Origin: a virus | Lineage: Duplodnaviria > Caudoviricetes | Length of the DNA: 64,000 bases | Virus record (IMG/VR): IMGVR_UViG_3300042905_005059 | Coordinates: 9,279-73,278 of that record | Reading direction: 5' to 3' (one strand) | Shown here: positions 1-64,000 of the stretch, piece by piece | Layout of the letters: each line of letters starts with the position of its first letter | Position numbering within the stretch: the first letter of the stretch is position 1 | The notes under the pieces: generated by a model | What the model was told of the DNA's origin: nothing | Seen by the model: only the letters and a program-made list of their open reading frames with translations | Database searches by the model: none | Made by a program: the position numbers and the translations under genes

Positions 1-2
1 TT

Positions 3-641
3 ACTCCTTACTATGCAAAACTTGCTGGATCAGGAACTTACACTGGGATAAAAATCAACTCTTCTTTAAGTCATGCTAAATTTGGCGTAGAAACAACTTA
101 TACAAAAAACTACTCAAATTCAGGAATTTATTTGGCTTCTGGAGGATTAGTAAGGCAAGTAAGCATAACAGAAAATATAGCTTTGCCGACTAATAGATTC
201 TCTACTGTAAATATTCCCGGATCTTATAATCTTAGATCTAATACTTCGGCTCCATTAAAAACTCTTGGCAAAGAAGTTATTTATCAAACTAGACAGCTAG
301 GAGAAGGCGCTAAGAGTATTTCTTTAGACATCAAGGTAGATAGAAATATTTTGTACGCAGGATCAAGCCCCGGAGTAAATACAAATGTAGATAGCGTTTT
401 TGCAAAAATATATTATTTGCTTACTTCTGCTATGATAAATAAAAATACAAGCGGATATCTGGTTTCTGGAGCTAATCCTTTGCTGCTCTCTACCTTCACA
501 AAAATATTCAATGAAGGGTTCTCTTTTAAGATCGGAGATCTTACTTACTTCTTAGATAATTTAACATTGTCCGCGAATAATAACTACAATATTAAAGTAA
601 ATTTCTCTTACAAGTTTTTTGCTAAAAAGGAGGTTTTGTAA
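3..641 (+). CDS. Hypothetical virion-associated protein, 5' truncated by the window edge
   Basis: Frame is open from position 3 (TPYYAKLAGSGTYTG...) through the track TTG start at 132 to TAA at 641. S/T/N-rich like the downstream genes. Confidence 0.7.
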   Translation, partial: TPYYAKLAGSGTYTGIKINSSLSHAKFGVETTYTKNYSNSGIYLASGGLVRQVSITENIALPTNRFSTVNIPGSYNLRSNTSAPLKTLGKEVIYQTRQLGEGAKSISLDIKVDRNILYAGSSPGVNTNVDSVFAKIYYLLTSAMINKNTSGYLVSGANPLLLSTFTKIFNEGFSFKIGDLTYFLDNLTLSANNNYNIKVNFSYKFFAKKEVL

Positions 642-642
642 A

Positions 643-2511
643 ATGTCAGATGTAGAAATAAAATACAATAACAAAAGAGTCCCAGTTTCTGGATTTGGCC
701 CTACTCCTTATTTGTCTTTATCAGATGAAGTTATTAGCTATGGAAATAGATGGGGCTTAGTCCATAGGATAATCCTTAATGGAGTAATAACAGGAATAGA
801 CTATTCTGCGCTTTATACAGCTCAAACTGGGCTCATAGATATCTTTGCTAGTTCTTATAAGACCCTAACAGTTTATGAAGGCCCAGATGGCACTACTGGT
901 TATTATGATGGCTCAAATGGGTCTGCGGGATCTGCTGGCTCTTCAGCTTTGTATTCTGGAGCTTATAGTTTTTCTGGATGCTCTGTTGAAAGAGTGGTCT
1001 TCGATGATGCTCCATATAATAAAGTAGTTCCTTATACTGTAGAGCTTGTATCTTATCCATCTGGTTTAACTGGATATTTTTCTGGCACATATGGAGTTTT
1101 AAATCCAAGAGATGAGATAAGAATCTCAGAAGGCCAAGATGGATTTGGCACTATAAACCACTCAGTTGCAGCTTCAGCTTTTGTTACTACAACCATAGAT
1201 AATGCTATAAATAATGCAAAAAACTATGTCTATTCTAGGACTGGTGTATCAAATATAGTAAATTTGCCTCAAGCTTCTGGCATTGACACTTCTGGAGTCT
1301 TCACTCCTGTATTAGTTAGCATATCAGAAAATCTAGACAGACTTGCCTTAAATTATTCAGTAGAAGAGGTTTATAGTTTCAAATTATTCACTGGAGATAC
1401 CGAAGCGAATAATGGCTATAATTTTAACAACTATTATTTAACTTCTTATTCTACTAGCCTAAGCTCTGGCGCTGGAGATGATTTTGTTACGGCAAATATA
1501 CAAGGAGAAATAAAGGCTGGCATCACTGGAGCCACTGGAGAGGCTTTGATTTCTGATTTGGTATCTCAATTATCTGGCCTGAATCCTTACGCAGTAATAT
1601 CAGGAAAGTATGGAGAGCCAAATGGTTTTAAATTTTGCAAAGATCCAATCCAAATCTCTCTATCGGAAGACCTAAAAAGTAGAAAGATATCATTCAACGC
1701 TTCCTATGACAATCTAGAGTTTTATACTTCAGTTAATGATAAATTTGTATATGGAGGATGCTATTTAGACGCTCAGATAGAGCATTCCATAGACAATTTA
1801 AGCAGCATATCTACTATTCAAGTAAGAGGAGAAATCAAGGCTAGAGGATCAAGCACTAGAAGATACAATGACACATTAAACTATTTAGAAAAGCTAGTAA
1901 CAGCAGGAAGCAACGGATCTGAGCCAAGAATTTATGATTTTGTGAATGATTATTATGTTGATTATTTTGGAGCAAGTGCTTTGTTCTCTTTAAATGCTAC
2001 TCCAGTTTCGATGGAGATAAATGCAAATCCACAATTAGGAACAATATCTATAAATGCTGCATTTGATAATAAAGACAGATTCTTAGGCTTGGCTGTTTCT
2101 GATTATAGCATAGATTATAGTCCTTACAATACTCTTTACAGTTATGAGTCTTCTTGCAATGACTCTTTAAAACATCTAGTTGTAGACATGAATGTCAAGA
2201 GAAGAGAAAAGCTTTCTTTAAATACTACAGTAGCTAGTTATGGCGCTCAATCTTCTGAAATCTTATTGCTAGGAAACAAAGACACAATATTTACTAGTTT
2301 AGTGAATAACTTTGTCAAAAATCTAATCGCCTCTCCATCAGACTTAGATACGGTTCAAGAAGAAAGCTCTAATGTTACAGTATCTAATAGTTCTAGCGCC
2401 AACGTACTAAGAACAGATCTAAAATATGGATCTCAAATAAGCGCTAGTAAAACATTCTCATTTGAACTAAAAGACAGCGAAATCCCAAATAGAATAATCT
2501 TAAAAAACTAA
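643..2511 (+). CDS. Hypothetical virion structural protein
   Basis: Long ORF. ATG at 643 follows the upstream stop (TAA-A-ATG) and is preferred over 619. Beta-rich, S/T/Y/N-rich composition in a structural operon. Confidence 0.7.
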   Translation: MSDVEIKYNNKRVPVSGFGPTPYLSLSDEVISYGNRWGLVHRIILNGVITGIDYSALYTAQTGLIDIFASSYKTLTVYEGPDGTTGYYDGSNGSAGSAGSSALYSGAYSFSGCSVERVVFDDAPYNKVVPYTVELVSYPSGLTGYFSGTYGVLNPRDEIRISEGQDGFGTINHSVAASAFVTTTIDNAINNAKNYVYSRTGVSNIVNLPQASGIDTSGVFTPVLVSISENLDRLALNYSVEEVYSFKLFTGDTEANNGYNFNNYYLTSYSTSLSSGAGDDFVTANIQGEIKAGITGATGEALISDLVSQLSGLNPYAVISGKYGEPNGFKFCKDPIQISLSEDLKSRKISFNASYDNLEFYTSVNDKFVYGGCYLDAQIEHSIDNLSSISTIQVRGEIKARGSSTRRYNDTLNYLEKLVTAGSNGSEPRIYDFVNDYYVDYFGASALFSLNATPVSMEINANPQLGTISINAAFDNKDRFLGLAVSDYSIDYSPYNTLYSYESSCNDSLKHLVVDMNVKRREKLSLNTTVASYGAQSSEILLLGNKDTIFTSLVNNFVKNLIASPSDLDTVQEESSNVTVSNSSSANVLRTDLKYGSQISASKTFSFELKDSEIPNRIILKN

Positions 2512-2512
2512 C

Positions 2513-4294
2513 ATGAACGAAATAATAAAATCTGGATTTTTAGACACGATTTTCAGCAAGAGAGCTGACGTTCAAATTGATTACGATTTTAGATCTCCAT
2601 CTTACACTGGGATAAGCGACTCTAGTAGCAATACTGGATATGTTTTTTTTAATAATCAAACTGGCATAGCTAACCAATATTCTGGAGGAAAAATATACGA
2701 TACTAATAATCCAGCGTTAGCTTACTGCGATAATTCTACTATTCCATTATCTATTGTTAGTGGTGTTTTTAATTCAAACGCTAAATATAAAGTACTAGGA
2801 ACCGTTGCAGATGGAGATTGGACAGCTTTTGTAGTGTTTCAAAATTTAGATACTGGAGATAATGTAAATAGCAAAGTTTTATTCTCTTCTAAGACTGGAG
2901 ACGCTTCAGTTTCTGGTTTCGCCGTAGGAATAAATGGAGGAAATAGAGTTTTCTGTGAACACAATACTCCTCTTAGCGGGAAAAGAATATATACTTTAAA
3001 TCAAGAACTAGATAACAAAAATTTAGTTTCAGTTTCTAAGATTGACTCTAATTTATTTATAGGATTGCATCAGTTCGACGACTCTCTTAATAAAATATCT
3101 GCTGATAATAAATTTTCTTTAATAGACTATTCTTATTCGGATAAATTTTATTTAGGTGGACTTGGATTTTCTGGCCAAGCGTACAAAAATTTTAGTGGCA
3201 AAATGGATAGCTTTATGATGTTCAATGTGGGGCTAGGTTTTGCAGAAAGGAATACTTTTGCGAAATCTTTCTATTGCTCATCTTATCAAACTGGAGAATT
3301 TGTTACTTCATTAGAGACTTTCCAAGCTGTAACAGGAGTAGAGTTGCAAACAGTAGTTGTAGGAACAGGAGTAACAGGATATGTGGAGTACTTGGCTGGT
3401 ACAGAAGAAGTGGATGGAGGAACAATTAATAAATACGCGTACTCTGGAGTCACTGGATATATTTATGACACAGTTGCGGTAGAAATAACAGGAACAACAA
3501 CCGGACAATCTGAAATATTAACTTACAATAGGCCAAGCGGAATTTATGACTATGGATACATATCGACTTTCGCCAACTCTAAGATTGTATTATTAAATAA
3601 TTTTGACTCTTCAGCTAAAGAAGTTTATTCTTTTTCTGGCCGAAATAATGATGACTTAAATCTTATTCCCAACTATTCAATAAGTACGCTAAAGTATTCT
3701 ATATTAACTACCGGAAGCGGAGAAACTATAAATTTTTACGCCAATGGATTGGCTCAACCATATGTTAGTCAACTATCTCCTTCTATGAGTGGAGATTTTA
3801 CTGTTTCTGGTAATGCTATAGATACTGATGGATTTTTTGATATGTCAGATTTTCCAATTTACGACATCATCTACGGGACCACATCTATAACTGGAATAAC
3901 TACTGGAGATGTTTCTTCAGGAACTAAAACACTTTCTTCTTCTTACGTTAGCAATAGAGACTTATATTTAAATGGAAATAAATTGATTTCAGGAGTAAAC
4001 TACTCTGCGTCAGGAGCTTCTGTAATAATAACAACTTCAGATCTTATTGATGGCGATCTAATGTTGATGCCTAAACATAATCAAAATCTCGTAAGATATA
4101 CTGGATATAATGATAATAATTTTGACTCCAACATAAAATTGATAGACGAGCAGATTTGGGTCAATGGGTTAAGGCAAATTAAGCTATTAGATTACGAAAA
4201 GGTGGCTGATTTTAGCCTTAAGTATTCTACATTTTCTTTGGAGCCGCTATCTGATATCATTTATAATAATGACACGGGTTTTTTTAACGTGTAA
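2513..4294 (+). CDS. Virion protein with LamG/concanavalin-A-like domain
   Basis: WTAFVVF...LFSS...FAVGINGGN...FSGKMDSFMMFNVGL resembles a LamG jelly-roll. C-terminal LYLNGNKL and IWVNGLRQ motifs are typical of phage virion proteins. Confidence 0.55.
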   Translation: MNEIIKSGFLDTIFSKRADVQIDYDFRSPSYTGISDSSSNTGYVFFNNQTGIANQYSGGKIYDTNNPALAYCDNSTIPLSIVSGVFNSNAKYKVLGTVADGDWTAFVVFQNLDTGDNVNSKVLFSSKTGDASVSGFAVGINGGNRVFCEHNTPLSGKRIYTLNQELDNKNLVSVSKIDSNLFIGLHQFDDSLNKISADNKFSLIDYSYSDKFYLGGLGFSGQAYKNFSGKMDSFMMFNVGLGFAERNTFAKSFYCSSYQTGEFVTSLETFQAVTGVELQTVVVGTGVTGYVEYLAGTEEVDGGTINKYAYSGVTGYIYDTVAVEITGTTTGQSEILTYNRPSGIYDYGYISTFANSKIVLLNNFDSSAKEVYSFSGRNNDDLNLIPNYSISTLKYSILTTGSGETINFYANGLAQPYVSQLSPSMSGDFTVSGNAIDTDGFFDMSDFPIYDIIYGTTSITGITTGDVSSGTKTLSSSYVSNRDLYLNGNKLISGVNYSASGASVIITTSDLIDGDLMLMPKHNQNLVRYTGYNDNNFDSNIKLIDEQIWVNGLRQIKLLDYEKVADFSLKYSTFSLEPLSDIIYNNDTGFFNV

Positions 4295-4309
4295 TGTATC
4301 ATAAGGGAT

Positions 4310-7300
4310 ATGGCTCAAAGACAAGTACAAAATAATAGCAGCGTTAATATTTCTAGAACGCAGTATACGTCTTCTGGTGGCGTAGCTCAAGTGCAAAATT
4401 TAGGAAATAAGCTTTTCAATGGATATGTATATAACATGTCTCTTGACATAGGCTTTAATGGCCAACCAACTGGCCTAATCCTAAATTTAGCATTGAATAG
4501 AACGCTAAAAAATGTTAAAACAAATGACACTATAAATTCGAAAAGAAAAAGCGATATAGCTATTCTAAATTCTAATATAGCGTCAAAAAATCTATCTAAA
4601 GCTTCTGAATTGGCATCAAAAGGAAACGTAGGAACGCCAAGCATTATATCCCAAATAGTAGATAAAGATTTCCAGCTAGACGAGCAGTATATGGGAATCA
4701 ATACCAGTTATAACATTTCTATATTAGATGGAGATGGAAAATCTTGTTATGATTTAAAGAATTTTAGAATAGCTTCTTATTCGCTAAGCAAGAAAAATAA
4801 CGAAAAAATACTAACTGTCTCTTTTAAAGACGCTTCTTTTGTATTAAGTAAAATTTACGTAGGTATTCTGGGAGAAGAGGTGGCTGTTGATGAGAGATCA
4901 GAAAGACCAGCAATAATAGACAAATTGCAATTAAGCTGCCCAGCAGTAAATGGAGACTCCGGCGGCACAAGGACTATAAGAAATTTCAGCCAGCTATTAC
5001 ATTTCTCAGAAGAACAATTGGCCAATAAGCTTAATGTAGACAGAAATCTTGTAGACGTAATCGTAGACTCAAACAAAACAAAAGATAAGATTAATTACAT
5101 AATTTTAAAATCAAAAGATCAAAATAAAAGCGTAGTAAATGGATATGGCGCTGTAATCATATTAGGAGAAGAAGATTTTAAAGATAGCCCATGCGAATCT
5201 GCTGATGTTATTTATTCTTTTAAGTCTTTACTGGCTGCATTAAAAAATCCAGCGTTGGGAATAAGTATTTATTCTGAGCCATTGCCTCCCGGCGGAGTAC
5301 CCAAAGAAGGCGTAGACTACTACTCGCTACAAGATAAATCTAGAGGAAGAATAAAAAAGAAATATCATGGAACACTAAAAGACGTACTAAACCAATGGTG
5401 CGACGATTACTCTTTTGCTTATACTGTAGATTATACCGTAGGGAACTCGATATTAATAAAAGGAATAGACTTATCTAGCCCAGCGGCTAAAGAATCTGTT
5501 CTGAAAACTAAACTTAGTTTTGAGGATTTAGAAGCTCAAGACCAAAAAGATTTCGTTATTAAATCTCAAAATTTTGATTTTGACTTAAGCGAAAAAGTTT
5601 TAAAGCTATACTCTTCTTACTATTTCAAAGACGCCAAGACACAAGACCTTTCTTTTGAGCAGTCTTTAGGAGATAGAAATTTTTACGCCATAAATCTAAA
5701 TGAAATATTTCCTCAATTTTTTTCGAATTGGAGTTCTAATGGATTGGATTTTTGCGGAACAAAAAGAACATATAATCAAGTAATTACTTCTGCTGTTCTT
5801 GGAAAATACTCTCCTAGATTAAGGCAAATATACAACTATGGATTGGGAGCTTATCAGGCTTTAGGATTCGTTCCTTTGAAGAGTGATAATCCAAATAATC
5901 CATACTCTCAATTGCCTATAGCTGACAATACAAGCTTAATATTTCAAGAAGCTGTATCTAAAGTGCTAGAAGTACAAGCTGATTTGCTTTACGATAGTTT
6001 AACTGGTCAGCCTCTTTTAAATTTTAATCTAGGCTTTTTTAATGCGGAATTAGCCACTCAAGTAGAAAAAATAGAAAGCTTTATAGCTGAATTTATAGGC
6101 AAGCATTATTGGACAGATGAATTTTCATTCCAAGAAGGATCTATTGCAAACGAAAATTATTACGCAAAATACGAGATCACCACTGTCCCTCAAGTCCAAA
6201 AAGTATATTCAGATCAATTATATAAAATAGAAGCATTCCAGCAGGCTCAATATCTATTGAGTCAAATAAATAGCTTATTCTCAGGGACAGAAAGATACTA
6301 CGATGCTTACTCTGAGTTTAATAAATTGAGAACAGATGTGCGAAGAGCCTGCTCAGAAGCTTCTGTGTCTTATCAAAAATATATCAGTAATCTATCGGCT
6401 TCCAAAAATTTTAGATTCTACACCGCTAGACCAAACGCTTCTTATGGAGTTTTAGCTGAGCTTGTTAAAGAGATCCAATCTATAGAATACAGGATAGAAC
6501 CAAGCTCTGAGCTTTTCCAAATAGATTTGGCAGACATCTATACTCCAGTTTTTAAACAAATGTCTCCAGTTTCATTTGGAGCGTTGCAAACTGCATTACC
6601 AATCAATGTAACAAGCGTTCCATTATCTGATTATAAATTTGGGTTGATAGCTGGATTTAAATCTAATATTTTCACATTCCAAGAGATAGCGTTTCCAATT
6701 TATACTAACCCAATAGAATTTCAAAATTCAGTAAGAGAGAGATGCCAAGCCATAAGTGGGCAACTTGCTAAAGGAAATGAAAGAGTAATTAATTTAACAA
6801 AGAACGTATGCAATAAAACTGTTCTTTACACAACTTGTATTTTGCCGACCGAAGAAAAGTTAATCAAACAAAATAACTCTGCTGAATTGCAAGCAGCAAG
6901 CGGACCTGACCCATTCTCCTGCCAAAGACTTTTTATTAGAAGAGCAGTTCCAAGCCAAGCAATAATGCAATCTAATGTAACTAAATCTTTAATGTCTTCT
7001 AATGGGTTTATTACTTTAACTCCAACTAATCTTGGAAATATATTAATACAAAGCGTCAAGAATCCAAATCCAATTCGCTACACTTCGATGACGCCTATTA
7101 CGGAAACGATTACTCTGCCATCTCAAAGGACTTACAACATAAGACTTTTAAGCAAAACATCTTCTCAAATATATTTGCCTTTCCAAAATTACATAAGAGG
7201 AGGCTTGGAAGACGCTGGAGACATACAAAAAATAATAGAAAATGAAACTTTCTCATTAGATTTATTTGTTAACAATGTGACCTCAAACGTGAGAGAACTT

Positions 7301-7729
7301 TTTGCTGATCAGTCTCAGCCTGTATATACTTCATCTACATTCATAGATACCCAAATAAAAAACAAAACTCCATTCATTATGGATTATCAAGGCTACAATG
7401 ACACAGCAGATAGCCCCAAATACGAGTTTAAAACATTTGAGCAGTTCCATAATATTTTAAAATCTTACTATGACGATAGGAGCAACTCTTTGAGAGAGCC
7501 TGCCGTGTCTTATTCTAATGATATTTTTTGCGCTAAAATATCCACAGCGCTTAAAGAGTTATTGAATGTTAAGAATGGGCTTACGAAATTAAACATCACT
7601 ATTGGCGAAAGCGGATTGAATATTCAATGCGAATTCCAAAGCAGGCCCCCTAGATTAGACAAGTTAGAAACTTTAATATATAAAAATAGACCGAATATCA
7701 AACTCCAAAATACAAACCTATTTAAATAA
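4310..7729 (+). CDS. Large hypothetical virion (tail/baseplate-type) protein
   Basis: 1139-aa ORF in the coupled + strand operon; no domain recognised with confidence. Confidence 0.6.
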   Translation: MAQRQVQNNSSVNISRTQYTSSGGVAQVQNLGNKLFNGYVYNMSLDIGFNGQPTGLILNLALNRTLKNVKTNDTINSKRKSDIAILNSNIASKNLSKASELASKGNVGTPSIISQIVDKDFQLDEQYMGINTSYNISILDGDGKSCYDLKNFRIASYSLSKKNNEKILTVSFKDASFVLSKIYVGILGEEVAVDERSERPAIIDKLQLSCPAVNGDSGGTRTIRNFSQLLHFSEEQLANKLNVDRNLVDVIVDSNKTKDKINYIILKSKDQNKSVVNGYGAVIILGEEDFKDSPCESADVIYSFKSLLAALKNPALGISIYSEPLPPGGVPKEGVDYYSLQDKSRGRIKKKYHGTLKDVLNQWCDDYSFAYTVDYTVGNSILIKGIDLSSPAAKESVLKTKLSFEDLEAQDQKDFVIKSQNFDFDLSEKVLKLYSSYYFKDAKTQDLSFEQSLGDRNFYAINLNEIFPQFFSNWSSNGLDFCGTKRTYNQVITSAVLGKYSPRLRQIYNYGLGAYQALGFVPLKSDNPNNPYSQLPIADNTSLIFQEAVSKVLEVQADLLYDSLTGQPLLNFNLGFFNAELATQVEKIESFIAEFIGKHYWTDEFSFQEGSIANENYYAKYEITTVPQVQKVYSDQLYKIEAFQQAQYLLSQINSLFSGTERYYDAYSEFNKLRTDVRRACSEASVSYQKYISNLSASKNFRFYTARPNASYGVLAELVKEIQSIEYRIEPSSELFQIDLADIYTPVFKQMSPVSFGALQTALPINVTSVPLSDYKFGLIAGFKSNIFTFQEIAFPIYTNPIEFQNSVRERCQAISGQLAKGNERVINLTKNVCNKTVLYTTCILPTEEKLIKQNNSAELQAASGPDPFSCQRLFIRRAVPSQAIMQSNVTKSLMSSNGFITLTPTNLGNILIQSVKNPNPIRYTSMTPITETITLPSQRTYNIRLLSKTSSQIYLPFQNYIRGGLEDAGDIQKIIENETFSLDLFVNNVTSNVRELFADQSQPVYTSSTFIDTQIKNKTPFIMDYQGYNDTADSPKYEFKTFEQFHNILKSYYDDRSNSLREPAVSYSNDIFCAKISTALKELLNVKNGLTKLNITIGESGLNIQCEFQSRPPRLDKLETLIYKNRPNIKLQNTNLFK

Positions 7730-9108
7730 TGATTATTTCTGGAAATACTTTTAGAAAGGTTCTTAGAGACAACAAGTTTTCTTTTAACTTTGACGCTTCT
7801 TTTGATTCTTGCACTGGGGTATCAGAAATGGGATTTAGCGGCCAAGGCCAAACTTATAAATTTTCTTTTATCAGCGGAAAAATTTACGACAATGATGGAA
7901 GGTACTTCTTTTCTTACATTCCAAATGCTCAAGTAAATATAGAAAGTAATTTTTCTGGATCTTTTTATGATTATATAGTTAATAATGATAGAATTATTTT
8001 TTCTGGTTCTAAGAGTAATTTTTACGCAGAAAGATTCTATATAAATACAACAGGAGCTACAATTGACTCCACTTTGACTATTAGAGCGAATAAGCCTAGC
8101 TTAACTCTATCAACAAATCAAACTTTTATAACAGGTCTAGATATAACTGGATACTTATCAACAAGTTCTCCAAGTGGATTGCAAGTTTTATCAGGAGAGT
8201 TCGAAGATGGCTCTACTTTTTATTTTAAATCTTTCCCAACTGGATTCATAACGTCGACCTCTAGCGGGCAAGTATTAATTGGGCAAAATGTTACTGGCGT
8301 AGGAGCCTTTTTGTCGGATTATGCAATTCACACTTCTGCTGGAAGTTATGATAACTCTATTCAAATCTCAGGAGTAGAAGTACCTTATCTTAATTATACT
8401 TTTAACCTTGCAGATGGATTAGATACTTTAAATAGCGTATCAAATATTTTATTAGAAAGCGGAATAACTAAATATGGAGAAATTGAGCTTGATTATGGTT
8501 ACAATACTAATGATCTTACTCTTGTTCCAGCGTCTTTACCTTTAAATATTTCTTTGAGCTATAGCTCTGGAGTTACAGGGTATCTTGGGCAAATTACGGA
8601 TGTAAATATTATAGATGGCGGCAGCGGATATTTAAGCCCTCCCACTGTAATTTTTAGTGGTGGAGGTGGATCTTTAGCTTCTGGCACAGCAATTCTTGGC
8701 GTAACCAGCGTAGATTACGATAAGGTGATAGACATCCAAATGACATCTTATGGTTCTGGATATACATCTGCTCCAGCGGTAATTTTCTCAGGAGGAACTG
8801 GAATTATCAATAATCAACCATCAGCTAATGCTTCTGGGTTGGCTTTGACTTCTTTTTACACCAAGAGCTTTACAGGCTTTTTCGATTTATTTACTGGTTT
8901 AAATTATAATTATTCCAGTTATTCAGATAATAATTATATAAGCGGGTTAAACTATGTAAGAAATAATGTTTCCTTGTCTACTAATAGCAGCGTAAATATT
9001 AAAGTTTCTTATGATACGTCTTTTGATGAGTATCCATTAGTAGCAAAATTGTCAATCAGCGGCGCAAACAATAATATAATAGAAAGATATATAACAGGAT
9101 TAAAATAA
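7729..9108 (+). CDS. Virion protein with GGSGY-SAP-V repeats (baseplate-wedge-like)
   Basis: Two copies of (V/I)xxIxxxxxGSGYxSxPxVIFSGG, a module common in large myovirus baseplate/tail proteins. TAATG overlap with the upstream gene. Confidence 0.6.
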   Translation: MIISGNTFRKVLRDNKFSFNFDASFDSCTGVSEMGFSGQGQTYKFSFISGKIYDNDGRYFFSYIPNAQVNIESNFSGSFYDYIVNNDRIIFSGSKSNFYAERFYINTTGATIDSTLTIRANKPSLTLSTNQTFITGLDITGYLSTSSPSGLQVLSGEFEDGSTFYFKSFPTGFITSTSSGQVLIGQNVTGVGAFLSDYAIHTSAGSYDNSIQISGVEVPYLNYTFNLADGLDTLNSVSNILLESGITKYGEIELDYGYNTNDLTLVPASLPLNISLSYSSGVTGYLGQITDVNIIDGGSGYLSPPTVIFSGGGGSLASGTAILGVTSVDYDKVIDIQMTSYGSGYTSAPAVIFSGGTGIINNQPSANASGLALTSFYTKSFTGFFDLFTGLNYNYSSYSDNNYISGLNYVRNNVSLSTNSSVNIKVSYDTSFDEYPLVAKLSISGANNNIIERYITGLK

Positions 9109-9109
9109 T

Positions 9110-9685
9110 ATGCCAATCCCTACCTCTCAATTAAAAGGCGAAAATCCATTTCTTTATATTGCTTCTTATAATAAAAGCAAAACACAGACCGGTTTATCAA
9201 CCATAAAAAATCCAATACTTGACACTGCGGTTTTGAATCAAATAGGTCTTCAAGCTTACGCTGAATTTAAAGACGATTTTATAAATTATAAAAGCGGGCT
9301 AATACTTTGCGTTAATACTCATTTTGATTTAAACAAATTTTTTGCGACTTCCTCCTTGCCTAATTCTGGAAATTTAGGAATTGGAGCTTATAGCTCTTTG
9401 CCGAATAACGTTGTATTTACAGTGGTGACAATGCCTCAGCAGTTTATCAATAAAAAAGGCAGCTTAACAAAAGATTATGATTATGGAGAAAAATTAAGAG
9501 TATTAAGCTCTCAAGAAACCACAGGAAGCACAATATATCAAATACCAAATGCTTCAGCCTCTAGACAGGCTGTAACTAATAAATCTTTGGTCTCTTACAT
9601 AACTAGAAGAGATGCAAATATGATAGGCAGAAGTGTAAAAAGTCAATCTACAGGAGGCGGCGGAGGAGTAGGAGTATGGAGTTAA
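9110..9685 (+). CDS. Hypothetical protein
   Basis: 191-aa ORF with TAA-T-ATG coupling; ends GGGGGVGVWS. Confidence 0.65.
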   Translation: MPIPTSQLKGENPFLYIASYNKSKTQTGLSTIKNPILDTAVLNQIGLQAYAEFKDDFINYKSGLILCVNTHFDLNKFFATSSLPNSGNLGIGAYSSLPNNVVFTVVTMPQQFINKKGSLTKDYDYGEKLRVLSSQETTGSTIYQIPNASASRQAVTNKSLVSYITRRDANMIGRSVKSQSTGGGGGVGVWS

Positions 9686-9688
9686 TAT

Positions 9689-12600
9689 ATGGAATTTACT
9701 AAAGCTAAAAAAGTAGCAGTTAACAAATCAACAAGCCATTACGATCATAATAGACTAGCGCAAGCTATAAATGAGAAAATAATGTTAGGAATCGGAGATT
9801 GCGCTTGGAGAATTTTTTATTATGCTTATTCTACTTTTAGAGGAGTAAGAAATCCACAAGACTCTGCTTTCCCGGCTCAGGATGAATGGTTTAAATTTTA
9901 TGCCAATTTAGAGCCCAAAATGACTTGGGGCAAATTTGGATGGCCTGAAGTGCAGGCTGGAGAAGCTCAAGGAGCAAACATAGCAAACCCATTCATGGCT
10001 TGGATATTCGGCAATAAATCAAGAACAGTAAAAGCCGATGGCACAAAAGACGATACTAAAGATGGAATTCATGGATATTGGTCAGAGCCAATAAGACTAG
10101 GAGGATTAGAGATAGCTATTCCAAGGGATATGCCTAGAAATATAAGCGGAGATGCGAATCTAAACAGAGTTTGGTACGACTCTCAATTACAAAGAGGATG
10201 CGCTGCTTTTATACCTAATTATAAATATTTGCAAAGGAATGCTCTAAGCCCGTCAACAAAAGAGCTGTCGCTTGTTTCTCTTGGAATATCAGCGGCTGCA
10301 AGAAGACATTTGAGATACGTTACAGAAGCTCTTTCTATGGGAAGGTATGCTCCAAGCTATGTCCCAAAACCAGACGGGAAAGGTGGGGTTTTTAGAAAGA
10401 AGAACGCTGCCAAAGATCAGATAGAGCAGGCTATATTCTATTATCTTAGTTATTTTAGAGGAACAGAAGACCAGAGAGCTAAACATAATCTTAGCGGCAA
10501 AGATGTTACTGTTGATGGTTTCGATTTCGAAACTTTCTTTTCTAGACAATTTTTATTAGCTCCAAACTATTCCCAGCCAAAGTATGAGTTGCAAGCAGAT
10601 GGCAAAACCCCGAAAAGAGACAACTTCGGTAACTATAAAATAAAATATGATTCTTTTGGTTATCCAGAACTTTTCCCAGAAGGTCCAGCCAGCTTTTATT
10701 GGTCTTACCCATTAGCATTTGAGAATAAAGAAAATATAATACAGACTCAAAACAACAATAATTTCTATTTTAGCGGTCAAACTAAAGACCAAACAGTTTT
10801 TTATACTAATCCAAATCCTTCTGTAGATAAGAATAGATTTTGTTTGTCGGCTATCTTTATTCAAACTTCAGATATAGCTGTAAGATTTACTGGTCAAGAA
10901 GGTCGGTTATTAGCAGGGATGTTTATAGATGTTTATGTAAATAATGTTATTTATGAAAGCATTCCAATGCTACAGGAAGATATATACAAAATATCAAATA
11001 GAACTGGAGTAGTAAACAATGCTAACGTATCTGAAGAAGCCCAGTATAGAATATTTCAATTCAATAAAATTCACTACTTTAAATACCCAGTTAAAGGAGA
11101 GGTAAGCTTCAAAGTAAGAGGATCGCAAAATGTAAGCGTTCCAACCTCAAGCTCTTTTGGAACTGTATCATTAGGGTATAAGATAAAAACTCCAGAAACA
11201 TCTCAGGAAAATTTCTCAATATTTATAAAATTTGCTCATGTATTGGAAATGAAACCCAATGCAGCAGATGCTTATGTAATGATGAGAGTCGCTACTACAG
11301 AAGGGATGGGAGCTGATGCTGGGCAAATGGATCCAGTTGGCCACTTTAGATGCGATTCTGCCAAGACGGTTTTTACTAATTATATTAGATATGGAGTAGC
11401 GTATAACTTCACAAAAAACACGTTGTATCAGAATGACGCCTATGTTAGCGCAAATCCAGTATATGAATCAGCTAGAAAATTTATATCTAGCAATGTAAGA
11501 ATGGCAGATAGAGTCTCTTTGGTGGATTACGAATTGAAGATTGGAGCTTCTGGGGATCAATCAATATTATATTTTAATAGATACGCAATGGGAATGAAGA
11601 ATACTGGCGTTGACATATTTAGAAATATGGGGCCATCTATTAATGAAGTTGGAAATAGAAGCATGATTGGAACCAAGATAGAAACTTTTATACCAATAAT
11701 AAAGGGCAAGCCATACATAGTATTAGATCTAAATAAAAATACATCTAATTATATAATTTACATAAAAGGAAAAGTTAAAATAAAACTAAAGCACGGCTCT
11801 TCTTTTGTTGGAGGAGACTATTATTATGTTTCTGAATATTCTGATCCATCAATTGGAGTTTACGAGCTAGATGGAATAACAAACCCATCCTTAATTCAAG
11901 ATACTAAAAAAGCGAACATCTTAGTAGATAAAATAAATCAAACTTCTAATGGAAACGTGTCCAATCAGTGGGCTATGTTTATGAGTTATAATTTGTATCA
12001 CCCGTCTTCTAGCTCTGCTTGGAAGCCTGATTCGTATGGAGATATATTAGGAGCTTTGAATGCGAGATGCTTAACTGCAAGCACAGCGCTAAATCCAAAC
12101 GCTAGATCATCAAAAAATGTAAAAAAACATTTGGCAAGTGTCTCTTGGAAGCCAAATGATTTGCCTTTAGTTGTAGAAGGCCCATCTGGTTATAATTATA
12201 TAGAGTCAGCAAATTCATATGTAGGATTCTCAGATTGGAATGGAAATGTAAAATACCCACAGAATTTTGCAGCTAGTTGTCCAATTTATCAGAGTCCTTA
12301 TTTAATAAACTCTATAGAAAGAGCGAACCCTTACGATCCAAAAAGCGATATAGTTAAAGTAACTTTAAATACAAGACTCAGAAGCGCGGATAGTTTTAGA
12401 TTTAGAGGCAAACTTAGCGAAGATATAAATTCTTGGAATTATGCATATAGCGACTACGAAAGAAGACCTTATCGTACAGATGAGAACGCTTTAGTGGATT
12501 ATTTAGTGCATCTTTTGGCTGGTAAGTCGTGTCCTAGAAATGTTGTTGGAGACATATCTATGAGCAATAAATCATTTTGGACTAGCCACAGGCCATTTGG

Positions 12601-12916
12601 ATGCTGTTATCCAAGATTTTATTTTGTTAAACTAGTTCCTTTTGTATCGGCTGGAACAGTCATGTATTCAGATCATTATAGACAAATTGAATATTATTTA
12701 AGAGCCATGTGCAATGGCTTTGTGAATAAAGGATCAGAAATGAGTGCAGAAGAAGTAATTTCAGCAATACAAAACGGAGAAACTGGTTTGAATTATGAAG
12801 GAGGATTAGACTCTGCTGTAGGGGATTATTTATTTGAAGATCTAATGAGAAACAGTTATGATAATTCAAGCCAAAATAGCGTTGGCGTTACTCCAAATGT
12901 AGTAGGAAGACAATAA
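9689..12916 (+). CDS. Large hypothetical virion protein
   Basis: 1075-aa ORF in the operon; no domain recognised. Confidence 0.6.
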   Translation: MEFTKAKKVAVNKSTSHYDHNRLAQAINEKIMLGIGDCAWRIFYYAYSTFRGVRNPQDSAFPAQDEWFKFYANLEPKMTWGKFGWPEVQAGEAQGANIANPFMAWIFGNKSRTVKADGTKDDTKDGIHGYWSEPIRLGGLEIAIPRDMPRNISGDANLNRVWYDSQLQRGCAAFIPNYKYLQRNALSPSTKELSLVSLGISAAARRHLRYVTEALSMGRYAPSYVPKPDGKGGVFRKKNAAKDQIEQAIFYYLSYFRGTEDQRAKHNLSGKDVTVDGFDFETFFSRQFLLAPNYSQPKYELQADGKTPKRDNFGNYKIKYDSFGYPELFPEGPASFYWSYPLAFENKENIIQTQNNNNFYFSGQTKDQTVFYTNPNPSVDKNRFCLSAIFIQTSDIAVRFTGQEGRLLAGMFIDVYVNNVIYESIPMLQEDIYKISNRTGVVNNANVSEEAQYRIFQFNKIHYFKYPVKGEVSFKVRGSQNVSVPTSSSFGTVSLGYKIKTPETSQENFSIFIKFAHVLEMKPNAADAYVMMRVATTEGMGADAGQMDPVGHFRCDSAKTVFTNYIRYGVAYNFTKNTLYQNDAYVSANPVYESARKFISSNVRMADRVSLVDYELKIGASGDQSILYFNRYAMGMKNTGVDIFRNMGPSINEVGNRSMIGTKIETFIPIIKGKPYIVLDLNKNTSNYIIYIKGKVKIKLKHGSSFVGGDYYYVSEYSDPSIGVYELDGITNPSLIQDTKKANILVDKINQTSNGNVSNQWAMFMSYNLYHPSSSSAWKPDSYGDILGALNARCLTASTALNPNARSSKNVKKHLASVSWKPNDLPLVVEGPSGYNYIESANSYVGFSDWNGNVKYPQNFAASCPIYQSPYLINSIERANPYDPKSDIVKVTLNTRLRSADSFRFRGKLSEDINSWNYAYSDYERRPYRTDENALVDYLVHLLAGKSCPRNVVGDISMSNKSFWTSHRPFGCCYPRFYFVKLVPFVSAGTVMYSDHYRQIEYYLRAMCNGFVNKGSEMSAEEVISAIQNGETGLNYEGGLDSAVGDYLFEDLMRNSYDNSSQNSVGVTPNVVGRQ

Positions 12917-12917
12917 T

Positions 12918-15900
12918 ATGAGCGTGATAGCAGATAACAAATCTTTCGTTTCAAATGCGGCTGGAGTGGGCTCTCCAGATTTCGATAAAGCTACTTTTGG
13001 AATTTGGGTGTCTTTCTTTCAGCATGTCAACTACAGCAAAAATGGATACACTGATCCACAGCCGCTTGTAGAAGATATCGTGGCTTCGCAGTTTACTGTA
13101 ACCGGAAAGAGGTTCTCTATAGTATCGCCTGATGGCAAAGCCCCAAAGGCAAGATTTTTCTTAACTTCTGGCATAAAGGGAATAAATGGATACGATTCTC
13201 TAGATGCAATTTCAGAAATAACAAACACTTATATATCTGGATATAAACCAGAAATACTCCTGCCAGATCTTGATTTTACTGGCAAGATCTTCAGAAGAAC
13301 AGAAATAGAGTCTACTTCTAAATCTCCTGTTTCAAATAATAATGTATCGGGTATCGCAGCAGAAGACTGGCAGCAAACAAATATCTCATTAAATGTAACA
13401 AATACAGAAGAAAATTTTGCATACATAGACTCAGGATATATTCCTTATTCAAATGAAGTAAATACTAGATATAAATTTTTATACGATGACAGTAGTAAGT
13501 CTATAGAGTCTAATTTTTCTAGTTTTGAATTACCGATTCAATTAGAGCAGGGCGCTGTATTTAAGTATAGAATTAGCAGAAAAAGCGAGCCTCTCGGGCA
13601 GTCTTATTTCGTAGATCTTACTGCTGATGGTAAAGGTGTCATAGATTATTCTAAATATAAAGATGAAGTTTCTGGATTTTTAGATGGCTCTTTGTCTTAT
13701 GACTTTGAGAATATAGCTACGATTAGTGTAGGAAAAGGTGAGTTTCTAGATGATTCAAATAAAACTAATATAATTAAAGAAATACAAAATGATCACTATT
13801 CAGGGTATTTAAAGATATCTAAGTCTACTGCCGCAGATGGCGCAGAGATGTATAATTTCGATTTGGTTTCTGATAGTGAAGAATTCAATGATATATATAG
13901 AGTCGGAATAAGCTTAGATATATTCAAATTAAACTCTAAGGAAGGCATAACTGGATATGTAATGTCTTCTTATAATATGGGTGATGGCTCTTCGACAAAG
14001 ACAATAGCACTGGCTCAAGGAGATTCTGTTTATCCAAGAGTCTCTGAAGATGGAAAAGTTTATAGAAGTAATAGCGTAAAAGACTTAGTAAATATAGAGC
14101 AAATATTAGAATCAGAAACATTCGCTCAGAATGTTGAGCTTCAACAAACCGCCGGAGAAGAGTCGGAAAGCGTAGTAGGTAAAAAAATGGAAAACTATTT
14201 TGAAGCCTTAACTGACGCATTGAATGATAAGTTTGGAGAAGAGGCTGTAGCAGAAGATGAGTCTGATGTAATAAATATTAAAAATGCTATTGAAATTAAA
14301 GACGCTCAAAATTTACTGGATGAAAATTCTAGCATAATTAGAAATGAAACCGCGCTGCCTGCATTCCAGTTGCCTAAAAAATTAATAACTAGCGACTTTT
14401 ATTCTAACTATTTGAACTCTGGAGAGAAGTATGTTGCTGTGCCTCTGTCTAAATATAGTCTTTTTTCTAGTTTAGCTTATGGAGACTCTTATGGAATATT
14501 AGGAGTTGATATTTCGGAAAAAATTAGAACGGTTTATAATTCTACTTGCGAAGGAATTTATATTGATGAAGTTTCTTTCTGCAGGGGAGATACTGCTACT
14601 CAAAAATTTAAATCTCCAGTTTCTAATGAAATATCTTACTCCAAAGGATCTGTCACGGAAATTCCTTACTCTAATGGAATAATTAGAAAAGAAAATTACG
14701 AAAATCAACTTAGCTGGCAAAACGCTATAAATTATTACTATACTAAAAACTATGTAGCGTCTTTTGATGTATACCCATCACTCTCAGAGCTAGAACTTAA
14801 GAATTTATTCGATCAAGCCGTAGAAAATGTAAAAAATGCCATTCAAGGATCAAATACAAATATCTCTTCAGCCAACTCTTTCTTAGCTAAAGGAGGAGTG
14901 GAGCCAAGAATATTCGTAGAGAGAGAAATATATACGGAAGATTACAGTCCAAATCAAGATCAAGAATTATCTAAGATATTATCTGCAGGAATAAATGTTC
15001 CAGATCCTACAGATATATCTACTGAAAAAGAAGAAAAATTATACTGCGTACAAAATTATGATGTTTCTGATTTCGTAAGGAATAAGCAGACTTTCTTTTA
15101 TCCAGTGCAGAATTACAATGAAACAATAATATTTGATTCATTTGTCCCAAATTCTGAAATTCATAGCTATACTATAGCAGATCAGTCTACTTTTGGGGTC
15201 GTTCTTTTTGCAGATAAAAACCCAAGCCCTAAAAAAATATTCAGAGTAGAAAGCGTGATTGGCGGCGGATCAACATTTAGCTATTCTAATTTTTCTTCTT
15301 CTCAAGCTTGGAATGGCCTAGATGGAGGAACCATAACCATCACCAATCAAGACACTCAAAAATATGGTTATCATCTTTACACTTATACTAATAGTACAGA
15401 TGCACTAGTTTTAGCTAAGAGCAATGTGCGTAATGGAGAAATAGCAGACACTAGTTTGGCAAATGCGGTGGTAATAAAATTTAATAAAGAAAATTTTGTA
15501 TCTAATCCAAGCTCTACTAAAGAAATAGACTCAGAAGGAAAAGAAATTGAATACTTCTCTTTATTTTTGTCAGCAGTAGATTCTAATGGGAACGTATACG
15601 ACGCTACAAAAGTTAAAATTAACGTACAAATATATAACTACAGCCTTTCTCCTCCAAAAGAAGTTAATCAATGGTATATCTTTAATAAGAATCCCATTAA
15701 CGATAACTCATATGGCATAAAAGAAAACGATCAAGAAATCAAGCCGAGATTTTTTGAAGACTCGTCTGAGGAAACCAAGGCGATGGCGCAGCAGCTTTTC
15801 TTTTTTCCAAATGGGCCATGCACTTCTAAAAATTACGAAGGCTCGCCAATTAGCGCCGGAGCTAAGAATGGTTTAGCAAATGGACTTTTCGAAAACAATA

Positions 15901-18900
15901 TATTAATAACAGAAGAAAGAGGGTTCACTTCTACTTACGAATCGAATAGTTGTTTAGACGTACTAGAAAATGGAATAATAAATAAACAAAAATCTCCAGC
16001 GGCAGGAACTAGCTCTGTACTTTTTTCAAGCGTCAAAAGATTAAAAATTACAAAAGTAAAATATAATTTTTACGCTAAAGATCTAATTTTAATTGGAGAC
16101 GCAGGCTTTCCAAATTCTAAAGATTTTAACTATGGTTGGCAATTCAAATTGCAATATAGAGACAAAGGTTCTTCAGCAGATTGGGGCACATTAGAAGAGA
16201 AAGGTCCATTTAATACTTCTGAGATAACGACTCAGTTCTATCAAATTTCCCCATACTATGGGCTGCTGGGGGCTTTAAATTCTCCATATTATTTGGAAAT
16301 GATCGCGTTCAAAACAAATATTCCTTTGTTTTTGGATGACAGTAATTATGAATTTAGGATTGCTAAATATGAAAAACTTGCAGTATTCTCTTCTGATCTA
16401 GATGTAATTAAGAAAGTAAATTTTATACCAATAAAAGTGCAATGGACAGCAGATCCAGATTGCCAATATTATAATATATATCAAAAAGATAGCGGCAATA
16501 ATTTGACATTCTTAGCCACAGAGAACACGAGAAATAATTTGTCTTATGCTGTTCCTGATGTGAAGCAGTCTTATATAGACTTAGGCCCAGCAAATTTTGG
16601 TTCTCCGAATTTTTCTGGTTATTATGACATAAGAGTTTCCGGAATAGTTCCTAGCGTTAAAGAAACTTCGAACTCTATTTCTTCACAATATGGTTTTGAT
16701 GTTGGAGATTCTAATGCTCAATTCTTAATCAATAAAATTAGCAATGAGGCCAATTCTGCATTTGCCAAACAAATTAATAATCCTACATACACTCCATTAA
16801 TTAATTTTAATAATCCAGAGTCTAAGAATTCTGCATTTACAATCAATCAAAATTATAATAAGTACTATTTCGTATCTAATAGTGCAAGCGCTTCTTTGGA
16901 AGGGCTGTCGAATATAGGTTTTGAAGGATACGTTGCTAACACTGGAGCTTCTAGTTGTTCAGTAGGAGCCCAATCTGTATCTTCTAATAACGTAGCATCT
17001 ATATCTAATAATGGCGTGGTTACAACAAGTTCTTTGCAGTCTTTGCCTTCTGCGGCTTTAGATTTAAAAGACACTGAAGATGATCAATGTTTATATCTTA
17101 TTTCTGGCGTTACTATTTCTAACTCTACATCTATAAATAGAGTATTAAATATTGTTAATGATAGCTCGTCGTCTATAGCGATCACTTATAATGGAACAAT
17201 AACAATACAGGCTAACACAACAGCGCAGATATCGTTCTTATCTTCTAGCGCGTCTGTTACTTTTACTAGAAACAACATAACTGCTCAAGATGATGTAATA
17301 AGCTATCCATCAGTTGGGCTTGTAAATATAAATCACTCAAGGGTGAATTTGGATCCATCTAATCCATCTAGCAATTTTCCTATTTATAATGTTTCTAATA
17401 GTAAGCTTTCTGTAAATGGAGCTTTAGATTTAAATGCGAAATCTTTCAATGTAGTAAATTGGAATGGCTCAACAGCCTCAAATTCGCAAAAGAACATATT
17501 TGACTCAATCAAGATTTTTATATTAGGAACTGAGCTAGAATCAGAAAGAATAACTCTTCTAAAAGATGACACAGATATAATTATATCTAACTTCCAAGGC
17601 GCAGAAGGCGTTTCAGAAGAATACTTCTTCATAAAAGATGAAACTATTACAAGATATTTTAATATTAATATCATCAATGGATCGTCTACATACGAGCTGC
17701 CAATAAAAAATCAAGATTTTAAGCTTACGGTTTATAAACGTAATTCTGTAATAACATATTCAATCTTGTACCCATCAGACTCTCCATTCTTTAATATTTC
17801 TAATAATACGGAGCAATTGATATTATTGACGAGAAATAATGTTCAAAACATAGATCTAAACTATCTTGAGGCTTCTATTCCAAAGCAATCTTTTATTTAT
17901 ATTGTAAACAAAAGCCAATCGGAAATAAGCTTTTATAAAGGCGACATAACTCAATCAGTTTATACTGTTTCTCCAAACCAAATAGCTAGAGCTTCTATCT
18001 CTACAATTGGAGACGCCAATGGGATAAAGATAGATATAATAGATTCCGCCTATAGTCATTTTGTATTTAATATTGATGCAGCTACTCATCTAAGTGATTC
18101 TATTAATATTCTAGATCTTAATTTCTGTGGAACTTCGATTACTACTCCTTCCGCTTCTTCTTTCGCTTCAAAGAATACTTTCTTGCTGTGTAGAAATAGG
18201 TCTATTCCAAATAAAATAGACAATCAATTTATTTCTGCCGAAGCTGGGCTAATAAATGATCAAGATGACCCATCTACAAATGAGTTAAATGAGATAGGCC
18301 AGCTATCTGCAAATTCTATATCTTTATCTTTGTATAGAAAAAATGTCTCTGATACTTTACCTACTTTAGAAAGAACAAGCTTCATAAATCAAGGCCTCCT
18401 AGGCTCAGAAAGCAGCGTAGAAGATTCAGTATCTGCTTTCTTCTATATTAAAGATGATAATTTAAAGCATTTTTCAATAAGAGATTTTTATAATAGAAAG
18501 AGTTCTTACTCAGGAAAAGTGTTTCTACCTTCGCCTAGAGAAATCAGGATCAATTCTTTTGACGACAATCATTTTTTAAGAATAAAATCTCAATCAATAT
18601 CTTTTGATTATTCTCCTGATACATATGTTAATGGAAGACTTTATTCTCAAGATGCTAAAGACTCTGCTATAATAAGCAGAGACACAGAGAAAGCGTCTAC
18701 GACAAAAACTTTCCCTAACGCTTTAAATAGCGATCAAATTTTAATTAATTTTTCTTATGATACAGTCAACGTAACTGTCTCTAGCGTTTCTAAAACTATA
18801 AAAAAGAATAGATTAATCAAAAATGATACTGGTGATTTAGTTTATCCAGTTTATAATAATAAAGAGTTTTTCATAGCTGACTCAAATTCTGATAGAAAAA

Positions 18901-21900
18901 ATACTGTTACCGCAGGTGGCACAACTTTATTTTACCAAATAATAGGAAAAGAGATAGACGTAGAATCTATAGTATTGCCAGATATATCTGCTGTAATAAC
19001 ATATGTAATAAAGAACTCTTCTTCAAGAACGTATCCAGTATACACATTGAGAGGAATTCTAGTACATAATTTAGCGCCAAATACTCAAAAAGAATTTGTA
19101 TATAATGGATCATCTTATGACGCTAATAATAATTCAGTGCCATATGGGGATAATCTTTCTTTCACTTCCATAAAAACTGAAAATCAAATTTTAGAGGTTG
19201 ACTTATCTCATCCTTTGTCTTCCCTTTGGCCTTCAGGGTTTTCTGTAAATGCAATAAGAGAAAGCTTTATAGTAGAAGATTCTATAGAACTTATTATAGA
19301 TGGGTCTTCTTATCAATACGCTATATTTGATGTTTTAGATACTGTTCCAGCGGATTCTAGCAGGGTGGTTTACTGTTACGGAAGAAAGCCGGGAATTTTA
19401 GATATAGGAGATAATAAATATCTAGTAAATGCATTTTATTTATACTTAATCTTTAATGGAACTATAGTTAAAGAAAACGAATTTTACACTACTGGTGATG
19501 GCATTAATACTGCGGCGGTCTATCCATTATCAGTAATAGAATATAAGCATACAGATCTGTTAAAATTTTTACCAACTTATCAATCTGTTATAAGTTTGCC
19601 AAATGTAATATTAATTCCTTTGGCATCTCAATTGGTTCATTATTATTTGCCAAATCTAAGTGTTGTTTACAGCGATGGGTCTCAAAATTATACTTTAGGA
19701 TCTTTGTTATCTGGCAAAAAGATAGTCTTTGTCAATACTGTAAAAACAAATTCTGGAGCTGAAAATAAAGTAACAAACTATAATGGCGCAGCTACTGAAT
19801 CTTTGGAAGATGTAAACTCTGTCGTAATGTACGAGATATCTGGGGGTCAATGGGTGAAGTCTACGTCTGGAGTTCCAGTTGTAAAGCCTGTCTATCCAAC
19901 TCTAGACAGAGTTAAAGGCTTGTCTTTGACTCAGACTAGCGAAATTGCAGATGGAAGAGAGTTTGTTTATTTGCCAAATTTTAGCAGATTCAATGTAACA
20001 GTTGATAGTTTTACAGACAAAGAATTAAAAAACTTCTACGTTTTAAATAGCGCTTCCAATAGGGTATTTATAAATTCTAACCAGTCTATGTTGAGTTCTA
20101 GTAGATTTATGAAGATTTACAGGAACTTAACTGCGGACTCTTTCGACTCTCAAGATTTAGAGATAGGAGGAACTGCTTCTTTCGTTTCTGTAGAAATCGA
20201 GTTGTCTCAAAATAAGGTAGTAGATGATGTTGTCGCCGAAAAATATCCAAATTTAAAGTTTGGCACATCTTTAAAAGCGACTGCAATATACGGAACAGGA
20301 AGCGGCAGAACAAAGTATACCCATTTTTATAGGTATGGCACATCTGGAGCCCCAGCAAAACCAATAATAAAAAATGAATCTTTTGCAGATTTAGATTTAT
20401 TTAACTTAAAGAGCTACTCGCCAAATGATAAGCTCTTTGTTTATGGTTCGAGTAATGTGAATGCGGAGGGCGTTTCTTTTGATTCTTATGATTTAAGAGT
20501 TTTGAAGTCAGACTCTTTGAGTGGAGAAAAGTTCTACATTTATAACAACTCTAGTGTATTCTTGAGAGTATTTTTCAAGGAAAGCGATTCAGGCTTATCT
20601 TCAGATTCCATTGCGATACCTTCTAAGAGAATGGTAGAAATCTCTGATAACGCAGTGTTTTTAGAATATCATGAGAAAGGAAAGTTCTACATTAGTTCTA
20701 AGAAATTAAATAAAACATATATAAATAAAATAGATTTGCCAATCTTTGTTGACGCTTTCCCAGATTATAAGTCTTTGACGGGCGTGATAGAAGCTATTCA
20801 AGTTACAAATTCAATAAGTTCTATAGTGTTATCTTTAAGTAAGTATAAAGAAAAAGCAATTTTCTACTATACTGATGGAGTAAATAAGTTTCAGATAGAT
20901 TTCGATAACAATTCCTCGCTTAATTTACCAACATTTGAAAGCTTTTATTTGAAGTCTGTATCCATAATAAATATTAAAAAACCAATCTATTCAATTTCTA
21001 GCTCGGGCCATTATATTTTAAATAATTCAAATGTTCAAATCGAGGTGGACTGCGGATCTTTATCTCAATCTTTATTTTTAGTAAATAATTGCGCTGAGAA
21101 TATATTAGTCACGACAGTGGTTTCTTCAGTAAGAAAAAATATTCTATTGTATAGAAATACAGTGTTAATTTTAAATTCTAGTGGAGCTTCTAGATATATT
21201 AAAAAAGCTAAAAGAAGAGACGACTTCTATTGTGTTTTTAATCCCAAAACAGCCATATCGACTCAAAATGAAATCTCTTTCGTAAATGCTATAGAAAGAA
21301 ATCTAGATGTGCAGCCAATTTTAAATGATAATGGCGTCGAGCAGCAATCTTATATAAAATTATTATCCAGATATGGCTCTTCTACTACAATTTACTTGTC
21401 TTTAACGGACTATTACAATGGACTAGATGTTCCAACAGACTCTCAAGAAGGAATAGTTGCCTATGAAGTCGGCATAGGTCATGAAACTATAAGTAAGTTT
21501 TTATTTTTTGACCCTTCTAAGTCTACATATACTTTGCCCGGAATAGTTGATGGAGAAACATATAGAGTAGATATAGACTACGCTTTGTTTGATAACATTT
21601 CAAATTTAAATGGGCAGGATACTCTAAAAGAAGACCAAAATCCTTATGTGATTTATAATGGTGAAAAGTATTACAACAATGAAATAATAAAAGGTTCTTA
21701 TATGTCTTTTTATGAAGTGAAGTACCCAAACTACGTAAGGGTATTTAAGGTAACAGAAGATCAGCCTTTAGTAGAAGATTCAGTGGCTAAAGAATCTGAC
21801 TTAGATGAGTCTATTCAGGAAGAGATAGTGGAACCATTAGATAAAACAGCTATTTTTTATCAAACTATAAATGAATCAATAACAGAAGCCTTGGGAAGTT

Positions 21901-22445
21901 CTTTGAGCTGGATTCCAAGAGCAGAGGAGGCTTTTTGGATGACATCTGATGTCGGTAAAGATGTTTGGGAAATTGAATCGGTACAATCTGGATATACAAA
22001 GCAGTTCATTTATGACGATAGACAGGTGACTTTTACAAGATGCACCTTGAAAAAAACAAACTTAAGGTCAAAGATCTTCTCTAATTCTTTCGTGACGTAT
22101 TCGGCCTTGCAAGAAAGGTCTAAGACTAATTTACAAGGTTTGGGAGTACCGGCTGACGATATGATTGTGCTTGGCTCGCAATTGAATCCAGAGCAACAGA
22201 AAATAATAACTAATAATTTAAGAGCTGAGAATAACATTGAAGACTATATAATTCCAAGCAAGCAAATATTTTTAGGAGATATAAAAAAGAGTTCTTTGTT
22301 TCCAAGTCAAAAAGAAAAAACTCAAATAGTAAATACAGAGTTCGAAATAAACGTATCGGTGGATAAGATAAAGAATTTCCCGGCAGTTTCTTTTGAAGAC
22401 TTTTCAAAATCTCAAATAATAAAAATTCTAAACGATAAAGCATGA
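12918..22445 (+). CDS. Giant (3175 aa) hypothetical virion/tail protein
   Basis: Uninterrupted 9.5-kb ORF, S/N/I/Y-rich. Coupled at both ends (TAA-T-ATG, ATGA). Confidence 0.65.
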   Translation: MSVIADNKSFVSNAAGVGSPDFDKATFGIWVSFFQHVNYSKNGYTDPQPLVEDIVASQFTVTGKRFSIVSPDGKAPKARFFLTSGIKGINGYDSLDAISEITNTYISGYKPEILLPDLDFTGKIFRRTEIESTSKSPVSNNNVSGIAAEDWQQTNISLNVTNTEENFAYIDSGYIPYSNEVNTRYKFLYDDSSKSIESNFSSFELPIQLEQGAVFKYRISRKSEPLGQSYFVDLTADGKGVIDYSKYKDEVSGFLDGSLSYDFENIATISVGKGEFLDDSNKTNIIKEIQNDHYSGYLKISKSTAADGAEMYNFDLVSDSEEFNDIYRVGISLDIFKLNSKEGITGYVMSSYNMGDGSSTKTIALAQGDSVYPRVSEDGKVYRSNSVKDLVNIEQILESETFAQNVELQQTAGEESESVVGKKMENYFEALTDALNDKFGEEAVAEDESDVINIKNAIEIKDAQNLLDENSSIIRNETALPAFQLPKKLITSDFYSNYLNSGEKYVAVPLSKYSLFSSLAYGDSYGILGVDISEKIRTVYNSTCEGIYIDEVSFCRGDTATQKFKSPVSNEISYSKGSVTEIPYSNGIIRKENYENQLSWQNAINYYYTKNYVASFDVYPSLSELELKNLFDQAVENVKNAIQGSNTNISSANSFLAKGGVEPRIFVEREIYTEDYSPNQDQELSKILSAGINVPDPTDISTEKEEKLYCVQNYDVSDFVRNKQTFFYPVQNYNETIIFDSFVPNSEIHSYTIADQSTFGVVLFADKNPSPKKIFRVESVIGGGSTFSYSNFSSSQAWNGLDGGTITITNQDTQKYGYHLYTYTNSTDALVLAKSNVRNGEIADTSLANAVVIKFNKENFVSNPSSTKEIDSEGKEIEYFSLFLSAVDSNGNVYDATKVKINVQIYNYSLSPPKEVNQWYIFNKNPINDNSYGIKENDQEIKPRFFEDSSEETKAMAQQLFFFPNGPCTSKNYEGSPISAGAKNGLANGLFENNILITEERGFTSTYESNSCLDVLENGIINKQKSPAAGTSSVLFSSVKRLKITKVKYNFYAKDLILIGDAGFPNSKDFNYGWQFKLQYRDKGSSADWGTLEEKGPFNTSEITTQFYQISPYYGLLGALNSPYYLEMIAFKTNIPLFLDDSNYEFRIAKYEKLAVFSSDLDVIKKVNFIPIKVQWTADPDCQYYNIYQKDSGNNLTFLATENTRNNLSYAVPDVKQSYIDLGPANFGSPNFSGYYDIRVSGIVPSVKETSNSISSQYGFDVGDSNAQFLINKISNEANSAFAKQINNPTYTPLINFNNPESKNSAFTINQNYNKYYFVSNSASASLEGLSNIGFEGYVANTGASSCSVGAQSVSSNNVASISNNGVVTTSSLQSLPSAALDLKDTEDDQCLYLISGVTISNSTSINRVLNIVNDSSSSIAITYNGTITIQANTTAQISFLSSSASVTFTRNNITAQDDVISYPSVGLVNINHSRVNLDPSNPSSNFPIYNVSNSKLSVNGALDLNAKSFNVVNWNGSTASNSQKNIFDSIKIFILGTELESERITLLKDDTDIIISNFQGAEGVSEEYFFIKDETITRYFNINIINGSSTYELPIKNQDFKLTVYKRNSVITYSILYPSDSPFFNISNNTEQLILLTRNNVQNIDLNYLEASIPKQSFIYIVNKSQSEISFYKGDITQSVYTVSPNQIARASISTIGDANGIKIDIIDSAYSHFVFNIDAATHLSDSINILDLNFCGTSITTPSASSFASKNTFLLCRNRSIPNKIDNQFISAEAGLINDQDDPSTNELNEIGQLSANSISLSLYRKNVSDTLPTLERTSFINQGLLGSESSVEDSVSAFFYIKDDNLKHFSIRDFYNRKSSYSGKVFLPSPREIRINSFDDNHFLRIKSQSISFDYSPDTYVNGRLYSQDAKDSAIISRDTEKASTTKTFPNALNSDQILINFSYDTVNVTVSSVSKTIKKNRLIKNDTGDLVYPVYNNKEFFIADSNSDRKNTVTAGGTTLFYQIIGKEIDVESIVLPDISAVITYVIKNSSSRTYPVYTLRGILVHNLAPNTQKEFVYNGSSYDANNNSVPYGDNLSFTSIKTENQILEVDLSHPLSSLWPSGFSVNAIRESFIVEDSIELIIDGSSYQYAIFDVLDTVPADSSRVVYCYGRKPGILDIGDNKYLVNAFYLYLIFNGTIVKENEFYTTGDGINTAAVYPLSVIEYKHTDLLKFLPTYQSVISLPNVILIPLASQLVHYYLPNLSVVYSDGSQNYTLGSLLSGKKIVFVNTVKTNSGAENKVTNYNGAATESLEDVNSVVMYEISGGQWVKSTSGVPVVKPVYPTLDRVKGLSLTQTSEIADGREFVYLPNFSRFNVTVDSFTDKELKNFYVLNSASNRVFINSNQSMLSSSRFMKIYRNLTADSFDSQDLEIGGTASFVSVEIELSQNKVVDDVVAEKYPNLKFGTSLKATAIYGTGSGRTKYTHFYRYGTSGAPAKPIIKNESFADLDLFNLKSYSPNDKLFVYGSSNVNAEGVSFDSYDLRVLKSDSLSGEKFYIYNNSSVFLRVFFKESDSGLSSDSIAIPSKRMVEISDNAVFLEYHEKGKFYISSKKLNKTYINKIDLPIFVDAFPDYKSLTGVIEAIQVTNSISSIVLSLSKYKEKAIFYYTDGVNKFQIDFDNNSSLNLPTFESFYLKSVSIINIKKPIYSISSSGHYILNNSNVQIEVDCGSLSQSLFLVNNCAENILVTTVVSSVRKNILLYRNTVLILNSSGASRYIKKAKRRDDFYCVFNPKTAISTQNEISFVNAIERNLDVQPILNDNGVEQQSYIKLLSRYGSSTTIYLSLTDYYNGLDVPTDSQEGIVAYEVGIGHETISKFLFFDPSKSTYTLPGIVDGETYRVDIDYALFDNISNLNGQDTLKEDQNPYVIYNGEKYYNNEIIKGSYMSFYEVKYPNYVRVFKVTEDQPLVEDSVAKESDLDESIQEEIVEPLDKTAIFYQTINESITEALGSSLSWIPRAEEAFWMTSDVGKDVWEIESVQSGYTKQFIYDDRQVTFTRCTLKKTNLRSKIFSNSFVTYSALQERSKTNLQGLGVPADDMIVLGSQLNPEQQKIITNNLRAENNIEDYIIPSKQIFLGDIKKSSLFPSQKEKTQIVNTEFEINVSVDKIKNFPAVSFEDFSKSQIIKILNDKA

Positions 22446-25225
22446 GATTTCTGCAATCAACTTACTATAACGAAGACTATATTAGCAATGCTTATAAAAT
22501 AGTAAGCATAGAAGATATAAGCTCAACCGCTTCGATAATGGGAATAGCTCTTGCCTATTTGGATGATATTATTAGCAATTCAAATTCAATAGATACTTCT
22601 GCCTCGCGTTCTTTAAAAATAGATGGAGCATTTTTAGATACAACTTATTTTTATGTTCCATTCAGTTATGCGCCCGGAATCAATTGTTTAAATATAGATT
22701 CTTCTTATACAGTTAGTAATATTAACCTTAATAGATCTCTATTAAAAACAGGTTTTACTTTAAGCTCTCCATACTCATCTAATGGAGACTTAACTGCTGG
22801 CCAAGGGGGGACAAATGGGAGCGGAGGCACCGTAAGAATAACTTATAATTATTCTATTTACGTTAGCGATGGCGTACTTATAAATAAATCTTATGTAAAG
22901 ATAGCAAATCGACTATCAGATTATTATAACATAACAAATGAAGAATTCGATAACACACAATTCATAAAAGATAATTCTTGCTATATAAGCTACAAAAAAT
23001 GCAAAGTATTAACATACACATTAAATCCTGCGGCAGGAGATTATCCAGAAAGAAAAGAATGTTTAATTTTAGCATCTTTGCAAGATTTCGAATATTTAGA
23101 AGACTTTTCTAATGATGTCTACTACTCTTCTGTTGCTCAAGATTACTATGCGGACGCGGCATTTACTCAACAATTAAATTTAAGAGCAAAGTTTGATTAT
23201 TTTCCATATTTGATATTGAATGAATCAACTATTTTTCATGGTCCTGTTTCTCAAAAATTAGACTTAAATACAGACACTACTCTAGAAGACACTACTGAAT
23301 ACATAAATGAGAATTCTTATGTTTCCATTTGTAATTTTACTGCGGAGCAAACTAATCCTCCAGCAGCAGGAACAGGAACTATATTTTGTAGTGCCACTGA
23401 CCCAAACAGGGCTGTTGTAAATTATGGAGGGAACGCTTATTATTTTTTAGATAGTCAAATTTGTGGAGCTTCAGCTAAAACAGTTCTTGCGGTTTTCGCA
23501 TTAAAAAATTACAAAACTTTACAGTTATACAAAGACTTTACAATTCTAGCTTCTGTTCTTTTTGATGTTTTTGCTTATAATTTTATATACATAAAATATA
23601 GACAGGGAGACTCATACTACAACTTTCAAGACAATGGAAGCGTGGCTACTACTACAGTAAAATACTCTAGTCAAGTATTAGATTTTACAAAATACTTTTC
23701 TTTAAAAGAGCAAAATAATGGCTTAGATAATATAACGATAAACGCCATATCTTTTAATTTTTTAATTTATAAAATAGCAACATCTGATGCAGACGCAACG
23801 TCTTATATATTAGATGTTCCTATACAGGTTTTATCTCCTAGATACATTGGAGCAGAAGAGAAAAGCGATACTAAGTTAGTTATAAAAACAGACTACGCAA
23901 CAAGAATTTCTTATTATTTTGGAGACGATCCAAGCAGCGCAGTTAGCGTTTCAATTACTACAGACTCGTCAGATGGAACTAATCAAGAAACTGAGATAGA
24001 CATAACTTTAAGAACAGGAGATGTCCATATAGATGTATTTAATTATTTTTATGATGTAGAGGGAGGTAACAGAGAGCTTTATTCAAATATAGGAAACGCA
24101 TATCAAATACAAAGAGATTTAATTGTTCCAGTATTTACATTTTCAATAAAGCAAGGCGGCACAACAGCTAGTTTCTATGAAGAGTCAAACTTGGCCACTT
24201 CTATAAATCAAATAAGTTTAACTGACGCTACTCAATCTAGTTTCAATAACTACGTTTTGTATTCAAGTTATTCAAATGTGGGAGATTTTGAATTTATATT
24301 GACTTTCTCTCTACCGACTACATCATCTTTTGTATCTTTATACTTAGGGCCTTCTGCATTCCCGCTTAATCCAAAGGTGCAAAGTGGGGTTGGTTCTGCC
24401 ATATCTAAAGTAGATTTATTTAAATTAGCAAAAATAGATGGATCTATAAATATTAACTTCTCTTTAGATGGAAGAATAAACTACTCTATACCTTTCAAAT
24501 TCAAAAACTATTCCGCCAATTCTCCTGCTTGTGATCCTGTTTCTGCGCCAGATATACTACTAAAAAATACAGAAGCTTCTGCCGAGTTTTCTTTTGATTA
24601 TAGATATGCTGATTCTATTACTTATTCTTTAATAGACAACAATAGTAACATCCTATATGGCCCTTCTGTTATTTTAGAGCCTTACTCTGCCGCTTTAGCA
24701 AATTATTTTATCAATGGAACAACTATATCAAGATCATTGAAAGTAAGCAATTTTCCTGTATTTGATAATTCTACATCTATAAAAGTTAGAGTAACAGTAA
24801 AAAACATAAACGCATCAAGAGAAGACGTTGAGGTGACAGTAGATTCATCGTCTTTTTCCGCTATACCTCAAAAATTAAATAGACAAACTCCAGCAGAAAT
24901 ACTTTTCTTCTCGGATCAAGCAATGACTACTGCTGTTTCGACAATAAACAAAGACATCTTGTATTATGCGTTTTTGCAACTGTATGATGTAGGAGGCAAC
25001 GCCATAAACTCTGCAAACTATGGCAACTATATATCTACAAATCCACCACCTACTTTTGTAATGATAGAGTCTAATGGGGATAATGTAGACTTAGAAGGTG
25101 TAATCCTCAATAAGATAAATGATTATTTATATTCATTTAAAATACCAACCAATAGCTCATTTAACGATGAAGCATTCGTTATAGACGCGCTATATCTTCC
25201 TATAATAGACTTGAGTCAGAAATAA
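22442..25225 (+). CDS. Large hypothetical virion protein
   Basis: 927-aa ORF with ATGA overlap; beta-rich composition. Confidence 0.6.
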   Translation: MRFLQSTYYNEDYISNAYKIVSIEDISSTASIMGIALAYLDDIISNSNSIDTSASRSLKIDGAFLDTTYFYVPFSYAPGINCLNIDSSYTVSNINLNRSLLKTGFTLSSPYSSNGDLTAGQGGTNGSGGTVRITYNYSIYVSDGVLINKSYVKIANRLSDYYNITNEEFDNTQFIKDNSCYISYKKCKVLTYTLNPAAGDYPERKECLILASLQDFEYLEDFSNDVYYSSVAQDYYADAAFTQQLNLRAKFDYFPYLILNESTIFHGPVSQKLDLNTDTTLEDTTEYINENSYVSICNFTAEQTNPPAAGTGTIFCSATDPNRAVVNYGGNAYYFLDSQICGASAKTVLAVFALKNYKTLQLYKDFTILASVLFDVFAYNFIYIKYRQGDSYYNFQDNGSVATTTVKYSSQVLDFTKYFSLKEQNNGLDNITINAISFNFLIYKIATSDADATSYILDVPIQVLSPRYIGAEEKSDTKLVIKTDYATRISYYFGDDPSSAVSVSITTDSSDGTNQETEIDITLRTGDVHIDVFNYFYDVEGGNRELYSNIGNAYQIQRDLIVPVFTFSIKQGGTTASFYEESNLATSINQISLTDATQSSFNNYVLYSSYSNVGDFEFILTFSLPTTSSFVSLYLGPSAFPLNPKVQSGVGSAISKVDLFKLAKIDGSININFSLDGRINYSIPFKFKNYSANSPACDPVSAPDILLKNTEASAEFSFDYRYADSITYSLIDNNSNILYGPSVILEPYSAALANYFINGTTISRSLKVSNFPVFDNSTSIKVRVTVKNINASREDVEVTVDSSSFSAIPQKLNRQTPAEILFFSDQAMTTAVSTINKDILYYAFLQLYDVGGNAINSANYGNYISTNPPPTFVMIESNGDNVDLEGVILNKINDYLYSFKIPTNSSFNDEAFVIDALYLPIIDLSQK

Positions 25226-25226
25226 T

Positions 25227-28200
25227 ATGAGCTTAAAAACAGCAAGAGGACAAATACTAATAGCTAATGGATTCGAAGATCCTTCCTCTTTAGCGTTGCC
25301 AAATATCATCAGCTTCTCGTCTTCAATCGACCCAGAGAATAATAAGTTTGCTGTTTATTTTTCGGTAGAGAGGAATTACGCTTCTCTTCAACTGGTATGC
25401 AGATTTTTAGATGAAGATAATAAAGAGATCCCAAGCTTAAAAACTATAATCAACGTTTTTGGCCTTGAGTCTTTTTCTTTCTACAAGGACAAGGTTTATA
25501 GAACATCTTTAGAGCTTATTGCTACTAATAAAAATGGCCAAGATTCTAGAAAGCTTGAGCCAATAGATAAAGCCAATAATAATCTAAATGTATTCGAAGA
25601 AGAGCTTATATCAGGCTTTAAGATAGCAAACACAGTAAATACTTATGATCAAGTTGATTTGTCTTTTTATCTTAATAATATCGTTGGCTTTAATATAGAT
25701 GATTTAGAAAATATATCATTATACTACAAAAGAAAAGACTATTTCGATTGGAAAGTTCTGCCTTTAAAAAACAATTATTCGCTCAAAAAGAATGCCGCGA
25801 ATGAGGTAGAGTCTTATTTTTATGAGCAAAAAAATATTAAGATAGAAAGGTCAGCAGATGGAGGAAATTTTAGCTTTCAAATAGAAGCAAAAGTAAAAAA
25901 CTTTAAGCCTTCTCAATCAGATATTCTTTCTCTGTATTTTGATATAATTAGTCCATCTCAACAAAATACTAGCAGCTCTACATTTCAAAAAGCAGAGTTA
26001 TTAGATCCTGAGAATCCGGCTTCTTTAAGATATGAGATATCAACAAGATTCTCTCAGATATATATTTCTACGGTAGGGAAAAATGAAAATGTTTTACCTT
26101 TTTACTCTTATTTTTTAAATGATAAGGACTACTATAAGTCTTCCATTGATTTTTTGAATTTACAGTTTGTAAAGAGCGGCGAAAAATTTTTCTATTATGA
26201 CTATCAATATTCTATAAAGTCATCAGACACAAAGGGGTTCTTTTATCCAGCTTCTGTTTCTGAAATATTGCCATGCATTTTAATTAATCAATTAGCTGGC
26301 CAAAATCAATCTGTAGTTTTGTTTTGGAAAATTAATGATGATTTTTTTGACTACAAGTTCTTGAATAAGAATATGTCAATATTCACTAGCTATGTAAAAA
26401 TTAAAGTTCAGTATAAGGTAAGCTCCTCGTATCAAGACTTAACTAAAGAAATTATCTTGACAAAAGACGCTCACTTTAAAGAGTCTGAGCAAAAATTTGT
26501 TTTATTCTTAAGAAGAGATGTCGATATTTTAGAAAACCAAAGAACAGTGTTCGATAGAATACAAGACAACGACAACAAGACAGACAATTTAAGAATTCTA
26601 ATCACAGAGCATAAAGTAGATTGCTCTCTATTCCAAAATGGTACGAAGACTTTCACTTTTGATAAGCTGATGATTCCAGATAAATGGAATTATATAGCTT
26701 ATGATAAGTATATTCCATTAGATGCTTCTATAAGAAATCCTCAGACAGAAAAGATAAACTTAAATTTGAATAGTTTATATTTGAGAGGAATAAGATTGCC
26801 AGAAAAAGGATTTAAGAGATTTGATCTGCTAAACGAAATAACTACTGACTCCAATGGATTCATCTTGTCTTATGGCGCAAGAATAATATACAAGCTTGCT
26901 TCAGATTTTAAAGCTTTTTATCAAGACCCAATAATAGAAGGAACTATTAATACTGTAGAAATACCATCTTTCCCAAACGATGTTTTTATAACTCCTCCAG
27001 ATTTAGTGTTACCACCTCCAAATTATGTAAAAATAGAAAATGGGGGAACTCAAGCAGAAGGTCTAGTTATGTTAAATGAGTATGGAAAAATAAATGGTAT
27101 ACAAATAATAAATCCCGGAAAAGGCTATTCTTTTTATACTACAGCTCTAAGCAAAAGGCAGCAAACTTTTACCGACTTAACGCCCTATGTAAAAACAAGT
27201 TATTTAATAGTAGGAACCAATCAAAACAATAATCCAAGCGCATTAGTAATACAAAATAATTCTTTTGATAAGCAAGCATTGCTAGCATCTATGCGCGGCG
27301 GTGTCAGATTGGCAAGCGCAAATAACGATAAGGCTTTGCTTAATAATTCAACTAGTTCTTTATCAGAACTTCAAAATAAAAAAATAGACCAGTATTTCCA
27401 AAGAGAAATCTCTGACAATTCTTTTATTCAAGATAACTCATCTGAGCCTTATCAAATAGTAACACCAAAAATAGAACAAATTAGTATTGGATCTCTAGAT
27501 GAAGAGTGGAGTATTATATCTCAACTATATACAAATAAAAACATAAATCCATACGAGCAAAGCGTAATATATAGCGAAGATGTTGATGCTGGAGTATCAG
27601 TTGTAGAAGATTCAGCTATAAAATCTGATCCAGTAGTTTCTAATGAAATAACACCAATTACAATAAATCCAGAAGCTTCTCAGGCAAGTTCTTCTGGAGG
27701 CTCATGGAAGATGTTTGAGCTAAGTGGCCTGAAAGTTATTCCTGATGGTAGCGCCGCAGTATCTTTGACAAGCTCATCGGCTGCTCCTCCGTCAATGACA
27801 TTGTTGCCAACTTCAGTAAGGTCGGATAATATGTATGGTTTTGGTCCATTGCCAAATATGCTACCTAGAGCAGAAATGTTTAATAGATTTGTAATGGCTG
27901 TCAATAATTTAAATTCTGTGAGAGTATTGGCTCCATTTGTGTGGTCTTTAGAGCATGATAGAACTTTTACTTCATGGTATAAGCAGATAACAAATGAAAA
28001 TGAATACGATATAGTAGAATTTAAAACTCAAGGAACAAGATTTGATCAAACTGCTCCCATAGGGCCAGAAATGCAGCCAATAAATACAACATTAGCTGTA
28101 GCTGCTAGAAGATCTGTGACTAAAGTATTTTTAAAGCCAGAGAAGGCTCTATCTTTGGGGTTAGAGTTCGCTGGCCAATATATCGAATCCACAGAAGAGA

Positions 28201-28619
28201 GTGAAAGCTACACATTCTCAGCTTTTATTCATCCAAGCATGAGTAATGCAATACCTTCTTATATATCTAGTAATGTAAAAAGAAAATACTTAGGAGTAGT
28301 AACAGACGCAACGTCCACTTGCGGACAAGTTCAATTGCCTTTGGATTCAGCAGGAGTTCCGTATGCAGCTTGTAGCAATGGATCGACTAGGCCTTTTTAT
28401 TCTATAAAAGAATTACCAGCAGATAAAACAATAGTAAGCACAACTTATAAATTCTTCAATAATTCTAATTCTGTATCTTTGCAAGCTAGAGGAACAGCTA
28501 AGGCACTACAAGTATTCATATCGCAAGATAGAGTTTGCGGAAGTGAATGCGGAGATTCCTCTTCTCAGACTATAGATTTTTCTTATACTAATATGTTTCC
28601 TGCTATAATAGAATTATGA
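25227..28619 (+). CDS. Large hypothetical virion protein with one GxGY baseplate-like module
   Basis: 1130-aa ORF containing GKINGIQIINPGKGYS, related to the 7729..9108 repeats. Confidence 0.6.
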   Translation: MSLKTARGQILIANGFEDPSSLALPNIISFSSSIDPENNKFAVYFSVERNYASLQLVCRFLDEDNKEIPSLKTIINVFGLESFSFYKDKVYRTSLELIATNKNGQDSRKLEPIDKANNNLNVFEEELISGFKIANTVNTYDQVDLSFYLNNIVGFNIDDLENISLYYKRKDYFDWKVLPLKNNYSLKKNAANEVESYFYEQKNIKIERSADGGNFSFQIEAKVKNFKPSQSDILSLYFDIISPSQQNTSSSTFQKAELLDPENPASLRYEISTRFSQIYISTVGKNENVLPFYSYFLNDKDYYKSSIDFLNLQFVKSGEKFFYYDYQYSIKSSDTKGFFYPASVSEILPCILINQLAGQNQSVVLFWKINDDFFDYKFLNKNMSIFTSYVKIKVQYKVSSSYQDLTKEIILTKDAHFKESEQKFVLFLRRDVDILENQRTVFDRIQDNDNKTDNLRILITEHKVDCSLFQNGTKTFTFDKLMIPDKWNYIAYDKYIPLDASIRNPQTEKINLNLNSLYLRGIRLPEKGFKRFDLLNEITTDSNGFILSYGARIIYKLASDFKAFYQDPIIEGTINTVEIPSFPNDVFITPPDLVLPPPNYVKIENGGTQAEGLVMLNEYGKINGIQIINPGKGYSFYTTALSKRQQTFTDLTPYVKTSYLIVGTNQNNNPSALVIQNNSFDKQALLASMRGGVRLASANNDKALLNNSTSSLSELQNKKIDQYFQREISDNSFIQDNSSEPYQIVTPKIEQISIGSLDEEWSIISQLYTNKNINPYEQSVIYSEDVDAGVSVVEDSAIKSDPVVSNEITPITINPEASQASSSGGSWKMFELSGLKVIPDGSAAVSLTSSSAAPPSMTLLPTSVRSDNMYGFGPLPNMLPRAEMFNRFVMAVNNLNSVRVLAPFVWSLEHDRTFTSWYKQITNENEYDIVEFKTQGTRFDQTAPIGPEMQPINTTLAVAARRSVTKVFLKPEKALSLGLEFAGQYIESTEESESYTFSAFIHPSMSNAIPSYISSNVKRKYLGVVTDATSTCGQVQLPLDSAGVPYAACSNGSTRPFYSIKELPADKTIVSTTYKFFNNSNSVSLQARGTAKALQVFISQDRVCGSECGDSSSQTIDFSYTNMFPAIIEL

Positions 28620-28879
28620 TTGATGAAAAATTTAAAAAGCTGTTTAAAGAAGCAGCTAAAGTATCTAAAAGCTTATCTCAATCCGCTGCAAAAGGCGTGG
28701 CAGCAATATCAGAGAATAAAAAGTTAATATCTACAAAATCTGAGGCTCAGTCTAGATTAGACATTTGCAATAAATGCAAAGACCTAGACAAAAGTCTAGG
28801 TCGATGCACTGTTTGTGGGTGTTTCGTTTATCTGAAAACTAAAGCAGATTACGAAAGTTGTCCAGAAGGAAAATGGTAA
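28616..28879 (+). CDS. DUF6171-like Cys-rich small protein
   Basis: RLDICNKC...RCTVCGC...KTK....SCPEGKW matches the R-L-x-I-C-x2-C...C-x2-CGC...CPxxKW pattern. Confidence 0.75.
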   Translation: MIDEKFKKLFKEAAKVSKSLSQSAAKGVAAISENKKLISTKSEAQSRLDICNKCKDLDKSLGRCTVCGCFVYLKTKADYESCPEGKW

Positions 28880-29575
28880 TTACTTTGCTTTCCTAAGTCT
28901 TTCAATAAGCTCAAAAACTTTAGGCTTTGGAATATCATTTATAGAATTAAAATCTTCAGCCTTATCAAAGTTCTCTAATATAAGCTTCTTTTTGATAGAA
29001 TCAAAAGATACGTTCCTTTCCTTCATAATGTTAGAAAGGACTGCTGCTGGAGAGACTGGATTATCAGCGCCGATCTCTTCGACTTGCTTAGCTCCAATTT
29101 CTTCTTGACCAACGATGTTAATTTTCAAAAAATTTCTTACACACCTGACGAAAGCGCGATTTTCAGAGATAGCAGCGAGATAATTTCGCGCAAAACTTTG
29201 AGTGTTGTCTGGGGAGGCATCTGCCAAGGCTTGAAAAGACACATCCACGTTACAGGTCTCATAATTACCAATCCAGTTGATGTAACAACTAGCAATTACA
29301 TAATTTGGTCCAGCTTCTGGCACATCATAAGACACGCATGTAAAACCTCTGATTTGGGCAAGCTCTTTAATTCCGCCAAGAAGAATTAGTAAATCTTTAT
29401 CTTCTAGCTTTGAGACATCAGTTTCTTGAGTCCTTTGCTTATTAGGAACAAGGAACTCGGGGCGAATCATTTTGCGCCAATTAACATATCCATCTTCATT
29501 AAAAACATATGGAATAGGAGGCTCTTCTAAGAGCCCGAATTCATTTCGTTTAAGTAGTTTCGGGGGAGTACTCAT
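28880..29575 (-). CDS. Rad52/Sak-like single-strand annealing protein (putative)
   Basis: LLGGIKELAQIRG, ALADASPDN and AISENRAFVRCVRNFLKINI resemble the Rad52-fold core (A-E-x-R-A-x-x-R-x-L). Lies in the recombination region. Confidence 0.5.
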   Translation of the reverse strand: MSTPPKLLKRNEFGLLEEPPIPYVFNEDGYVNWRKMIRPEFLVPNKQRTQETDVSKLEDKDLLILLGGIKELAQIRGFTCVSYDVPEAGPNYVIASCYINWIGNYETCNVDVSFQALADASPDNTQSFARNYLAAISENRAFVRCVRNFLKINIVGQEEIGAKQVEEIGADNPVSPAAVLSNIMKERNVSFDSIKKKLILENFDKAEDFNSINDIPKPKVFELIERLRKAK

Positions 29576-29581
29576 CGCTAT

Positions 29582-29609
29582 ATTATGCGCCTAATTGCTC
29601 TTTTGTCAA
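29582..29609 (-). promoter_or_regulatory. Sigma-70-type leaderless promoter
   Basis: TTGACA-N16-CATAAT, 6 nt before ATG 29575. Confidence 0.75.
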
Positions 29610-30743
29610 GAAGTAGAAGTAATCAGCCTCTTCCTTAAATGCTTCGTCCACCTTATCTGGAACACCGAAAGAATCATTCCTAACGTTTTCGCTATTTAAA
29701 TTATTTTTACAATGCCATCTGCTGGCAAAAGTTTTTCCTCCTTTAATTATTATTTTATTAGTCTTAAAGTATACTTTGCTTAAATCAAGACCGTCTAAAA
29801 ACTTCATGTCCAAAAAGTTAAGTTTGTTTACTTTTTTAAAATTTAGGTATTTAATTTTTTCTTTATTTATATCTTCTAGAGGCAAGGATGAGATTATTTC
29901 GTAGCTAAATTTATTGTCCTCTAAGAACTGAACAAAATCTGGAGAAGAGTTTTTTTCAATTTTGTAGTATATCTTTTTTATGTTATTTCTATGCTTAAAA
30001 AGCAAGTTGGAGTCTATAGCTTTAGAAGTAACAATGCTAAGAGAATTTAAAGTTAATTGAGCGTTCAAGTTGTGCTCTGAAAATAGGTAGTCCATCCTGA
30101 CTATCATTTCATTTTTATTGCCAGCTTTAATTTCAAAACAAGAGTCTGGAATGATTTCTAAACTTTGAGTGGCGTATACTTTGCCGACTGATATGGTACT
30201 ATCGAAATCATGATCTTCATTGAGAAGATTCTTAAGTATTTTTTTAGCTATCTCTTCTGGCCTAATGTTATTTATTTTCGCGCTTGTCGGATTATGAAAA
30301 TTCTTACGCTCTTCTTTTGAATGAATAATAGACTCTTCTGAAACTAGAGTATTATCTAAAGAATAGTCAACCTTTAAAAAACATTGCGAGATACTAAACT
30401 CTGAGGCTATGAGAGAGTACAACTTAGAAGAGCCGCAAAACATTTCAGAGTTTCTAATTATATAGGCTTTTTGATTAATAGAAGCAGAGTTATCAATGTA
30501 TGTATGATTAAAATAATACTTCTTGTCTTCTATAAAATGTACTATATTTATCTTATGGTTTTTTAAAATTGGCTCTATAAGCTCTATAACTCTGAACCAA
30601 AATACATAATGGTAATTGGGATCAGAAGATTGAGTATCAAGAACAATATATTTATTGAAATCTAAAGGATAGAACTTCTCATATATATAAGCGGATTTTG
30701 GCTCTAGACCAGTAGTGACAGAAAAAGATTTTAATAAGTTCAT
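29583..30743 (-). CDS. GT9-like glycosyltransferase C-terminal half plus extension
   Basis: N-terminal region parallels 49362..49928 (MNLLKSFSVTTGL vs MHIIEAYSLYSGL; WFRVIELIEPILKNHKINI vs WQEVISLISPELKSKNINI; ends IRPEEIAKKI vs FSPEEVAETF). Confidence 0.5.
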   Translation of the reverse strand: MNLLKSFSVTTGLEPKSAYIYEKFYPLDFNKYIVLDTQSSDPNYHYVFWFRVIELIEPILKNHKINIVHFIEDKKYYFNHTYIDNSASINQKAYIIRNSEMFCGSSKLYSLIASEFSISQCFLKVDYSLDNTLVSEESIIHSKEERKNFHNPTSAKINNIRPEEIAKKILKNLLNEDHDFDSTISVGKVYATQSLEIIPDSCFEIKAGNKNEMIVRMDYLFSEHNLNAQLTLNSLSIVTSKAIDSNLLFKHRNNIKKIYYKIEKNSSPDFVQFLEDNKFSYEIISSLPLEDINKEKIKYLNFKKVNKLNFLDMKFLDGLDLSKVYFKTNKIIIKGGKTFASRWHCKNNLNSENVRNDSFGVPDKVDEAFKEEADYFYFLTKEQLGA

Positions 30744-32590
30744 TGTACAAGAATAGAGTGGTGATTTTTAATAGAAAAATTATCCAAACAATAGCTTTGA
30801 AAGAAATTCTTATTTAAGAAATCTGGATCTTCGAATTCTTTGGTTTGAATAATAGCGCTTTCTATCATTGTGTTTCCGGAAAAAACGCTTTGGCAAGTTT
30901 CGTTTGAAGATACAAATATCTTTTTATTTGGATATTTTTCTTTGATGGCAGATATTATTTTTGTAGATAAGAATATATTATCTAACGAAGAATTGATAGA
31001 AACAAAGATTCTGTCTTCTGGAGAGCTTCCTGAAAATAACTCTTCTATTCTGAAAGATTTGTGCTTTTCATTATCTTTCATAGCTACATCTCGGAAATAA
31101 GATTCTATAGATTGACGCGGAGTTCCCTCTTCTATCTTCTTTAACCAATGGTCTAACCCTTCGTCGTCCTCTTTAATTTCGTGATGCAGAATTAATGCAT
31201 ACAAAGATTTAATCCAAATTTTAGGATCTTCTATGTAAGGCGTGTGCGCGTATGGATTTTTTTCTGGATAAGATATTTTTGATGGCTCGTAATTAGAGTG
31301 AGAGCAAGAGTCTAAAAATTTCTCTATTTTAGATCCAACACTTTCAGTAGAAAAATTATCAATAACCCATTTCCTAGCAACTCTGCCCATTTTTATTTTT
31401 TCATTCTCTGACATATCTAACACCAGCTTTAAGTTATTCGCTATAGACTTGGGGCAAGTAGAAGCTTTAATAAACTCTGTTCCAAATTCTCTGTACTCGC
31501 TCCAATCTAAAGCAATAGATGCCGCTTCTGGCTCGCACATTTCTTGTCCACAACTATAATTAGTAACAAGAGTAATTAATCCTGCTAATTTAGCTTCTTG
31601 GATTGGTATTTCTTGGCCGCCGCTTGTGAATGGATGGCAGTAAACATCCATAAGATTATATATTTCATTAAGTTGATTTTCAGAAACACCAATGCTAGTG
31701 CCGGTAGTTATGCAAGAGTCCCTTGTCCGACATCTCTCACAATCTGTGCTAGTTTTAGAGAAGTTTTTAATCTCATAATCTTTACAGGATTTGCAAACAT
31801 ATGTAGTTAAAATATCTTTGGTATCTACGCCATTTTCTTTACATAGTTTATGAATATTCCATCCTTCATGCCATCCAGTATGCAGAAGCAGCTTGGGCTT
31901 TGACTGAGGATTAGCGTCTTTAAAGATTTTAAATCCTTGGAGTAGGTTTGGAACAGATTTTCTTAATTGATTTCTGAATACGAATCCGATTATATAATTG
32001 TCTAATTCTATTTTATTTTTCTTTCTGATTGAAGCTTTCGCTTCTGGAGGAAGCGGCCTAAAATCAGAGATCTCAATTGTCCCGTGAACAGTTTTAACAT
32101 GAGTATGTCCAAGTTTATGCATTTCTTTTTCTGCGAAATTAGACCATACCCAAAAATTTTTAATCTTAGGAGCTTCTGCTACAGCATTAGAAAGCAATGG
32201 CAAGGAATCTAAGGTAGTCCAAATAACAGAATTAATTTTATCGAACCAAGGTTTGCCTATGGTATAATCGACTCCCCAAAAGTCTTGAACCCCGATATAT
32301 ATATCAGGCTTTTCTTCATTTACTACTCTATCTATTTCAAATGCCCCATAAGAATCGAGCCTTTGCTTCTCTGATGTTAATGCTTCGTTGGCGGTTCCGG
32401 CAGCGCCATAACTCTTCCAAGGAGTTCTTTCTAGCTCTGGATGGTGCTTCGTTATGCCTCCGCATAAAGACACTATTTCGTACTTGTCTGTCTTATATAA
32501 ATAAGAAAGAAGGGCTTTGGCATTTCTACCAAAACCCGTCTTAGACAAAGCAAAATCGGAGTGAAATAAAATCTTCTTCTTTTTTACCAT
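30740..32590 (-). CDS. GT4-family glycosyltransferase with CxxC/CxxC insertion, DUF4214-like segment and GT9-N-like tail
   Basis: TGFGRNA N-terminus, FVFRNQLRKSVPNL, DVYCHPFTSGGQEIPIQEAKLAG (GT4 ExxE-type motif with G in place of the first E). Confidence 0.75.
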   Translation of the reverse strand: MVKKKKILFHSDFALSKTGFGRNAKALLSYLYKTDKYEIVSLCGGITKHHPELERTPWKSYGAAGTANEALTSEKQRLDSYGAFEIDRVVNEEKPDIYIGVQDFWGVDYTIGKPWFDKINSVIWTTLDSLPLLSNAVAEAPKIKNFWVWSNFAEKEMHKLGHTHVKTVHGTIEISDFRPLPPEAKASIRKKNKIELDNYIIGFVFRNQLRKSVPNLLQGFKIFKDANPQSKPKLLLHTGWHEGWNIHKLCKENGVDTKDILTTYVCKSCKDYEIKNFSKTSTDCERCRTRDSCITTGTSIGVSENQLNEIYNLMDVYCHPFTSGGQEIPIQEAKLAGLITLVTNYSCGQEMCEPEAASIALDWSEYREFGTEFIKASTCPKSIANNLKLVLDMSENEKIKMGRVARKWVIDNFSTESVGSKIEKFLDSCSHSNYEPSKISYPEKNPYAHTPYIEDPKIWIKSLYALILHHEIKEDDEGLDHWLKKIEEGTPRQSIESYFRDVAMKDNEKHKSFRIEELFSGSSPEDRIFVSINSSLDNIFLSTKIISAIKEKYPNKKIFVSSNETCQSVFSGNTMIESAIIQTKEFEDPDFLNKNFFQSYCLDNFSIKNHHSILVQ

Positions 32591-33165
32591 AGATCTTCAT
32601 CCGACGACTCAGGCTTGGGAGCCTCTTCCTTCTTAGGGGCAGGAGGCGCAGCTTGAGTAGTAGCGGCTGATCTATTATCTTGATCTTGAATGGCCTTTTC
32701 AAAGATTTTTGCAAGAGAAAGAGCGAAGTAAGACTCTAGCTTAATGGCTTCTCCAAAAGTAAAGCCCATTAGAAACGAAGTCTTATCTTGAGCGTTTTCC
32801 TTGCTCTCCTTGGAGACAGAAAAAGAATAACCTACTTGAGCCATCTCTGATGGGTTGTCCTTAGTGCCCCTCATGTAAGGCGAGAACTTAATTCGAGTGA
32901 CTTGCTTTTGGGAGTCGTGGAATCCCGTGAATTCGGCATTACGACGCATTGCCGAAATGATATCGCCCACTTCAGTAGAGCTAAGCTTAACAGATGCAGA
33001 CATCTTTGGATTTTGAGCATTGCCAGCGAATGAACCGCGCTTCTTGCTCTCGTCCCAACTGGATTGTTTAATTAGATTAACGAAAACACAGTCATCTTTT
33101 GCAGAGATCTTAAATGAGCAGCCGCAACCAGTGTTTTTTGGATTTGGTTTGTAAAATTGAATCAT
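32584..33165 (-). CDS. Whirly-like ssDNA-binding protein (putative phage SSB)
   Basis: KLSSTEVGDIIS, GFHD, GYSFSVS and TFGEAIKLESYFALSL parallel the Whirly core. Acidic tail SSDEDLW. Start moved to ATG 33165 by the adjacent promoter. Confidence 0.6.
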   Translation of the reverse strand: MIQFYKPNPKNTGCGCSFKISAKDDCVFVNLIKQSSWDESKKRGSFAGNAQNPKMSASVKLSSTEVGDIISAMRRNAEFTGFHDSQKQVTRIKFSPYMRGTKDNPSEMAQVGYSFSVSKESKENAQDKTSFLMGFTFGEAIKLESYFALSLAKIFEKAIQDQDNRSAATTQAAPPAPKKEEAPKPESSDEDLW

Positions 33166-33172
33166 GCTATAT

Positions 33173-33201
33173 ATTATGGTGTTTTTGGGCCGAAAAGTCA
33201 A
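33173..33201 (-). promoter_or_regulatory. Sigma-70-type leaderless promoter
   Basis: TTGACT-N17-CATAAT, 7 nt before ATG 33165. The -35 box overlaps the dnaE TGA stop. Confidence 0.75.
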
Positions 33202-35762
33202 GTATTTTTGGAGTCAACTTCTTTCACTTCGGAAAGTTTTGTATATATTTTCAGTGTCTGAATACTAATAGTATCTCCAAATAAACAGTCTTGTTTTTTC
33301 ACGCCTTTAACGATGACAACGTCTTCTTCTTTCGGAAGAGTATCAGAGTTCAAAGATTTATTTAAATCTATCTTATCGTTGAAGGTGAGAACTGGAATAG
33401 ATCCAAATTCATCAGAAAGGATCATCTTGAATGTTCTTGTTTTCTTTTCGTTTTTAGATATCCATTCGGAGCTTTCTAAAACTCTGCCAACCACATAAAG
33501 CATCTGATTGTTCGGAGCTTCAGATATTTGCGCTGTAGTTATCAAATTTGGCATTTTACTTTTGAAGATCTCATTCAGAGATTTGTCGTAACTATAGCCA
33601 AGCAATTTGTTCTCATAGAACCAATTAGCAAAGCTTTCTGATTTATTATTCTGCTGATAGATCTTAAGATATGGGTCGTATTTCTTCTTAATAGTTTCTA
33701 GGCGACTTTCTTTAATTAAGAGTTTGCCATTTTCATTCTTGCTTTCAGATAGCTTCTTAACTGTTTTTAACAAATCGTAATCTTGCTCTGGGCCATACTG
33801 CATGCTAAGAACCTTTTCCTTATCGGTCAAGACGTTCCAAAGCTGAGCTTCTAGCACGACTCTACTCCTTGAGCTAGAGAAGCCATCTAGCGCACCGGCT
33901 TGGATAAGGGCCGATAAAACTCCAATAGAAATGCCAACTTCTTTTGCAGCTTCAAAAACTTCGAATTTATTAGACTGATCAGATTTAAAGTTCTTAAGCT
34001 TATCCATCGTCTTTTCAGAGATGCCTTTTATAGAAGATAGTCCAAATCGGATATCATTAGTCTGAATAGAAAAATCAGTTTCAGACTTAAGAATGTGAGG
34101 TCCAAGCAGCTTGATTCCAAAATGCCTCAATTCCTTTTGGATCTTTGAGATCTCTTGCAGAGGGGCTGGCTCATGCTTGGTCATCTCAAGCAAGGCCAAA
34201 AAAAACTCTTTTGGATACTTAAATTTAAGATAAACAGTGCATGCCGCCAGCGCAGCATAACTCATTGAATGAGACTTGTTAAAAGAATAGTTAGCTGAAT
34301 TTTCAAGAATACGCCAAAGGATGTCACCAATTTCTGGTGCTAGATTATTTTCTTTAATCTTGTCTTTGATCTTTTCCTGCCACTTCTTTACCTCTTCGAC
34401 TTTCTTTTTACCAACGATTCGGCGCAAAACTTCTGCTTCATCAAGCGTAAAGCCAATCTTATTGGACATTTTCATTAGCTGCTCTTGGTATAGAGCTACA
34501 CCTCCGCTGCCTCCCAGCACAGAATCGAAAAATTCATGAATACCTTCATATTGATTATTGTTCGTAAAATTAGAATATTGATCTACGAACTCAAGCGCAC
34601 CCGGGCGGGCGAGGGCGAGAACACCGCTTAGCTCTTCAAGATTGCGTGGTTTGACTTTCTTGCATACCTTGAAATTCGTATCAGCTTCAATCTGGAAGCA
34701 TCCATGAGGAGTTTTAAGATCTTGAAGTTGCTGATAAATGAAAGAGTCATTAAAATTGATATCATCTACCTTGATACCAACTAGCCTGCAAACTCTATCT
34801 ATGATAGAAACACTTCTAAGGCCAAGCAAGTCTAGCTTAACATTAAAGATAGAAGCCCAATTCATATCATAACTAGAAACGTGTTCTTTGTCACTAGTAA
34901 GTTCAGTAGGACAGCTTTGATCTATCGGATAGTATGAAAGCATCATTCCAGATGCATGGACGCTCTTATTCTTAATAAGTCCCCTAAGCTTAAGTGCTGT
35001 TTTATATGATCTTGGATTGTTGTCGCACCAGTTCTTAAAGTCAGGGACATCTACATAAGCTTCTTTAAGATCCATGACTTGGCCGAAGGTCTTTGGAATA
35101 AGAGAGCTTATGTCATTCATTTCTGACTCTGGCTTCTCATCAATAATTTTGCCGCACTCTTTGATAAGAAGTTTTCCACTTAGGGTAGTAAGAGTTAATA
35201 TCTTGGCTGTTCTGCCAGAAAAAAGCTGCTCCAAAAATTTAATAACTTTTGAGCGGTTGTAGTAGCAAATATCAATATCTACGTCGCACATCAGCGATCC
35301 ATCAAGATATGTGATTCCGTCTACTACTTGTTTCTTAGCGCGAATCTTGGAGATAAAGCGCTCAAAGAATAGTTCATATTTGATTGGATCTACTTTAGTA
35401 ACTCCAAGCAAATAAAGAATAAGACTACCAGCAGCAGAACCGCGCCCAAGGCCGACAGGTATGGAATTTTCGTTACAGTAGTTAATAACAGTCCAAACCA
35501 GAAGAATATAGTCAAGAAATCCAAGTTCTTTAATGGTCTCAAGTTCATATTTTACTCTGTCAGAATATTTAGGGAAATCTTCTTTAGCGATATTTAGTTT
35601 CTTGAAATTAGCCCTGCAAATTTGCATCAAGAAATCATAGTTAGAAGACTCTTCTTTGAGGCCATATTGCTTTTTCAAGCGGCTCTCGATATTGAATTCG
35701 GGCAATCTTACGCCATAAAGCGGAAGCTTAATACTAGAAAATAGAGAATTAAAGTCTTTCAT
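33198..35762 (-). CDS. dnaE: DNA polymerase III alpha, catalytic part lacking the PHP domain
   Basis: GRGSAAGSL, LFFERFI, DVDIDI, KLDLLGLRS, YSFNKSH, DIRFGLSSIKGI and a C-terminal OB fold. Begins without a PHP domain. Confidence 0.93.
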   Translation of the reverse strand: MKDFNSLFSSIKLPLYGVRLPEFNIESRLKKQYGLKEESSNYDFLMQICRANFKKLNIAKEDFPKYSDRVKYELETIKELGFLDYILLVWTVINYCNENSIPVGLGRGSAAGSLILYLLGVTKVDPIKYELFFERFISKIRAKKQVVDGITYLDGSLMCDVDIDICYYNRSKVIKFLEQLFSGRTAKILTLTTLSGKLLIKECGKIIDEKPESEMNDISSLIPKTFGQVMDLKEAYVDVPDFKNWCDNNPRSYKTALKLRGLIKNKSVHASGMMLSYYPIDQSCPTELTSDKEHVSSYDMNWASIFNVKLDLLGLRSVSIIDRVCRLVGIKVDDINFNDSFIYQQLQDLKTPHGCFQIEADTNFKVCKKVKPRNLEELSGVLALARPGALEFVDQYSNFTNNNQYEGIHEFFDSVLGGSGGVALYQEQLMKMSNKIGFTLDEAEVLRRIVGKKKVEEVKKWQEKIKDKIKENNLAPEIGDILWRILENSANYSFNKSHSMSYAALAACTVYLKFKYPKEFFLALLEMTKHEPAPLQEISKIQKELRHFGIKLLGPHILKSETDFSIQTNDIRFGLSSIKGISEKTMDKLKNFKSDQSNKFEVFEAAKEVGISIGVLSALIQAGALDGFSSSRSRVVLEAQLWNVLTDKEKVLSMQYGPEQDYDLLKTVKKLSESKNENGKLLIKESRLETIKKKYDPYLKIYQQNNKSESFANWFYENKLLGYSYDKSLNEIFKSKMPNLITTAQISEAPNNQMLYVVGRVLESSEWISKNEKKTRTFKMILSDEFGSIPVLTFNDKIDLNKSLNSDTLPKEEDVVIVKGVKKQDCLFGDTISIQTLKIYTKLSEVKEVDSKNT

Positions 35763-36397
35763 ATTTCAACTTGAAATTTAATTTTATTCCAAACTTTGAG
35801 ATTTAGTTCCAAATCAATAATTGCGTTATGAAGATTGTCATAATCGTGCTCTATGCTGTAATCTTTGCCCAAAGCTGTAAGATTAGTTTTGATTCCTTTT
35901 TTGTAAGTATGCAGAAGCTTATATTGATATTCGATCAAAGACTCTTTTGGCATCTTAGGAATTCCATATTTGATTCCTTTAGCCAAGCAATTAGTGTCTA
36001 GTATTTTATTAACTAGATGACTTGCTCGCAAACCTTTGAGTAAATACATCTCTTTTATAAGGTAGAGATCGAAGCCAAGAATATTATGACCAACAATGTA
36101 GTCAGCAGAGTCAAGCCAATCCCTAACAGTATCAAAGATATCGTCAAATTTCTTGCCAGTTGTTTGGATAAGCTGTTCAGGATATCTTGTGATTCTTCTG
36201 GCATCGTCTGATATTCTAAGATTAGTTTCCCACTTGACCAAGAAATCTCGCTCATCAATCTTTTTGCCTCCGACAGTATCAAGCATTGCAATCTGCCAAG
36301 GAAGATTTTGGCAAAAGTTAAGGCAAAGATTTAAAGTCTCGCAATCGATAAAGACAATCTTTTTAGACTTATCAAATCTTAGTAGTTCATTTTCCAT
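35759..36397 (-). CDS. DEDDh 3'-5' exonuclease (DnaQ-like)
   Basis: FIDCET, GHNILGFDL and HNAIIDL motifs. Confidence 0.88.
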   Translation of the reverse strand: MENELLRFDKSKKIVFIDCETLNLCLNFCQNLPWQIAMLDTVGGKKIDERDFLVKWETNLRISDDARRITRYPEQLIQTTGKKFDDIFDTVRDWLDSADYIVGHNILGFDLYLIKEMYLLKGLRASHLVNKILDTNCLAKGIKYGIPKMPKESLIEYQYKLLHTYKKGIKTNLTALGKDYSIEHDYDNLHNAIIDLELNLKVWNKIKFQVEI

Positions 36398-37154
36398 ATT
36401 TTTCTTTGAATGATTCGGCGCAGAATTCGTTTGAAGAGCAGTGATCTAGATTTGGTTTATTTAAAGTCGTTCTTTCAGAGATGCATCGGAAGGTAAGATA
36501 AGCCAAGAAGTCTTCCTTATTTTCATAGTACACAGACTGTGTTTTGATTGCCACTTGTTTGTTTGCGACAATTTCTTCGACTTTTGATTTAAGAATTTGA
36601 TCAAATGGTAAATTATTGTCCTCTACAAAATAAACAGGATTGCAAAAACTAAAATCAGGAACGCAAATACTGTAAGTTAAATTATTCTTAAATACATAAG
36701 AATCATAGAACGGGACAGCTAGGATAAGATTGTCATCATTCCATAATTCTTTTAAAGTCTTGCAATCTATTCTTGGATAGTAATAAAATCCAGTGGTGCT
36801 TGCTGTAGTAGATATCTTAATTAGATTTTTGTATCCTTCAGCGTTTCTTATAAAGATTATTATTTTATGCTCTTTGCCTTTAGAGTCAGCAGTTTTATTG
36901 TTGATATCATCGCATACAGTTAAACGTAAGCCAAACCTCAATTCTATTTTAGCGTCTTCACAAGACTTGTAAGCTTCTAGAAATCCAGAAATGGAATCAT
37001 CAACAAGGCAAATGCTGCTAAGATTTAGCTTTTTAGCTAAATCTATAATTGAACTTGGCTCATCCGACTCGCTTGAGCCAGATTTTGCCAGCGTTAAAAT
37101 AGATTTCCCAAGGCTATAATGGGATTTAAAAAGCGGAATCGCTGAATACTCCAT
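36387..37154 (-). CDS. Stand-alone PHP domain of Pol III alpha (degenerate metal ligands)
   Basis: FKSHYSLGKSILT, FGLRL, HKIIIFIRNAEGYKNLIKI and YYYPRID match the DnaE N-terminal PHP domain. Confidence 0.85.
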   Translation of the reverse strand: MEYSAIPLFKSHYSLGKSILTLAKSGSSESDEPSSIIDLAKKLNLSSICLVDDSISGFLEAYKSCEDAKIELRFGLRLTVCDDINNKTADSKGKEHKIIIFIRNAEGYKNLIKISTTASTTGFYYYPRIDCKTLKELWNDDNLILAVPFYDSYVFKNNLTYSICVPDFSFCNPVYFVEDNNLPFDQILKSKVEEIVANKQVAIKTQSVYYENKEDFLAYLTFRCISERTTLNKPNLDHCSSNEFCAESFKEKYGK

Positions 37155-37159
37155 ACTCT

Positions 37160-37187
37160 AGTATGGGTCAACGACTCAAGAAGTCAA
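37160..37187 (-). promoter_or_regulatory. Sigma-70-type leaderless promoter
   Basis: TTGACT-N16-CATACT, 5 nt before ATG 37154. The -35 box overlaps the upstream TGA stop. Confidence 0.65.
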
Positions 37188-38149
37188 TTGAAAAATGGAT
37201 CATTCTTCCGCCAGTATGGACAACCATTGTACTCTTTTTTATTTATAAGTTTAATTTTTGAGTCGTTTATTAATTCTGCTTTAATGAAAGATGATTTAAT
37301 AAATTTATCATTTTCATCGGTTCCAATGTAAAAAATCGCTGGAAGTCTTGATGGACAAATCCATTTTCCTTGCACATCGCTACCACACATCCACTTTTTC
37401 TTTGGAGAACTAGCAGCAAGATTTTGTAAGGCTTTCTTCTCGTCAAAAGAGTTAATATATCCAGCTACATAACTTAAATAAGATTTGAATCCCTCTAATT
37501 GCTCCTCAGTAGGCTTAGGAGCTTGTTGAATTGGTTGCTTTTTAAATTTTAAAAATATAAAAGAAACATCAGGAATATATCCTTTGGTTTTAAATACGGC
37601 CAAAGAATACATCAAATTTTGCAAATTAAAATCTATTTCTTCTTTAGAGAACTTAGCTTTGCTTGACTTGTAGTCGTAAATTTTATATTCAGTGTCGTTA
37701 AATTTAGCTAATTTGTCTATGAAGCCGTTGATGATATAATCATTTTCTTCTAGCTTGAATTCTGATTCTGCTTCTAATAGAACTGAACCATTGCAAAAGA
37801 AATCGCTTTGTAGGCCAGTTTGAATCATCATATAAATAAGATCCAAGTTTTCTTCGTCGTCTACTTTAAGTTTTTTAGCATTTTTTAAAATTAATCTATG
37901 TATAGCAGGATTTTTAATTACCCCTGCTTTCCCAGAGCATAGGTCGTCAAAATACTTTTTATGCCTGTCGGTCAAGAGAAGCTCAAAAATTAAATGACAA
38001 ATAGTTCCTCTTGAAGCTCCAGAGTTAGAAATATCTGGAAGCTTAAGAATATACTTAGTATAGTAAAGCCAACTACAACCTTCGATAGTCTTAATCTTGC
38101 TGGCGCTAAGTTTTACCTTTTCGGTTTTTATTTGATTGAGTTGTTCCAT
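37184..38149 (-). CDS. PD-(D/E)XK (RecB/Cas4-like) nuclease
   Basis: LSASKI...C..LYY, GTICHLIFE, GFIDKL, IYDYKSSK. Confidence 0.85.
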   Translation of the reverse strand: MEQLNQIKTEKVKLSASKIKTIEGCSWLYYTKYILKLPDISNSGASRGTICHLIFELLLTDRHKKYFDDLCSGKAGVIKNPAIHRLILKNAKKLKVDDEENLDLIYMMIQTGLQSDFFCNGSVLLEAESEFKLEENDYIINGFIDKLAKFNDTEYKIYDYKSSKAKFSKEEIDFNLQNLMYSLAVFKTKGYIPDVSFIFLKFKKQPIQQAPKPTEEQLEGFKSYLSYVAGYINSFDEKKALQNLAASSPKKKWMCGSDVQGKWICPSRLPAIFYIGTDENDKFIKSSFIKAELINDSKIKLINKKEYNGCPYWRKNDPFFN

Positions 38150-39063
38150 TCTATGATTTTATTTTTATCTTTAAGATGTAGATCTCCAAAATCTTTGCCT
38201 CCAGTAGGAAGGGCAATTCTAACTTGAGAACTATCAAAGTAATTTATTAAAGTTTGTCTTGCTGTCTCTGCGGCTCTATTTCCTGCGCCAGTAAAAAGCC
38301 CATCGTTATTAAAAGCTACAATTATTTTCTTAGGATTTAAAGATATCAGAGAATATATTATGGCGCTACTTATATTTAGTCCAAAAGAAACCAATACATT
38401 CTTAATACCATTTTCTCTCAACGCAAGCATGTCTCCTATACTTTCGACTAATATGATGCCATTGCTAGACTTGAGTTCTTTAAGGTTGACTTTGGCTGGA
38501 TAGACCCATTCTTTTTTGTCCCCAAGGAGCTTCCATTTCGGCCTGCCCTCCATCAAAGTTTTAGAAATGTCTCTGCCAGCAAAGCCTATTACTTCATCTT
38601 TATTGTTAAAGATTGGGAAAACGTACCTATTGAACATTTTTCCGCCAGTAGCCACTCCTCCTTGAAAGGGCTCCAAAATAGAATCAGATATACCTCTGTT
38701 AGTCCAATAAGAAGAGTCTCTTAACAATTTAATCAATAAAGACTTATCAAATGTAGAAGTTTGTTTTATTGTTGGCTTTGCCCTGTCTTCTTCTCGATAA
38801 GAAGTGTCTATTCCTTTTGCCGAAATCCAATTCTTGGCTTCATCAATTGATTTTAACTTTAAAGTAAGCCTAACTAGATCTTCTAAAGACCCGCTAATGT
38901 TTTCTTTAAAATCTACCCACTGGCCAGAATTTTTCCAAATTCTTAAAACATGATCATTATCAGAATCTCTATAAAGAGGTCTTGTTCTATACTCTTTGCC
39001 ATGATCGAATAGAACATATCCTATGTCTTGAAGAATTACTCTGACAGATTCGCAGTCATTCAT
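38128..39063 (-). CDS. DnaG-like TOPRIM primase
   Basis: YWTNRGI, RYVFPIFN..DEVIGFAGRD, ILVESIGDMLAL, IIVAFNNDG, KDFGD. Adjacent to DnaB. Confidence 0.82.
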   Translation of the reverse strand: MNDCESVRVILQDIGYVLFDHGKEYRTRPLYRDSDNDHVLRIWKNSGQWVDFKENISGSLEDLVRLTLKLKSIDEAKNWISAKGIDTSYREEDRAKPTIKQTSTFDKSLLIKLLRDSSYWTNRGISDSILEPFQGGVATGGKMFNRYVFPIFNNKDEVIGFAGRDISKTLMEGRPKWKLLGDKKEWVYPAKVNLKELKSSNGIILVESIGDMLALRENGIKNVLVSFGLNISSAIIYSLISLNPKKIIVAFNNDGLFTGAGNRAAETARQTLINYFDSSQVRIALPTGGKDFGDLHLKDKNKIIEWNNSIK

Positions 39064-39071
39064 AAGAAATG

Positions 39072-40538
39072 TTAAAGCACTTCTCCATCCGAACCTGAGT
39101 CATCTAGCTCTGGGCGCAAAGCTCTTGCATCTACAATATCAGACAAGGTTCCACGCTCTTCTACGTTAAAGTTAGCTATATTAAAACTAATGAAATTAGG
39201 CTGATATTTAACTGATCGGCCTTGTTGAATTCTTACGAGATCGTGATGGCCTTGAGAGTCTCTGCCTTGAAACCGAGTGGCAAGTGGTATCATCTTGTGA
39301 GATCCAAAATCCTGCCCATCTTCAGCGATCTCTTCCACAGTCTTGCGCCTGAAGATAGCGACGTATGAAGCGTACCATTGCAAGCGATCAGATTGAGAGA
39401 TCGCGCTGCTATCATCCACGCCATTCTCTGCGCTTCGATTCAATTGACAAGCAGTAAGAATTGGAACATTTAATTCAAGAGAAAGCTCTTTCAAAGAGTT
39501 GACTTTTTCGCCAATCAACTGGTACTCTTGCTTATTCTTATCTGATTCTCCGGTTAATTTGATGTAGTCATAAATAATAACGCATTGGTTTCCACGGCCA
39601 ACCTTTGAAAAATACCAGCGCTTTACAATAGACACAATCTCTCCTATTGGTTTCCCAGCTACCTGAAGATGATCTACTTGATTGCTAACGCTTTTTATTG
39701 TGGCTTTACTATCTTGAAATTTAGCGTAAAGCTGAGCATTCTTTTTCCAATTGCCAGTTTCAAGATGCCATACTGGAATTCCTGTAAGAGATGAAGCTAT
39801 TCTGAACTTCATATCTATTGTTGCCATTTCAGTATCAAGGACAAGAGCTTTGCAGCCTTTGTTTATACTTGTTACTTTTATAGCAAGATCATTAAGAATA
39901 GTAGACTTACCATGCTTTGGTCGACTTACCCAAGCATAAAGATTGCCGGGGCGAATGCCGCCATATAAGCGATTGAAGTTTTCGTATGGGGTCTGTAGAC
40001 CATTTTCAGAAATAGGATTATTTCCGCGCTCTTCAATGATTTCAATAATATTAGAAGTTACGTCTTCTGGCTTATTGCTTTCATTTGTGTAGACGCAGAT
40101 TTTACTATTGTAAATTTTATCTGCTTCTGTTATGATTTCTTCTATAGGCTTGTCGGCGCAATTATGAGCAAAAGCTTTAATTTCTTGCCCAGTTGTTTCG
40201 ATTTCTCTGCGGATTCTATATTTCACTAATTCCTTAGCAGCTTCGACTAGGCCCTGCTTAGTGGTTGGGATAAGGCATACACTATTAACATAATTAAAGA
40301 TGTCAATAGATTGATCTTTGAAAGTAATGCCAAGATTTTGAGCTTTTTGAGCGATTAAAATCTTATCTATCTGCTCGCCTTTGCTGAACGTTTCTCTAAA
40401 GACGCAAAAAATAGTATAATGGACTTCGTTGATAAAGTCTTTCTCGTTAATGAAAGATTCTATGTCTGAAAAAGACTCTGGATGTTTGATCAGTCCAGAT
40501 ATGGCGTATTTTTCGATTTGAAGCGAGTAAATTGACAT
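39072..40538 (-). CDS. dnaB: Replicative DnaB-like helicase
   Basis: Walker A SRPKHGKST, LDTEM, IIYDYIKL, ACQLNR; DnaB-like N-terminus. Confidence 0.9.
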   Translation of the reverse strand: MSIYSLQIEKYAISGLIKHPESFSDIESFINEKDFINEVHYTIFCVFRETFSKGEQIDKILIAQKAQNLGITFKDQSIDIFNYVNSVCLIPTTKQGLVEAAKELVKYRIRREIETTGQEIKAFAHNCADKPIEEIITEADKIYNSKICVYTNESNKPEDVTSNIIEIIEERGNNPISENGLQTPYENFNRLYGGIRPGNLYAWVSRPKHGKSTILNDLAIKVTSINKGCKALVLDTEMATIDMKFRIASSLTGIPVWHLETGNWKKNAQLYAKFQDSKATIKSVSNQVDHLQVAGKPIGEIVSIVKRWYFSKVGRGNQCVIIYDYIKLTGESDKNKQEYQLIGEKVNSLKELSLELNVPILTACQLNRSAENGVDDSSAISQSDRLQWYASYVAIFRRKTVEEIAEDGQDFGSHKMIPLATRFQGRDSQGHHDLVRIQQGRSVKYQPNFISFNIANFNVEERGTLSDIVDARALRPELDDSGSDGEVL

Positions 40539-40954
40539 TAAAGATTTATATTGAATTTGTCTTTGAAAAACTGCTCCGTCAGGTCTTTGACTTCATTCTC
40601 GTAAATTTCCACTAACTGAAATTTATTCAAAGAAAGCCAATTTTCTTTTGCTACATCTCTCTTGATAGACTTTAAATAGTTAAGTCTAGAGTCTGCATGG
40701 AAAAACTTATTAAAAGCTGAATGCTGCCTGCCGTGAACCTCTACGGCTATTTTAAGCGTTGCATTAATTATGTCTACTTTTAATCTAGACCCAAAGACAG
40801 GAAACTCTTCGTAAACTATATGATTCTTCCAGTATTTTTTAAGAAACTGCTTGGTATTAAATTGTACTTTAGAGCGAGAAGAAGCATCCCAATCAATTAA
40901 ATATTGGGACACATTTTTACTTACCGCTTTTCCGTACACATTTAAAAGTTTCAT
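40538..40954 (-). CDS. Vsr/DUF559-like endonuclease
   Basis: EEFPV....LKVDI......IAVEVHGRQH...RD..KENW....LVEIY. Confidence 0.75.
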   Translation of the reverse strand: MKLLNVYGKAVSKNVSQYLIDWDASSRSKVQFNTKQFLKKYWKNHIVYEEFPVFGSRLKVDIINATLKIAVEVHGRQHSAFNKFFHADSRLNYLKSIKRDVAKENWLSLNKFQLVEIYENEVKDLTEQFFKDKFNINL

Positions 40955-42063
40955 TTCTTAAGAGCGCTAATGAATTTATTAAAAAGATACTTAGTTATAT
41001 CTTCATGTTCTTCGAGGAAGTTCTTTAGATTTGCTTCGCCTTGATGTTGCTTTGGCATTTCTAAAGAATTATCGGCAAGCTCTTTAATAAGCTCATCAGT
41101 AATTGTAATCCAAGCTCCCTTCGCATGGGCGAACTCCCAAGCCAAAAGCTGGTCTACGATCTCGTATTCCACCCAAACGCTTGACCCATTAGAGCGACCA
41201 TACTTAATGGGGTATCGAACTTCTCTGCCAGACTTTTCGTTTGGAGTTTTCTTGAAAACGATCTTGCACCAATGACCAACTGGATTGCCTTCGCCCTTAG
41301 CGTTGGCATAAATGAAATCTTTATTCCAGCGCTGCTGGAACTCTAGAATCCAATCAGAATAGTGCAAAGCAGCATTTCCGCCGCTTGCGTTGGTAACCTT
41401 CGGGTCTCCCTTCTCATATGGGTTTATCTTGATGGAAGATCTAACCTGAGAGATCAAGAAACAGATATGTCCTCTAGAAGAGAAAGCTGTAGCCATTTTG
41501 CGCAAAAGATCAGAAGTAAGTAGAGCGGCACCAGCAGTTTTGTTGGCTTCTGTAGCAGACTTTGCCAAGTCGTTTCTGGGAACGAGAGCATCAAGACTGT
41601 CTATGATAAAGAAATAAATATTGCCTTCGTCATTATCTTTGATTAGCTCACGCATTGTATCCGTTACAAATTCATAATCATTGGTAGGGATAACTCGCCA
41701 CTTTGCTGGATCAATATTAACTCCTGATCTAGACACCATGTTTTCGCTGAGTCGGCCTTCTGATTTGATGTAAATAATGCAGCCTTTTTCAGGATGCATC
41801 AATTGAAAATTACGAGCAAATGCCAGTGCATTGCTGGTTTTGCCGCCTTCAGTAATTCCGGATGATCGGATAATGCCCGGATGAATTCCACCGCCCATCT
41901 CAATATCCAAGGTCAGACTTCCGCTGCTAATGACATAATCAATATTATTGTCAAATGCATAATGGTGATCCTTGTTTCTGTTGAGAATATTATCTAGGAC
42001 TTTGAGCTTTCCTGATGCTGTTTGCTCTGCTTGTTCTTGAGCTTCTTTTTTTTGCCTTGCCAT
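40951..42063 (-). CDS. recA: RecA/UvsX-like recombinase
   Basis: SSGSLTLDIEMGGG, Walker A GITEGGKT, FIIDSL, ISQVR, GGNAALHYSD. Confidence 0.9.
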   Translation of the reverse strand: MARQKKEAQEQAEQTASGKLKVLDNILNRNKDHHYAFDNNIDYVISSGSLTLDIEMGGGIHPGIIRSSGITEGGKTSNALAFARNFQLMHPEKGCIIYIKSEGRLSENMVSRSGVNIDPAKWRVIPTNDYEFVTDTMRELIKDNDEGNIYFFIIDSLDALVPRNDLAKSATEANKTAGAALLTSDLLRKMATAFSSRGHICFLISQVRSSIKINPYEKGDPKVTNASGGNAALHYSDWILEFQQRWNKDFIYANAKGEGNPVGHWCKIVFKKTPNEKSGREVRYPIKYGRSNGSSVWVEYEIVDQLLAWEFAHAKGAWITITDELIKELADNSLEMPKQHQGEANLKNFLEEHEDITKYLFNKFISALKK

Positions 42064-42067
42064 ATTA

Positions 42068-42424
42068 TTATTTGTTGAAAATATTTAAGAATTCTTTGAG
42101 CGATGTCGGCTTCTTGTTTACCTCTACAGTTGGGGCTATAGAGGTTTCTTCTAATTTAATTTCTTGCTTATCTGGGAATAGATTCTGATAAGCTTTCGCT
42201 TCTACAAGGAATCTTTTGCCTTTGTCAGTCAAGAACCAGCACATAGAAGGGATCTTGACTCTTCCTTTTAAAGAAAATAAAAAATCAAACCCATGTTCTT
42301 TAATTATGGTATTTGATATTTTAACTTCTTTAGCCCATAGACATGTTTTGGGCTCGAAAAGAAAGGCGTGAACTAGTTGCTGGCCTTCAGACAACTTTCT
42401 TTCGCCATTCTTTTTCGCAGTCAT
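42068..42424 (-). CDS. Hypothetical protein
   Basis: 118-aa ORF with its own promoter, first gene of the replication operon. Confidence 0.7.
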   Translation of the reverse strand: MTAKKNGERKLSEGQQLVHAFLFEPKTCLWAKEVKISNTIIKEHGFDFLFSLKGRVKIPSMCWFLTDKGKRFLVEAKAYQNLFPDKQEIKLEETSIAPTVEVNKKPTSLKEFLNIFNK

Positions 42425-42430
42425 GGGCTC

Positions 42431-42459
42431 ATTATGAGGCTCTTCTCAACGCTTGTCAA
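42431..42459 (-). promoter_or_regulatory. Sigma-70-type leaderless promoter
   Basis: TTGACA-N17-CATAAT, 6 nt before ATG 42424; overlaps the gmd 3' end. Confidence 0.78.
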
Positions 42460-43510
42460 GAAGGTAAATGTCATGCTTTACCATTTTATCTACCAGATTT
42501 AAGAAGTTGATCTTTGGATTCCAGCCCAGCTCTTTTCTTGCTGGCGTAGAATCTCCAACAAGAATATCTACTTCTGCTGGTCTATAGAATTTAGAGTTAA
42601 TAGAAATAAGCGTGGAAGACAGAGGTTCTCTCTTTAATGCGTATTCAGTGGTAATAGAATACTCTTCGTTCAAATTCGAGCCGTGCCAATTACCATCAAT
42701 GTTAGCAATCTTAAATGCAACTTCAATAAATTCTCTTATAGAATGAGTTTCGTTGCTTGATAAAACATAATCTTTCGGCTTATCTTGGTTTAACATTCTC
42801 CAGACTCCATCGACAAAATCTTCAGAATCTGACCAGTCTCTTTTGGCGTCTAGATTGCCAAGCTCAATTGGAGCAAATGGCTGATTATCTAAAATAGCTT
42901 TATAAATTCTTGCTACTCCTTTTGTGATTTTTCTGGTTACAAACTCTTCTCCGCGCTTAGTACCTTCGTGATTAAAAAGAATACCATGAACAGCATAGAG
43001 ATTGTAAGATTCTCTATAAACCTTAACGGCATGCCTTGCTGCTGCCTTAGATGCGCCATATGGACTTCTTGGCCTAATTGGATGATAGATGTCTTGAGGA
43101 CAGTAAGCTACGTCGCCAAACTCTTCGCTTGATCCAGCAGAGTAAAATTTACAATCCGGTTTAAATCTACGAATAGCCTCAAGGCATCGAACAACTCCAG
43201 TAGCATTGGTGTCAAAAGTTTGCAATGGAATTTCCCAGCTACATCCAACAAAACTTTGTGCTGCAAAATTAATAAAATAATCAGGTTGGATTTCTTTAAC
43301 TGCATTATCTACGCTAACGCTGTCAGACAGGTCTCCATAAATGATCTTGAACCTAGCATCGCCTAAAAAAGCAGAGCAGTTTATAAAGTTAGGATTTGAG
43401 CTGCGCCTAATCATTCCAAATATTTGGTAATTAGTGTTCTTAAGTAGATATTCTACCATGTTTGCGCCATCTTGCCCTAGAATGCCTGTTACTAGTATTT
43501 TCTTATTCAT
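42446..43510 (-). CDS. gmd: GDP-mannose 4,6-dehydratase
   Basis: ITGILGQDG-type Rossmann start (VTGILGQDGA), NFAAQSFV, SSEEFG, PRSPYGASK, GILFNHE, FVTRKIT, LGNLDAKRDW, RPAEVD. Confidence 0.95.
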   Translation of the reverse strand: MNKKILVTGILGQDGANMVEYLLKNTNYQIFGMIRRSSNPNFINCSAFLGDARFKIIYGDLSDSVSVDNAVKEIQPDYFINFAAQSFVGCSWEIPLQTFDTNATGVVRCLEAIRRFKPDCKFYSAGSSEEFGDVAYCPQDIYHPIRPRSPYGASKAAARHAVKVYRESYNLYAVHGILFNHEGTKRGEEFVTRKITKGVARIYKAILDNQPFAPIELGNLDAKRDWSDSEDFVDGVWRMLNQDKPKDYVLSSNETHSIREFIEVAFKIANIDGNWHGSNLNEEYSITTEYALKREPLSSTLISINSKFYRPAEVDILVGDSTPARKELGWNPKINFLNLVDKMVKHDIYLLDKR

Positions 43511-43511
43511 A

Positions 43512-43871
43512 TTAATATCCTATTTTAACTTCTTTTACTTCGTTATTAAAAAATTTATTTTGAAGAGCTACCTTCTTTTGGTATCTGTTATAATTAGAAT
43601 CATCTACTAATTTTGCCAAACCATTATCTTTCTTGACCTGATCTACTAAATCGAATGTATTTTCGTTAGCGTCTCTAAGGTTTTGATATTCTTCGCTTGC
43701 TACAATTTGTTCATATAGATCAAAGCCGATTTGGCTTATGATCTCTTTTGACAAATTTTGATAGTTTGATACAAGCTTTTCTTTGTCTTGTTTGGAAGAT
43801 TTAATTATTTTAACTTGAGTAATACTCAATATGTCGAAAGCAAAACCTTCGTCTAGTGAAATTTTAAGCAT
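43512..43871 (-). CDS. Hypothetical protein (DUF6165-like, sugar-locus associated)
   Basis: ISLDEGFAFDILSITQVK...N..RYQKK resembles small helical proteins found in sugar loci. Confidence 0.4.
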   Translation of the reverse strand: MLKISLDEGFAFDILSITQVKIIKSSKQDKEKLVSNYQNLSKEIISQIGFDLYEQIVASEEYQNLRDANENTFDLVDQVKKDNGLAKLVDDSNYNRYQKKVALQNKFFNNEVKEVKIGY

Positions 43872-45030
43872 ATTTATTTATGGTTGTTATTAAAGAGTCT
43901 ATTTGATTTTTAGTTACCTTTGGATGCAGGCCAACATAAAAGCCGTTGTTGTGCAAAAATTCGCTATTTGGAAAGTTTTTATAATCTCCGAATTGCTTAT
44001 AACAAGTTTGGCGCAGAAGATTGCCTGATATAATTGGTCTAGTTTCTATTAAATTTCTTTCGCATTCTTTAATAATAGCGGTCAAATCAATTGCATTTTT
44101 AAATACAATTGGAATGCAAAACGCTACATGGTCTCTATCTGGGAACTCTTCTGGCAACAAAAGCTTTTCATTTGGAAGACATTCCTTAAAGTAATTAAAT
44201 AATTCAGTTCTTGAGGCTATGTATTCACTAGCTCTTTTAAGATCAATTCTTCCAATTAGAGCATGTATATCTGAGTTTCTATAATTATTTCCGAGCAAGA
44301 AAAAGTCGAACCTCTCGTTTACGTCTTTGTTCAAGAACTTAGACTTTTGATCGTTTGGCAAAGCTCTGACTAAACCGTGGTTTCTCGCTAATAGAAAATA
44401 ATTATACTCATCATCATCATTGGTGAAAATAAATCCGCCTTCCACACTTTGGAGTTGATGGCCGAAGTATGTACTTGTGGTAGAGGTAAAGAAAGAGGAG
44501 ATGTTCTTGCCAGCAAACGAGCCAAAAGTATTCTCGCAGTTATCCATCAAGACTCTAACTTTATATTTTTTAGATATTTTTTCAAGCCTTTCAACATCTG
44601 GAACAAAGCCCAAAAGAGAAGTTATAAAAATTGCTTCTATAGATTTATCTTTAGATACGACATCTTCTACAACGTCGAGATCCATAGAAAAATCACTTAA
44701 ATTAATATCCACAAAAACTGGCTCAAAGCCTTCTCTTACAAAAGGAGAAACTGAAGTAGTCCAAGTTGTTGATGGGAAAATGATCTTTCTGATTTTATTA
44801 GTGGAGTTCTTGAGAGAGTCTTTCAAGTAACAGGCTAAAATAGTATTAGCTGTCGAGCCGCTGGATACAAAAACAGCATGCTTAGCCCCTACAAAATTGG
44901 CCATTTCTGATTCAAAATTCTTTACATGCTTATCCATTGTCCACCTATTGGACGGAAGCAAGAAAAAAAGAGCCAACTTTATTCTATCTAACCAAGTAAA
45001 CTGAGAGTCATTCAAGTTCCATTTTTGCAT
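43864..45030 (-). CDS. colD: ColD-like GDP-4-keto-6-deoxy-D-mannose 3-dehydratase (DegT/DnrJ fold, His in place of Lys)
   Basis: WTMDKHVKNFE, VFVSSGSTAN, DNCE, TSTYFGHQLQSVEGG (His at the Schiff-base Lys position), RNHG, ETRPIISGN. Two genes from gmd. Confidence 0.75.
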   Translation of the reverse strand: MQKWNLNDSQFTWLDRIKLALFFLLPSNRWTMDKHVKNFESEMANFVGAKHAVFVSSGSTANTILACYLKDSLKNSTNKIRKIIFPSTTWTTSVSPFVREGFEPVFVDINLSDFSMDLDVVEDVVSKDKSIEAIFITSLLGFVPDVERLEKISKKYKVRVLMDNCENTFGSFAGKNISSFFTSTTSTYFGHQLQSVEGGFIFTNDDDEYNYFLLARNHGLVRALPNDQKSKFLNKDVNERFDFFLLGNNYRNSDIHALIGRIDLKRASEYIASRTELFNYFKECLPNEKLLLPEEFPDRDHVAFCIPIVFKNAIDLTAIIKECERNLIETRPIISGNLLRQTCYKQFGDYKNFPNSEFLHNNGFYVGLHPKVTKNQIDSLITTINKYA

Positions 45031-46045
45031 ATGTTTCTATTTCTTCCTTTATTTTATTAATTGTATTGTCCCAAGTAAAATTTTTAAGCACGCTTTCTTT
45101 GTGTTTTTTTGCTATATCTTTATATAGAGAATAATTAATAAAAGAATGATGCAAAGATTCTAAAATATTTTGCCTGATAACTCTTTCGCCATATATCTGA
45201 CCAGAAAATAAATTGAGAAAATGTTCTGGAAAGACATTTATTCCTTTGCTTTGCCACTCTTTGATAGCGTAAGAATCTACGACTTTCATTTCAGTTTTTA
45301 TTTTTATTGGCTGACTCCATTCAGGTATGAATTCTTTTAGAGCAGAACCAAGCGTGACTATGGCTGGAGTTCCACACAGAACAGAGTCCATGGGGTTCAT
45401 GCCAAAAGAAGTAGTATGGTTTGTGTATAAAAATAAATGGCTTTTATTATAAAGAGTTCTTATAGAGCATTCAGTCAGAGGTTTATTTATATATATGATT
45501 TTTTCACATTTTAACGACTCTACGTATTTAGCAAAAGCTTCATTTTTGCCATCTTTTATTATTAGTTGGGTATCTATATTTTTACTAAACTCAATAAATG
45601 CTGGAATAAGTTCTTCTAGACCGCTTCTTTCGTTGCTAGAATTAACAGTTAAATATGTAAATTTAGAAAACTTTTCTTCTCCAGTCTCAAACCATATATC
45701 TTTATCAGAGCCTAAATGAACGCTTGAAACTTTTTCATATCCAGAGTTTATTATATTATTTTTGGCAAAATCGCTAATAGCCAAGACTAGCGGATTATAT
45801 TTTTTGAGTTTTTGAATAACTATATTAGGCGTTAAAGAATATTCGCAAGCCAGCAGAGGAATTTGCCTTGCCCACCTTTGTTCAGTGTCGAATACTTCTG
45901 GATAAACAACAAAAGTTTTGGGGTCGTTGATATCGCCTAAAAGGTTATACTTGGAAAAAAATTTGTTTAGCTGTCTGGCGACAATAGTAAATGATCCAAA
46001 TTCATTTCCATTATAAAGTTTGTCGTTATAGGCGAATAATTTCAT
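45008..46045 (-). CDS. GT4-like glycosyltransferase
   Basis: LAISDFAK, FTYLTVNSSNERSGLEELI, TSFGMNPMDSVLCGTPAIVT. Confidence 0.75.
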   Translation of the reverse strand: MKLFAYNDKLYNGNEFGSFTIVARQLNKFFSKYNLLGDINDPKTFVVYPEVFDTEQRWARQIPLLACEYSLTPNIVIQKLKKYNPLVLAISDFAKNNIINSGYEKVSSVHLGSDKDIWFETGEEKFSKFTYLTVNSSNERSGLEELIPAFIEFSKNIDTQLIIKDGKNEAFAKYVESLKCEKIIYINKPLTECSIRTLYNKSHLFLYTNHTTSFGMNPMDSVLCGTPAIVTLGSALKEFIPEWSQPIKIKTEMKVVDSYAIKEWQSKGINVFPEHFLNLFSGQIYGERVIRQNILESLHHSFINYSLYKDIAKKHKESVLKNFTWDNTINKIKEEIETYAKMELE

Positions 46046-46886
46046 CTGTTTTGCAAAGTAGTTCTTCTATTTTATGATTGGAGGAGAACGAATCAGAAAG
46101 TATATTTTGAGTTAAATTTCCTTCTGGAGCAAGAGCGGTCTTATTAGAGTGATGATTTGGCAACCAAACACTTAAAAGATTTATTTGCGGAACCATTGAG
46201 TAAGCTCCAGTAACCCACATAGAGCCAGAGTCTGTTCCTATTATTATCTTGCATCCAAGAGATTTAAAAATTTGATCGCAGAAATTTAAATTTGTCATCT
46301 TGTGATAGTTTGGGCTGTCAATTATTGTTGGCTCATTAGTAAAGCCGAAATGCAAAACCTTGTGATTTTTAGAAAGTACTTTTAGGACTCTAACCCACCA
46401 GTCTAAAGAAGGACTTCTTCGTGAGTTAGAAGATCCATATCCAGCAAATGGCCAAATAGCTATTGCATTTTGATCTTTAATTTTTTCTGTTTGTGGGTAT
46501 AATTTTGGAATTTTATCATTAGCGGCTAAAGAAATATATTTATTATAAAGATCTTCTGATGCCATTAGCATAGTTTCCTCACAGCAGCTTCTGTAATTAT
46601 ACCAGTCTTGCTCTCGCGGGTGATGGGGAAAACAGTTAAATTTTAAATTAAAATTGTCCAAAGAAAGGTTTTTAGAGTCTTGGTCGTCAAAACTTTCTGT
46701 AGCATTTGTTATGTATACATTATCTATAAGAGGATGATTTCTGAATAGGTCTGCTGCTTGAGAGCATTTTCTAGCAATAGGAAATGTTATCTTGCAATTT
46801 GGGTGCGAGTTCTTTAATATTGTGAGACCCGGCAAAGACATTACAATATCACCAATTAATGAACCTCTAGAAAACAATATATTCAT
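46026..46886 (-). CDS. GT9-like glycosyltransferase
   Basis: SLIGDIVMSLPGL...HPLIDNV and IIGTDSGSMW (GT9 DSG motif). Confidence 0.8.
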   Translation of the reverse strand: MNILFSRGSLIGDIVMSLPGLTILKNSHPNCKITFPIARKCSQAADLFRNHPLIDNVYITNATESFDDQDSKNLSLDNFNLKFNCFPHHPREQDWYNYRSCCEETMLMASEDLYNKYISLAANDKIPKLYPQTEKIKDQNAIAIWPFAGYGSSNSRRSPSLDWWVRVLKVLSKNHKVLHFGFTNEPTIIDSPNYHKMTNLNFCDQIFKSLGCKIIIGTDSGSMWVTGAYSMVPQINLLSVWLPNHHSNKTALAPEGNLTQNILSDSFSSNHKIEELLCKTDEIIRL

Positions 46887-47704
46887 AGAATATAAGACGA
46901 GAACAGCTCTTTGTTATCAATCAAGAATTTGGGAAAAGATTCATCTATTTGGACTTTAGAAAATTCTGTTTGCTTTTTGCTTAGATTTTCGAGATGAATA
47001 AAGAATTTCTTATCTGAAGACATGAAGTTGTCAAAATGACTTTTAAACTCTTCAATAGTAGGAAGAGCAGATTTGTCAAATGGCTCTATGCAAGACAAGC
47101 TTTTTTCGTAAACTTTTTGATATCCACCAAGCCAACTGAAATGCCATCCGCAATTGGTAGCCTTATCGAGAAAGTCTTTATTGTTTCTAAGGGTCTGAGG
47201 GGAGTAATTTTTTAACACCTTGTTGGTGCAGCAAACTGTTCCTATCCATTTTCTATCCGTTGCTTTAAGATTTAAGAAATACGCATAGAAATCCATCTCA
47301 ATAGAAAAAATTGGATTTTGTTTTTTAGAAAGGATTTCTGGGGCTAAGGAAATTATTTCAGAGCTTGGTATCTCATCAAGATCAGAAATTAAAACGATAT
47401 CATCATCATTAGCTTGCAGCGAAGATATTCCATCTCGAATTTTATTTCTTTGGAAGTTTTCCATTTCCCATAGATTTTTTTCATTAGATGGGCACTCTTC
47501 AGCTTTGACTTTTACATGGACAATCTTATCTAGGAATTTGGAGAACCTTTTTTTGTTAACATCGAAATATAAAGGTTTAGGTTTTAGGCTTTGAGTAAGC
47601 TCGGCTTCCACCAAAACAAACTTATCAACAGCAGAATCAAGTTCATTTAGTCTTATCTCTAATAAGTCTAGTTCATTAAAAAATGGAAAAGCGTCTATAA
47701 TCAT
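46883..47704 (-). CDS. GT17-like (GnT-III-type) glycosyltransferase
   Basis: FFNELDLLEIRLNEL..VDKFVLVEA..T, ENFQRN, SDLDEIP, GWHFSWLGG. Confidence 0.85.
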   Translation of the reverse strand: MIIDAFPFFNELDLLEIRLNELDSAVDKFVLVEAELTQSLKPKPLYFDVNKKRFSKFLDKIVHVKVKAEECPSNEKNLWEMENFQRNKIRDGISSLQANDDDIVLISDLDEIPSSEIISLAPEILSKKQNPIFSIEMDFYAYFLNLKATDRKWIGTVCCTNKVLKNYSPQTLRNNKDFLDKATNCGWHFSWLGGYQKVYEKSLSCIEPFDKSALPTIEEFKSHFDNFMSSDKKFFIHLENLSKKQTEFSKVQIDESFPKFLIDNKELFSSYIL

Positions 47705-48429
47705 ATCTTTTTGTAGGAGAAAGTCGTGCCAATATCATTTTCTGTTTGATTGAAATATTGAATATTAAAATCTAACCATCCAGTATTTTCATTTAATGGA
47801 GAAATTGTTGACATGTCGTTTCTATTTAAAACTATTTTTTTATTTACTCTTGTGTAACAATTAGCAATCCACATTCCAGCGCCGCTATTGACTCCTATCA
47901 GAATAGACGAGCTTGATATGAGTTTTGCAGTGTCCCACATATTTAATCCAAGTTTATTTATAAATGGAGTCTTTTTATCTTTAGGGCCTCCTATTTGAAT
48001 TATTTCAAAGTTTTTATATGTTTGCGCTATATGATCTATAGTAGAATCACTTAAAGTTCCTCCCTCACTTTGACCGGTAGTATGAACAGTAATTCTATCT
48101 GGCTTTATTTCTGAGTCTTCAAACTTGTATATTCTTGGATGCCTTAAATTGATTTTAAAATTATGGAAACCAAGCCGTTCAAAAGATTTGTGCTTAAAAA
48201 ACCTTTCTGATGTAGATAGAAATCTTTCAGCAGGGAATTGAACAGGCCATAAGTCTATTTTTTCTGAGTACTTGTGATTGCCTCTGACGACATATGGGTT
48301 ATTATCATAAACCCAGCAATTGCAAAGATCTAATACCTTTTCTCCAGTATTATCAAAAATTATCTCTGGTAAAGCGGCAAACTGAAGCTTATCTCCAATT
48401 CCGGGGCCATTGTTTTCTAATGCTATCAT
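47701..48429 (-). CDS. GT9-like glycosyltransferase
   Basis: GPGIGDKLQF, IIQIGG, LIGVNSGAGMWIA. Confidence 0.6.
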   Translation of the reverse strand: MIALENNGPGIGDKLQFAALPEIIFDNTGEKVLDLCNCWVYDNNPYVVRGNHKYSEKIDLWPVQFPAERFLSTSERFFKHKSFERLGFHNFKINLRHPRIYKFEDSEIKPDRITVHTTGQSEGGTLSDSTIDHIAQTYKNFEIIQIGGPKDKKTPFINKLGLNMWDTAKLISSSSILIGVNSGAGMWIANCYTRVNKKIVLNRNDMSTISPLNENTGWLDFNIQYFNQTENDIGTTFSYKKI

Positions 48430-48433
48430 TTGT

Positions 48434-49378
48434 TTAACTATTTAGTATGCTTTTATGAGTGTTTACGCTATAGATTCTTCTTATAGCTTGATTATCAAAA
48501 TCTGTTATTTGAGGAACTAGGATATTAGCTTTATTTTTTAGTATTCTTTTCATTAAGTCACATACATATAGATGATCATAATTGAGAGGCAAACATGTCT
48601 CTGGGAAAGGCATCCATCTTATCTGGTGGCTTAAATAAGGAAAATGAGGATATGCAACTTGCCTGCTCATGCAAAGAGTGGGAACGTCATAGGCGTACCC
48701 AGCATATTTTAAACCGCTGTCGATAGAGAACATCAATTTTGCTCCAGAGATAACAAGGAAAGCGTTCTTCAAGTCAACGTCTAGAATTTCCACTCTATCG
48801 TTATTTTCAAAATCTTTATAAAAAAATCTTACATCAGCGGTGCATATTAACTTCACTTTGATAAAAGAGCTTGTTTCTTTTATTAGATTGTTTATATATT
48901 CTTGCTCTAAGCCGTGGTCGTTTTTAGAATTAGATACTAAATGAAAAGCAATATAATCTTCTGATGGAGTTATTCTATTAAGATCTGGCTTAGGAAAAAA
49001 TCTATAATATCTCATCCAGTCGAAATCAAAATTGCACCATTTCAAAGAATCTATATGCAAATCATAAAACTTATCATAAGACTCCATCTCTGCCCTGATT
49101 TCATCTGGTACGTTTTCTAATGCTCCAATATAAGATTTGTCTAGCCCAAATTGACAATTAATAAAAAAATCTTTATATTTTTTTCTTGGTATTATCTTGA
49201 TCTCTTTATAGTAAGATGGGTAAAGCGCTTCTAAGCCTTGCTTTTGAAAAGTCTTACCTTCGCTGTCTATATAAGCGGTTATTTCTGAGTCTGGATACTT
49301 CTCTTTTATAGCGTAAACAAAACGATTCCCCAAAAGACAATCTCCAAGCCCGCCTTCTAATCTAACTGATATGTTCAT
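48434..49378 (-). CDS. GT-B glycosyltransferase (GT9/GT11-like)
   Basis: VRLEGGLGDCL, YIAFH, MFSIDSGLKYAGYAYDVPT. Confidence 0.65.
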   Translation of the reverse strand: MNISVRLEGGLGDCLLGNRFVYAIKEKYPDSEITAYIDSEGKTFQKQGLEALYPSYYKEIKIIPRKKYKDFFINCQFGLDKSYIGALENVPDEIRAEMESYDKFYDLHIDSLKWCNFDFDWMRYYRFFPKPDLNRITPSEDYIAFHLVSNSKNDHGLEQEYINNLIKETSSFIKVKLICTADVRFFYKDFENNDRVEILDVDLKNAFLVISGAKLMFSIDSGLKYAGYAYDVPTLCMSRQVAYPHFPYLSHQIRWMPFPETCLPLNYDHLYVCDLMKRILKNKANILVPQITDFDNQAIRRIYSVNTHKSILNS

Positions 49379-49928
49379 GTTTTTTTAATATTTTAATAAA
49401 AGTTTCAGCGACTTCTTCTGGAGAAAATTGATCCATATATTCTCCTCCTTTTTCATATGAATATGTTGGTCTATTACCTTTTAAATCAGCCAAGAAAAAA
49501 TGCTGAATGTTTGGATCTCCAAAATAAGGCTTGCAACAATTAAAACACTGATGAGCGCCAAATAGAATCAACATTGGCTTATTAAATGAGGAAGCCAAAT
49601 GCATGCAAAAACTATCAATTCCAAGCAAGAATATAGATTTCTCCATTAGCCAAGCTGTTTGGTTAAATGTTATATTGTCTATTTTTTTACAGCCTTCGTA
49701 TTCTTTATCTAAGGAATCTACTTGAATTATATTTATATTTTTAGATTTTAATTCTGGAGAAATTAAAGAAATAACTTCTTGCCATTTTTTATAAAACTTA
49801 GCTTCTCCTTTAGAGTGGGGATTAAAAAATATAAACTTTCCAAAATCTCCATCGACAAGTTCACTTTGCATGAATGGCTTGTCTATTTTAAGCCCAGAGT
49901 ATAAAGAATATGCTTCTATGATATGCAT
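49362..49928 (-). CDS. GT9-like glycosyltransferase, C-terminal domain only
   Basis: FIFFNPHS...KFYKKWQEVI, LLGIDSFCMHLASSFNKPMLILFG. Confidence 0.75.
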   Translation of the reverse strand: MHIIEAYSLYSGLKIDKPFMQSELVDGDFGKFIFFNPHSKGEAKFYKKWQEVISLISPELKSKNINIIQVDSLDKEYEGCKKIDNITFNQTAWLMEKSIFLLGIDSFCMHLASSFNKPMLILFGAHQCFNCCKPYFGDPNIQHFFLADLKGNRPTYSYEKGGEYMDQFSPEEVAETFIKILKKHEHIS

Positions 49929-49929
49929 T

Positions 49930-50259
49930 TTAATATTTGATATTGAATGCTATTTTGTCTTCTCCATTATGCATGTAAGTCAAGAATCTTTGAGTGGCGG
50001 CATGTGGCAAGAAGCAAATATCAAAATAACCAATATGCTCTCCTATTCCTTCCATGAGTACGAGATTGTCCATGCGCTGATCGTAGTCAATTATTTCGTC
50101 TATATAGGGGTTGCCTTTCAAGATATCTCGAAACTGAGGGCTGGTGGCAAAATATAATTTATAGTTTTTATAAGTTTCCCTGAGACTTCTTAGCAATGAT
50201 GTGCATAGTAAAACGTCTCCAGCGGCGAGTGGCATTACAAAAAGAATTTTTTTATCCAT
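49930..50259 (-). CDS. GT9-like glycosyltransferase, N-terminal domain only
   Basis: KILFVMPLAAGDVLLCTSLLRSLRETY....YFATSPQFRDILKGNPYIDEII. Confidence 0.75.
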   Translation of the reverse strand: MDKKILFVMPLAAGDVLLCTSLLRSLRETYKNYKLYFATSPQFRDILKGNPYIDEIIDYDQRMDNLVLMEGIGEHIGYFDICFLPHAATQRFLTYMHNGEDKIAFNIKY

Positions 50260-51025
50260 ATTTTTCTATAAGTTCTTTGTCCAATTCGACTTTTACTTTT
50301 ATGTCTGGATATAGTTTTATCTTTCCATATTTGCGAATTTCTTCACAAAATAAAATATGCTCGCAGTCGCCATTTGTTCTCCAGTTACAAAAATTTAAAG
50401 GATGGCTTTTTATAAATACAAAGCCGCCGAATGAAGATTTTACTTCTATCGGCTGATCATTGAATAAAGACTGTCTATCAAATATGTTTGCAAATGGATT
50501 GCATGACCATATTAATGCGCGAACATTATATTGATCGTATAAAGCCGCAACATCATAATAAGAATCTTTACCGCAAATGCATACCTTACATTTTATATTT
50601 TGAGAAATATAAGGCGTGTACATTACGGTTTCTTCATCTATTTTAGACAGATATTTACTTACTATATCTTTTTCAAAAATAACATCGCTATCAAAAATTA
50701 TAGAATAATCTGTTTTTATAAGTCTCCCCAATTCAATCATTCTATTTCTATAGTATGTCATCTTTATCATTCTTGAATCATTTATGACATTGCCTTCTTT
50801 TGAGAAAGATATTTTTTCAGAAAGCAGCTTTCCATCTCTTGAGCTAAGCCAGCTTTTTAATATTTGAACTGTGTTATCTACAGAGTCGTTCTCATAGAAA
50901 TAATATGAAAAAGATATTTCTGGATTATTTTTTTCTATATCCTCAAGTTGATTTAATGTTCTATGAATGTAAGACTCCGAATCTCTCCACATAGAAAACA
51001 CACTAATTTTATTGGCTGCTTGCAT
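50252..51025 (-). CDS. GT-A glycosyltransferase (CAP59/GT69-like)
   Basis: RDSESYI, FYENDSVDNT, YYRNR, IIFDSDV (DxD), YYDVAAL, VKSSFGG, DCEH. Confidence 0.65.
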   Translation of the reverse strand: MQAANKISVFSMWRDSESYIHRTLNQLEDIEKNNPEISFSYYFYENDSVDNTVQILKSWLSSRDGKLLSEKISFSKEGNVINDSRMIKMTYYRNRMIELGRLIKTDYSIIFDSDVIFEKDIVSKYLSKIDEETVMYTPYISQNIKCKVCICGKDSYYDVAALYDQYNVRALIWSCNPFANIFDRQSLFNDQPIEVKSSFGGFVFIKSHPLNFCNWRTNGDCEHILFCEEIRKYGKIKLYPDIKVKVELDKELIEKYG

Positions 51026-51041
51026 TTCTTGAGATATAGTT

Positions 51042-51071
51042 ATTTTACGATTAAGCCTATTGAAAAGTCAA
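51042..51071 (-). promoter_or_regulatory. Sigma-70-type promoter
   Basis: TTGACT-N18-TAAAAT, 16 nt before ATG 51025. Confidence 0.5.
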
Positions 51072-51090
51072 GATTCTTTTAGTTAACATT

Positions 51091-51879
51091 TTATACAATG
51101 TTTTCATTCATAAATTGAATTACTTTATCTTTTTCTTTTTCAAAAGTGGTTAGTCTATAAACTTTCATGACGCCATCTTTTTCGTATTGATTAATAAACA
51201 TGGCATCCGTTGCTTCATCTTTCGGGCGTCCAACTATGCAAATTGTATTAATTCTTTGCATCGAAGACATTGATTTAAAACAACTATCTGAGCCTATTAA
51301 AGTTTTGCAATACTTTACTGCGGACAAACTATGTAGAATGTTTTTAAAGCTAACAAACTTTACATTTTCAGATTCTTTCAAACCATAATTAGAAAAATCT
51401 TTTGCAGATCCAAAAATTAAATAATTTCTATCATTATCATTGATGATTTTTTGAACTACATCAGCAGGGATTTCTTTAGCTGGCAAATTAAAATGATCAT
51501 ATACAGAACAAGAAAACTGACTTATAAACGGATGGATTCCTATAATGTCTTTTTTAACAGGAAATGAGTTTACAAAATTTTCTGCGACTGAGTTGGCTTC
51601 ATCCCCAAAATCTAGCTCAGAATAAAAAGCTCTAGGAGTTTCTGATATGTTTTTCTGGTCTTCGTCTGCATGGTTAGCCTTTATAAGATCTACTTGATCA
51701 TTATGACTATCTATATCATTAAAATTATAAAAATGACAATTTGAAACGCCTAGGTGGTCGAATATATCTTTTGCGTTTTCAAAATGTGTATGAACCAAAT
51801 ATTCACTGTTTGGATTATTTTTAATAAACCAAAAATTTTGAAGCAAATCCCCCACACCGCCTCTGACGTAAAATTTCAT
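51091..51879 (-). CDS. GT9-like glycosyltransferase
   Basis: VRGGVGDLLQ, IGIHPF, LIGSDSCFKSMS. Confidence 0.65.
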   Translation of the reverse strand: MKFYVRGGVGDLLQNFWFIKNNPNSEYLVHTHFENAKDIFDHLGVSNCHFYNFNDIDSHNDQVDLIKANHADEDQKNISETPRAFYSELDFGDEANSVAENFVNSFPVKKDIIGIHPFISQFSCSVYDHFNLPAKEIPADVVQKIINDNDRNYLIFGSAKDFSNYGLKESENVKFVSFKNILHSLSAVKYCKTLIGSDSCFKSMSSMQRINTICIVGRPKDEATDAMFINQYEKDGVMKVYRLTTFEKEKDKVIQFMNENIV

Positions 51880-51894
51880 ATAGTTAGAATGTAT

Positions 51895-51934
51895 TAGGGC
51901 CTAACTATGGAAATTTCCATAAAATTAGGCCCTA
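51895..51934. repeat. 40-bp imperfect inverted repeat
   Basis: TAGGGCCTAA (51895-51904) / TTAGGCCCTA (51925-51934) flank the perfect palindrome TATGGAAATTTCCATA (51906-51921). Confidence 0.85.
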
Positions 51935-51955
51935 GTTTTGTAAATTTCTATGTAA

Positions 51956-53926
51956 TTAGCGAACTGGGCAAGCGCCGCTGGAGCATTCTGCCATATCTAA
52001 CATTTCAGAGCTGCTGATCGCCAAGGAGTCGACGGATTTAATTTTAGCCATAGCTAAACGATAAGTCTCTTCATCAATTTCTTGGTATGGAGCTTGTTTG
52101 AATCCGTGATTCTTAAACAACAAGAAACTTACGCTTTTAATGTTATGCTCGTAATTGTCTTTCAGCCAAAGCTTAAGGGACTCAAGTTCTTCGGGTTTGT
52201 AATAAGCGGTAACAGAAACTGCGTTGTCTGACCAATCGGTTTGAAGCTTCTTGACCATGTCCAGTTGCTTTAGGACATCCATGTCCTTGGCTAGAATAGA
52301 TCCTTCTGGGGTTTTGCATGGGAAGTAAACAACCACTGTGTCTCGGTTCTCGGTTCCGTCAAAGTTAATAAGGAACTCAACATGATAACCAATATCTTTG
52401 CAGTTCTGGACTAGAGCGTCAGAGCTAGACATGCGCACAGTACGCATATAATACTCGCTAAACGCTGGGTGAACGCCGGGAGTAGCGCCGCCAAGAAGGC
52501 TTAGCGTTCCAGAAGGCTTGATAGTCGTGAGTTTAATGCTTTCAGGCCAGCCGCGAAGCTTGCTCCAAGAGCAATCAAAAGAACGCAAAGCAACATAACA
52601 ACTATCAAGCCAATCAAGCTTGTGTAAAGACTGGCAAACGCCAGTAATGCCAAGACCGAGCCGCATGTTCTTGTGAACAATTTTATTAGTTTCTTCATGT
52701 ATGAACGGCAAAGAGGCGATGGCTTTTTGTGTTTTGTAAAGAAGAATAGAGCAATCAATTAGCTCTTCTTTTGATGTAATGTTATTTAGATAAAGCTCAC
52801 TGAGATTACAGCATTCGTAGTTAGAAAGACTAATCTCGGCGCAAGGATTTGTCATTTCGCAATTGTCAGTGTCTGTTGGATACATCAAGTTGTCTGACAT
52901 GGGGCCGTCCTTGATGCGGCCAAATTTCTGAGACAATGGCAAATTAAAGAAACCGTAAGGTTCTCCATTAGCGTAACCACTGTCTTTATTTATTTCATAT
53001 CCATTCTTCCAAATTTCTTCAAGCACATGATCGTAACTATCTGCGTAGATAGTATTGTTGCTCATTGCTCTCCAGTTAGGCACATTGCCAGTTCCCCAAT
53101 TCTTAGCCCGGAGATAAAGAATGTCGTCTGGATCGCCTAGAGCAATCTCAGCGCTTCTGCGGACGTTGCCTGCAACGACAACGCTTCCAATAATGTTGCA
53201 AATATCAAGAACATCAATAGATCTTAATTTTTTTCCTTCTCTTGATTGGAATATTTTTGAGATCTTAACGATTCCATCAATAAGGACTTGTGGACCGCTA
53301 GCTTTCCCGCCAAAACCCTTGATTGGCTCTCCGTATCCTCTGATGAGGATGGTTGAGTAAGAAAAAGACTTACCTGTAACATAAAAAGCTTCCAAAGTTT
53401 TTGAAAGCAAATTAACCCAACCTTCGCGTTTGTCTGGAACAATGTAATCAGCGTCTTTAGATCCTTCATGAATAACCTTTACACCTTTCTTAATTTTTGG
53501 AAGCTCATGCACATCTTCTCTGCGTATGCTGTACCCAACCCCGCCTCCGAGCATCAAGTTCTCAAATAAAAACAAAAATGCATTCGGCTCTCTCATAGCT
53601 ACTGCCCAGCAATTAAGCAAACTATTCGCACCGAATCTATCTACAGTGGAAGTCCCAAGCTGCCAAAGCATTCGGCCCGCAAAATTACATTTAAGATTAA
53701 AAACATAATCATAAATTCTCTCTGCTTCAGATTCTGTATAACCAGCGCCGATCTTTTGGGCTCCGTTGATGCATCTCTCTACGGTTTCGTACCACTCTTC
53801 AGAGACGCCGTCTTCTTTGATTCTTGCGTAGGTTCTTTTATATACTATATATCCTAACCCATTAAATCCCCAGTTAGGTTGTTTGTTTTTATATTTATTT
53901 ACAAATTCTTTAGATAATACATTCAT
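51956..53926 (-). CDS. nrdJ: Class II (B12-dependent) ribonucleotide reductase, monomeric RTPR type
   Basis: VYKRTYAR, AGRMLW, NCW, GNVRRSA, TNPCAEI, CNLSE, TIKPSGT and C-terminal ECSSGACPVR. Likely start is ATG 53926. Confidence 0.93.
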   Translation of the reverse strand: MNVLSKEFVNKYKNKQPNWGFNGLGYIVYKRTYARIKEDGVSEEWYETVERCINGAQKIGAGYTESEAERIYDYVFNLKCNFAGRMLWQLGTSTVDRFGANSLLNCWAVAMREPNAFLFLFENLMLGGGVGYSIRREDVHELPKIKKGVKVIHEGSKDADYIVPDKREGWVNLLSKTLEAFYVTGKSFSYSTILIRGYGEPIKGFGGKASGPQVLIDGIVKISKIFQSREGKKLRSIDVLDICNIIGSVVVAGNVRRSAEIALGDPDDILYLRAKNWGTGNVPNWRAMSNNTIYADSYDHVLEEIWKNGYEINKDSGYANGEPYGFFNLPLSQKFGRIKDGPMSDNLMYPTDTDNCEMTNPCAEISLSNYECCNLSELYLNNITSKEELIDCSILLYKTQKAIASLPFIHEETNKIVHKNMRLGLGITGVCQSLHKLDWLDSCYVALRSFDCSWSKLRGWPESIKLTTIKPSGTLSLLGGATPGVHPAFSEYYMRTVRMSSSDALVQNCKDIGYHVEFLINFDGTENRDTVVVYFPCKTPEGSILAKDMDVLKQLDMVKKLQTDWSDNAVSVTAYYKPEELESLKLWLKDNYEHNIKSVSFLLFKNHGFKQAPYQEIDEETYRLAMAKIKSVDSLAISSSEMLDMAECSSGACPVR

Positions 53927-53972
53927 AGATCGAAAGGTAGGATCAGTTACACAACTTGTAGCGAAATTGGAA

Positions 53973-54347
53973 TTAGTCAAGGTTAATGTTTGGGAGTTCT
54001 GATGGATTGACTTTGCTTTTATATTTCATGCCTTTTCTTTTCTTGGAGTATTTTTCCTCAGCTTTTTTGCGGAGAGGGTCTGTGCCTCCATATTTAGAAG
54101 CTCTTTTTTTGCTTAATTCTTCTGAGTAATCCCATATCTCGCCAAGAGTGCCTTTCATTCTGCCTGTTTTTTCTACAAATTTTGACGATGAGTCTACGTC
54201 AAATTCCGTATCTATTTGAGCATTAGGTACAGTAAATACTCTTTCATACTTAATTCCATCTTCAGAGTAATTATGCTCGTCATTCATTCCTTGAAAAACT
54301 GAAATGACTTTTCCTGTTTTTGGATTTTTAAAAAGATAAAGTGGCAT
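53973..54347 (-). CDS. FmdB-like small protein lacking Cys
   Basis: MPLYLFKNPKTGKVISVFQGMNDEH parallels the FmdB MPxYxYxCxxCGxxFExxxxM pattern. Confidence 0.5.
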   Translation of the reverse strand: MPLYLFKNPKTGKVISVFQGMNDEHNYSEDGIKYERVFTVPNAQIDTEFDVDSSSKFVEKTGRMKGTLGEIWDYSEELSKKRASKYGGTDPLRKKAEEKYSKKRKGMKYKSKVNPSELPNINLD

Positions 54348-54348
54348 A

Positions 54349-55431
54349 TTAAATTAAAGATAGAAGTTTCTTTGCAGTATCAGAGTAAGTAAATTTATCT
54401 TGAAGTTTAAGCCCTTCATGATTAAGCCTGTCTTTCTCTACTCTTTGGATAGCTTGTTCGCACCCAGCAATAAATTCATCTTCACTAAAATCAAAAATGT
54501 TACCTTGATTAAATGGAGTGCCTTTGGAGAAAAACTTACCATCATAAACTTCAGTCTTTCCCATTGGCTCTACAAGTACAGAGTTATCTTTGTTAGCCCA
54601 TTCCTTGTAGGCAGTAGCATTCAAAATTACAGCATGCTTGCCCAAAGCAACAGACTGAAACTCTGGCAATCCCCATCCTTCTGCGCCAGACATTCCAATA
54701 ATAATATCTGCTGAATTTAAATAGTCATTATAGATAGAATTCTTAGGCATATTCCCAAGGAAAGAAACGTTGAAATAAGTTTTACCTTCTAGAATTGTAC
54801 CATATATGACTTTTAATTCATTTTGATCTTGATAAAATTGATTGTTGATAGCGCATTGGAGAGAGTATTTATTATTCTTTCCAAATTTCTTAACCCAAGC
54901 TTTAATTATTTTTGCGTGGTGTTTTCTTTTCTCGAACTTGCCGCAAAGATTAAATGTTATTCTATTATCTTGGAAATATGTTTTATTTGTTCTTTTGAAA
55001 TGCTTTGAGTCAAAGCCAAGAGGAACAACATCAGATTGAATTCCATGATTTGCAAAAACAGATTTAGTATAAGAGGAGCTGCAGCAAACGGTGCTATTCT
55101 TAAGAATATTTGATTCTATATTTGTTAGCTGATCTGTTTCATGGAAAGTGAAAAGGATTTGTTTGTCAGAATAGGTTCTTATTGAATCATTAATATGCCA
55201 AAGCCTAATAACAGGATACTTTCTGCTGTGTTTTGCAAACGAATCGTTATGATTTGCTACTACCCAATTAATAAAGTCTTGATCAAAATCATAAGCGCTA
55301 AAATCTATTTGATGTTCAGAAGCTTTGAATATGGAAGGATTAAGTCCCATCTTATAAAACTCATAAAGCAAATTAAAACTAACTTGCCCAAAACTTAAAG
55401 AATTTAACGGTACATGAACAGCAAATTGCAT
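54349..55431 (-). CDS. GT4-like glycosyltransferase
   Basis: FTFHET, VVPLGFD, CGKFEKRKHH, SGAEGWGLPEFQSVALGK. Confidence 0.85.
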   Translation of the reverse strand: MQFAVHVPLNSLSFGQVSFNLLYEFYKMGLNPSIFKASEHQIDFSAYDFDQDFINWVVANHNDSFAKHSRKYPVIRLWHINDSIRTYSDKQILFTFHETDQLTNIESNILKNSTVCCSSSYTKSVFANHGIQSDVVPLGFDSKHFKRTNKTYFQDNRITFNLCGKFEKRKHHAKIIKAWVKKFGKNNKYSLQCAINNQFYQDQNELKVIYGTILEGKTYFNVSFLGNMPKNSIYNDYLNSADIIIGMSGAEGWGLPEFQSVALGKHAVILNATAYKEWANKDNSVLVEPMGKTEVYDGKFFSKGTPFNQGNIFDFSEDEFIAGCEQAIQRVEKDRLNHEGLKLQDKFTYSDTAKKLLSLI

Positions 55432-55461
55432 AAAAAAACCTACCTATTGTTATAGGTAGGT
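55432..55461 (-). terminator. Intrinsic terminator
   Basis: ACCTACCTAT-AACA-ATAGGTAGGT followed by a T tract on the - strand, downstream of 55483..55758. Confidence 0.75.
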
Positions 55462-55482
55462 GAAAAGGATTTTCTATTTTAA

Positions 55483-55758
55483 TTAGAGGATATGCTCTTC
55501 TTCTGGAACCTGAGCTGTCTTCTTTTGAACGTCTCCTTTTGGCTTCTGCTCCTTATCGGAAATATAAATCCTAAAGTCTGGCGACTTGTCGGACTTCTTT
55601 TCCTTGTTAGAGAAGATAACTACATCAATCTTTCCCTCTAGGGAAGTATTGATATGTCCAGTCATGTATTTCTGGGTTTTATCTTTGCTAACCTTTGTCC
55701 ATAGTGCCCCAACTTCACGTTGGCCCCATTTCGATGTTTCAGTCTTGCTGTCATTCAT
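55483..55758 (-). CDS. DUF736-like protein
   Basis: VGALW...KYMTGHI...VVIFSNKEKKSDKSPDFRIY; acidic tail. Confidence 0.6.
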   Translation of the reverse strand: MNDSKTETSKWGQREVGALWTKVSKDKTQKYMTGHINTSLEGKIDVVIFSNKEKKSDKSPDFRIYISDKEQKPKGDVQKKTAQVPEEEHIL

Positions 55759-55766
55759 TGCATAAT

Positions 55767-55795
55767 ATTATGTAGCTAGAGACCAAAAAAGTCAA
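55767..55795 (-). promoter_or_regulatory. Sigma-70-type leaderless promoter
   Basis: TTGACT-N17-CATAAT, 8 nt before ATG 55758. The -35 box overlaps the sigma gene TGA. Confidence 0.75.
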
Positions 55796-56400
55796 ATTAA
55801 ATCAAAAGAATTTTTGCTTTGGATTTTATTTTTAAGGAACAGTCTTGCCTTTTCGTGCAAATTGATGGCTGTTTGAGTGCTTATGTTGAGGCTCTTTGCT
55901 ATTTTGTTCCAAGTTGTGAGTTTCTCATTTCCAGAGAAATATCTTAACTTGAAAATTTCCTTAACCCGATCATCTCTCATTGAAGAAAGAAGAGAGTCAA
56001 TATAGTCCACAGTCTCAGAGTTTTTATCAACTGTAATTAAAATGTTCTGAGAATTTATGAATTCAATAGTCTTGTCTTCGTAGTTGACATATTTCTTGTT
56101 AGAGTTAATAAAATTTAAAAAATGATATCTTGTGCAGTTACAAAACCATGTAGAAAACTTCGTTTTCTGCTTCGCGTCGAAAGATTGAATAGCTTTATAA
56201 AGAATAAAATCTTTTTCGACACTAATATCTTCCTTGCTCATTCCCATCTTAGTTAATGAGATGTAGTATTTTTTTGCTATAGAAAAGTAAAAATTTTCAT
56301 AGCCAGACGATAATTTCAAAAAACTATCGTTGCAGTTACTAGACTTGATCTTCTTAATAAGATCTAAGTCTTCATTATCCTTATAGTTAGTATTTCCCAT
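55792..56400 (-). CDS. Phage sigma-70-family RNA polymerase sigma factor
   Basis: Region 2 (AIQSFDAKQKTKFSTW) and region 4 HTH (IFKLRYF...TWNKIAKSLNISTQTAINLHEKA). Confidence 0.85.
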   Translation of the reverse strand: MGNTNYKDNEDLDLIKKIKSSNCNDSFLKLSSGYENFYFSIAKKYYISLTKMGMSKEDISVEKDFILYKAIQSFDAKQKTKFSTWFCNCTRYHFLNFINSNKKYVNYEDKTIEFINSQNILITVDKNSETVDYIDSLLSSMRDDRVKEIFKLRYFSGNEKLTTWNKIAKSLNISTQTAINLHEKARLFLKNKIQSKNSFDLI

Positions 56401-56858
56401 AATCCTTGGTCCTTAAACCTTAAAGTATTACACTTAAGATTATGTTCCACCATTTGCCTTTATAGCTTTTCCTTGAGTTAGGAGAAAGCAATAGTAGGTC
56501 AACTTAGATGTTTTTATCTAAGTTTATTTAACCCAAGAATACCCGCTTTAGTCATCGCATCTCCGGCTTTAGTGAATCCGTTTAGCTTGCGAGTCTTCTT
56601 GGCTATGTTAGCTTGATCTTACGTAGACGACTTTTTTTCGATTCCACCATTTGCCTTTTCCTTTGAGAAGGAGAAAAGTTTCTAGTAGTTTTTCATAAGG
56701 CTCTTTCGACGCGACCTCTCCCGAACGCACGCTGGAGTTTCCTCCAATTCCTTATGGTCTTTTGACGGGCTTGCTGTCTCTTACGAGTTTAAATAAGGAG
56801 TCTATCCTTAAGTGAGCATGGTTTTGCTCTGGTTACCTCTACTGATCAAACTAAGTCC
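56401..56858 (-). other. Structured non-coding region (leader RNA, ncRNA or origin candidate)
   Basis: ~460 nt with no sizeable ORF, several hairpins and an exact 17-nt direct repeat. Confidence 0.5.
56445..56658. repeat. Direct repeat TTCCACCATTTGCCTTT x2
   Basis: Exact copies at 56445-56461 and 56642-56658, each next to a related CTTTTCCT..AGGAGAAA hairpin. Confidence 0.9.
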
Positions 56859-56887
56859 ATGATGGAACATGCTCTTTAAAAAGTCAA
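56859..56887 (-). promoter_or_regulatory. Sigma-70-type promoter upstream of the structured region
   Basis: TTGACT-N17-CATCAT, same style as the other phage promoters. Confidence 0.55.
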
Positions 56888-56888
56888 G

Positions 56889-57296
56889 TCAGTTTTTCAA
56901 ATTACTGACTGTAGCCTTAGAGGCTAGATAAATTAAATTCTTTAAATCTTTTTCTGAAACGTTTGAAGGGTCGCATTTTTCAGATTGTCTTTCTAATTTA
57001 TCGCACATATCATTTATAACGCTTGCAATACCAGCGCAAACTAATCCGCTAAGCTCAACTGTTTGGTTAAAAGATTCTATAGATTTAAAAAGAACCCAGT
57101 ATTGCTCATTTTCAATGGCGCAGGATCTTAAAATTCCAGCTTTCTCCATCTCTTTTAACGCGCAAGACAAGGAAGCATTTTCAGCAGCTTCATCATCAGA
57201 CACCAAAACAACATCTTTTCTGTTTTTCTTTATGTTAAAAACAGTGTTTGTATTAAAGTACTCTAAGAGCAATTGGTATGATTCTATGACGTTCAC
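56889..57296 (-). CDS. Hypothetical protein
   Basis: Probable GTG start at 57296 (MNVIESYQLL). The upstream part of the track ORF is the divergent promoter region. Confidence 0.6.
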   Translation of the reverse strand: MNVIESYQLLLEYFNTNTVFNIKKNRKDVVLVSDDEAAENASLSCALKEMEKAGILRSCAIENEQYWVLFKSIESFNQTVELSGLVCAGIASVINDMCDKLERQSEKCDPSNVSEKDLKNLIYLASKATVSNLKN

Positions 57297-57338
57297 ATAA
57301 GTAACATGTGTCAAAAATAAAAAAATGCAAATTTTAAA

Positions 57339-57366
57339 TTGACTTTTGTTTTTGACATTCCATAAT
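57339..57366 (+). promoter_or_regulatory. Sigma-70-type leaderless promoter
   Basis: TTGACT-N16-CATAAT, 6 nt before GTG 57373. Confidence 0.75.
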
Positions 57367-57372
57367 ATTAAC

Positions 57373-57795
57373 GTGGACATTAAGATCAAACTTCTTTCTG
57401 GCTTAGCAAAAATTCCCACTCAAGGGACCAACTTCTCAGCGGGTTACGATTTGTACTCGGCAGAAGAAACGGTTGTTCCTAGGCTCGGGCGAAAACTCAT
57501 TAAAACCAATGTAAGCATGGCAATCCCAATGAACCACTACGGGAGAATCGCCCCAAGGTCAGGGCTCGCGTTTAAAAATGGAATTGATGTGCTTGCTGGC
57601 GTAATTGATTCTGACTATAGAGGCGATATTGGCGTTATCCTTTATAATACAGACAATAATTTAGATTTCGTCGTGAAAGCAGGAGACAAGATAGCCCAAA
57701 TAATTATAGAATCTTGTAGCCAAATTAACTTTGTTAAGTCTGATGATCTTCCACTCACTAAGCGAGGAGAAGGCGGATATGGGCATACAGGTTGA
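57373..57795 (+). CDS. dut: Trimeric dUTPase
   Basis: AGYDL, GRIAPRSGLA, GVIDSDYRG, GDKIAQ, RGEGGYGHTG. GTG start inferred from the promoter. Confidence 0.95.
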   Translation: MDIKIKLLSGLAKIPTQGTNFSAGYDLYSAEETVVPRLGRKLIKTNVSMAIPMNHYGRIAPRSGLAFKNGIDVLAGVIDSDYRGDIGVILYNTDNNLDFVVKAGDKIAQIIIESCSQINFVKSDDLPLTKRGEGGYGHTG

Positions 57796-58135
57796 CATTG
57801 TAAAAGCGTGTTCTTGCGCTGCGGTAAGCTTCCTGCTCTATAGGACAGATTTTCTTATGGAGTATGGAAAACTTTTTCGTCTACACTCAGATAAGACAAG
57901 ATTAGATTATATGTGCTTTAAGTTAAAATCTCCTAAAGCAAATTATTTAGAATATCTTAATTTTAAATATAACAACTTCATAACAAAGCTTATCTCTTGC
58001 CCTTATTGTTTGGGTTTTTGGATGAGTTGCTTTATTTGTTTTTTTAGCTATGATTTGTTTTTTGTTTATTATGTGTATATTCTTTTGTACTCAACGTTAC
58101 TATTAATAATAGACTCAAATGGAATTAGAAATTAA
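57779..58135 (+). CDS. Small membrane protein (DUF1360-like)
   Basis: KLISCPYCLGFW followed by hydrophobic segments. Start uncertain. Confidence 0.5.
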   Translation: MGIQVDIVKACSCAAVSFLLYRTDFLMEYGKLFRLHSDKTRLDYMCFKLKSPKANYLEYLNFKYNNFITKLISCPYCLGFWMSCFICFFSYDLFFVYYVYILLYSTLLLIIDSNGIRN

Positions 58136-58418
58136 AGGCTTCATAGAGTTTTGTAGATTTTTATCTCAAAACCCAGATAAAATAATAAACAATCCGCAGC
58201 TATTCAAAGTATTAGAATTCTGTCACCAATCAATATCTTCGTGTTCTTGCACTGGGAAGACCCCAAGTTCTCAATTCGAAGAAAAATATTACGAGCAAAT
58301 CAAAAGTTTGGATGAATCAACTCTCTTATCTATTGGAGAAATTTTTGATGTAAGAAAAGATCTTAGCGCAGTTTATCTTACCTTTCCTATTAATGACATT
58401 AAAATAAAAATAAAATGA
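58119..58418 (+). CDS. Hypothetical protein
   Basis: 99-aa ORF overlapping its neighbours. Confidence 0.6.
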   Translation: MELEIKGFIEFCRFLSQNPDKIINNPQLFKVLEFCHQSISSCSCTGKTPSSQFEEKYYEQIKSLDESTLLSIGEIFDVRKDLSAVYLTFPINDIKIKIK

Positions 58419-58591
58419 GCAAAAGACTAGATATTAATAAAAAGTTAATTGGCAAACACATAAGAGTTTTAGACTCTCAAGGAGAATGGGTTGGAGAAGT
58501 TGTAGATGTTAAAGATGATGATACGTTTATAGTATCAAACGGCAATACTTTAGTTGCTGTTGATATTTTTGATGTAAGGTCTTTAGATTAA
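58415..58591 (+). CDS. Hypothetical 58-aa protein (small beta-barrel-like), absent from the ORF track
   Basis: ATGA overlap; MSKRLDINKKLIGKHIRVLDSQGEWVGEVVDVKDDDTFIVSNGNTLVAVDIFDVRSLD. Confidence 0.65.
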   Translation: MSKRLDINKKLIGKHIRVLDSQGEWVGEVVDVKDDDTFIVSNGNTLVAVDIFDVRSLD

Positions 58592-58632
58592 TAAACGCGC
58601 ATTGATTTGCAATTTTAGTGTAACTTTACTAT

Positions 58633-58833
58633 ATGCCACTAATGAAACCTGAAAAATCAGAAGAGCAAAAAAAATTCGTCAGCAGATGCGTCGGAGATTC
58701 TTCGATGGTAGAAGAATTTCCCGATCAAAAACAAAGGATTGCTGTTTGCTATAGCCAGTTTAAGAGAAAAGCCAAAGCTTCAGAGTCGCTAGACTGGGAA
58801 GACTCCGCTGACGAGTCTTTCATCATTTATTAA
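58633..58833 (+). CDS. Small phage head-morphogenesis-associated domain protein
   Basis: MP..KP...E...FVSRC.......EFPDQKQRIAVCYSQ, a motif I associate with N-termini of phage head/prohead proteins. Confidence 0.5.
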   Translation: MPLMKPEKSEEQKKFVSRCVGDSSMVEEFPDQKQRIAVCYSQFKRKAKASESLDWEDSADESFIIY

Positions 58834-58834
58834 T

Positions 58835-58860
58835 AAAAAAGGCGCGTCAAACGACGCGCC
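58835..58860 (-). terminator. Intrinsic terminator
   Basis: GGCGCGTC-AAAC-GACGCGCC with a T6 tract on the - strand, between convergent genes. Confidence 0.8.
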
Positions 58861-58879
58861 GTGTATGTTTAGCGTAGGA

Positions 58880-59134
58880 TCAACGCTTCTTTGTTGAGCC
58901 TGCGCTTCCTGCGCTACCGGAACTTGTTGTCTTGCCAAGATTTCCTGCGTTTCCAGCATTGCCTGAATTTAGTGCGGCATTTTTGGTTGAGCCTGCGCTT
59001 CCTGTGCCTCCTGAACTCGTTGGCTTTCCAAGATTTCCTGCGTTTCCAGCATTACCAGAATTGCCCGACTTCGCTACGGCCTTCTTAGTTGTCTTCTTAG
59101 TGTTCTTACTCATCTTAAATTTATAATTTGCCAT
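58880..59134 (-). CDS. Small basic Gly/Asn/Ser repeat peptide
   Basis: K-rich N-terminus plus two 31-aa units (93-nt period) differing mostly at third codon positions. Own terminator. Alternative start at 59113. Confidence 0.6.
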   Translation of the reverse strand: MANYKFKMSKNTKKTTKKAVAKSGNSGNAGNAGNLGKPTSSGGTGSAGSTKNAALNSGNAGNAGNLGKTTSSGSAGSAGSTKKR

Positions 59135-59154
59135 TCAAAAAAATCAAAAAAATC

Positions 59155-59183
59155 TTGACTTTATTTCAATTTAGTTTGATATT
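59155..59183 (+). promoter_or_regulatory. Possible sigma-70-type promoter
   Basis: TTGACT-N17-GATATT upstream of the HNH gene; weak -10. Confidence 0.4.
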
Positions 59184-59186
59184 TTT

Positions 59187-59804
59187 ATGCTGATGGGGAT
59201 AGAAGATAAAATCATTTGCCTGTGCCTCAATAAAAGATGGCAACCAATCGGAGTTAAATCCGTAAGAGATGCTTTCAGCGAATTGGTGCATCCTAATTGT
59301 GTCGCTTTAAATGTCATCTATAAGAAAAATAAAGATGAGTCTTTGGACTTCTCTGAGGTAGAAGATATACAAGCAGTTAAATGGGAAGATTGGATTAAGC
59401 TTCCAGTTAGAGAATGCGACTTGGAAATAAGGACAAGTAAAATGTCCATAAGAGTTCCCACTATTATTGCTTCTTCTAAGTATTCAGAAATACCTACTAA
59501 AAGATTTAGGCCAACTAAACGCAATATATGGCTTAGAGATAATGGTATTTGTCAATATAGTGGCAAGAAATTGAAGCCAGAAGAAGCCAACATAGATCAT
59601 CCTTTTCCAAAATCTAGAGGTGGACCAAACACTTGGGAGAACATGGTCCTATGCCATAAAGACATAAACTCTAAAAAGGGAAGCAAAACTCCCGAAGAGG
59701 CTGGGCTAAAGCTTATTAGAAAGCCAAAGCCAATGTCTCCCAAGTTAATGAGTGATTCAATTGAATTTAAAAACCATATTGATTGGAGCGTATTTTTGAA
59801 ATGA
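59187..59804 (+). CDS. HNH endonuclease
   Basis: IWLRDNGICQYSG, NIDHPFPKSRGGPNTWENMVLCH..INS.KG. Confidence 0.88.
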   Translation: MLMGIEDKIICLCLNKRWQPIGVKSVRDAFSELVHPNCVALNVIYKKNKDESLDFSEVEDIQAVKWEDWIKLPVRECDLEIRTSKMSIRVPTIIASSKYSEIPTKRFRPTKRNIWLRDNGICQYSGKKLKPEEANIDHPFPKSRGGPNTWENMVLCHKDINSKKGSKTPEEAGLKLIRKPKPMSPKLMSDSIEFKNHIDWSVFLK

Positions 59805-60502
59805 ATAAAATAATAGGAATATCAGGACTAGCTGGAGACGGCAAAGACTCTTTGTGTAATATGCTAAGAGTTTTATTTGAAGGTTCTGGATACGCATTTG
59901 AGCGCATGGCTTTTGCTGAAGAAATAAAAGAAGAATGCCGCGAAGCGTTGATGTCTATGTACAATATTAATCCATTGACATGCTCAAGAGAAGACAAGTC
60001 TACAATTAGAGATTTTCTAGTTTTCTACGCTAAAGTGAAGAGAGAAGAGTCGAGCGGCACTCACTGGGTAAAAAAGTTAGACAAAAAAATCAAGGCTCTT
60101 CCTAAATCTAAACTAGACAGAATAATTTGCATCCCTGATGTTCGTCATGCGCAATACGAAAAAGATGAAGCCCAATGGATCAAAAAAAAGAAAGGTATCT
60201 TGATTCATGTCAAGAAGTATCAACTAGAAGAAGCTTTCACTTTCAAGAAATCTTATTCTATTCCAGTTAATAATGAAGAGGCGACACATACCCCAAAGCT
60301 AGAAGCTCTCGCTGATTTTGTTATTGAATGGCAAGACACTTCTCCTGTTGCTCCTGAAAACAGCCACTTCTCAAGAGAACTAGTTATTGAATTATTTATT
60401 CTTATCAGAGGCTTGTTACTTGTTGACCCACCCAAAGAGACAAAGCGTCTCAGCAAGTCTCAAAAAGCTCGCAAAAACATAGAAAAGCTAAAGAAAATAT
60501 AG
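59801..60502 (+). CDS. dNMP-kinase-like P-loop protein
   Basis: IIGISGLAGDGKD and IPDVR...E..WI. ATG 59801 is in ATGA overlap with the HNH stop. Confidence 0.75.
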   Translation: MNKIIGISGLAGDGKDSLCNMLRVLFEGSGYAFERMAFAEEIKEECREALMSMYNINPLTCSREDKSTIRDFLVFYAKVKREESSGTHWVKKLDKKIKALPKSKLDRIICIPDVRHAQYEKDEAQWIKKKKGILIHVKKYQLEEAFTFKKSYSIPVNNEEATHTPKLEALADFVIEWQDTSPVAPENSHFSRELVIELFILIRGLLLVDPPKETKRLSKSQKARKNIEKLKKI

Positions 60503-60518
60503 TGGCATATCTTTTGCT
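60503..60518 (+). promoter_or_regulatory. Sigma-54 (-24/-12) promoter
   Basis: TGGCAT-ATCTT-TTGCT matches TGGCAC-N5-TTGCW with correct GG/GC spacing; 14 nt before the Hsp20 ATG. Confidence 0.65.
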
Positions 60519-60532
60519 TAACTGAGACGCCT

Positions 60533-60868
60533 ATGTATTACACACTTAAATCATCAACTCAATTGACTAAAGAACTCAACAGCTATCTAACATTAGACTT
60601 GTGGAAAGAGACAGAAGAAGCATTCAAATTAGAGCTTGACACTCCGGGCTTTTCAAAGAATGAAGTGTCCGTAACTTCTAAGGGAAATATTATTTGCGTA
60701 ACCATCTCTCCTAAGCAAGGAAACAAGAGGGCTCCATTTTCGGCAGAGTATAAGCTTCCAAATTCTGCCGTCGTTTCTGAGTCTGCTGCTCTTCTTGAAG
60801 ATGGCGTTCTAAAGGTTTTAGTTCCTAAAAAAGAACAAGAGAAAGTCAGCGTTATTCCAATAAAATAA
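60533..60868 (+). CDS. Small heat-shock protein (Hsp20/alpha-crystallin)
   Basis: LELDTPGFSKNEVSV...YKLP......A.LEDGVLKVLVPK. Confidence 0.88.
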   Translation: MYYTLKSSTQLTKELNSYLTLDLWKETEEAFKLELDTPGFSKNEVSVTSKGNIICVTISPKQGNKRAPFSAEYKLPNSAVVSESAALLEDGVLKVLVPKKEQEKVSVIPIK

Positions 60869-60870
60869 TC

Positions 60871-60900
60871 TTGACATTCTAAAAAATAGAATCATATTAT
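60871..60900 (+). promoter_or_regulatory. Sigma-70-type leaderless promoter
   Basis: TTGACA with CATATT (N16) or TATTAT (N18); ATG 60907 lies 6 nt after TATTAT. Confidence 0.6.
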
Positions 60901-60906
60901 ATTGCC

Positions 60907-61098
60907 ATGAGCAATACATACACACTAACAGTTCAAGAGTCGGATAAGGGCGTTCTATCAGTAACCAATGTGGAGCGCACGGTTCGCGTAAATCAACATC
61001 GCGTAGATTCAAAGCGAATGTCGCCAAACGCTTTCGGTTTTGCATCTGCGGCAGATCCGCAAAGCATGACTAAGCGAGCCGCCCGAAAGACTCGATAA
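60907..61098 (+). CDS. Hypothetical basic protein
   Basis: 63-aa ORF directly after a promoter. Confidence 0.65.
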   Translation: MSNTYTLTVQESDKGVLSVTNVERTVRVNQHRVDSKRMSPNAFGFASAADPQSMTKRAARKTR

Positions 61099-61105
61099 CT
61101 GAAAC

Positions 61106-61126
61106 GGGGGAGCCAAAAGCTCCCCC
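61106..61126. repeat. GC-rich hairpin
   Basis: GGGGGAGC-CAAAA-GCTCCCCC between two + genes; no clear U tract. Confidence 0.7.
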
Positions 61127-61133
61127 AAATTTT

Positions 61134-61331
61134 ATGGAAAACCAAGTCGAAATGCTTTTAAAGACTAGCGATTTTTATATTCGTGAGTCTCAACGTGTTC
61201 AAGCTAAGCTAAAGAAGGCTAAAACAAAAAAAGAAAAAATAAAAATCCTTGAAGACCTTCAGAATCTTCAAAAAAAAATCGCTTTCGAAATTGCAGAAAT
61301 AAATAAACTGCTTGATAGCCAAGATCAATAA
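61134..61331 (+). CDS. Hypothetical coiled-coil protein
   Basis: 65-aa K/E/L-rich helical ORF. Confidence 0.55.
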   Translation: MENQVEMLLKTSDFYIRESQRVQAKLKKAKTKKEKIKILEDLQNLQKKIAFEIAEINKLLDSQDQ

Positions 61332-61849
61332 GCTGTATATCCGTAAGTTCTTCCCGATCTGATATATGGGAAAACATCTGGGTATTGCCCAGCAACAATA
61401 TCGTCTCCAACAACGTGGACCGGCGCTGATTTTTTTGTTCTATATGCGTTTATTAGTTTTTGTAAGATGTCTTCTTCTATTTTCTTTTCTGCGGATACCG
61501 CTCTAATTATTTGAGTCTTGTCTAATTTTCTTACTTTTTGATCTTGATCTGTTACTTCTACGATGTCGTCGGAGTCTATAGCTGTCAATTTTGATCTTAT
61601 GATTACAGAGTATCTATGAACAAGATACATCTTTTTTAAGATTGATACGGCATTAATATCTATTTCCACAGTGCTGTCGCTTCCGTCTACTATTTCATAA
61701 GTAGTCTCGTTAACTACAAAATTAGAAAAAATTAAATTATTTAATGCTCCGACGTTAGATCTGACCCAATAAGCAATCGCGGCAATACTTAAATCGCTAG
61801 GACTATTTAAGTCAAAATAAATTTCTTGGGCTATATCAACAACCTTCAT
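61325..61849 (-). CDS. Hypothetical virion (head-tail connector-like) protein
   Basis: 174-aa ORF ending the tail-fibre module, with a GTGTAA motif 9 nt upstream. Function is inferred only. Confidence 0.45.
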   Translation of the reverse strand: MKVVDIAQEIYFDLNSPSDLSIAAIAYWVRSNVGALNNLIFSNFVVNETTYEIVDGSDSTVEIDINAVSILKKMYLVHRYSVIIRSKLTAIDSDDIVEVTDQDQKVRKLDKTQIIRAVSAEKKIEEDILQKLINAYRTKKSAPVHVVGDDIVAGQYPDVFPYIRSGRTYGYTAY

Positions 61850-61883
61850 ATTAGTTAATTACACAAGAATAAGAGTTCTAACT

Positions 61884-62468
61884 TTATTTTTCTATTGGCG
61901 GAAATGGTGGTATAGTTATATTTGGAGCAGACGTAGGAATCGCAGGCCAAGCTAGTTGACTATAATCAGAAATATCAAACATTGTTCTTAATTGTTGTCT
62001 AAAAATTAGAAAATCACTCTTAGCCTGTTCTGTTATAGGTGCGTCTGGAAGTTGGGTAAAATCAGTTAATTTAAGATAGGAATCTCTTACTGGCACATAA
62101 GAGGCTCTCATTTTTTTATTTTTTATGTCTATTTCTATCTCAGTTAGATCTTGTTCGGAGTAAGTCACATCAACAGTCTTATTAACATTATTGATTGTGT
62201 TGGTTGTTATTATTTTTTTATAATATGTTGTTGTTGGCTTTACTGCAAAATTAGCTATCCAAAAACCTAAATCAGATCTGCCAGCCCAACCTAGATCAAG
62301 CAACAGATCTGGGCCAGAAGTTTCTAAGTTATTAAATCCGCTAATATTTAAAAATTCAGGCGGCAATAATTGCGCCACCCCAGCAACAACGTTTGAAAAT
62401 GGCTGAAGGCTTTCATATATGGTTCCTGTTCCATCGCTATTTATTGAAATTAAAAAATAAAGATTCAT
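61884..62468 (-). CDS. Tail fibre assembly chaperone-like protein
   Basis: VRDSYLKLTDFTQLPDAP......FLIFRQQLRTM matches the R-x-x-LL-x-x-(S/T)D-x-x-Q-x-x-D...YRQxLR motif. Confidence 0.7.
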   Translation of the reverse strand: MNLYFLISINSDGTGTIYESLQPFSNVVAGVAQLLPPEFLNISGFNNLETSGPDLLLDLGWAGRSDLGFWIANFAVKPTTTYYKKIITTNTINNVNKTVDVTYSEQDLTEIEIDIKNKKMRASYVPVRDSYLKLTDFTQLPDAPITEQAKSDFLIFRQQLRTMFDISDYSQLAWPAIPTSAPNITIPPFPPIEK

Positions 62469-62469
62469 A

Positions 62470-63282
62470 TTATGGTATTCCTAATTTTGGTTTTAAACTC
62501 TGAAGAATTGCATCAGCTTTAGCATAGGTAAATCCTTGGGGGTAAGAATTGCTTGTATATTCAAATCCTGACAACCAATCGCCAATTAAAACATTTGGCA
62601 AATAATTATCATCCCAACCACCATATTTGCCAAGAGCAGGAGATCCAGCTGTAGTTAAATTTACTCCTCCAATGCTTGTGTTAACATAAGATTGTCCAGC
62701 ACTACTATAAATCGCAAAGTATCCTTCATTAAAATATTGAGATTGACCTATTAATGCAATATAACGTCTTCCAGCTACTGGTGAAATGCCAGAAGAAACT
62801 CCAGATCCGTTCCTAGAAAAAATATAAGGAGTCACTCCATATCCTGAAGTGCCTAACCAAAAATCGTGACTACTTCCCTGATATGCTCCTAGAATAATAT
62901 CAGCACCATATGTAGTATTAGATGCTACGTACTCCCAACTAACTATAAAAGTGAACTCTGTAGTTCCATTACTGCTGTAATTACTGCCAGCACTGGTAAT
63001 AGTTTTTCCCGTACCCGGACTATACCCAGTTGTATTATTTAAATGCAACATTCCTCCATATCTATTTGGATAATAATCAGTCGCAGAAACATTATTAGCC
63101 ACAAAATTTGAAGCGTTATAATAAGAAATATCTCTACACGCGGTTAGGCTTTTCCTAGGATTATAACTAAGCCCTTGTCTAAAATTAAGAAGAGTGAAAA
63201 AGTTTGCGCCGGGTTGATACGCAATACCTAAACCATAAGGAAATGCGGTTCCGACTATATTAGATGCACAATTAGTTAACAT
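62470..63282 (-). CDS. Tail-fibre-associated LamG-like protein
   Basis: G/S/Y/T-rich beta protein between the fibre and the chaperone. Confidence 0.5.
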   Translation of the reverse strand: MLTNCASNIVGTAFPYGLGIAYQPGANFFTLLNFRQGLSYNPRKSLTACRDISYYNASNFVANNVSATDYYPNRYGGMLHLNNTTGYSPGTGKTITSAGSNYSSNGTTEFTFIVSWEYVASNTTYGADIILGAYQGSSHDFWLGTSGYGVTPYIFSRNGSGVSSGISPVAGRRYIALIGQSQYFNEGYFAIYSSAGQSYVNTSIGGVNLTTAGSPALGKYGGWDDNYLPNVLIGDWLSGFEYTSNSYPQGFTYAKADAILQSLKPKLGIP

Positions 63283-63289
63283 AATAATA

Positions 63290-64000
63290 TTATAAAGATG
63301 TACTTACCAAAGCCTGAGCAACAACAGTTCCTATCCAAACCCCTGTGGTTCCCTGATAAGATGTTAACATATATACGTCAGCATAACCTGACACACCAGT
63401 TACGGTTGGAGTTACGCTATTCGCCCATAAAACATTGGTCCATGTAATAGTATGACTACCAGAATATTTAAATACTAAAATCAACGTATTAACTCTTGGA
63501 TTACTACTTCTATTGTTATATGTTATACTCGATGATACTGTGCCTGCCGCAACTGATATTACATGCAAGTTTGAAGATTGAACGTCAATTGTAAGAGCAG
63601 CGGTTCCGCTAATAGATTGCGTTGCACTATCTTGTACCACCGCACCGTTAATATATAAATTGTTTCCGTCAAATGTTAAGTTGGCTTCGCCGTTAATTGT
63701 AGCAGATGCAGTTGCACTTAAAATATAATTATCAACGTTATTTGATATGGCCGCCGAACCAGTGCCGCCTGTCCCTCCAGTAGCACCTGCTGATCCAGTT
63801 GATCCAATTCCGCCTGTGCCACCAGTAGCACCTGTTGATCCAGTAGAGCCTCTAGACCCAATCGAACCAATCGCCCCTGTTCCGCCTGTGCCACCAGTAC
63901 CTCCAGTGGCTCCAGTGGCTCCAACGCCGCCTGTGCCACCAGTACCTCCAGTGGCTCCAGTGGCTCCAGTGGCTCCAGTGGCTCCAACGCCGCCTGTGCC
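63290..64000 (-). CDS. Collagen-like tail fibre, 5' part beyond the window
   Basis: Frame is open from 64000: [14 protein letters not shown]...[32 protein letters not shown]..., continuing into track ORF 63290..63640. Confidence 0.8.
63758..64000 (-). repeat. Gly-X-Y (GAT/GGT/GST) coding repeat
   Basis: Tandem 9-nt units such as GGAGCCACT, plus duplicated larger blocks. Confidence 0.9.

Follow-up and report, generated by a model that had tools for sequence, protein, structure and literature searches.

The open reading frame at positions 32584-33165 of the window (the whole 64,000-nucleotide stretch that was analysed) lies on the minus strand, with an ATG at 33165 and a TAA at 32586-32584, and encodes a protein of 193 aa whose last residues are SSDEDLW. 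Its source is an uncultured phage, the near-complete relatives of which measure 162-178 kb, and the frame is a genuine gene, conserved among relatives. Since the homologues share the identical beginning M-IQFYKPN, the ATG at 33165 is the correct start; the TTG at 33201, further upstream, was ruled out as a start by this common beginning. The features of the locus are listed in Table 1.

Table 1. Features in and around the Whirly-type gene (positions in the window).
Feature	Position	Strand	Basis
231-aa conserved protein p231, Rad52/Red-beta-type model	28880..29575	-	Structure prediction
616-aa glycosyltransferase, ATG overlapping the Whirly stop	30740..32590	-	ORF calls, Pfam, locus comparison
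11-bp hairpin followed by a T-rich run, codons 18-27 of the glycosyltransferase gene	32512..32537	-	Covariation across relatives
Disordered A/P/K/E-rich linker, acidic-aromatic tip SSDEDLW and stop codon	32584..32655	-	pLDDT, C-termini of relatives
Whirly-fold core, residues 1-170	32656..33165	-	AF2 model, hhalign, charge
Sigma-70-like promoter site TTGACT-17-CATAAT, with its end 7 nt upstream of the ATG	33173..33201	-	Motif scan, related loci
DNA polymerase III alpha core without PHP (dnaE), directly upstream	33198..35762	-	Pfam
DnaQ-like 3'-5' exonuclease	35759..36397	-	Pfam
Separate PHP-domain protein	36387..37154	-	Pfam
PD-(D/E)XK nuclease, possible exonuclease partner of an annealing protein	37184..38149	-	Pfam
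DnaG-type primase	38128..39063	-	Pfam
DnaB-type helicase	39072..40538	-	Pfam
RecA/UvsX-like recombinase	40951..42063	-	PHROG; Pfam RecA_N in relatives

The initial annotation had placed the gene directly downstream of dnaE, and dnaE indeed ends 32 nt upstream of it. In the related loci, searched for with the narrower family alignment A1, the gene is accompanied by a DnaB/DnaG/nuclease/PHP/DnaQ/DnaE module. It lies directly 3' of dnaE on the same strand in 80/80 cases of the first locus sets, and in 68 of the 74 further loci it follows dnaE after 0-157 nt (mostly 24-51), dnaE not adjoining it in the remaining six. In the two of these six loci whose records could be searched, the Whirly and glycosyltransferase genes are found together elsewhere in the genome. 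No neighbour of the Whirly gene is as persistent as the glycosyltransferase, the linkage of which is tighter than that of dnaE; six related loci lack the glycosyltransferase and keep the Whirly gene after dnaE. The Whirly gene is not the last of its unit, the glycosyltransferase coming next with its start within the last Whirly codons (ATGGTAA). Upstream of the Whirly ATG, 46/54 distinct related loci have a promoter-like site scoring at least 9/12, and its position is the same in most of them. Across the region, such sites are in no excess (50 versus 41 +/- 6 in shuffles). From the sequence we infer a leaderless or near-leaderless Whirly mRNA, and leaderless starts may be common among the transcripts of this phage. 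The hairpin, 47 nt past the Whirly stop, is conserved (82.7% of cells paired versus 78.7% in shuffles, and 25 doubly changed cells versus 9.7); with its T-run it is a possible partial terminator.

According to the AF2 model (pLDDT 87.7, beta4-alpha-beta4-alpha), the 193-aa protein has the Whirly fold, that is two beta-beta-beta-beta-alpha repeats in one chain. With VIA-align, the model is closest to PBF-2 p24 (1l3a, Z 16.1), StWhy2 (3n1h, Z 15.7) and MRP1 (Z 15.1), the following match reaching only Z 7.2; the fold is thus common to the plant Whirlies (StWhy1/p24 of PBF-2, StWhy2 and AtWHY1-3; PF08536), with Z 15.7-16.1 over 135-139 aligned residues, and to MRP1, with 133 residues aligned. The ten best Foldseek matches of the model were all Whirly (E ~3e-6 to 1e-5), and a comparison of the ESM Atlas's own model with a bacterial cluster (73% PF08536) gave TM values of 0.76/0.81. 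The Whirly-like fold claimed from the sequence is therefore borne out, plant Whirly structures being the best matches by two methods and far over background; the lack of any Whirly or PC4-like fold in the prediction, named beforehand as the counter-evidence, was looked for and a Whirly fold was found. To our knowledge, cellular life and most dsDNA phages rely on SSBs of the OB-fold type. An OB-fold SSB (PF00436) was rejected here, the single protein having no Pfam match and its predicted fold being Whirly. A PC4-like type II SSB (PF02229) was likewise rejected, for want of a match and because the domain is internally duplicated rather than a single beta4-alpha unit. The PC4-like SSB of phage T5 (4bg7), which reportedly works in phage DNA replication, and the bacterial YdbC/SP_0782 are also non-OB ssDNA binders of the wider PC4-like/Whirly superfamily, but in these type II proteins a single beta4-alpha unit dimerises, whereas the phage protein is an internally duplicated type I domain.

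At the sequence level, the single 193-aa protein had no match in Pfam (Whirly included, at E up to 10), in PHROG or among the PDB sequences, and the narrower family profile A1 had none in the PDB. The broader profile A2 ranked all six plant Whirly entries of the PDB first (best E 2e-3). Pfam Whirly PF08536 was matched by 10/53 relatives, and its curated cut-off of 23 bits was exceeded by relatives that are 39-52% identical to the window protein, such as P0062 (52% identical, 25.1 bits) and P0141 (23.6 bits). Comparison of the phage family with a plant WHY2 alignment by hhalign gave a probability of 85-89% (E 2-6e-6), and the phage family HMM scored 9.9-38.7 bits (median 19.9) on all 120 plant WHY2 proteins, against a maximum of 11.0 bits on 2400 shuffled copies. 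Taken together, these profile comparisons point to a significant homology to plant Whirly that is detectable at the family level, and the matches lead to PF08536 membership by transitivity, not for the window sequence alone. The idea that HMMs would recognise a Whirly protein thus holds for the family profiles and the relatives, whereas the single window protein falls below Pfam detection. The motif pairs that the initial annotation had put forward were recovered in the HMM alignment to StWhy2 and by hhalign to WHY2: KLSSTEVGDIIS aligns with ALSATEVGSLIS, GFHDS with FFHDP and GYSFSVS with GYFISLS, and the final helix of the phage protein with AEFAVMRTAFSFAL. The TEVG helix, the FHD, the GY-S-S strand and the final helix are therefore common to phage and plant proteins, and the second repeat is alignable at the profile level. 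The phage protein differs from the plant Whirlies by its low identity (~16-18%) and by having neither a transit peptide nor the KGKAAL ssDNA-binding and assembly motif of higher-plant Whirlies; its N-terminus reads FYKPNPKNTG, with a Tyr-Lys as the sole coincidence in this region of a low-confidence global alignment. The KGKAAL motif is missing too from algal and liverwort Whirly-like proteins (PMC9070903). An identity of ~18% over ~100 alignable columns is too little for a tree to resolve direction between phage and plant Whirlies.

The core, of beta4-alpha-beta4-long alpha topology, is basic (pI 9.3 for residues 1-160). The A/P/K-rich linker noticed earlier is indeed predicted to be disordered (pLDDT <50 for residues 172-190 in the AF2 model), and the tail has a net charge of -4. 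A C-terminal W or F is found in 145/185 full-length relatives, and 117/185 combine it with an acidic and base-free last octet. Across the family the tip is conserved, whereas the linker sequence changes and tail lengths range from 27 to 77 aa. A variable disordered linker thus connects the basic core to the acidic tip, which ends in Trp or Phe. The general three-part plan of DNA-binding core, disordered linker and acidic tip with an aromatic last residue is that of E. coli SSB, T7 gp2.5 and T4 gp32, the genes of which also lie among replication and recombination genes; these OB-fold proteins are functional analogues with neither a sequence nor a structural relationship to the phage Whirly protein. 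The tail had been likened to those of SSBs, and the conservation of the acidic-aromatic tip agrees with this. The tail is not a purely SSB-like trait, however, since plant Whirlies also have a conserved C-terminal acidic-Trp motif (PMC9070903), located, as in the phage protein, after a variable stretch. In the plant alignment, WHY2 ends in ..EWD[KR] with E237 and W238 invariant, whereas the phage tip stands at the extreme C-terminus (..DEDLW); the acidic run and W/F that close the phage proteins are the counterpart, whether by homology or by convergence, of the plant acidic-Trp (Glu-Trp) autoregulatory motif. A search for longer, fused forms of the phage Whirly protein yielded none, which is weak evidence.

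The initial annotation had recognised no other SSB in the window, and none of the ORFs scanned (those of at least 120 aa, save three at the ends) belongs to an SSB family. Three relatives that are 96-100% complete, each with a single copy of the Whirly gene, gave no match to PF00436, phrog_44, gp32, an Enc34/gp2.5-type SSB or PC4 (PF02229), and in two partial relatives PF00436, phrog_44, gp32, an Enc34-type SSB and PC4 were unmatched too. These negative scans are compatible with an SSB of an unrecognised family or with the recruitment of host SSB. Downstream of the Whirly gene and near it, p231 matched nothing in Pfam and PHROG. Its model gave middling matches to RAD52 (Z 7.3; Foldseek E 2e-3), Mgm101 (Z 6.7), Sak (Z 6.3) and the Red-beta NTD (Z 6.0), as well as to the Red-beta CTD (Z 6.8 and 6.6, rmsd 2.0-2.1), the best of these CTD matches being 8tfu, a structure solved with an SSB C-terminal peptide (Z 6.8, rmsd 2.0). 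The Red-beta CTD binds SSB (PMC6393309). The model suggests that p231 is a putative annealing protein of the Rad52/Red-beta type, with its C-terminal domain (residues 173-231) resembling that of Red-beta, and a candidate partner of the tail of the Whirly protein.

We favor the view, which we hold to be rather probable, that the gene encodes the phage's own ssDNA-binding protein, with a Whirly domain in place of the OB fold. We infer this role, already put forward in the initial annotation, from a context that supports it well: the synteny with dnaE, the promoter-like site of the gene, the conserved tip, the lack of other SSBs (of canonical ones in the three relatives) and the nearby putative annealing protein. 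By analogy with the plant Whirlies, whose known activity as a family is ssDNA binding, the core would probably form a tetramer and the faces of its beta-sheets would probably bind ssDNA without sequence preference. On the pattern of E. coli SSB, T7 gp2.5 and T4 gp32, the acidic-aromatic tip would fold back onto the basic DNA-binding surface in the absence of DNA, and DNA binding would free it for the recruitment of partners, the candidates being the Red-beta/Rad52-like annealing protein, the primase, the polymerase and the UvsX-like recombinase. The strong promoter-like site and the possible partial terminator could provide the high, stoichiometric expression that an SSB needs. Several observations count against an SSB role: the missing KGKAAL motif, the almost equal match of the model to the RNA-binding MRP1/2, the tightest linkage being with the glycosyltransferase and not with dnaE, the middling matches of p231, promoter-like sites no commoner in the region than in shuffles, the existence of a Whirly-fold phage protein, ChmC, that prefers RNA (PMC11077065), and the host SSB that the phage could use.

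A replicative role does not follow from the Whirly fold, since plant Whirlies act in the repair and stability of organelle genomes beside OB-fold SSBs (PMC9070903, PMC7549692). The phage protein might accordingly be an accessory genome-stability or recombination factor of this kind, binding ssDNA at breaks or stalled forks and channelling it to, or shielding it from, an annealing protein or recombinase, while host SSB coats the bulk of the fork. The UvsX-like recombinase, the PD-(D/E)XK nuclease and the putative Rad52/Red-beta-like protein encoded near the gene are in agreement with such a function, and the missing phage SSB gene is compatible with the use of host SSB. We consider it fairly unlikely nonetheless: it would be unusual for a phage with a helicase, primase, polymerase and exonuclease of its own to rely on host SSB alone, all of the lineage has the gene, in single copy and behind its own strong promoter-like site, and the tail agrees with the pattern of replisomal SSBs. 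Whereas plant Whirlies are known as a repair factor and nucleoid protein, the phage protein, a presumed replisomal SSB, belongs to a Pol III-type replication module.

It is highly unlikely, in our opinion, that the protein targets phage mRNAs instead of DNA, as an RNA-binding protein like trypanosome MRP1/2 or the chimallivirus ChmC. The Z score of MRP1, almost level with that of Whirly, and the possibly leaderless transcripts speak for this reading, but MRP1/2, an RNA-binding heterotetramer, has no meaningful sequence signal with the phage family, and Pfam MRP is matched by just 1/53 relatives (E 0.085), whereas the sequence similarity, with PF08536 in 10/53, points to the ssDNA-binding plant Whirlies. 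ChmC (PhiPA3 gp61, PhiKZ gp67) is also a phage-encoded protein of Whirly-type fold with a disordered, partly acidic C-terminal region; it binds RNA in preference to ssDNA and handles mRNA at the phage nucleus (PMC11077065). As ChmC is a homotetramer, the same assembly is suggested for the phage Whirly protein. Its description, with beta-beta-beta-alpha repeats, no detectable sequence similarity to known proteins (PMC11077065), an N/G-rich tail and nucleus-forming jumbo phages as the context, would set it apart from a protein modelled with four-stranded repeats like those of plant Whirly, Pfam-level plant Whirly similarity in its family, an A/P/K/E-rich linker and a persistent linkage to a replication module. 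A regulatory role, for instance that of a transcription factor which melts promoters in the manner of PBF-2, or a partnership with the glycosyltransferase, to which DNA or another substrate would be presented, appears very improbable indeed. The earliest description of p24/PBF-2 is that of a transcription factor (PMC9070903), a sigma factor is encoded by the phage itself, and the overlap of the Whirly stop with the glycosyltransferase start (translational coupling) and the joint relocation of the pair in two loci are in favor of a partnership. The loci that keep the Whirly gene after dnaE without a glycosyltransferase argue against it, as do the conserved hairpin and U-run, which would set apart the expression of the two genes, and the fact that no DNA-modification enzymes were identified; an SSB role accounts better for the tail and for the lack of any other SSB.

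Although Whirlies usually pass as plant-specific, they act alongside organellar replication enzymes that derive from phages. Organellar replication proteins of phage derivation include the Twinkle primase-helicase, T-odd-like polymerases and a phage-type RNA polymerase. It is conceivable, although we hold it to be unlikely, that the plant and algal Whirlies descend from a phage replisomal SSB of the present kind, acquired with these other proteins, and that the plant Glu-Trp is the relic of a partner-recruiting, autoinhibitory tip. With a Whirly-domain protein apparently filling the SSB slot in a large phage lineage, the Whirly family reaches beyond plant organelles into phage replication, the phage tip offers a mechanistic analogue of the Glu-Trp motif at the plant C-terminus and the origin of plant Whirlies becomes testable by phylogeny. 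If confirmed, this would be a clean non-orthologous replacement of a core part of the replisome, with a convergent tail architecture. The literature searched, in which subscription journals were thinly covered, yielded no description of a phage SSB of the Whirly type.

The lineage of uncultured phages is large and globally distributed; in IMG/VR it comprises at least 671 protein clusters (50% identity) and no fewer than 587 related dnaE loci. For P0207 and P0149, which of all relatives come nearest to plant Whirly, the contigs are short and give no informative gene context. A scan of prokaryote genomes returned just two MAG contigs, and as the gene order of both is that of the phage, no reliable host is indicated. 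No match was obtained by tblastn against 50,697 deposited phage genomes, so that, within the sensitivity of this search, the family has no cultured carrier. For dnaE, too, a close cultured relative is lacking: the 1360 matching records are all at <60% identity, the 15 best at 26-33%.

The Whirly gene is an open reading frame of 193 codons, and its start codon can be fixed because all homologues begin with M-IQFYKPN. Among 5.8 billion proteins searched, 58 homologues (35-98% identity) were found, none with a name, and a profile run against 1.84 billion cluster representatives gave at least 671 clusters at E <=1e-3, with 538 at <=1e-10. The automatic name 'Whirly transcription factor domain-containing protein' is already carried by some viral and bacterial clusters. 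The family alignment comprises three parts: a conserved core (~1-160), a sequence-variable linker and a C-terminal tip that is again conserved (for example DDDLW or DDEDIF).

Known examples of the Whirly fold come from plants, trypanosomes (MRP1/2), Pur-alpha and the wider PC4-like group (PMC7549692). In the AlphaFold2 model obtained with the family alignment (mean pLDDT 87.7, pTM 0.76), a first set of four strands, together with a small additional hairpin, leads into helix 63-74; a second set of four strands then precedes a long helix at 137-170, and disorder is predicted for residues 172-190. When this model was compared exhaustively with 48,161 PDB representatives, the best match was PBF-2 p24 (Z 16.1, rmsd 3.0, 139 residues), followed by StWhy2 (Z 15.7) and T. 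brucei MRP1 (Z 15.1); Z falls to 7.2 for the first entry after these three. The top ten Foldseek matches are plant Whirly structures only (E ~3e-6 to 1e-5), and a separate ESM Atlas model of the exact window protein (pTM 0.76) is a structural neighbour (TM 0.76/0.81) of a mostly bacterial cluster, 73% of whose members carry Pfam Whirly. The initial annotation had staked its reading on a Whirly/PC4-like fold, and this is the fold predicted, since structure comparison, Foldseek and ESM Atlas all give Whirly.

Taken alone, the window protein has no match in Pfam, PHROGs or PDB sequences. The profile of 53 diverse relatives, searched against PDB sequences, has StWhy2, p24, WHY2, WHY1 and WHY3 as top matches (best E 2e-3). 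Ten of these 53 relatives match Pfam PF08536 individually, and two score above the curated threshold of 23 bits, namely P0062 (25.1 bits), which is 52% identical to the window protein, and P0141 (23.6 bits). Plant WHY2 proteins were retrieved with an 80-residue StWhy2 stretch as query and 20 of them were aligned; hhalign of the phage alignment against this plant alignment gave a probability of 85.5% (E 5.8e-6) over window-protein residues 52-159, and 89% (E 2.2e-6) with a laxer alignment setting. The motif pairs proposed from the sequence alone proved to be the blocks aligned by hhalign, namely KLSSTEVGDIIS/ALSATEVGSLIS, GFHDS/FFHDP, GYSFSVS/GYFISLS and the last helix. All of the 120 plant proteins submitted to the family HMM scored (9.9-38.7 bits), against a maximum of 11.0 bits for shuffled copies (n=2400) and values below 0 for reversed copies. 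The first repeat gives no confident alignment between the phage family and plant Whirly; the KGKAAL motif is absent from the window protein, and of YKGKAAL only the YK has a counterpart, Tyr5-Lys6, in a global alignment of low confidence. We regard the Whirly assignment as solid: the gene noticed initially is a real conserved ORF with a Whirly fold and family-level homology.

Features of the window considered in this analysis, with their position relative to the Whirly gene
Feature	Window coordinates	Strand	Position or detail
Nine consecutive large ORFs	619-28619	+	
p231 (231 aa)	28880-29575	-	
Glycosyltransferase (616 aa)	30740-32590	-	
11-bp hairpin, then T-rich run	32512-32537	-	47 nt past Whirly stop, in glycosyltransferase codons 18-27
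Whirly gene	32584-33165	-	ATG 33165, TAA 32586-32584
Pol III alpha core without PHP	33198-35762	-	first gene upstream
DnaQ-type exonuclease		same as Whirly gene	second upstream
Separate PHP protein		same as Whirly gene	third upstream
PD-(D/E)XK nuclease		same as Whirly gene	fourth upstream
DnaG-type primase		same as Whirly gene	fifth upstream
DnaB-type helicase		same as Whirly gene	sixth upstream
HNH-like 138-aa protein		same as Whirly gene	seventh upstream
RecA/UvsX-like recombinase		same as Whirly gene	eighth upstream
Sugar-nucleotide and glycosyltransferase gene run	42446-55431	-	
Class II ribonucleotide reductase	51956-53980		beside sugar-nucleotide/glycosyltransferase run
Sigma-70-family factor	55792-56400		

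The position directly downstream of dnaE, pointed out initially, recurs, along with the tabulated order of the upstream genes, in all 80 loci first collected, at Whirly identities down to 33%. A second, polymerase-seeded IMG/VR scan gave at least 587 related stretches; 78 new loci were fetched, 74 of them with room after dnaE, and in 68 of these the Whirly gene lies 0-157 nt (mostly 24-51) past dnaE. It does not adjoin dnaE in the other six. In the two of these with searchable records (L159 and L160, on the records of loci L136 and L153) it was found ~10 and 34 kb away, the 616-aa glycosyltransferase still being directly downstream. Since the pair moved together in both records, its linkage is more persistent than that of the Whirly gene with dnaE.

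A sigma-70-like site, TTGACT-17-CATAAT, lies upstream of the Whirly ATG and ends 7 nt from it, and a site scoring at least 9/12 is present upstream of the ATG in 46 of 54 distinct related loci, usually as TTGAC[AT], 16-17 nt and a -10-like hexamer whose end is 5-8 nt from the start codon. This promoter-like site is kept though the Whirly proteins have diverged to 33-50% identity. Because of the promoter-to-ATG spacing, transcription would start at or beside the start codon, before which no Shine-Dalgarno is visible. The same geometry occurs before ATGs 42424, 37154 and 29575 (-) and, as it recurs at these and at 33165, the replication module looks split into four promoter-defined units; promoter-like sites show no overall enrichment in the region. 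A -10 hexamer 3-8 nt before the start, with no Shine-Dalgarno, was observed at ATGs 42424, 37154, 33165, 29575 and 55758 (-) and 59187 (+), which suggests, from sequence, leaderless mRNAs.

The hairpin past the Whirly stop recurs in most loci possessing the 616-aa glycosyltransferase. Among 49 sequences, 82.7% of cells are paired (78.7 +/- 0.8% in shuffles) and 25 cells are changed on both sides (9.7 +/- 3.7 in shuffles); this signal is suggestive only, because conservation extends to the encoded peptide TGFGRNAKA and the sequences are relatives of one another. In some cases pairing is kept despite a peptide change, for example with Phe/Lys codons replaced by TTC/CGA in locus L026. The hairpin may terminate transcription in part, or it may control translation. 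Together with the promoter-like site, it would make the Whirly gene a strongly expressed unit of its own, matching the need of a protein required in stoichiometric amounts.

The acidic-aromatic tip described for the window protein extends to the family: 145 of 185 full-length relatives end in Trp or Phe, 117 of these having three or more acidic residues and none that is basic among the last eight, and many of the remaining ones bear D-x-P-F-type motifs close to the C-terminus. The core is basic (pI 9.3, also the family median) and the tail acidic (net -4; family median -6), with a tail length of 27-77 residues across the family. A basic core, a linker and an acidic tip form the layout of E. 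coli SSB, T7 gp2.5 and T4 gp32. Plant WHY2 proteins, too, carry a conserved acidic-Trp motif at the C-terminus, ..EWD[KR], whose Glu and Trp are invariant. In StWhy1, a conserved lysine of the Whirly domain is the docking site of this Glu and Trp, and mutation of the Trp leads to higher ssDNA binding (PMC9070903). An acidic-aromatic tip with an autoinhibitory effect may thus be a trait of the Whirly family; the phage and plant tips are alike, by homology or otherwise.

No SSB family was found among the scanned window ORFs (those of 120 aa or more, the three end ORFs aside), in agreement with the initial remark that no OB-fold SSB was recognised in the window. Three relatives that are 96-100% complete by CheckV (162-178 kb) have exactly one Whirly copy each, and six-frame searches of them gave no PF00436 SSB, phrog_44, gp32, Enc34-type SSB or PC4. 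A candidate partner is p231, which is conserved throughout the lineage, lies directly after the Whirly gene in six loci without the two glycosyltransferase genes, and is preceded by a promoter-like sequence of its own, TTGACA-16-CATAAT, which stops 6 nt short of the ATG. Neither Pfam nor PHROG gives a match for it. In its two-part model (pLDDT 83.1), residues 6-155 resemble RAD52 (Z 7.3), Mgm101 (6.7), phage Sak (6.3) and the Red-beta N-terminal domain (6.0), the top eight Foldseek matches being RAD52; residues 173-231 are modelled as a three-helix domain similar to the C-terminal domain of Red-beta, in its structure with a peptide from the SSB C-terminus (8tfu; Z 6.8, rmsd 2.0 over 56 residues) as well as in its lambda Exo complex (6m9k; Z 6.6). 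The scores are middling, but the two domains agree on the class, and p231 resembles a single-strand annealing protein of the Rad52/Red-beta type. The Red-beta C-terminal domain binds E. coli SSB (PMC6393309); an SSB model predicts an annealing protein with such a domain beside a protein with an SSB-type tip, and p231 would be a likely partner of the Whirly protein.

We lean, with some reserve, towards a replisomal or recombinational SSB. Its main rival, a repair-type ssDNA binder acting alongside the host SSB, is considerably less probable. One characterised phage Whirly-type protein, ChmC of chimalliviruses, is an RNA-preferring homotetramer with three-stranded repeats and a role in mRNA handling (PMC11077065); an RNA-binding role is less likely still for the window protein, and so is a regulatory or glycosyltransferase-linked role. 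In the literature searched, no paper was found describing a Whirly-domain SSB of a phage replisome. On the SSB reading, the fold and the family are known ones, but their biological slot would be new, the protein having an SSB-like tail and belonging to a very large uncultured phage lineage.

Locus L007 (IMGVR_UViG_3300010885_050420) is 96-99.8% identical to the window for ~10 kb either side of 33166-37665, and only 75-88% identical across this PHP-DnaQ-DnaE cassette; sharp edges delimit the divergent stretch, one where the Whirly gene begins and one close to the promoter of PHP. The polymerase transcription unit looks as if exchanged whole by recombination between close relatives. Other mosaic patches lie at 28166-28665, 26166-26665 and 24666-25165. 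The dnaE-Whirly-glycosyltransferase-p231 order is also present on L078 (CAZYHH010000019.1) and L079 (JABXKB010000040.1), which were binned into MAGs with the labels Pseudomonadales and Promethearchaeota; probably both contigs are of phage origin and were caught up in the bins, the archaeal label being no host evidence.

The nine large ORFs (191-3175 aa, ~9300 residues in total) have no Pfam match, and weak PHROG matches to head-closure or baseplate-type proteins occur at 7729-9108 only, the 3175-aa ORF being outside the PHROG scan; the virion module of the lineage is essentially unannotatable by sequence. The dense gene run on the minus strand includes epimerase/dehydratase, aminotransferase, GT1, GT17, GT9 and CAP59-like genes.

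Follow-up and report, generated by a model that had tools for sequence, protein, structure and literature searches.

Cytoplasmic glycosylation of virion proteins is known for chloroviruses, mimiviruses and mycobacteriophages. The capsid glycans of chloroviruses and the fibril glycans of Mimivirus are made by the viruses' own cytoplasmic systems of many glycosyltransferases (GTs), supplied by their own nucleotide-sugar enzymes, and Freeman et al. 2023 are said to have found mycobacteriophage-encoded GTs that glycosylate virions. GT-B enzymes can also consist of two polypeptides, as in Alg13/Alg14, in which one chain carries the N-terminal and the other the C-terminal Rossmann half. Hypervariable GT islands in phages are already in print: the pelagimyophage host recognition cluster is described as a hypervariable island of GT or 'LPS' genes, with GT8 as the commonest GT family (PMC7029224), and similar hypervariable islands are described in the T4-like cyanomyophages S-SCSM2R, S-SCSM1 and P-SSM2 (PMC12801897). 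Papers on such islands favour modification of the host O-chain (PMC7029224).

Here we analyse an island of this kind in an uncultured large water phage from an uncultured lineage. The whole stretch of DNA under analysis, hereafter the window, is 64,000 nucleotides long and holds 12 GT-type genes per 64 kb, far above the usual phage. The island is best explained as a membrane-free assembly line, encoded by the phage itself, that makes a complex oligosaccharide.

Gene content and sugar-nucleotide supply

The ORF map places 12 tightly packed ORFs, all on the minus strand, between 45008 and 55431 (Table 1). The preliminary description had seen a dense multi-family GT island here, and family, fold and profile evidence bears this out for 10 of the 12: two GT4, one GT17, one CAP59-like GT-A, four GT9-like GT-B and a split GT9 pair. 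The GT families stand as listed there, but two ORFs within the range are not GT genes. One encodes a ribonucleotide reductase, inside the island range and outside the glycan system; the other encodes a 124-aa protein that has no family match in Pfam, PHROG or NCBIfam and adjoins the core GT4 gene in every case where the two were observed. Two further GT-type genes noticed at 29.6-32.6 kb turned out to be a GT4-like gene and part of a second split GT9. In total, 12 genes encode 11 enzymes. Three are GT4-type, one is GT17, one is CAP59-like and six are GT9-like GT-B; two of these six consist of two polypeptides each. The island lies in a replication/nucleotide module (reductase, dUTPase, dNMP kinase), away from the late structural genes, a position that we counted against virion proteins as acceptors of the glycan. 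The GT4-GT9 pair at 29.6-32.6 kb abuts a block of giant, presumably structural, genes, which we counted in their favour.

Table 1. Positions of the glycan-system genes and their neighbours in the window, with the main evidence for each assignment.
Feature	Positions	Strand	Evidence
GT9 C-half, then ~200-aa domain	29583..30743	-	residues 1-178 resemble free GT9 C-half, 1e-11
Core two-part protein, GT4-like domain + C-terminal GT9 N-half	30740..32590	-	phrog_2170 2e-13
GDP-mannose 4,6-dehydratase	42446..43510	-	PF16363 at 7e-104
Conserved 119-aa protein without family match, between two sugar-nucleotide genes	43512..43871	-	dN/dS 0.09
ColD-like PLP/PMP enzyme	43864..45030	-	PF01041 at 8e-56
GT4, variable cassette member	45008..46045	-	PF00534 8e-9, 35.7 bits vs cut-off 26.4
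GT9-like GT-B, cassette member	46026..46886	-	hhalign vs 48434 family
GT17, GT-A fold	46883..47704	-	PF04724 at 1.6e-30
Short GT9-like protein (242 aa), cassette member	47701..48429	-	hhalign vs 46026 family
Core GT9-like GT-B, anchors variable cassette	48434..49378	-	model pLDDT 93.8; Foldseek
Split GT9-like, C-terminal half	49362..49928	-	PF01075 3e-6, 27.2 bits vs cut-off 22
Split GT9-like, N-terminal half	49930..50259	-	heptosyltransferase I-III models 1e-3 to 6e-3, residues 4-69
CAP59-like (GT69-type) GT-A	50252..51025	-	PF11735 1.4e-6, 28.6 bits vs cut-off 28.8
GT-B, loosely GT9-like	51091..51879	-	model pLDDT 92.6; Foldseek
Class II ribonucleotide reductase	51956..53980	-	PF17975 3.5e-22, plus PF02867 + PF21995
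Conserved 124-aa protein without family match	53973..54347	-	homologues in 52/72 loci
Core GT4-like	54349..55431	-	PF00534 7.5e-6, 26.0 bits vs cut-off 26.4

The sugar-nucleotide genes next to the island (42446-45030) belong to the glycan system. The dehydratase matches TIGR01472 at 9e-103 (344 bits, below the equivalog cut-off of 415), occurs in 40 of 72 related loci and forms the cassette end in all 19 loci scanned. Its 119-aa neighbour gave no family match in Pfam, PHROG or NCBIfam, and its relatives (18 of 72 loci) always lie within the glycan region. The best solved relatives of the ColD-like enzyme are ColD/WbdK (2gms, 1.7e-49, against 2.7e-22 for perosamine synthase), and its His191 aligns with the residue altered in the ColD mutant entry 3b8x. 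By its sequence it is likely a GDP-4-keto-6-deoxymannose 3-dehydratase, not a plain aminotransferase. ColC, the reductase/epimerase that is the third enzyme of the colitose route, was not found within the window, which also holds no ADP-heptose genes; a GDP-sugar is the more likely donor of the GT9-like enzymes.

GT families and the split GT9 enzymes

The core GT4-like enzyme (GT4b) matches phrog_2170 at 4e-15, its family profile matches 5i45 at 4e-7, and homologues are present in 53 of the 72 loci. The variable GT4 matches the same PHROG at 5e-21 and has homologues in only four loci, L001 not among them. GT17 homologues occur in 23 loci, and residues D108, D110 and E111 of the DXD motif are invariant in 25 of 25 relatives. 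The CAP59-like gene is a strain-specific insertion, missing in both close relatives and with a single homologue among the 72 loci; a clear CAP59 member (54.9 bits) occurs in one relative's cassette (protein 143).

None of the four GT9-like ORFs matches Pfam GT9, even at E<=10. Searches of Pfam, PHROG and NCBIfam at the chosen thresholds gave nothing for those starting at 47701, 48434 and 51091, and the sole family-library match of the group is a weak N-terminal one of the ORF at 46026 to heptosyltransferase I (NCBIfam TIGR02193, 4.7e-4). All four hold up by fold and profile comparison. The best Foldseek matches of the core enzyme are WaaC (1.6e-10), WaaF (1.8e-9), the GT9 entry 3tov and TibC. 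The 46026 family aligns with that of the core enzyme (hhalign 95.6%, E 1e-8, 228 columns) and keeps an invariant N-terminal G-D motif. The short 242-aa protein, in which G12 and D13 are invariant, aligns with the 46026 family over the C-domain span (97.6%, E 4e-12) and at only 31% with the core family. The ORF at 51091 matches 3tov (8e-5), WaaF (TM 0.59) and EarP (2e-4) by fold, reaches only 24-42% against other families in hhalign, and diverges between close strains more than any other gene (66% identity, where most genes have 97-100%). TibC and EarP are protein-acting GT-B precedents, and we counted them for virion proteins as acceptors.

Among the island's GT9-like proteins, the split C-half alone meets the Pfam GT9 cut-off. 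It is half-size in 31 of 31 relatives. A stop codon, one base and an ATG form the junction between the halves (49362/49930), which is kept in L001 and L002, and the halves are also separate in L012, L036 and L074. Their dN/dS is low (0.07-0.08 for the C-half, 0.06 for the N-half). At 29.6-32.6 kb, two genes are translationally coupled through an ATGA overlap. The larger, encoding a 616-aa GT with homologues in 32 of the 72 loci, matches PF00534 below the cut-off (1.3e-5); residues 528-580, at its tail, are similar to the free GT9 N-half (1e-4), and its family profile matches residues 8-67 of 3tov at 1.3e-3. The G001 homologue of its partner matches PF01075 at 4e-8. Since the tail of one is a GT9 N-half and the start of the other a GT9 C-half, the two make up a second split GT9.

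Conserved core, variable cassette and membrane genes

The family of the core GT9-like enzyme has 237 relatives, and was found at 72 viral loci; the loci were picked through this family, which is thus found in 72 of 72 by design. Four larger relatives' records span 163-205 kb. Neither the cultured phages searched nor a pattern-limited scan of GTDB species genomes gave a relative. The replication gear of the phage includes a DnaE-type polymerase. In one relative, G001, direct terminal repeats are present and a scan of 143 ORFs gave no integrase; the phage looks lytic on these grounds.

Three GT genes are core across the lineage (those at 48434, 54349 and 30740, the last partnered by the gene at 29583). 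Pairwise distances of the 48434 family track those of RecA (r 0.85), DnaB (r 0.93), GT4b (r 0.83) and the 616-aa GT (r 0.87); for comparison, RecA and DnaB distances correlate at r 0.94. The three core genes are inherited vertically and diverge in step with the replication genes. From the core gene at 48434 to the dehydratase/RecA flank lies the variable cassette, which in related loci spans 2.3-9.7 kb and 3-13 ORFs between conserved flanks. Comparison among related phages, proposed in the preliminary description, revealed that cassette content differs from strain to strain in its GTs, sugar-tailoring enzymes and methyltransferases. Compared with the closest strain, which lacks the CAP59-like gene, most genes show 97-100% identity, while the 48.4-54.3 kb stretch falls to 66-91%. 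Relatives' cassettes contain many O-methyl, sulfo, pyruvyl and acetyl transferases and add GT7, GT11, GT34, GT47, GT25 and WavE, with WavE-like genes in nine of nine loci of one subclade. All island genes are under purifying selection (dN/dS 0.02-0.2 in all 12 genes tested), and the G-D or DXD catalytic motifs are invariant among relatives.

The absence of membrane and export genes, also claimed at the outset, extends beyond the window. A crude hydropathy scan, which is not a dedicated transmembrane predictor, gave no transmembrane protein among the island ORFs. Hydrophobic segments occur in 0 of 178 and 1 of 160 cassette ORFs, the single case being a trypsin-like peptidase. The window and three of the four larger records yielded no flippase, polymerase or initiating phosphoglycosyl transferase, and matches to these families or to ABC numbered 0/146 and 0/83 among cassette ORFs (229 ORFs, 28 related loci). 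The fourth record, the 205-kb relative G004, has a Bac_transf initiating phosphoglycosyl transferase beside a PEP-CTERM protein, far from its island.

Possible acceptors of the glycan and known systems

The island enzymes probably build a strain-specific sugar chain. GDP-mannose would be converted to 6-deoxy and 3,6-dideoxy hexoses, the core GTs would lay a conserved inner glycan onto a conserved acceptor, and the cassette enzymes would add the strain-specific outer part. Tentatively, the most likely acceptor is the virion proteins of the phage itself, which would receive the glycan in the cytoplasm while particles assemble. If so, coat variation would alter adsorption, or recognition of virions by binders or degraders. 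Several points speak against virion proteins. The giant plus-strand proteins show no Ser/Thr-rich tails; the one hint in them is that [ST]-Gly-hydrophobic triplets are twice as frequent as expected (74 against 37), and this may be no more than a sign of beta-rich fibre folds. GT9, GT4, GT25 and WavE are classic families of the LPS core, and hexoses of the deoxy and dideoxy type are typical of O-antigens. Nor do conserved core GTs alone indicate a phage-encoded acceptor, because hosts too share a conserved inner core of Kdo-lipid A. Remodelling of the host envelope is a rival that we hold to be only slightly less likely: peripheral GTs on the cytoplasmic side of the inner membrane would act on LPS/LOS lipid A-core or undecaprenyl-linked intermediates, and host MsbA/Lpt or Wzx/Wzy would export the altered glycan. 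The surface of the cell would thereby change in the course of infection, and such a change might prevent superinfection or keep progeny from adhering to infected cells and debris. The preliminary description had argued from soluble enzymes to virions or DNA; this step fails because GTs of the LPS core and the O-antigen (GT9, GT4, GT25, WavE) are likewise free of membrane helices, require no phage flippase and use lipid-linked acceptors exported by the host. The best fold matches (WaaC and WaaF, LPS-core heptosyltransferases), the GT25 and WavE families of relatives' cassettes, the ColD/GMD route to O-antigen-type sugars and the initiating transferase of G004 all agree with an envelope acceptor, as does the published reading of pelagimyophage and cyanomyophage islands. 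However, only one of four genomes has this transferase, and there it is far from the island. The core GTs do not look like recent host imports, being specific to phages and diverging together with the replication genes. Many cassette families (GT17, CAP59/GT69, GT7, GT11, GT34, GT47) are of eukaryote or giant-virus type, in line with the giant-virus resemblance noted early on. Moreover, the phage looks lytic, whereas O-antigen conversion by phages, where known, goes with lysogeny and relies on membrane proteins.

Other readings fare worse. A different cytoplasmic acceptor (a small molecule, free oligosaccharide or host protein, giving for example a glycosylated metabolite or decoy) is unlikely: the natural-product GT-B enzymes VinC, SnogD, CalG3 and OleD, and EarP, which rhamnosylates a host-type translation factor, are among the weaker fold matches, but 11 GTs in series imply a long glycan rather than one or two sugars attached to a metabolite, and genes for aglycone synthesis were not seen in the window or cassettes. 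DNA, the other acceptor originally suggested, is disfavoured, and we consider it very improbable that the GTs decorate hydroxymethylated bases against restriction as in T-even phages and 5mYOX/ThyS clusters. The island does lie among replication and nucleotide genes, and phage DNA GTs are reported that can be GT-B and add heptose or Kdo (bioRxiv 10.1101/2023.12.21.572611). As described there, however, known pathways cluster one to three GTs with base-modifying enzymes, none of which is near the 11 GTs here. A ThyA-family synthase/hydroxymethylase is missing in two of four relatives, both complete, a C5-methyltransferase in all four (where the control worked) and Tet/JBP in all four (where the search's positive control also gave no match). 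G001 has ThyX and dCMP deaminase, a normal dTMP supply, and T4 beta-GT was not among the listed fold matches. That the genes are decaying passengers without function is barely credible. Several fall below Pfam cut-offs or lack a family match and one enzyme is in two pieces, but this reading is contradicted by the low dN/dS of every gene, both split halves included, by the invariant motifs and by the split form being the rule among relatives; the predicted folds are also of high confidence. The genes are thus not mostly catalytically dead, the outcome that the preliminary description had named as refuting its view.

Compared with described systems, the island resembles those of pelagimyophages and cyanomyophages, which also belong to large aquatic phages, combine many soluble GTs with deoxy-sugar genes, vary among close relatives and had their function read from genes alone. 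It differs in lineage (with the DnaE-type polymerase and no close cultured relative), in lying within the replication module and not among tail-fibre genes, in its three vertically inherited core GTs and, relative to pelagimyophages with their reported GT8, in the dominant GT9-like GT-B expansion with two split enzymes. Mycobacteriophages likewise encode soluble GTs, which modify capsid and tail proteins, but they use one to few GTs and C-terminal-tail acceptors, where we find 11 enzymes and no such tails. With WaaC/WaaF and the TibC/BAHT branch, the best structural matches, the GT9-like enzymes share the GT-B fold, the N-terminal Gly-Asp motif and a C-terminal D/N-S-G motif. The NCBIfam scan gave no BAHT model for any island protein, and the heptosyltransferase matches are LPS-type; unlike in the WaaC/WaaF case, GT9 family membership by Pfam is confined to the split C-half and ADP-heptose genes are lacking from the window. 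The colitose pathway (GMD, ColD, ColC) is represented by GMD and a ColD-like enzyme with the active-site histidine, without a ColC-type reductase/epimerase in the window. The giant viruses likewise run many GTs in the cytoplasm, supply them through nucleotide-sugar enzymes of their own, pair a conserved component with clade-specific ones and use methylated deoxy sugars. Here the host is a bacterium, the glycan is predicted from genes, and sequence similarity is marginal, the GT4 families weakly matching chlorovirus B736L (3oy2; 7e-4 for 54349, 0.04 for 30740). Finally, as in Alg13/Alg14, the halves of a GT-B enzyme are separate proteins; the island enzymes belong to another family and show this arrangement twice, at the same domain boundary, one N-half being the C-terminal part of a GT4-like enzyme.

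Gene content of the island

The window belongs to a large AT-rich phage genome (about 34% GC). Its first 28.6 kb hold ten huge plus-strand ORFs, the largest of 3175 aa, almost without family matches. The minus strand from 28.9 to 57.4 kb forms a single block of replication and nucleotide genes together with the genes analysed here. Within it, the stretch 45008-55431 has 12 ORFs: ten glycosyltransferase (GT) genes, a reductase and a 124-aa protein. The preliminary description had proposed a dense island of GTs of multiple families at this place, and this is confirmed because family models, predicted folds, profile comparisons and an invariant Gly-Asp pair identify these genes.

Genes of the island and its surroundings. 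ORFs are named in the text by their start in the window. Locus counts are tblastn matches of window proteins over 72 related viral loci, with flanks of at most 10 kb.
Feature	Position	Strand	Score (cut-off)	Loci (of 72)
DnaE-type polymerase, exonuclease, PHP and PD-(D/E)XK proteins	within 28.9-57.4 kb	-		
Primase, DnaB, RecA-like protein	within 28.9-57.4 kb	-		
Sigma factor	within 28.9-57.4 kb	-		52
Partner of the 616-aa GT	29583-30743	-		
GT4-like, 616-aa GT	30740-32590	-	PF00534 25.2 bits (26.4), just below	32
GDP-mannose 4,6-dehydratase (GMD)	42446-43510	-	7e-104	40
ColD-like, DegT family	43864-45030	-		12
GT4	from 45008	-	PF00534 35.7 bits (26.4), above	4
GT9-like	from 46026	-		18
GT17	46883-47704	-	PF04724 1.6e-30, 106.8 bits (26)	23
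GT9-like	from 47701	-		16
GT9-like, core GT	48434-49378	-		72
GT9 C-half	49362-49928	-	PF01075 27.2 bits (22)	
GT9 N-half	49930-50259	-	heptosyltransferase models, about 1e-3	
CAP59-like (GT69-type)	50252-51025	-	PF11735 28.6 bits (28.8), just below	1
GT9-like	51091-51879	-		2
Class II ribonucleotide reductase	51956-53980	-		
124-aa protein	53973-54347	-		52
GT4	54349-55431	-	PF00534 26.0 bits (26.4), just below; phrog_2170 4e-15	53

Promoter and terminator scans of the window stayed at shuffle level (59 versus 57.8 and 8 versus 8.6). At 55438-55461 on the minus strand, the 51 bp that precede the start codon of the core GT4 contain a perfect 10-bp hairpin and, after it, a T-run, in a window whose whole terminator scan was not above chance. 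The ten very large plus-strand ORFs (1-28619) are Ser/Asn-rich. They contain twice as many [ST]-Gly-hydrophobic triplets as shuffled sequences (74 versus 37, z 6.2), an excess that the minus-strand enzymes do not have; this is a lead only, and the fold of the proteins may be its cause. Ser/Thr-rich tails were sought on these giant proteins and none was found.

Six of the island's GT genes were recognised by family models of Pfam, PHROG and NCBIfam (45008, 46883, 49362, 49930, 50252 and 54349). All three GT4 proteins (45008, 54349 and 30740) match the phage GT family phrog_2170 (5e-21 to 2e-13). The GT17 protein belongs to its family by its Pfam match and its DXD motif, in which all 25 of 25 relatives keep D108, D110 and E111. 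The CAP59-like sequence has a D-S-D triplet, and a CAP59 member in the variable genes of one relative reaches 54.9 bits.

The GT9-like enzymes were more difficult to assign. No match to Pfam, PHROG or NCBIfam was found for 47701, 48434 and 51091 at the thresholds used, and the sole family signal of 46026 is a weak N-terminal match to heptosyltransferase I (TIGR02193, 4.7e-4). These four proteins do not match the GT9 family PF01075 even at E ≤ 10; its cut-off is passed only by the C-half at 49362 and by the homologue of 29583 in a complete relative, G001. Searching PDB sequences with the profiles of the 48434 and 51091 families gave nothing significant (WaaF and TibC at E 1.5-1.9), and a fold search was therefore needed. 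The model of 48434 (37 aligned sequences out of 237 relatives, pLDDT 93.8) has WaaC (1.6e-10), WaaF (1.8e-9, TM 0.60), the GT9 entry 3tov and TibC as its nearest solved structures. That of 51091 (43 relatives, pLDDT 92.6) is nearest to 3tov (8e-5) and WaaF (TM 0.59), followed closely by EarP and further GT-B enzymes. Both models have a GT-B fold with GT9 structures as nearest neighbours, more weakly for 51091, which by this predicted fold is clearly GT-B and loosely GT9. The other two are tied to the group through profile comparison only: the 46026 family matches the 48434 family over its full length (hhalign 95.6%, E 1e-8), and the 47701 family matches the C-domain of the 46026 family (97.6%, E 4e-12) and weakly 48434 (31%). 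The four GT9-like ORFs named earlier are thus upheld, two by fold and two by profile, with the Pfam GT9 model unmatched.

A Gly-Asp pair near the N-terminus is invariant in the four families (G12/D13 in 48434, 47701 and 46026; G10/D11 in 51091). Asp13 is the catalytic base in WaaC, and we take the Asp of the island pair to be its probable equivalent, given the N-terminal alignment to heptosyltransferase models. Many relatives carry the JGI label 'ADP-heptose:LPS heptosyltransferase'. Genes of ADP-heptose synthesis are absent from the window, and small cytidylyltransferase-like genes occur in some relatives. We considered membership in the BAHT protein heptosyltransferases (TibC/Aah), defined by a model match and a Cys-rich iron finger with dodecamer assembly. 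It was rejected, since no BAHT model appeared in the NCBIfam scan of all island proteins and the heptosyltransferase matches were to LPS-type models; TibC is a secondary fold match (6.6e-6, TM 0.45).

One GT9 enzyme is encoded in two halves. Their junction consists of a stop codon, one base and ATG, and it is kept in relatives 83-88% identical; three more distant loci (L012, L036 and L074, 27-46% identity) also have two ORFs, differently joined. The relatives of the C-half within 103-329 aa are all half-size (31 of 31), with no fused form, and dN/dS is about 0.06-0.08 for both halves. The two further GT genes that had been placed at 29.6-32.6 kb proved to be a GT4-like 616-aa protein and its partner, together a second split GT9. 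The C-terminus of the 616-aa protein is a GT9 N-half, as seen from the similarity of residues 528-580 to the free N-half (1e-4) and of the family profile to residues 8-67 of 3tov (1.3e-3). The gene of the 616-aa protein is overlapped by 29583 through ATGA; the product of the latter starts with a GT9 C-half (1e-11 versus the free C-half; PF01075 at 4e-8 in the G001 homologue) and continues with a further domain of about 200 aa. The free N-half finds its closest relatives in the tails of 570-650-aa proteins like the 616-aa GT. We infer that the halves assemble into one enzyme, which would resemble Alg13/Alg14, a two-polypeptide GT-B enzyme. A conserved 231-aa protein follows the second split GT9 (28880-32590 region), just where the minus-strand block meets the giant plus-strand genes.

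Beside the island lie GMD, a conserved 119-aa protein and the DegT-family enzyme 43864-45030. ColD is the GDP-4-keto-6-deoxymannose 3-dehydratase. The DegT-family enzyme is much closer to it (2gms, 1.7e-49) than to perosamine synthase (2.7e-22), and in the alignment its His191 falls on the position that is changed in the ColD mutant entry; a 3-dehydratase is on these grounds likelier than a plain aminotransferase. The likeness of GMD and the ColD-like enzyme to known proteins suggests a 6-deoxy/3,6-dideoxy hexose route and points to such hexoses as probable products. The third colitose enzyme, a ColC-type second SDR, is missing in the window, which argues against a complete colitose pathway there.

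Conserved core genes and variable cassettes

Megablast of the island and tblastn of the core GT 48434 against cultured phages gave no match, and the phage relatives of the polymerase reach only 26-33% identity. A pattern-limited scan of GTDB species genomes, which does not prove absence, confirmed no relative of the core GT. In IMG/VR, 72 loci have a 48434 relative, on contigs of up to 205 kb. Among the four larger records, three are rated complete and two of these have terminal repeats. The complete record G001 (L080-L088, 166.5 kb) encodes a second sigma-like protein, LRR, SET-domain and HTTM-domain membrane proteins, UvdE, PhoH, Hsp20, three YopX proteins and a 1960-aa tape-measure-like protein.

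The pairwise distances of 48434 track those of RecA (r 0.85, n 30) and DnaB (0.93, n 24), and also those of the GT4 at 54349 (0.83), the sigma factor (0.83) and the 616-aa GT (0.87), with 0.94 for the reference pair RecA and DnaB; these correlations are inflated by near-duplicate loci and are descriptive only. The distances of GMD do not follow (0.26). In these comparisons the core GTs thus behave like vertically inherited core genes.

The genes between 48434 and the conserved flank change from locus to locus, so that the island is variable among related phages. Where RecA follows 48434 (23 distinct loci), this cassette spans 2.3-9.7 kb with 3-13 ORFs, and none of its 178 ORFs over the 23 loci has a hydrophobic segment. 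A family scan of 146 of these ORFs, from 19 of the 23 loci, found 34 methyltransferases (FkbM, TylF-like and others), 20 members of named GT families (nine GT17, three GT25, three GT11, and one each of GT34, GT9, CAP59, GT1 and WavE) and four DUF5672 proteins. GMD is present in 19 of 19 scanned loci, next to six DegT-type and three RmlD-like proteins, nucleotidyl- and cytidylyltransferases, a GNAT and a deacetylase. There is also a RuBisCO-large-chain-like protein (L021:15870-17072; PF00016, 2e-33), encoded between methyltransferases and a nucleotidyltransferase.

In a second subclade (17 distinct loci) the cassette lies between 48434 and a Whirly gene and spans 6-8.5 kb. The family scan covered 83 ORFs, drawn from nine of the 17 loci. 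In this subclade (L028-L051), each of the nine scanned cassettes ends with the genes of a 457-473-aa protein, in which a HAD phosphatase/mutase-like domain is fused to a sugar nucleotidyltransferase, of a 140-aa protein and of a WavE-like protein. The remaining content changes and includes GT2, GT7, GT25, GT32, GT47, RXYLT1-like, sialyltransferase-like, sulfotransferase and pyruvyltransferase genes.

Exchange is also visible between close strains. The closest relative (L091/L002), one 69.8-kb contig, is collinear over 1-58.5 kb of the window, and most of its proteins share 97-100% identity with those of the window. Within the island, lower values are found for 48434 (90%), the split halves (83-86%), 51091 (66%), the reductase (91%) and the 124-aa protein (88%), and the CAP59-like gene is missing. 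Synonymous divergence varies within 10 kb from 0.02 (ColD-like) to more than 1 (split halves, 51091). Another locus, L001, has neither the CAP59-like gene nor the GT4 at 45008; its counterpart of 46026 is 23% identical and lies at another position. Outside the island, the polymerase, exonuclease, PHP and nuclease genes (33198-38149) are 81-94% identical and their neighbours 99-100%, which by sequence comparison marks this stretch as a second recombination patch. The 191-aa plus-strand ORF at 9110-9685 (84%) and the 1130-aa ORF at 25227-28619 (90%) are divergent as well. The island is therefore not the only part of the window that recombines.

Candidate acceptors of the glycan

Virion proteins are our slightly preferred acceptor, at less than even chances, just ahead of lipid-linked glycans of the host surface, which we consider possible if somewhat doubtful; the evidence is not decisive between them. 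Virion glycosylation has been shown experimentally in other viruses. It is also favoured here by core GTs that are phage-specific and vertically inherited, by the many GT families of giant-virus or eukaryote type, by the protein-acting GT-B enzymes among the fold neighbours and by a phage that looks lytic (terminal repeats, no integrase found). On the side of the host surface, the closest structures by fold and several of the cassette families belong to LPS-core synthesis, whose enzymes require no membrane helix and no flippase from the phage. The sugars resemble those of O-antigens, conservation of the inner core of LPS is sufficient to explain why GTs are conserved, and the island is placed with early-type genes. 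This is also how similar islands are read in PMC7029224 and PMC12801897.

The absence of a flippase, polymerase and initiating transferase that had been noted earlier holds in the window and in 229 cassette ORFs, which also lack an ABC exporter; this argues against a Wzx/Wzy- or ABC-dependent surface polysaccharide locus, for which no initiating phosphoglycosyl transferase, flippase/ABC exporter or polymerase is present in the window. Neither PF00953 nor PF01943 occurs in any of the four larger relatives. In G001, export families are absent among 143 of 209 ORFs, a set that leaves out ORFs shorter than 95 aa, seven border-crossing ORFs and nine known replication genes. The only initiating transferase (PF02397, Bac_transf) is in one of the four relatives, G004, about 90 kb from its island. 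There, a PEP-CTERM-tagged protein is encoded directly upstream of this small phosphoglycosyl transferase (L090:9135-10562, at about 170-171.5 kb of 205 kb), among small hypothetical genes; the pair may be a host-derived exopolysaccharide module.

Phage DNA, the other acceptor put forward in the preliminary description, is disfavoured and very improbable. Known DNA-glycan clusters place one to three GTs beside modification enzymes, according to bioRxiv 10.1101/2023.12.21.572611. A cluster of this kind was rejected for the window, where no C5-methyltransferase with 5mYOX or ThyA-type hydroxymethylase lies beside the GTs. A ThyA-type enzyme (PF00303) occurs in two of the four larger relatives and is missing from two complete genomes, with ThyX and dCMP deaminase in G001. 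C5-methyltransferase (PF00145, working control) and Tet/JBP (PF12851, silent control) were found in none of the four.

If virion proteins are the acceptor, the conserved phage-specific set (the GT9-like GT-B, the GT4 and the GT4 fused to half of a two-polypeptide GT9) would build an inner glycan directly on them. The recombining cassette would add an outer glycan particular to each strain, with methyl, sulfate and pyruvyl groups and many deoxy sugars, and the two together could act as a serotype system for virus particles. It is conceivable, at less than even chances, that this is a widespread uncultured aquatic phage lineage of about 160-205 kb with a vertically inherited virion glycome about as complex as those of giant viruses. 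Such elaborate, strain-variable coats would then exist in phages beyond actinobacteriophages, with bearing on host range, particle stability and phage recognition in nature. A glycan on the host would instead mean that a lytic phage remodels LPS through a dozen enzymes which it encodes itself. In both cases the core-plus-cassette layout singles out testable enzymes (48434, the GT4 at 54349 and the split GT9), and for deoxy-sugar chemistry the island is a source of divergent GT-B and GT-A enzymes that are compact and soluble.

Comparison with known systems

Hypervariable GT-rich islands are described in pelagimyophages and T4-like cyanomyophages in PMC7029224 and PMC12801897, one of which counts 13 GTs and suggests that this may be a record among marine phages. 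Hypervariability and GT richness are common to the host recognition cluster of those phages and the island analysed here. That cluster lies in the tail-fibre region of a T4-like genome, whereas our island lies between replication genes of a phage with a DnaE-type and not a T4-type polymerase, which argues against membership. Moraphages are large aquatic phages with four core GT groups, as stated in PMC12619734; we do not equate the two lineages, since moraphage genomes reach 307 kb and other polymerases are listed there. The island is distinct from those published in its phage lineage, its position in the replication module and its division into core GTs and a swappable cassette. It is also distinct in the sixfold expansion of GT9-like enzymes and in a two-polypeptide GT-B that is used twice.
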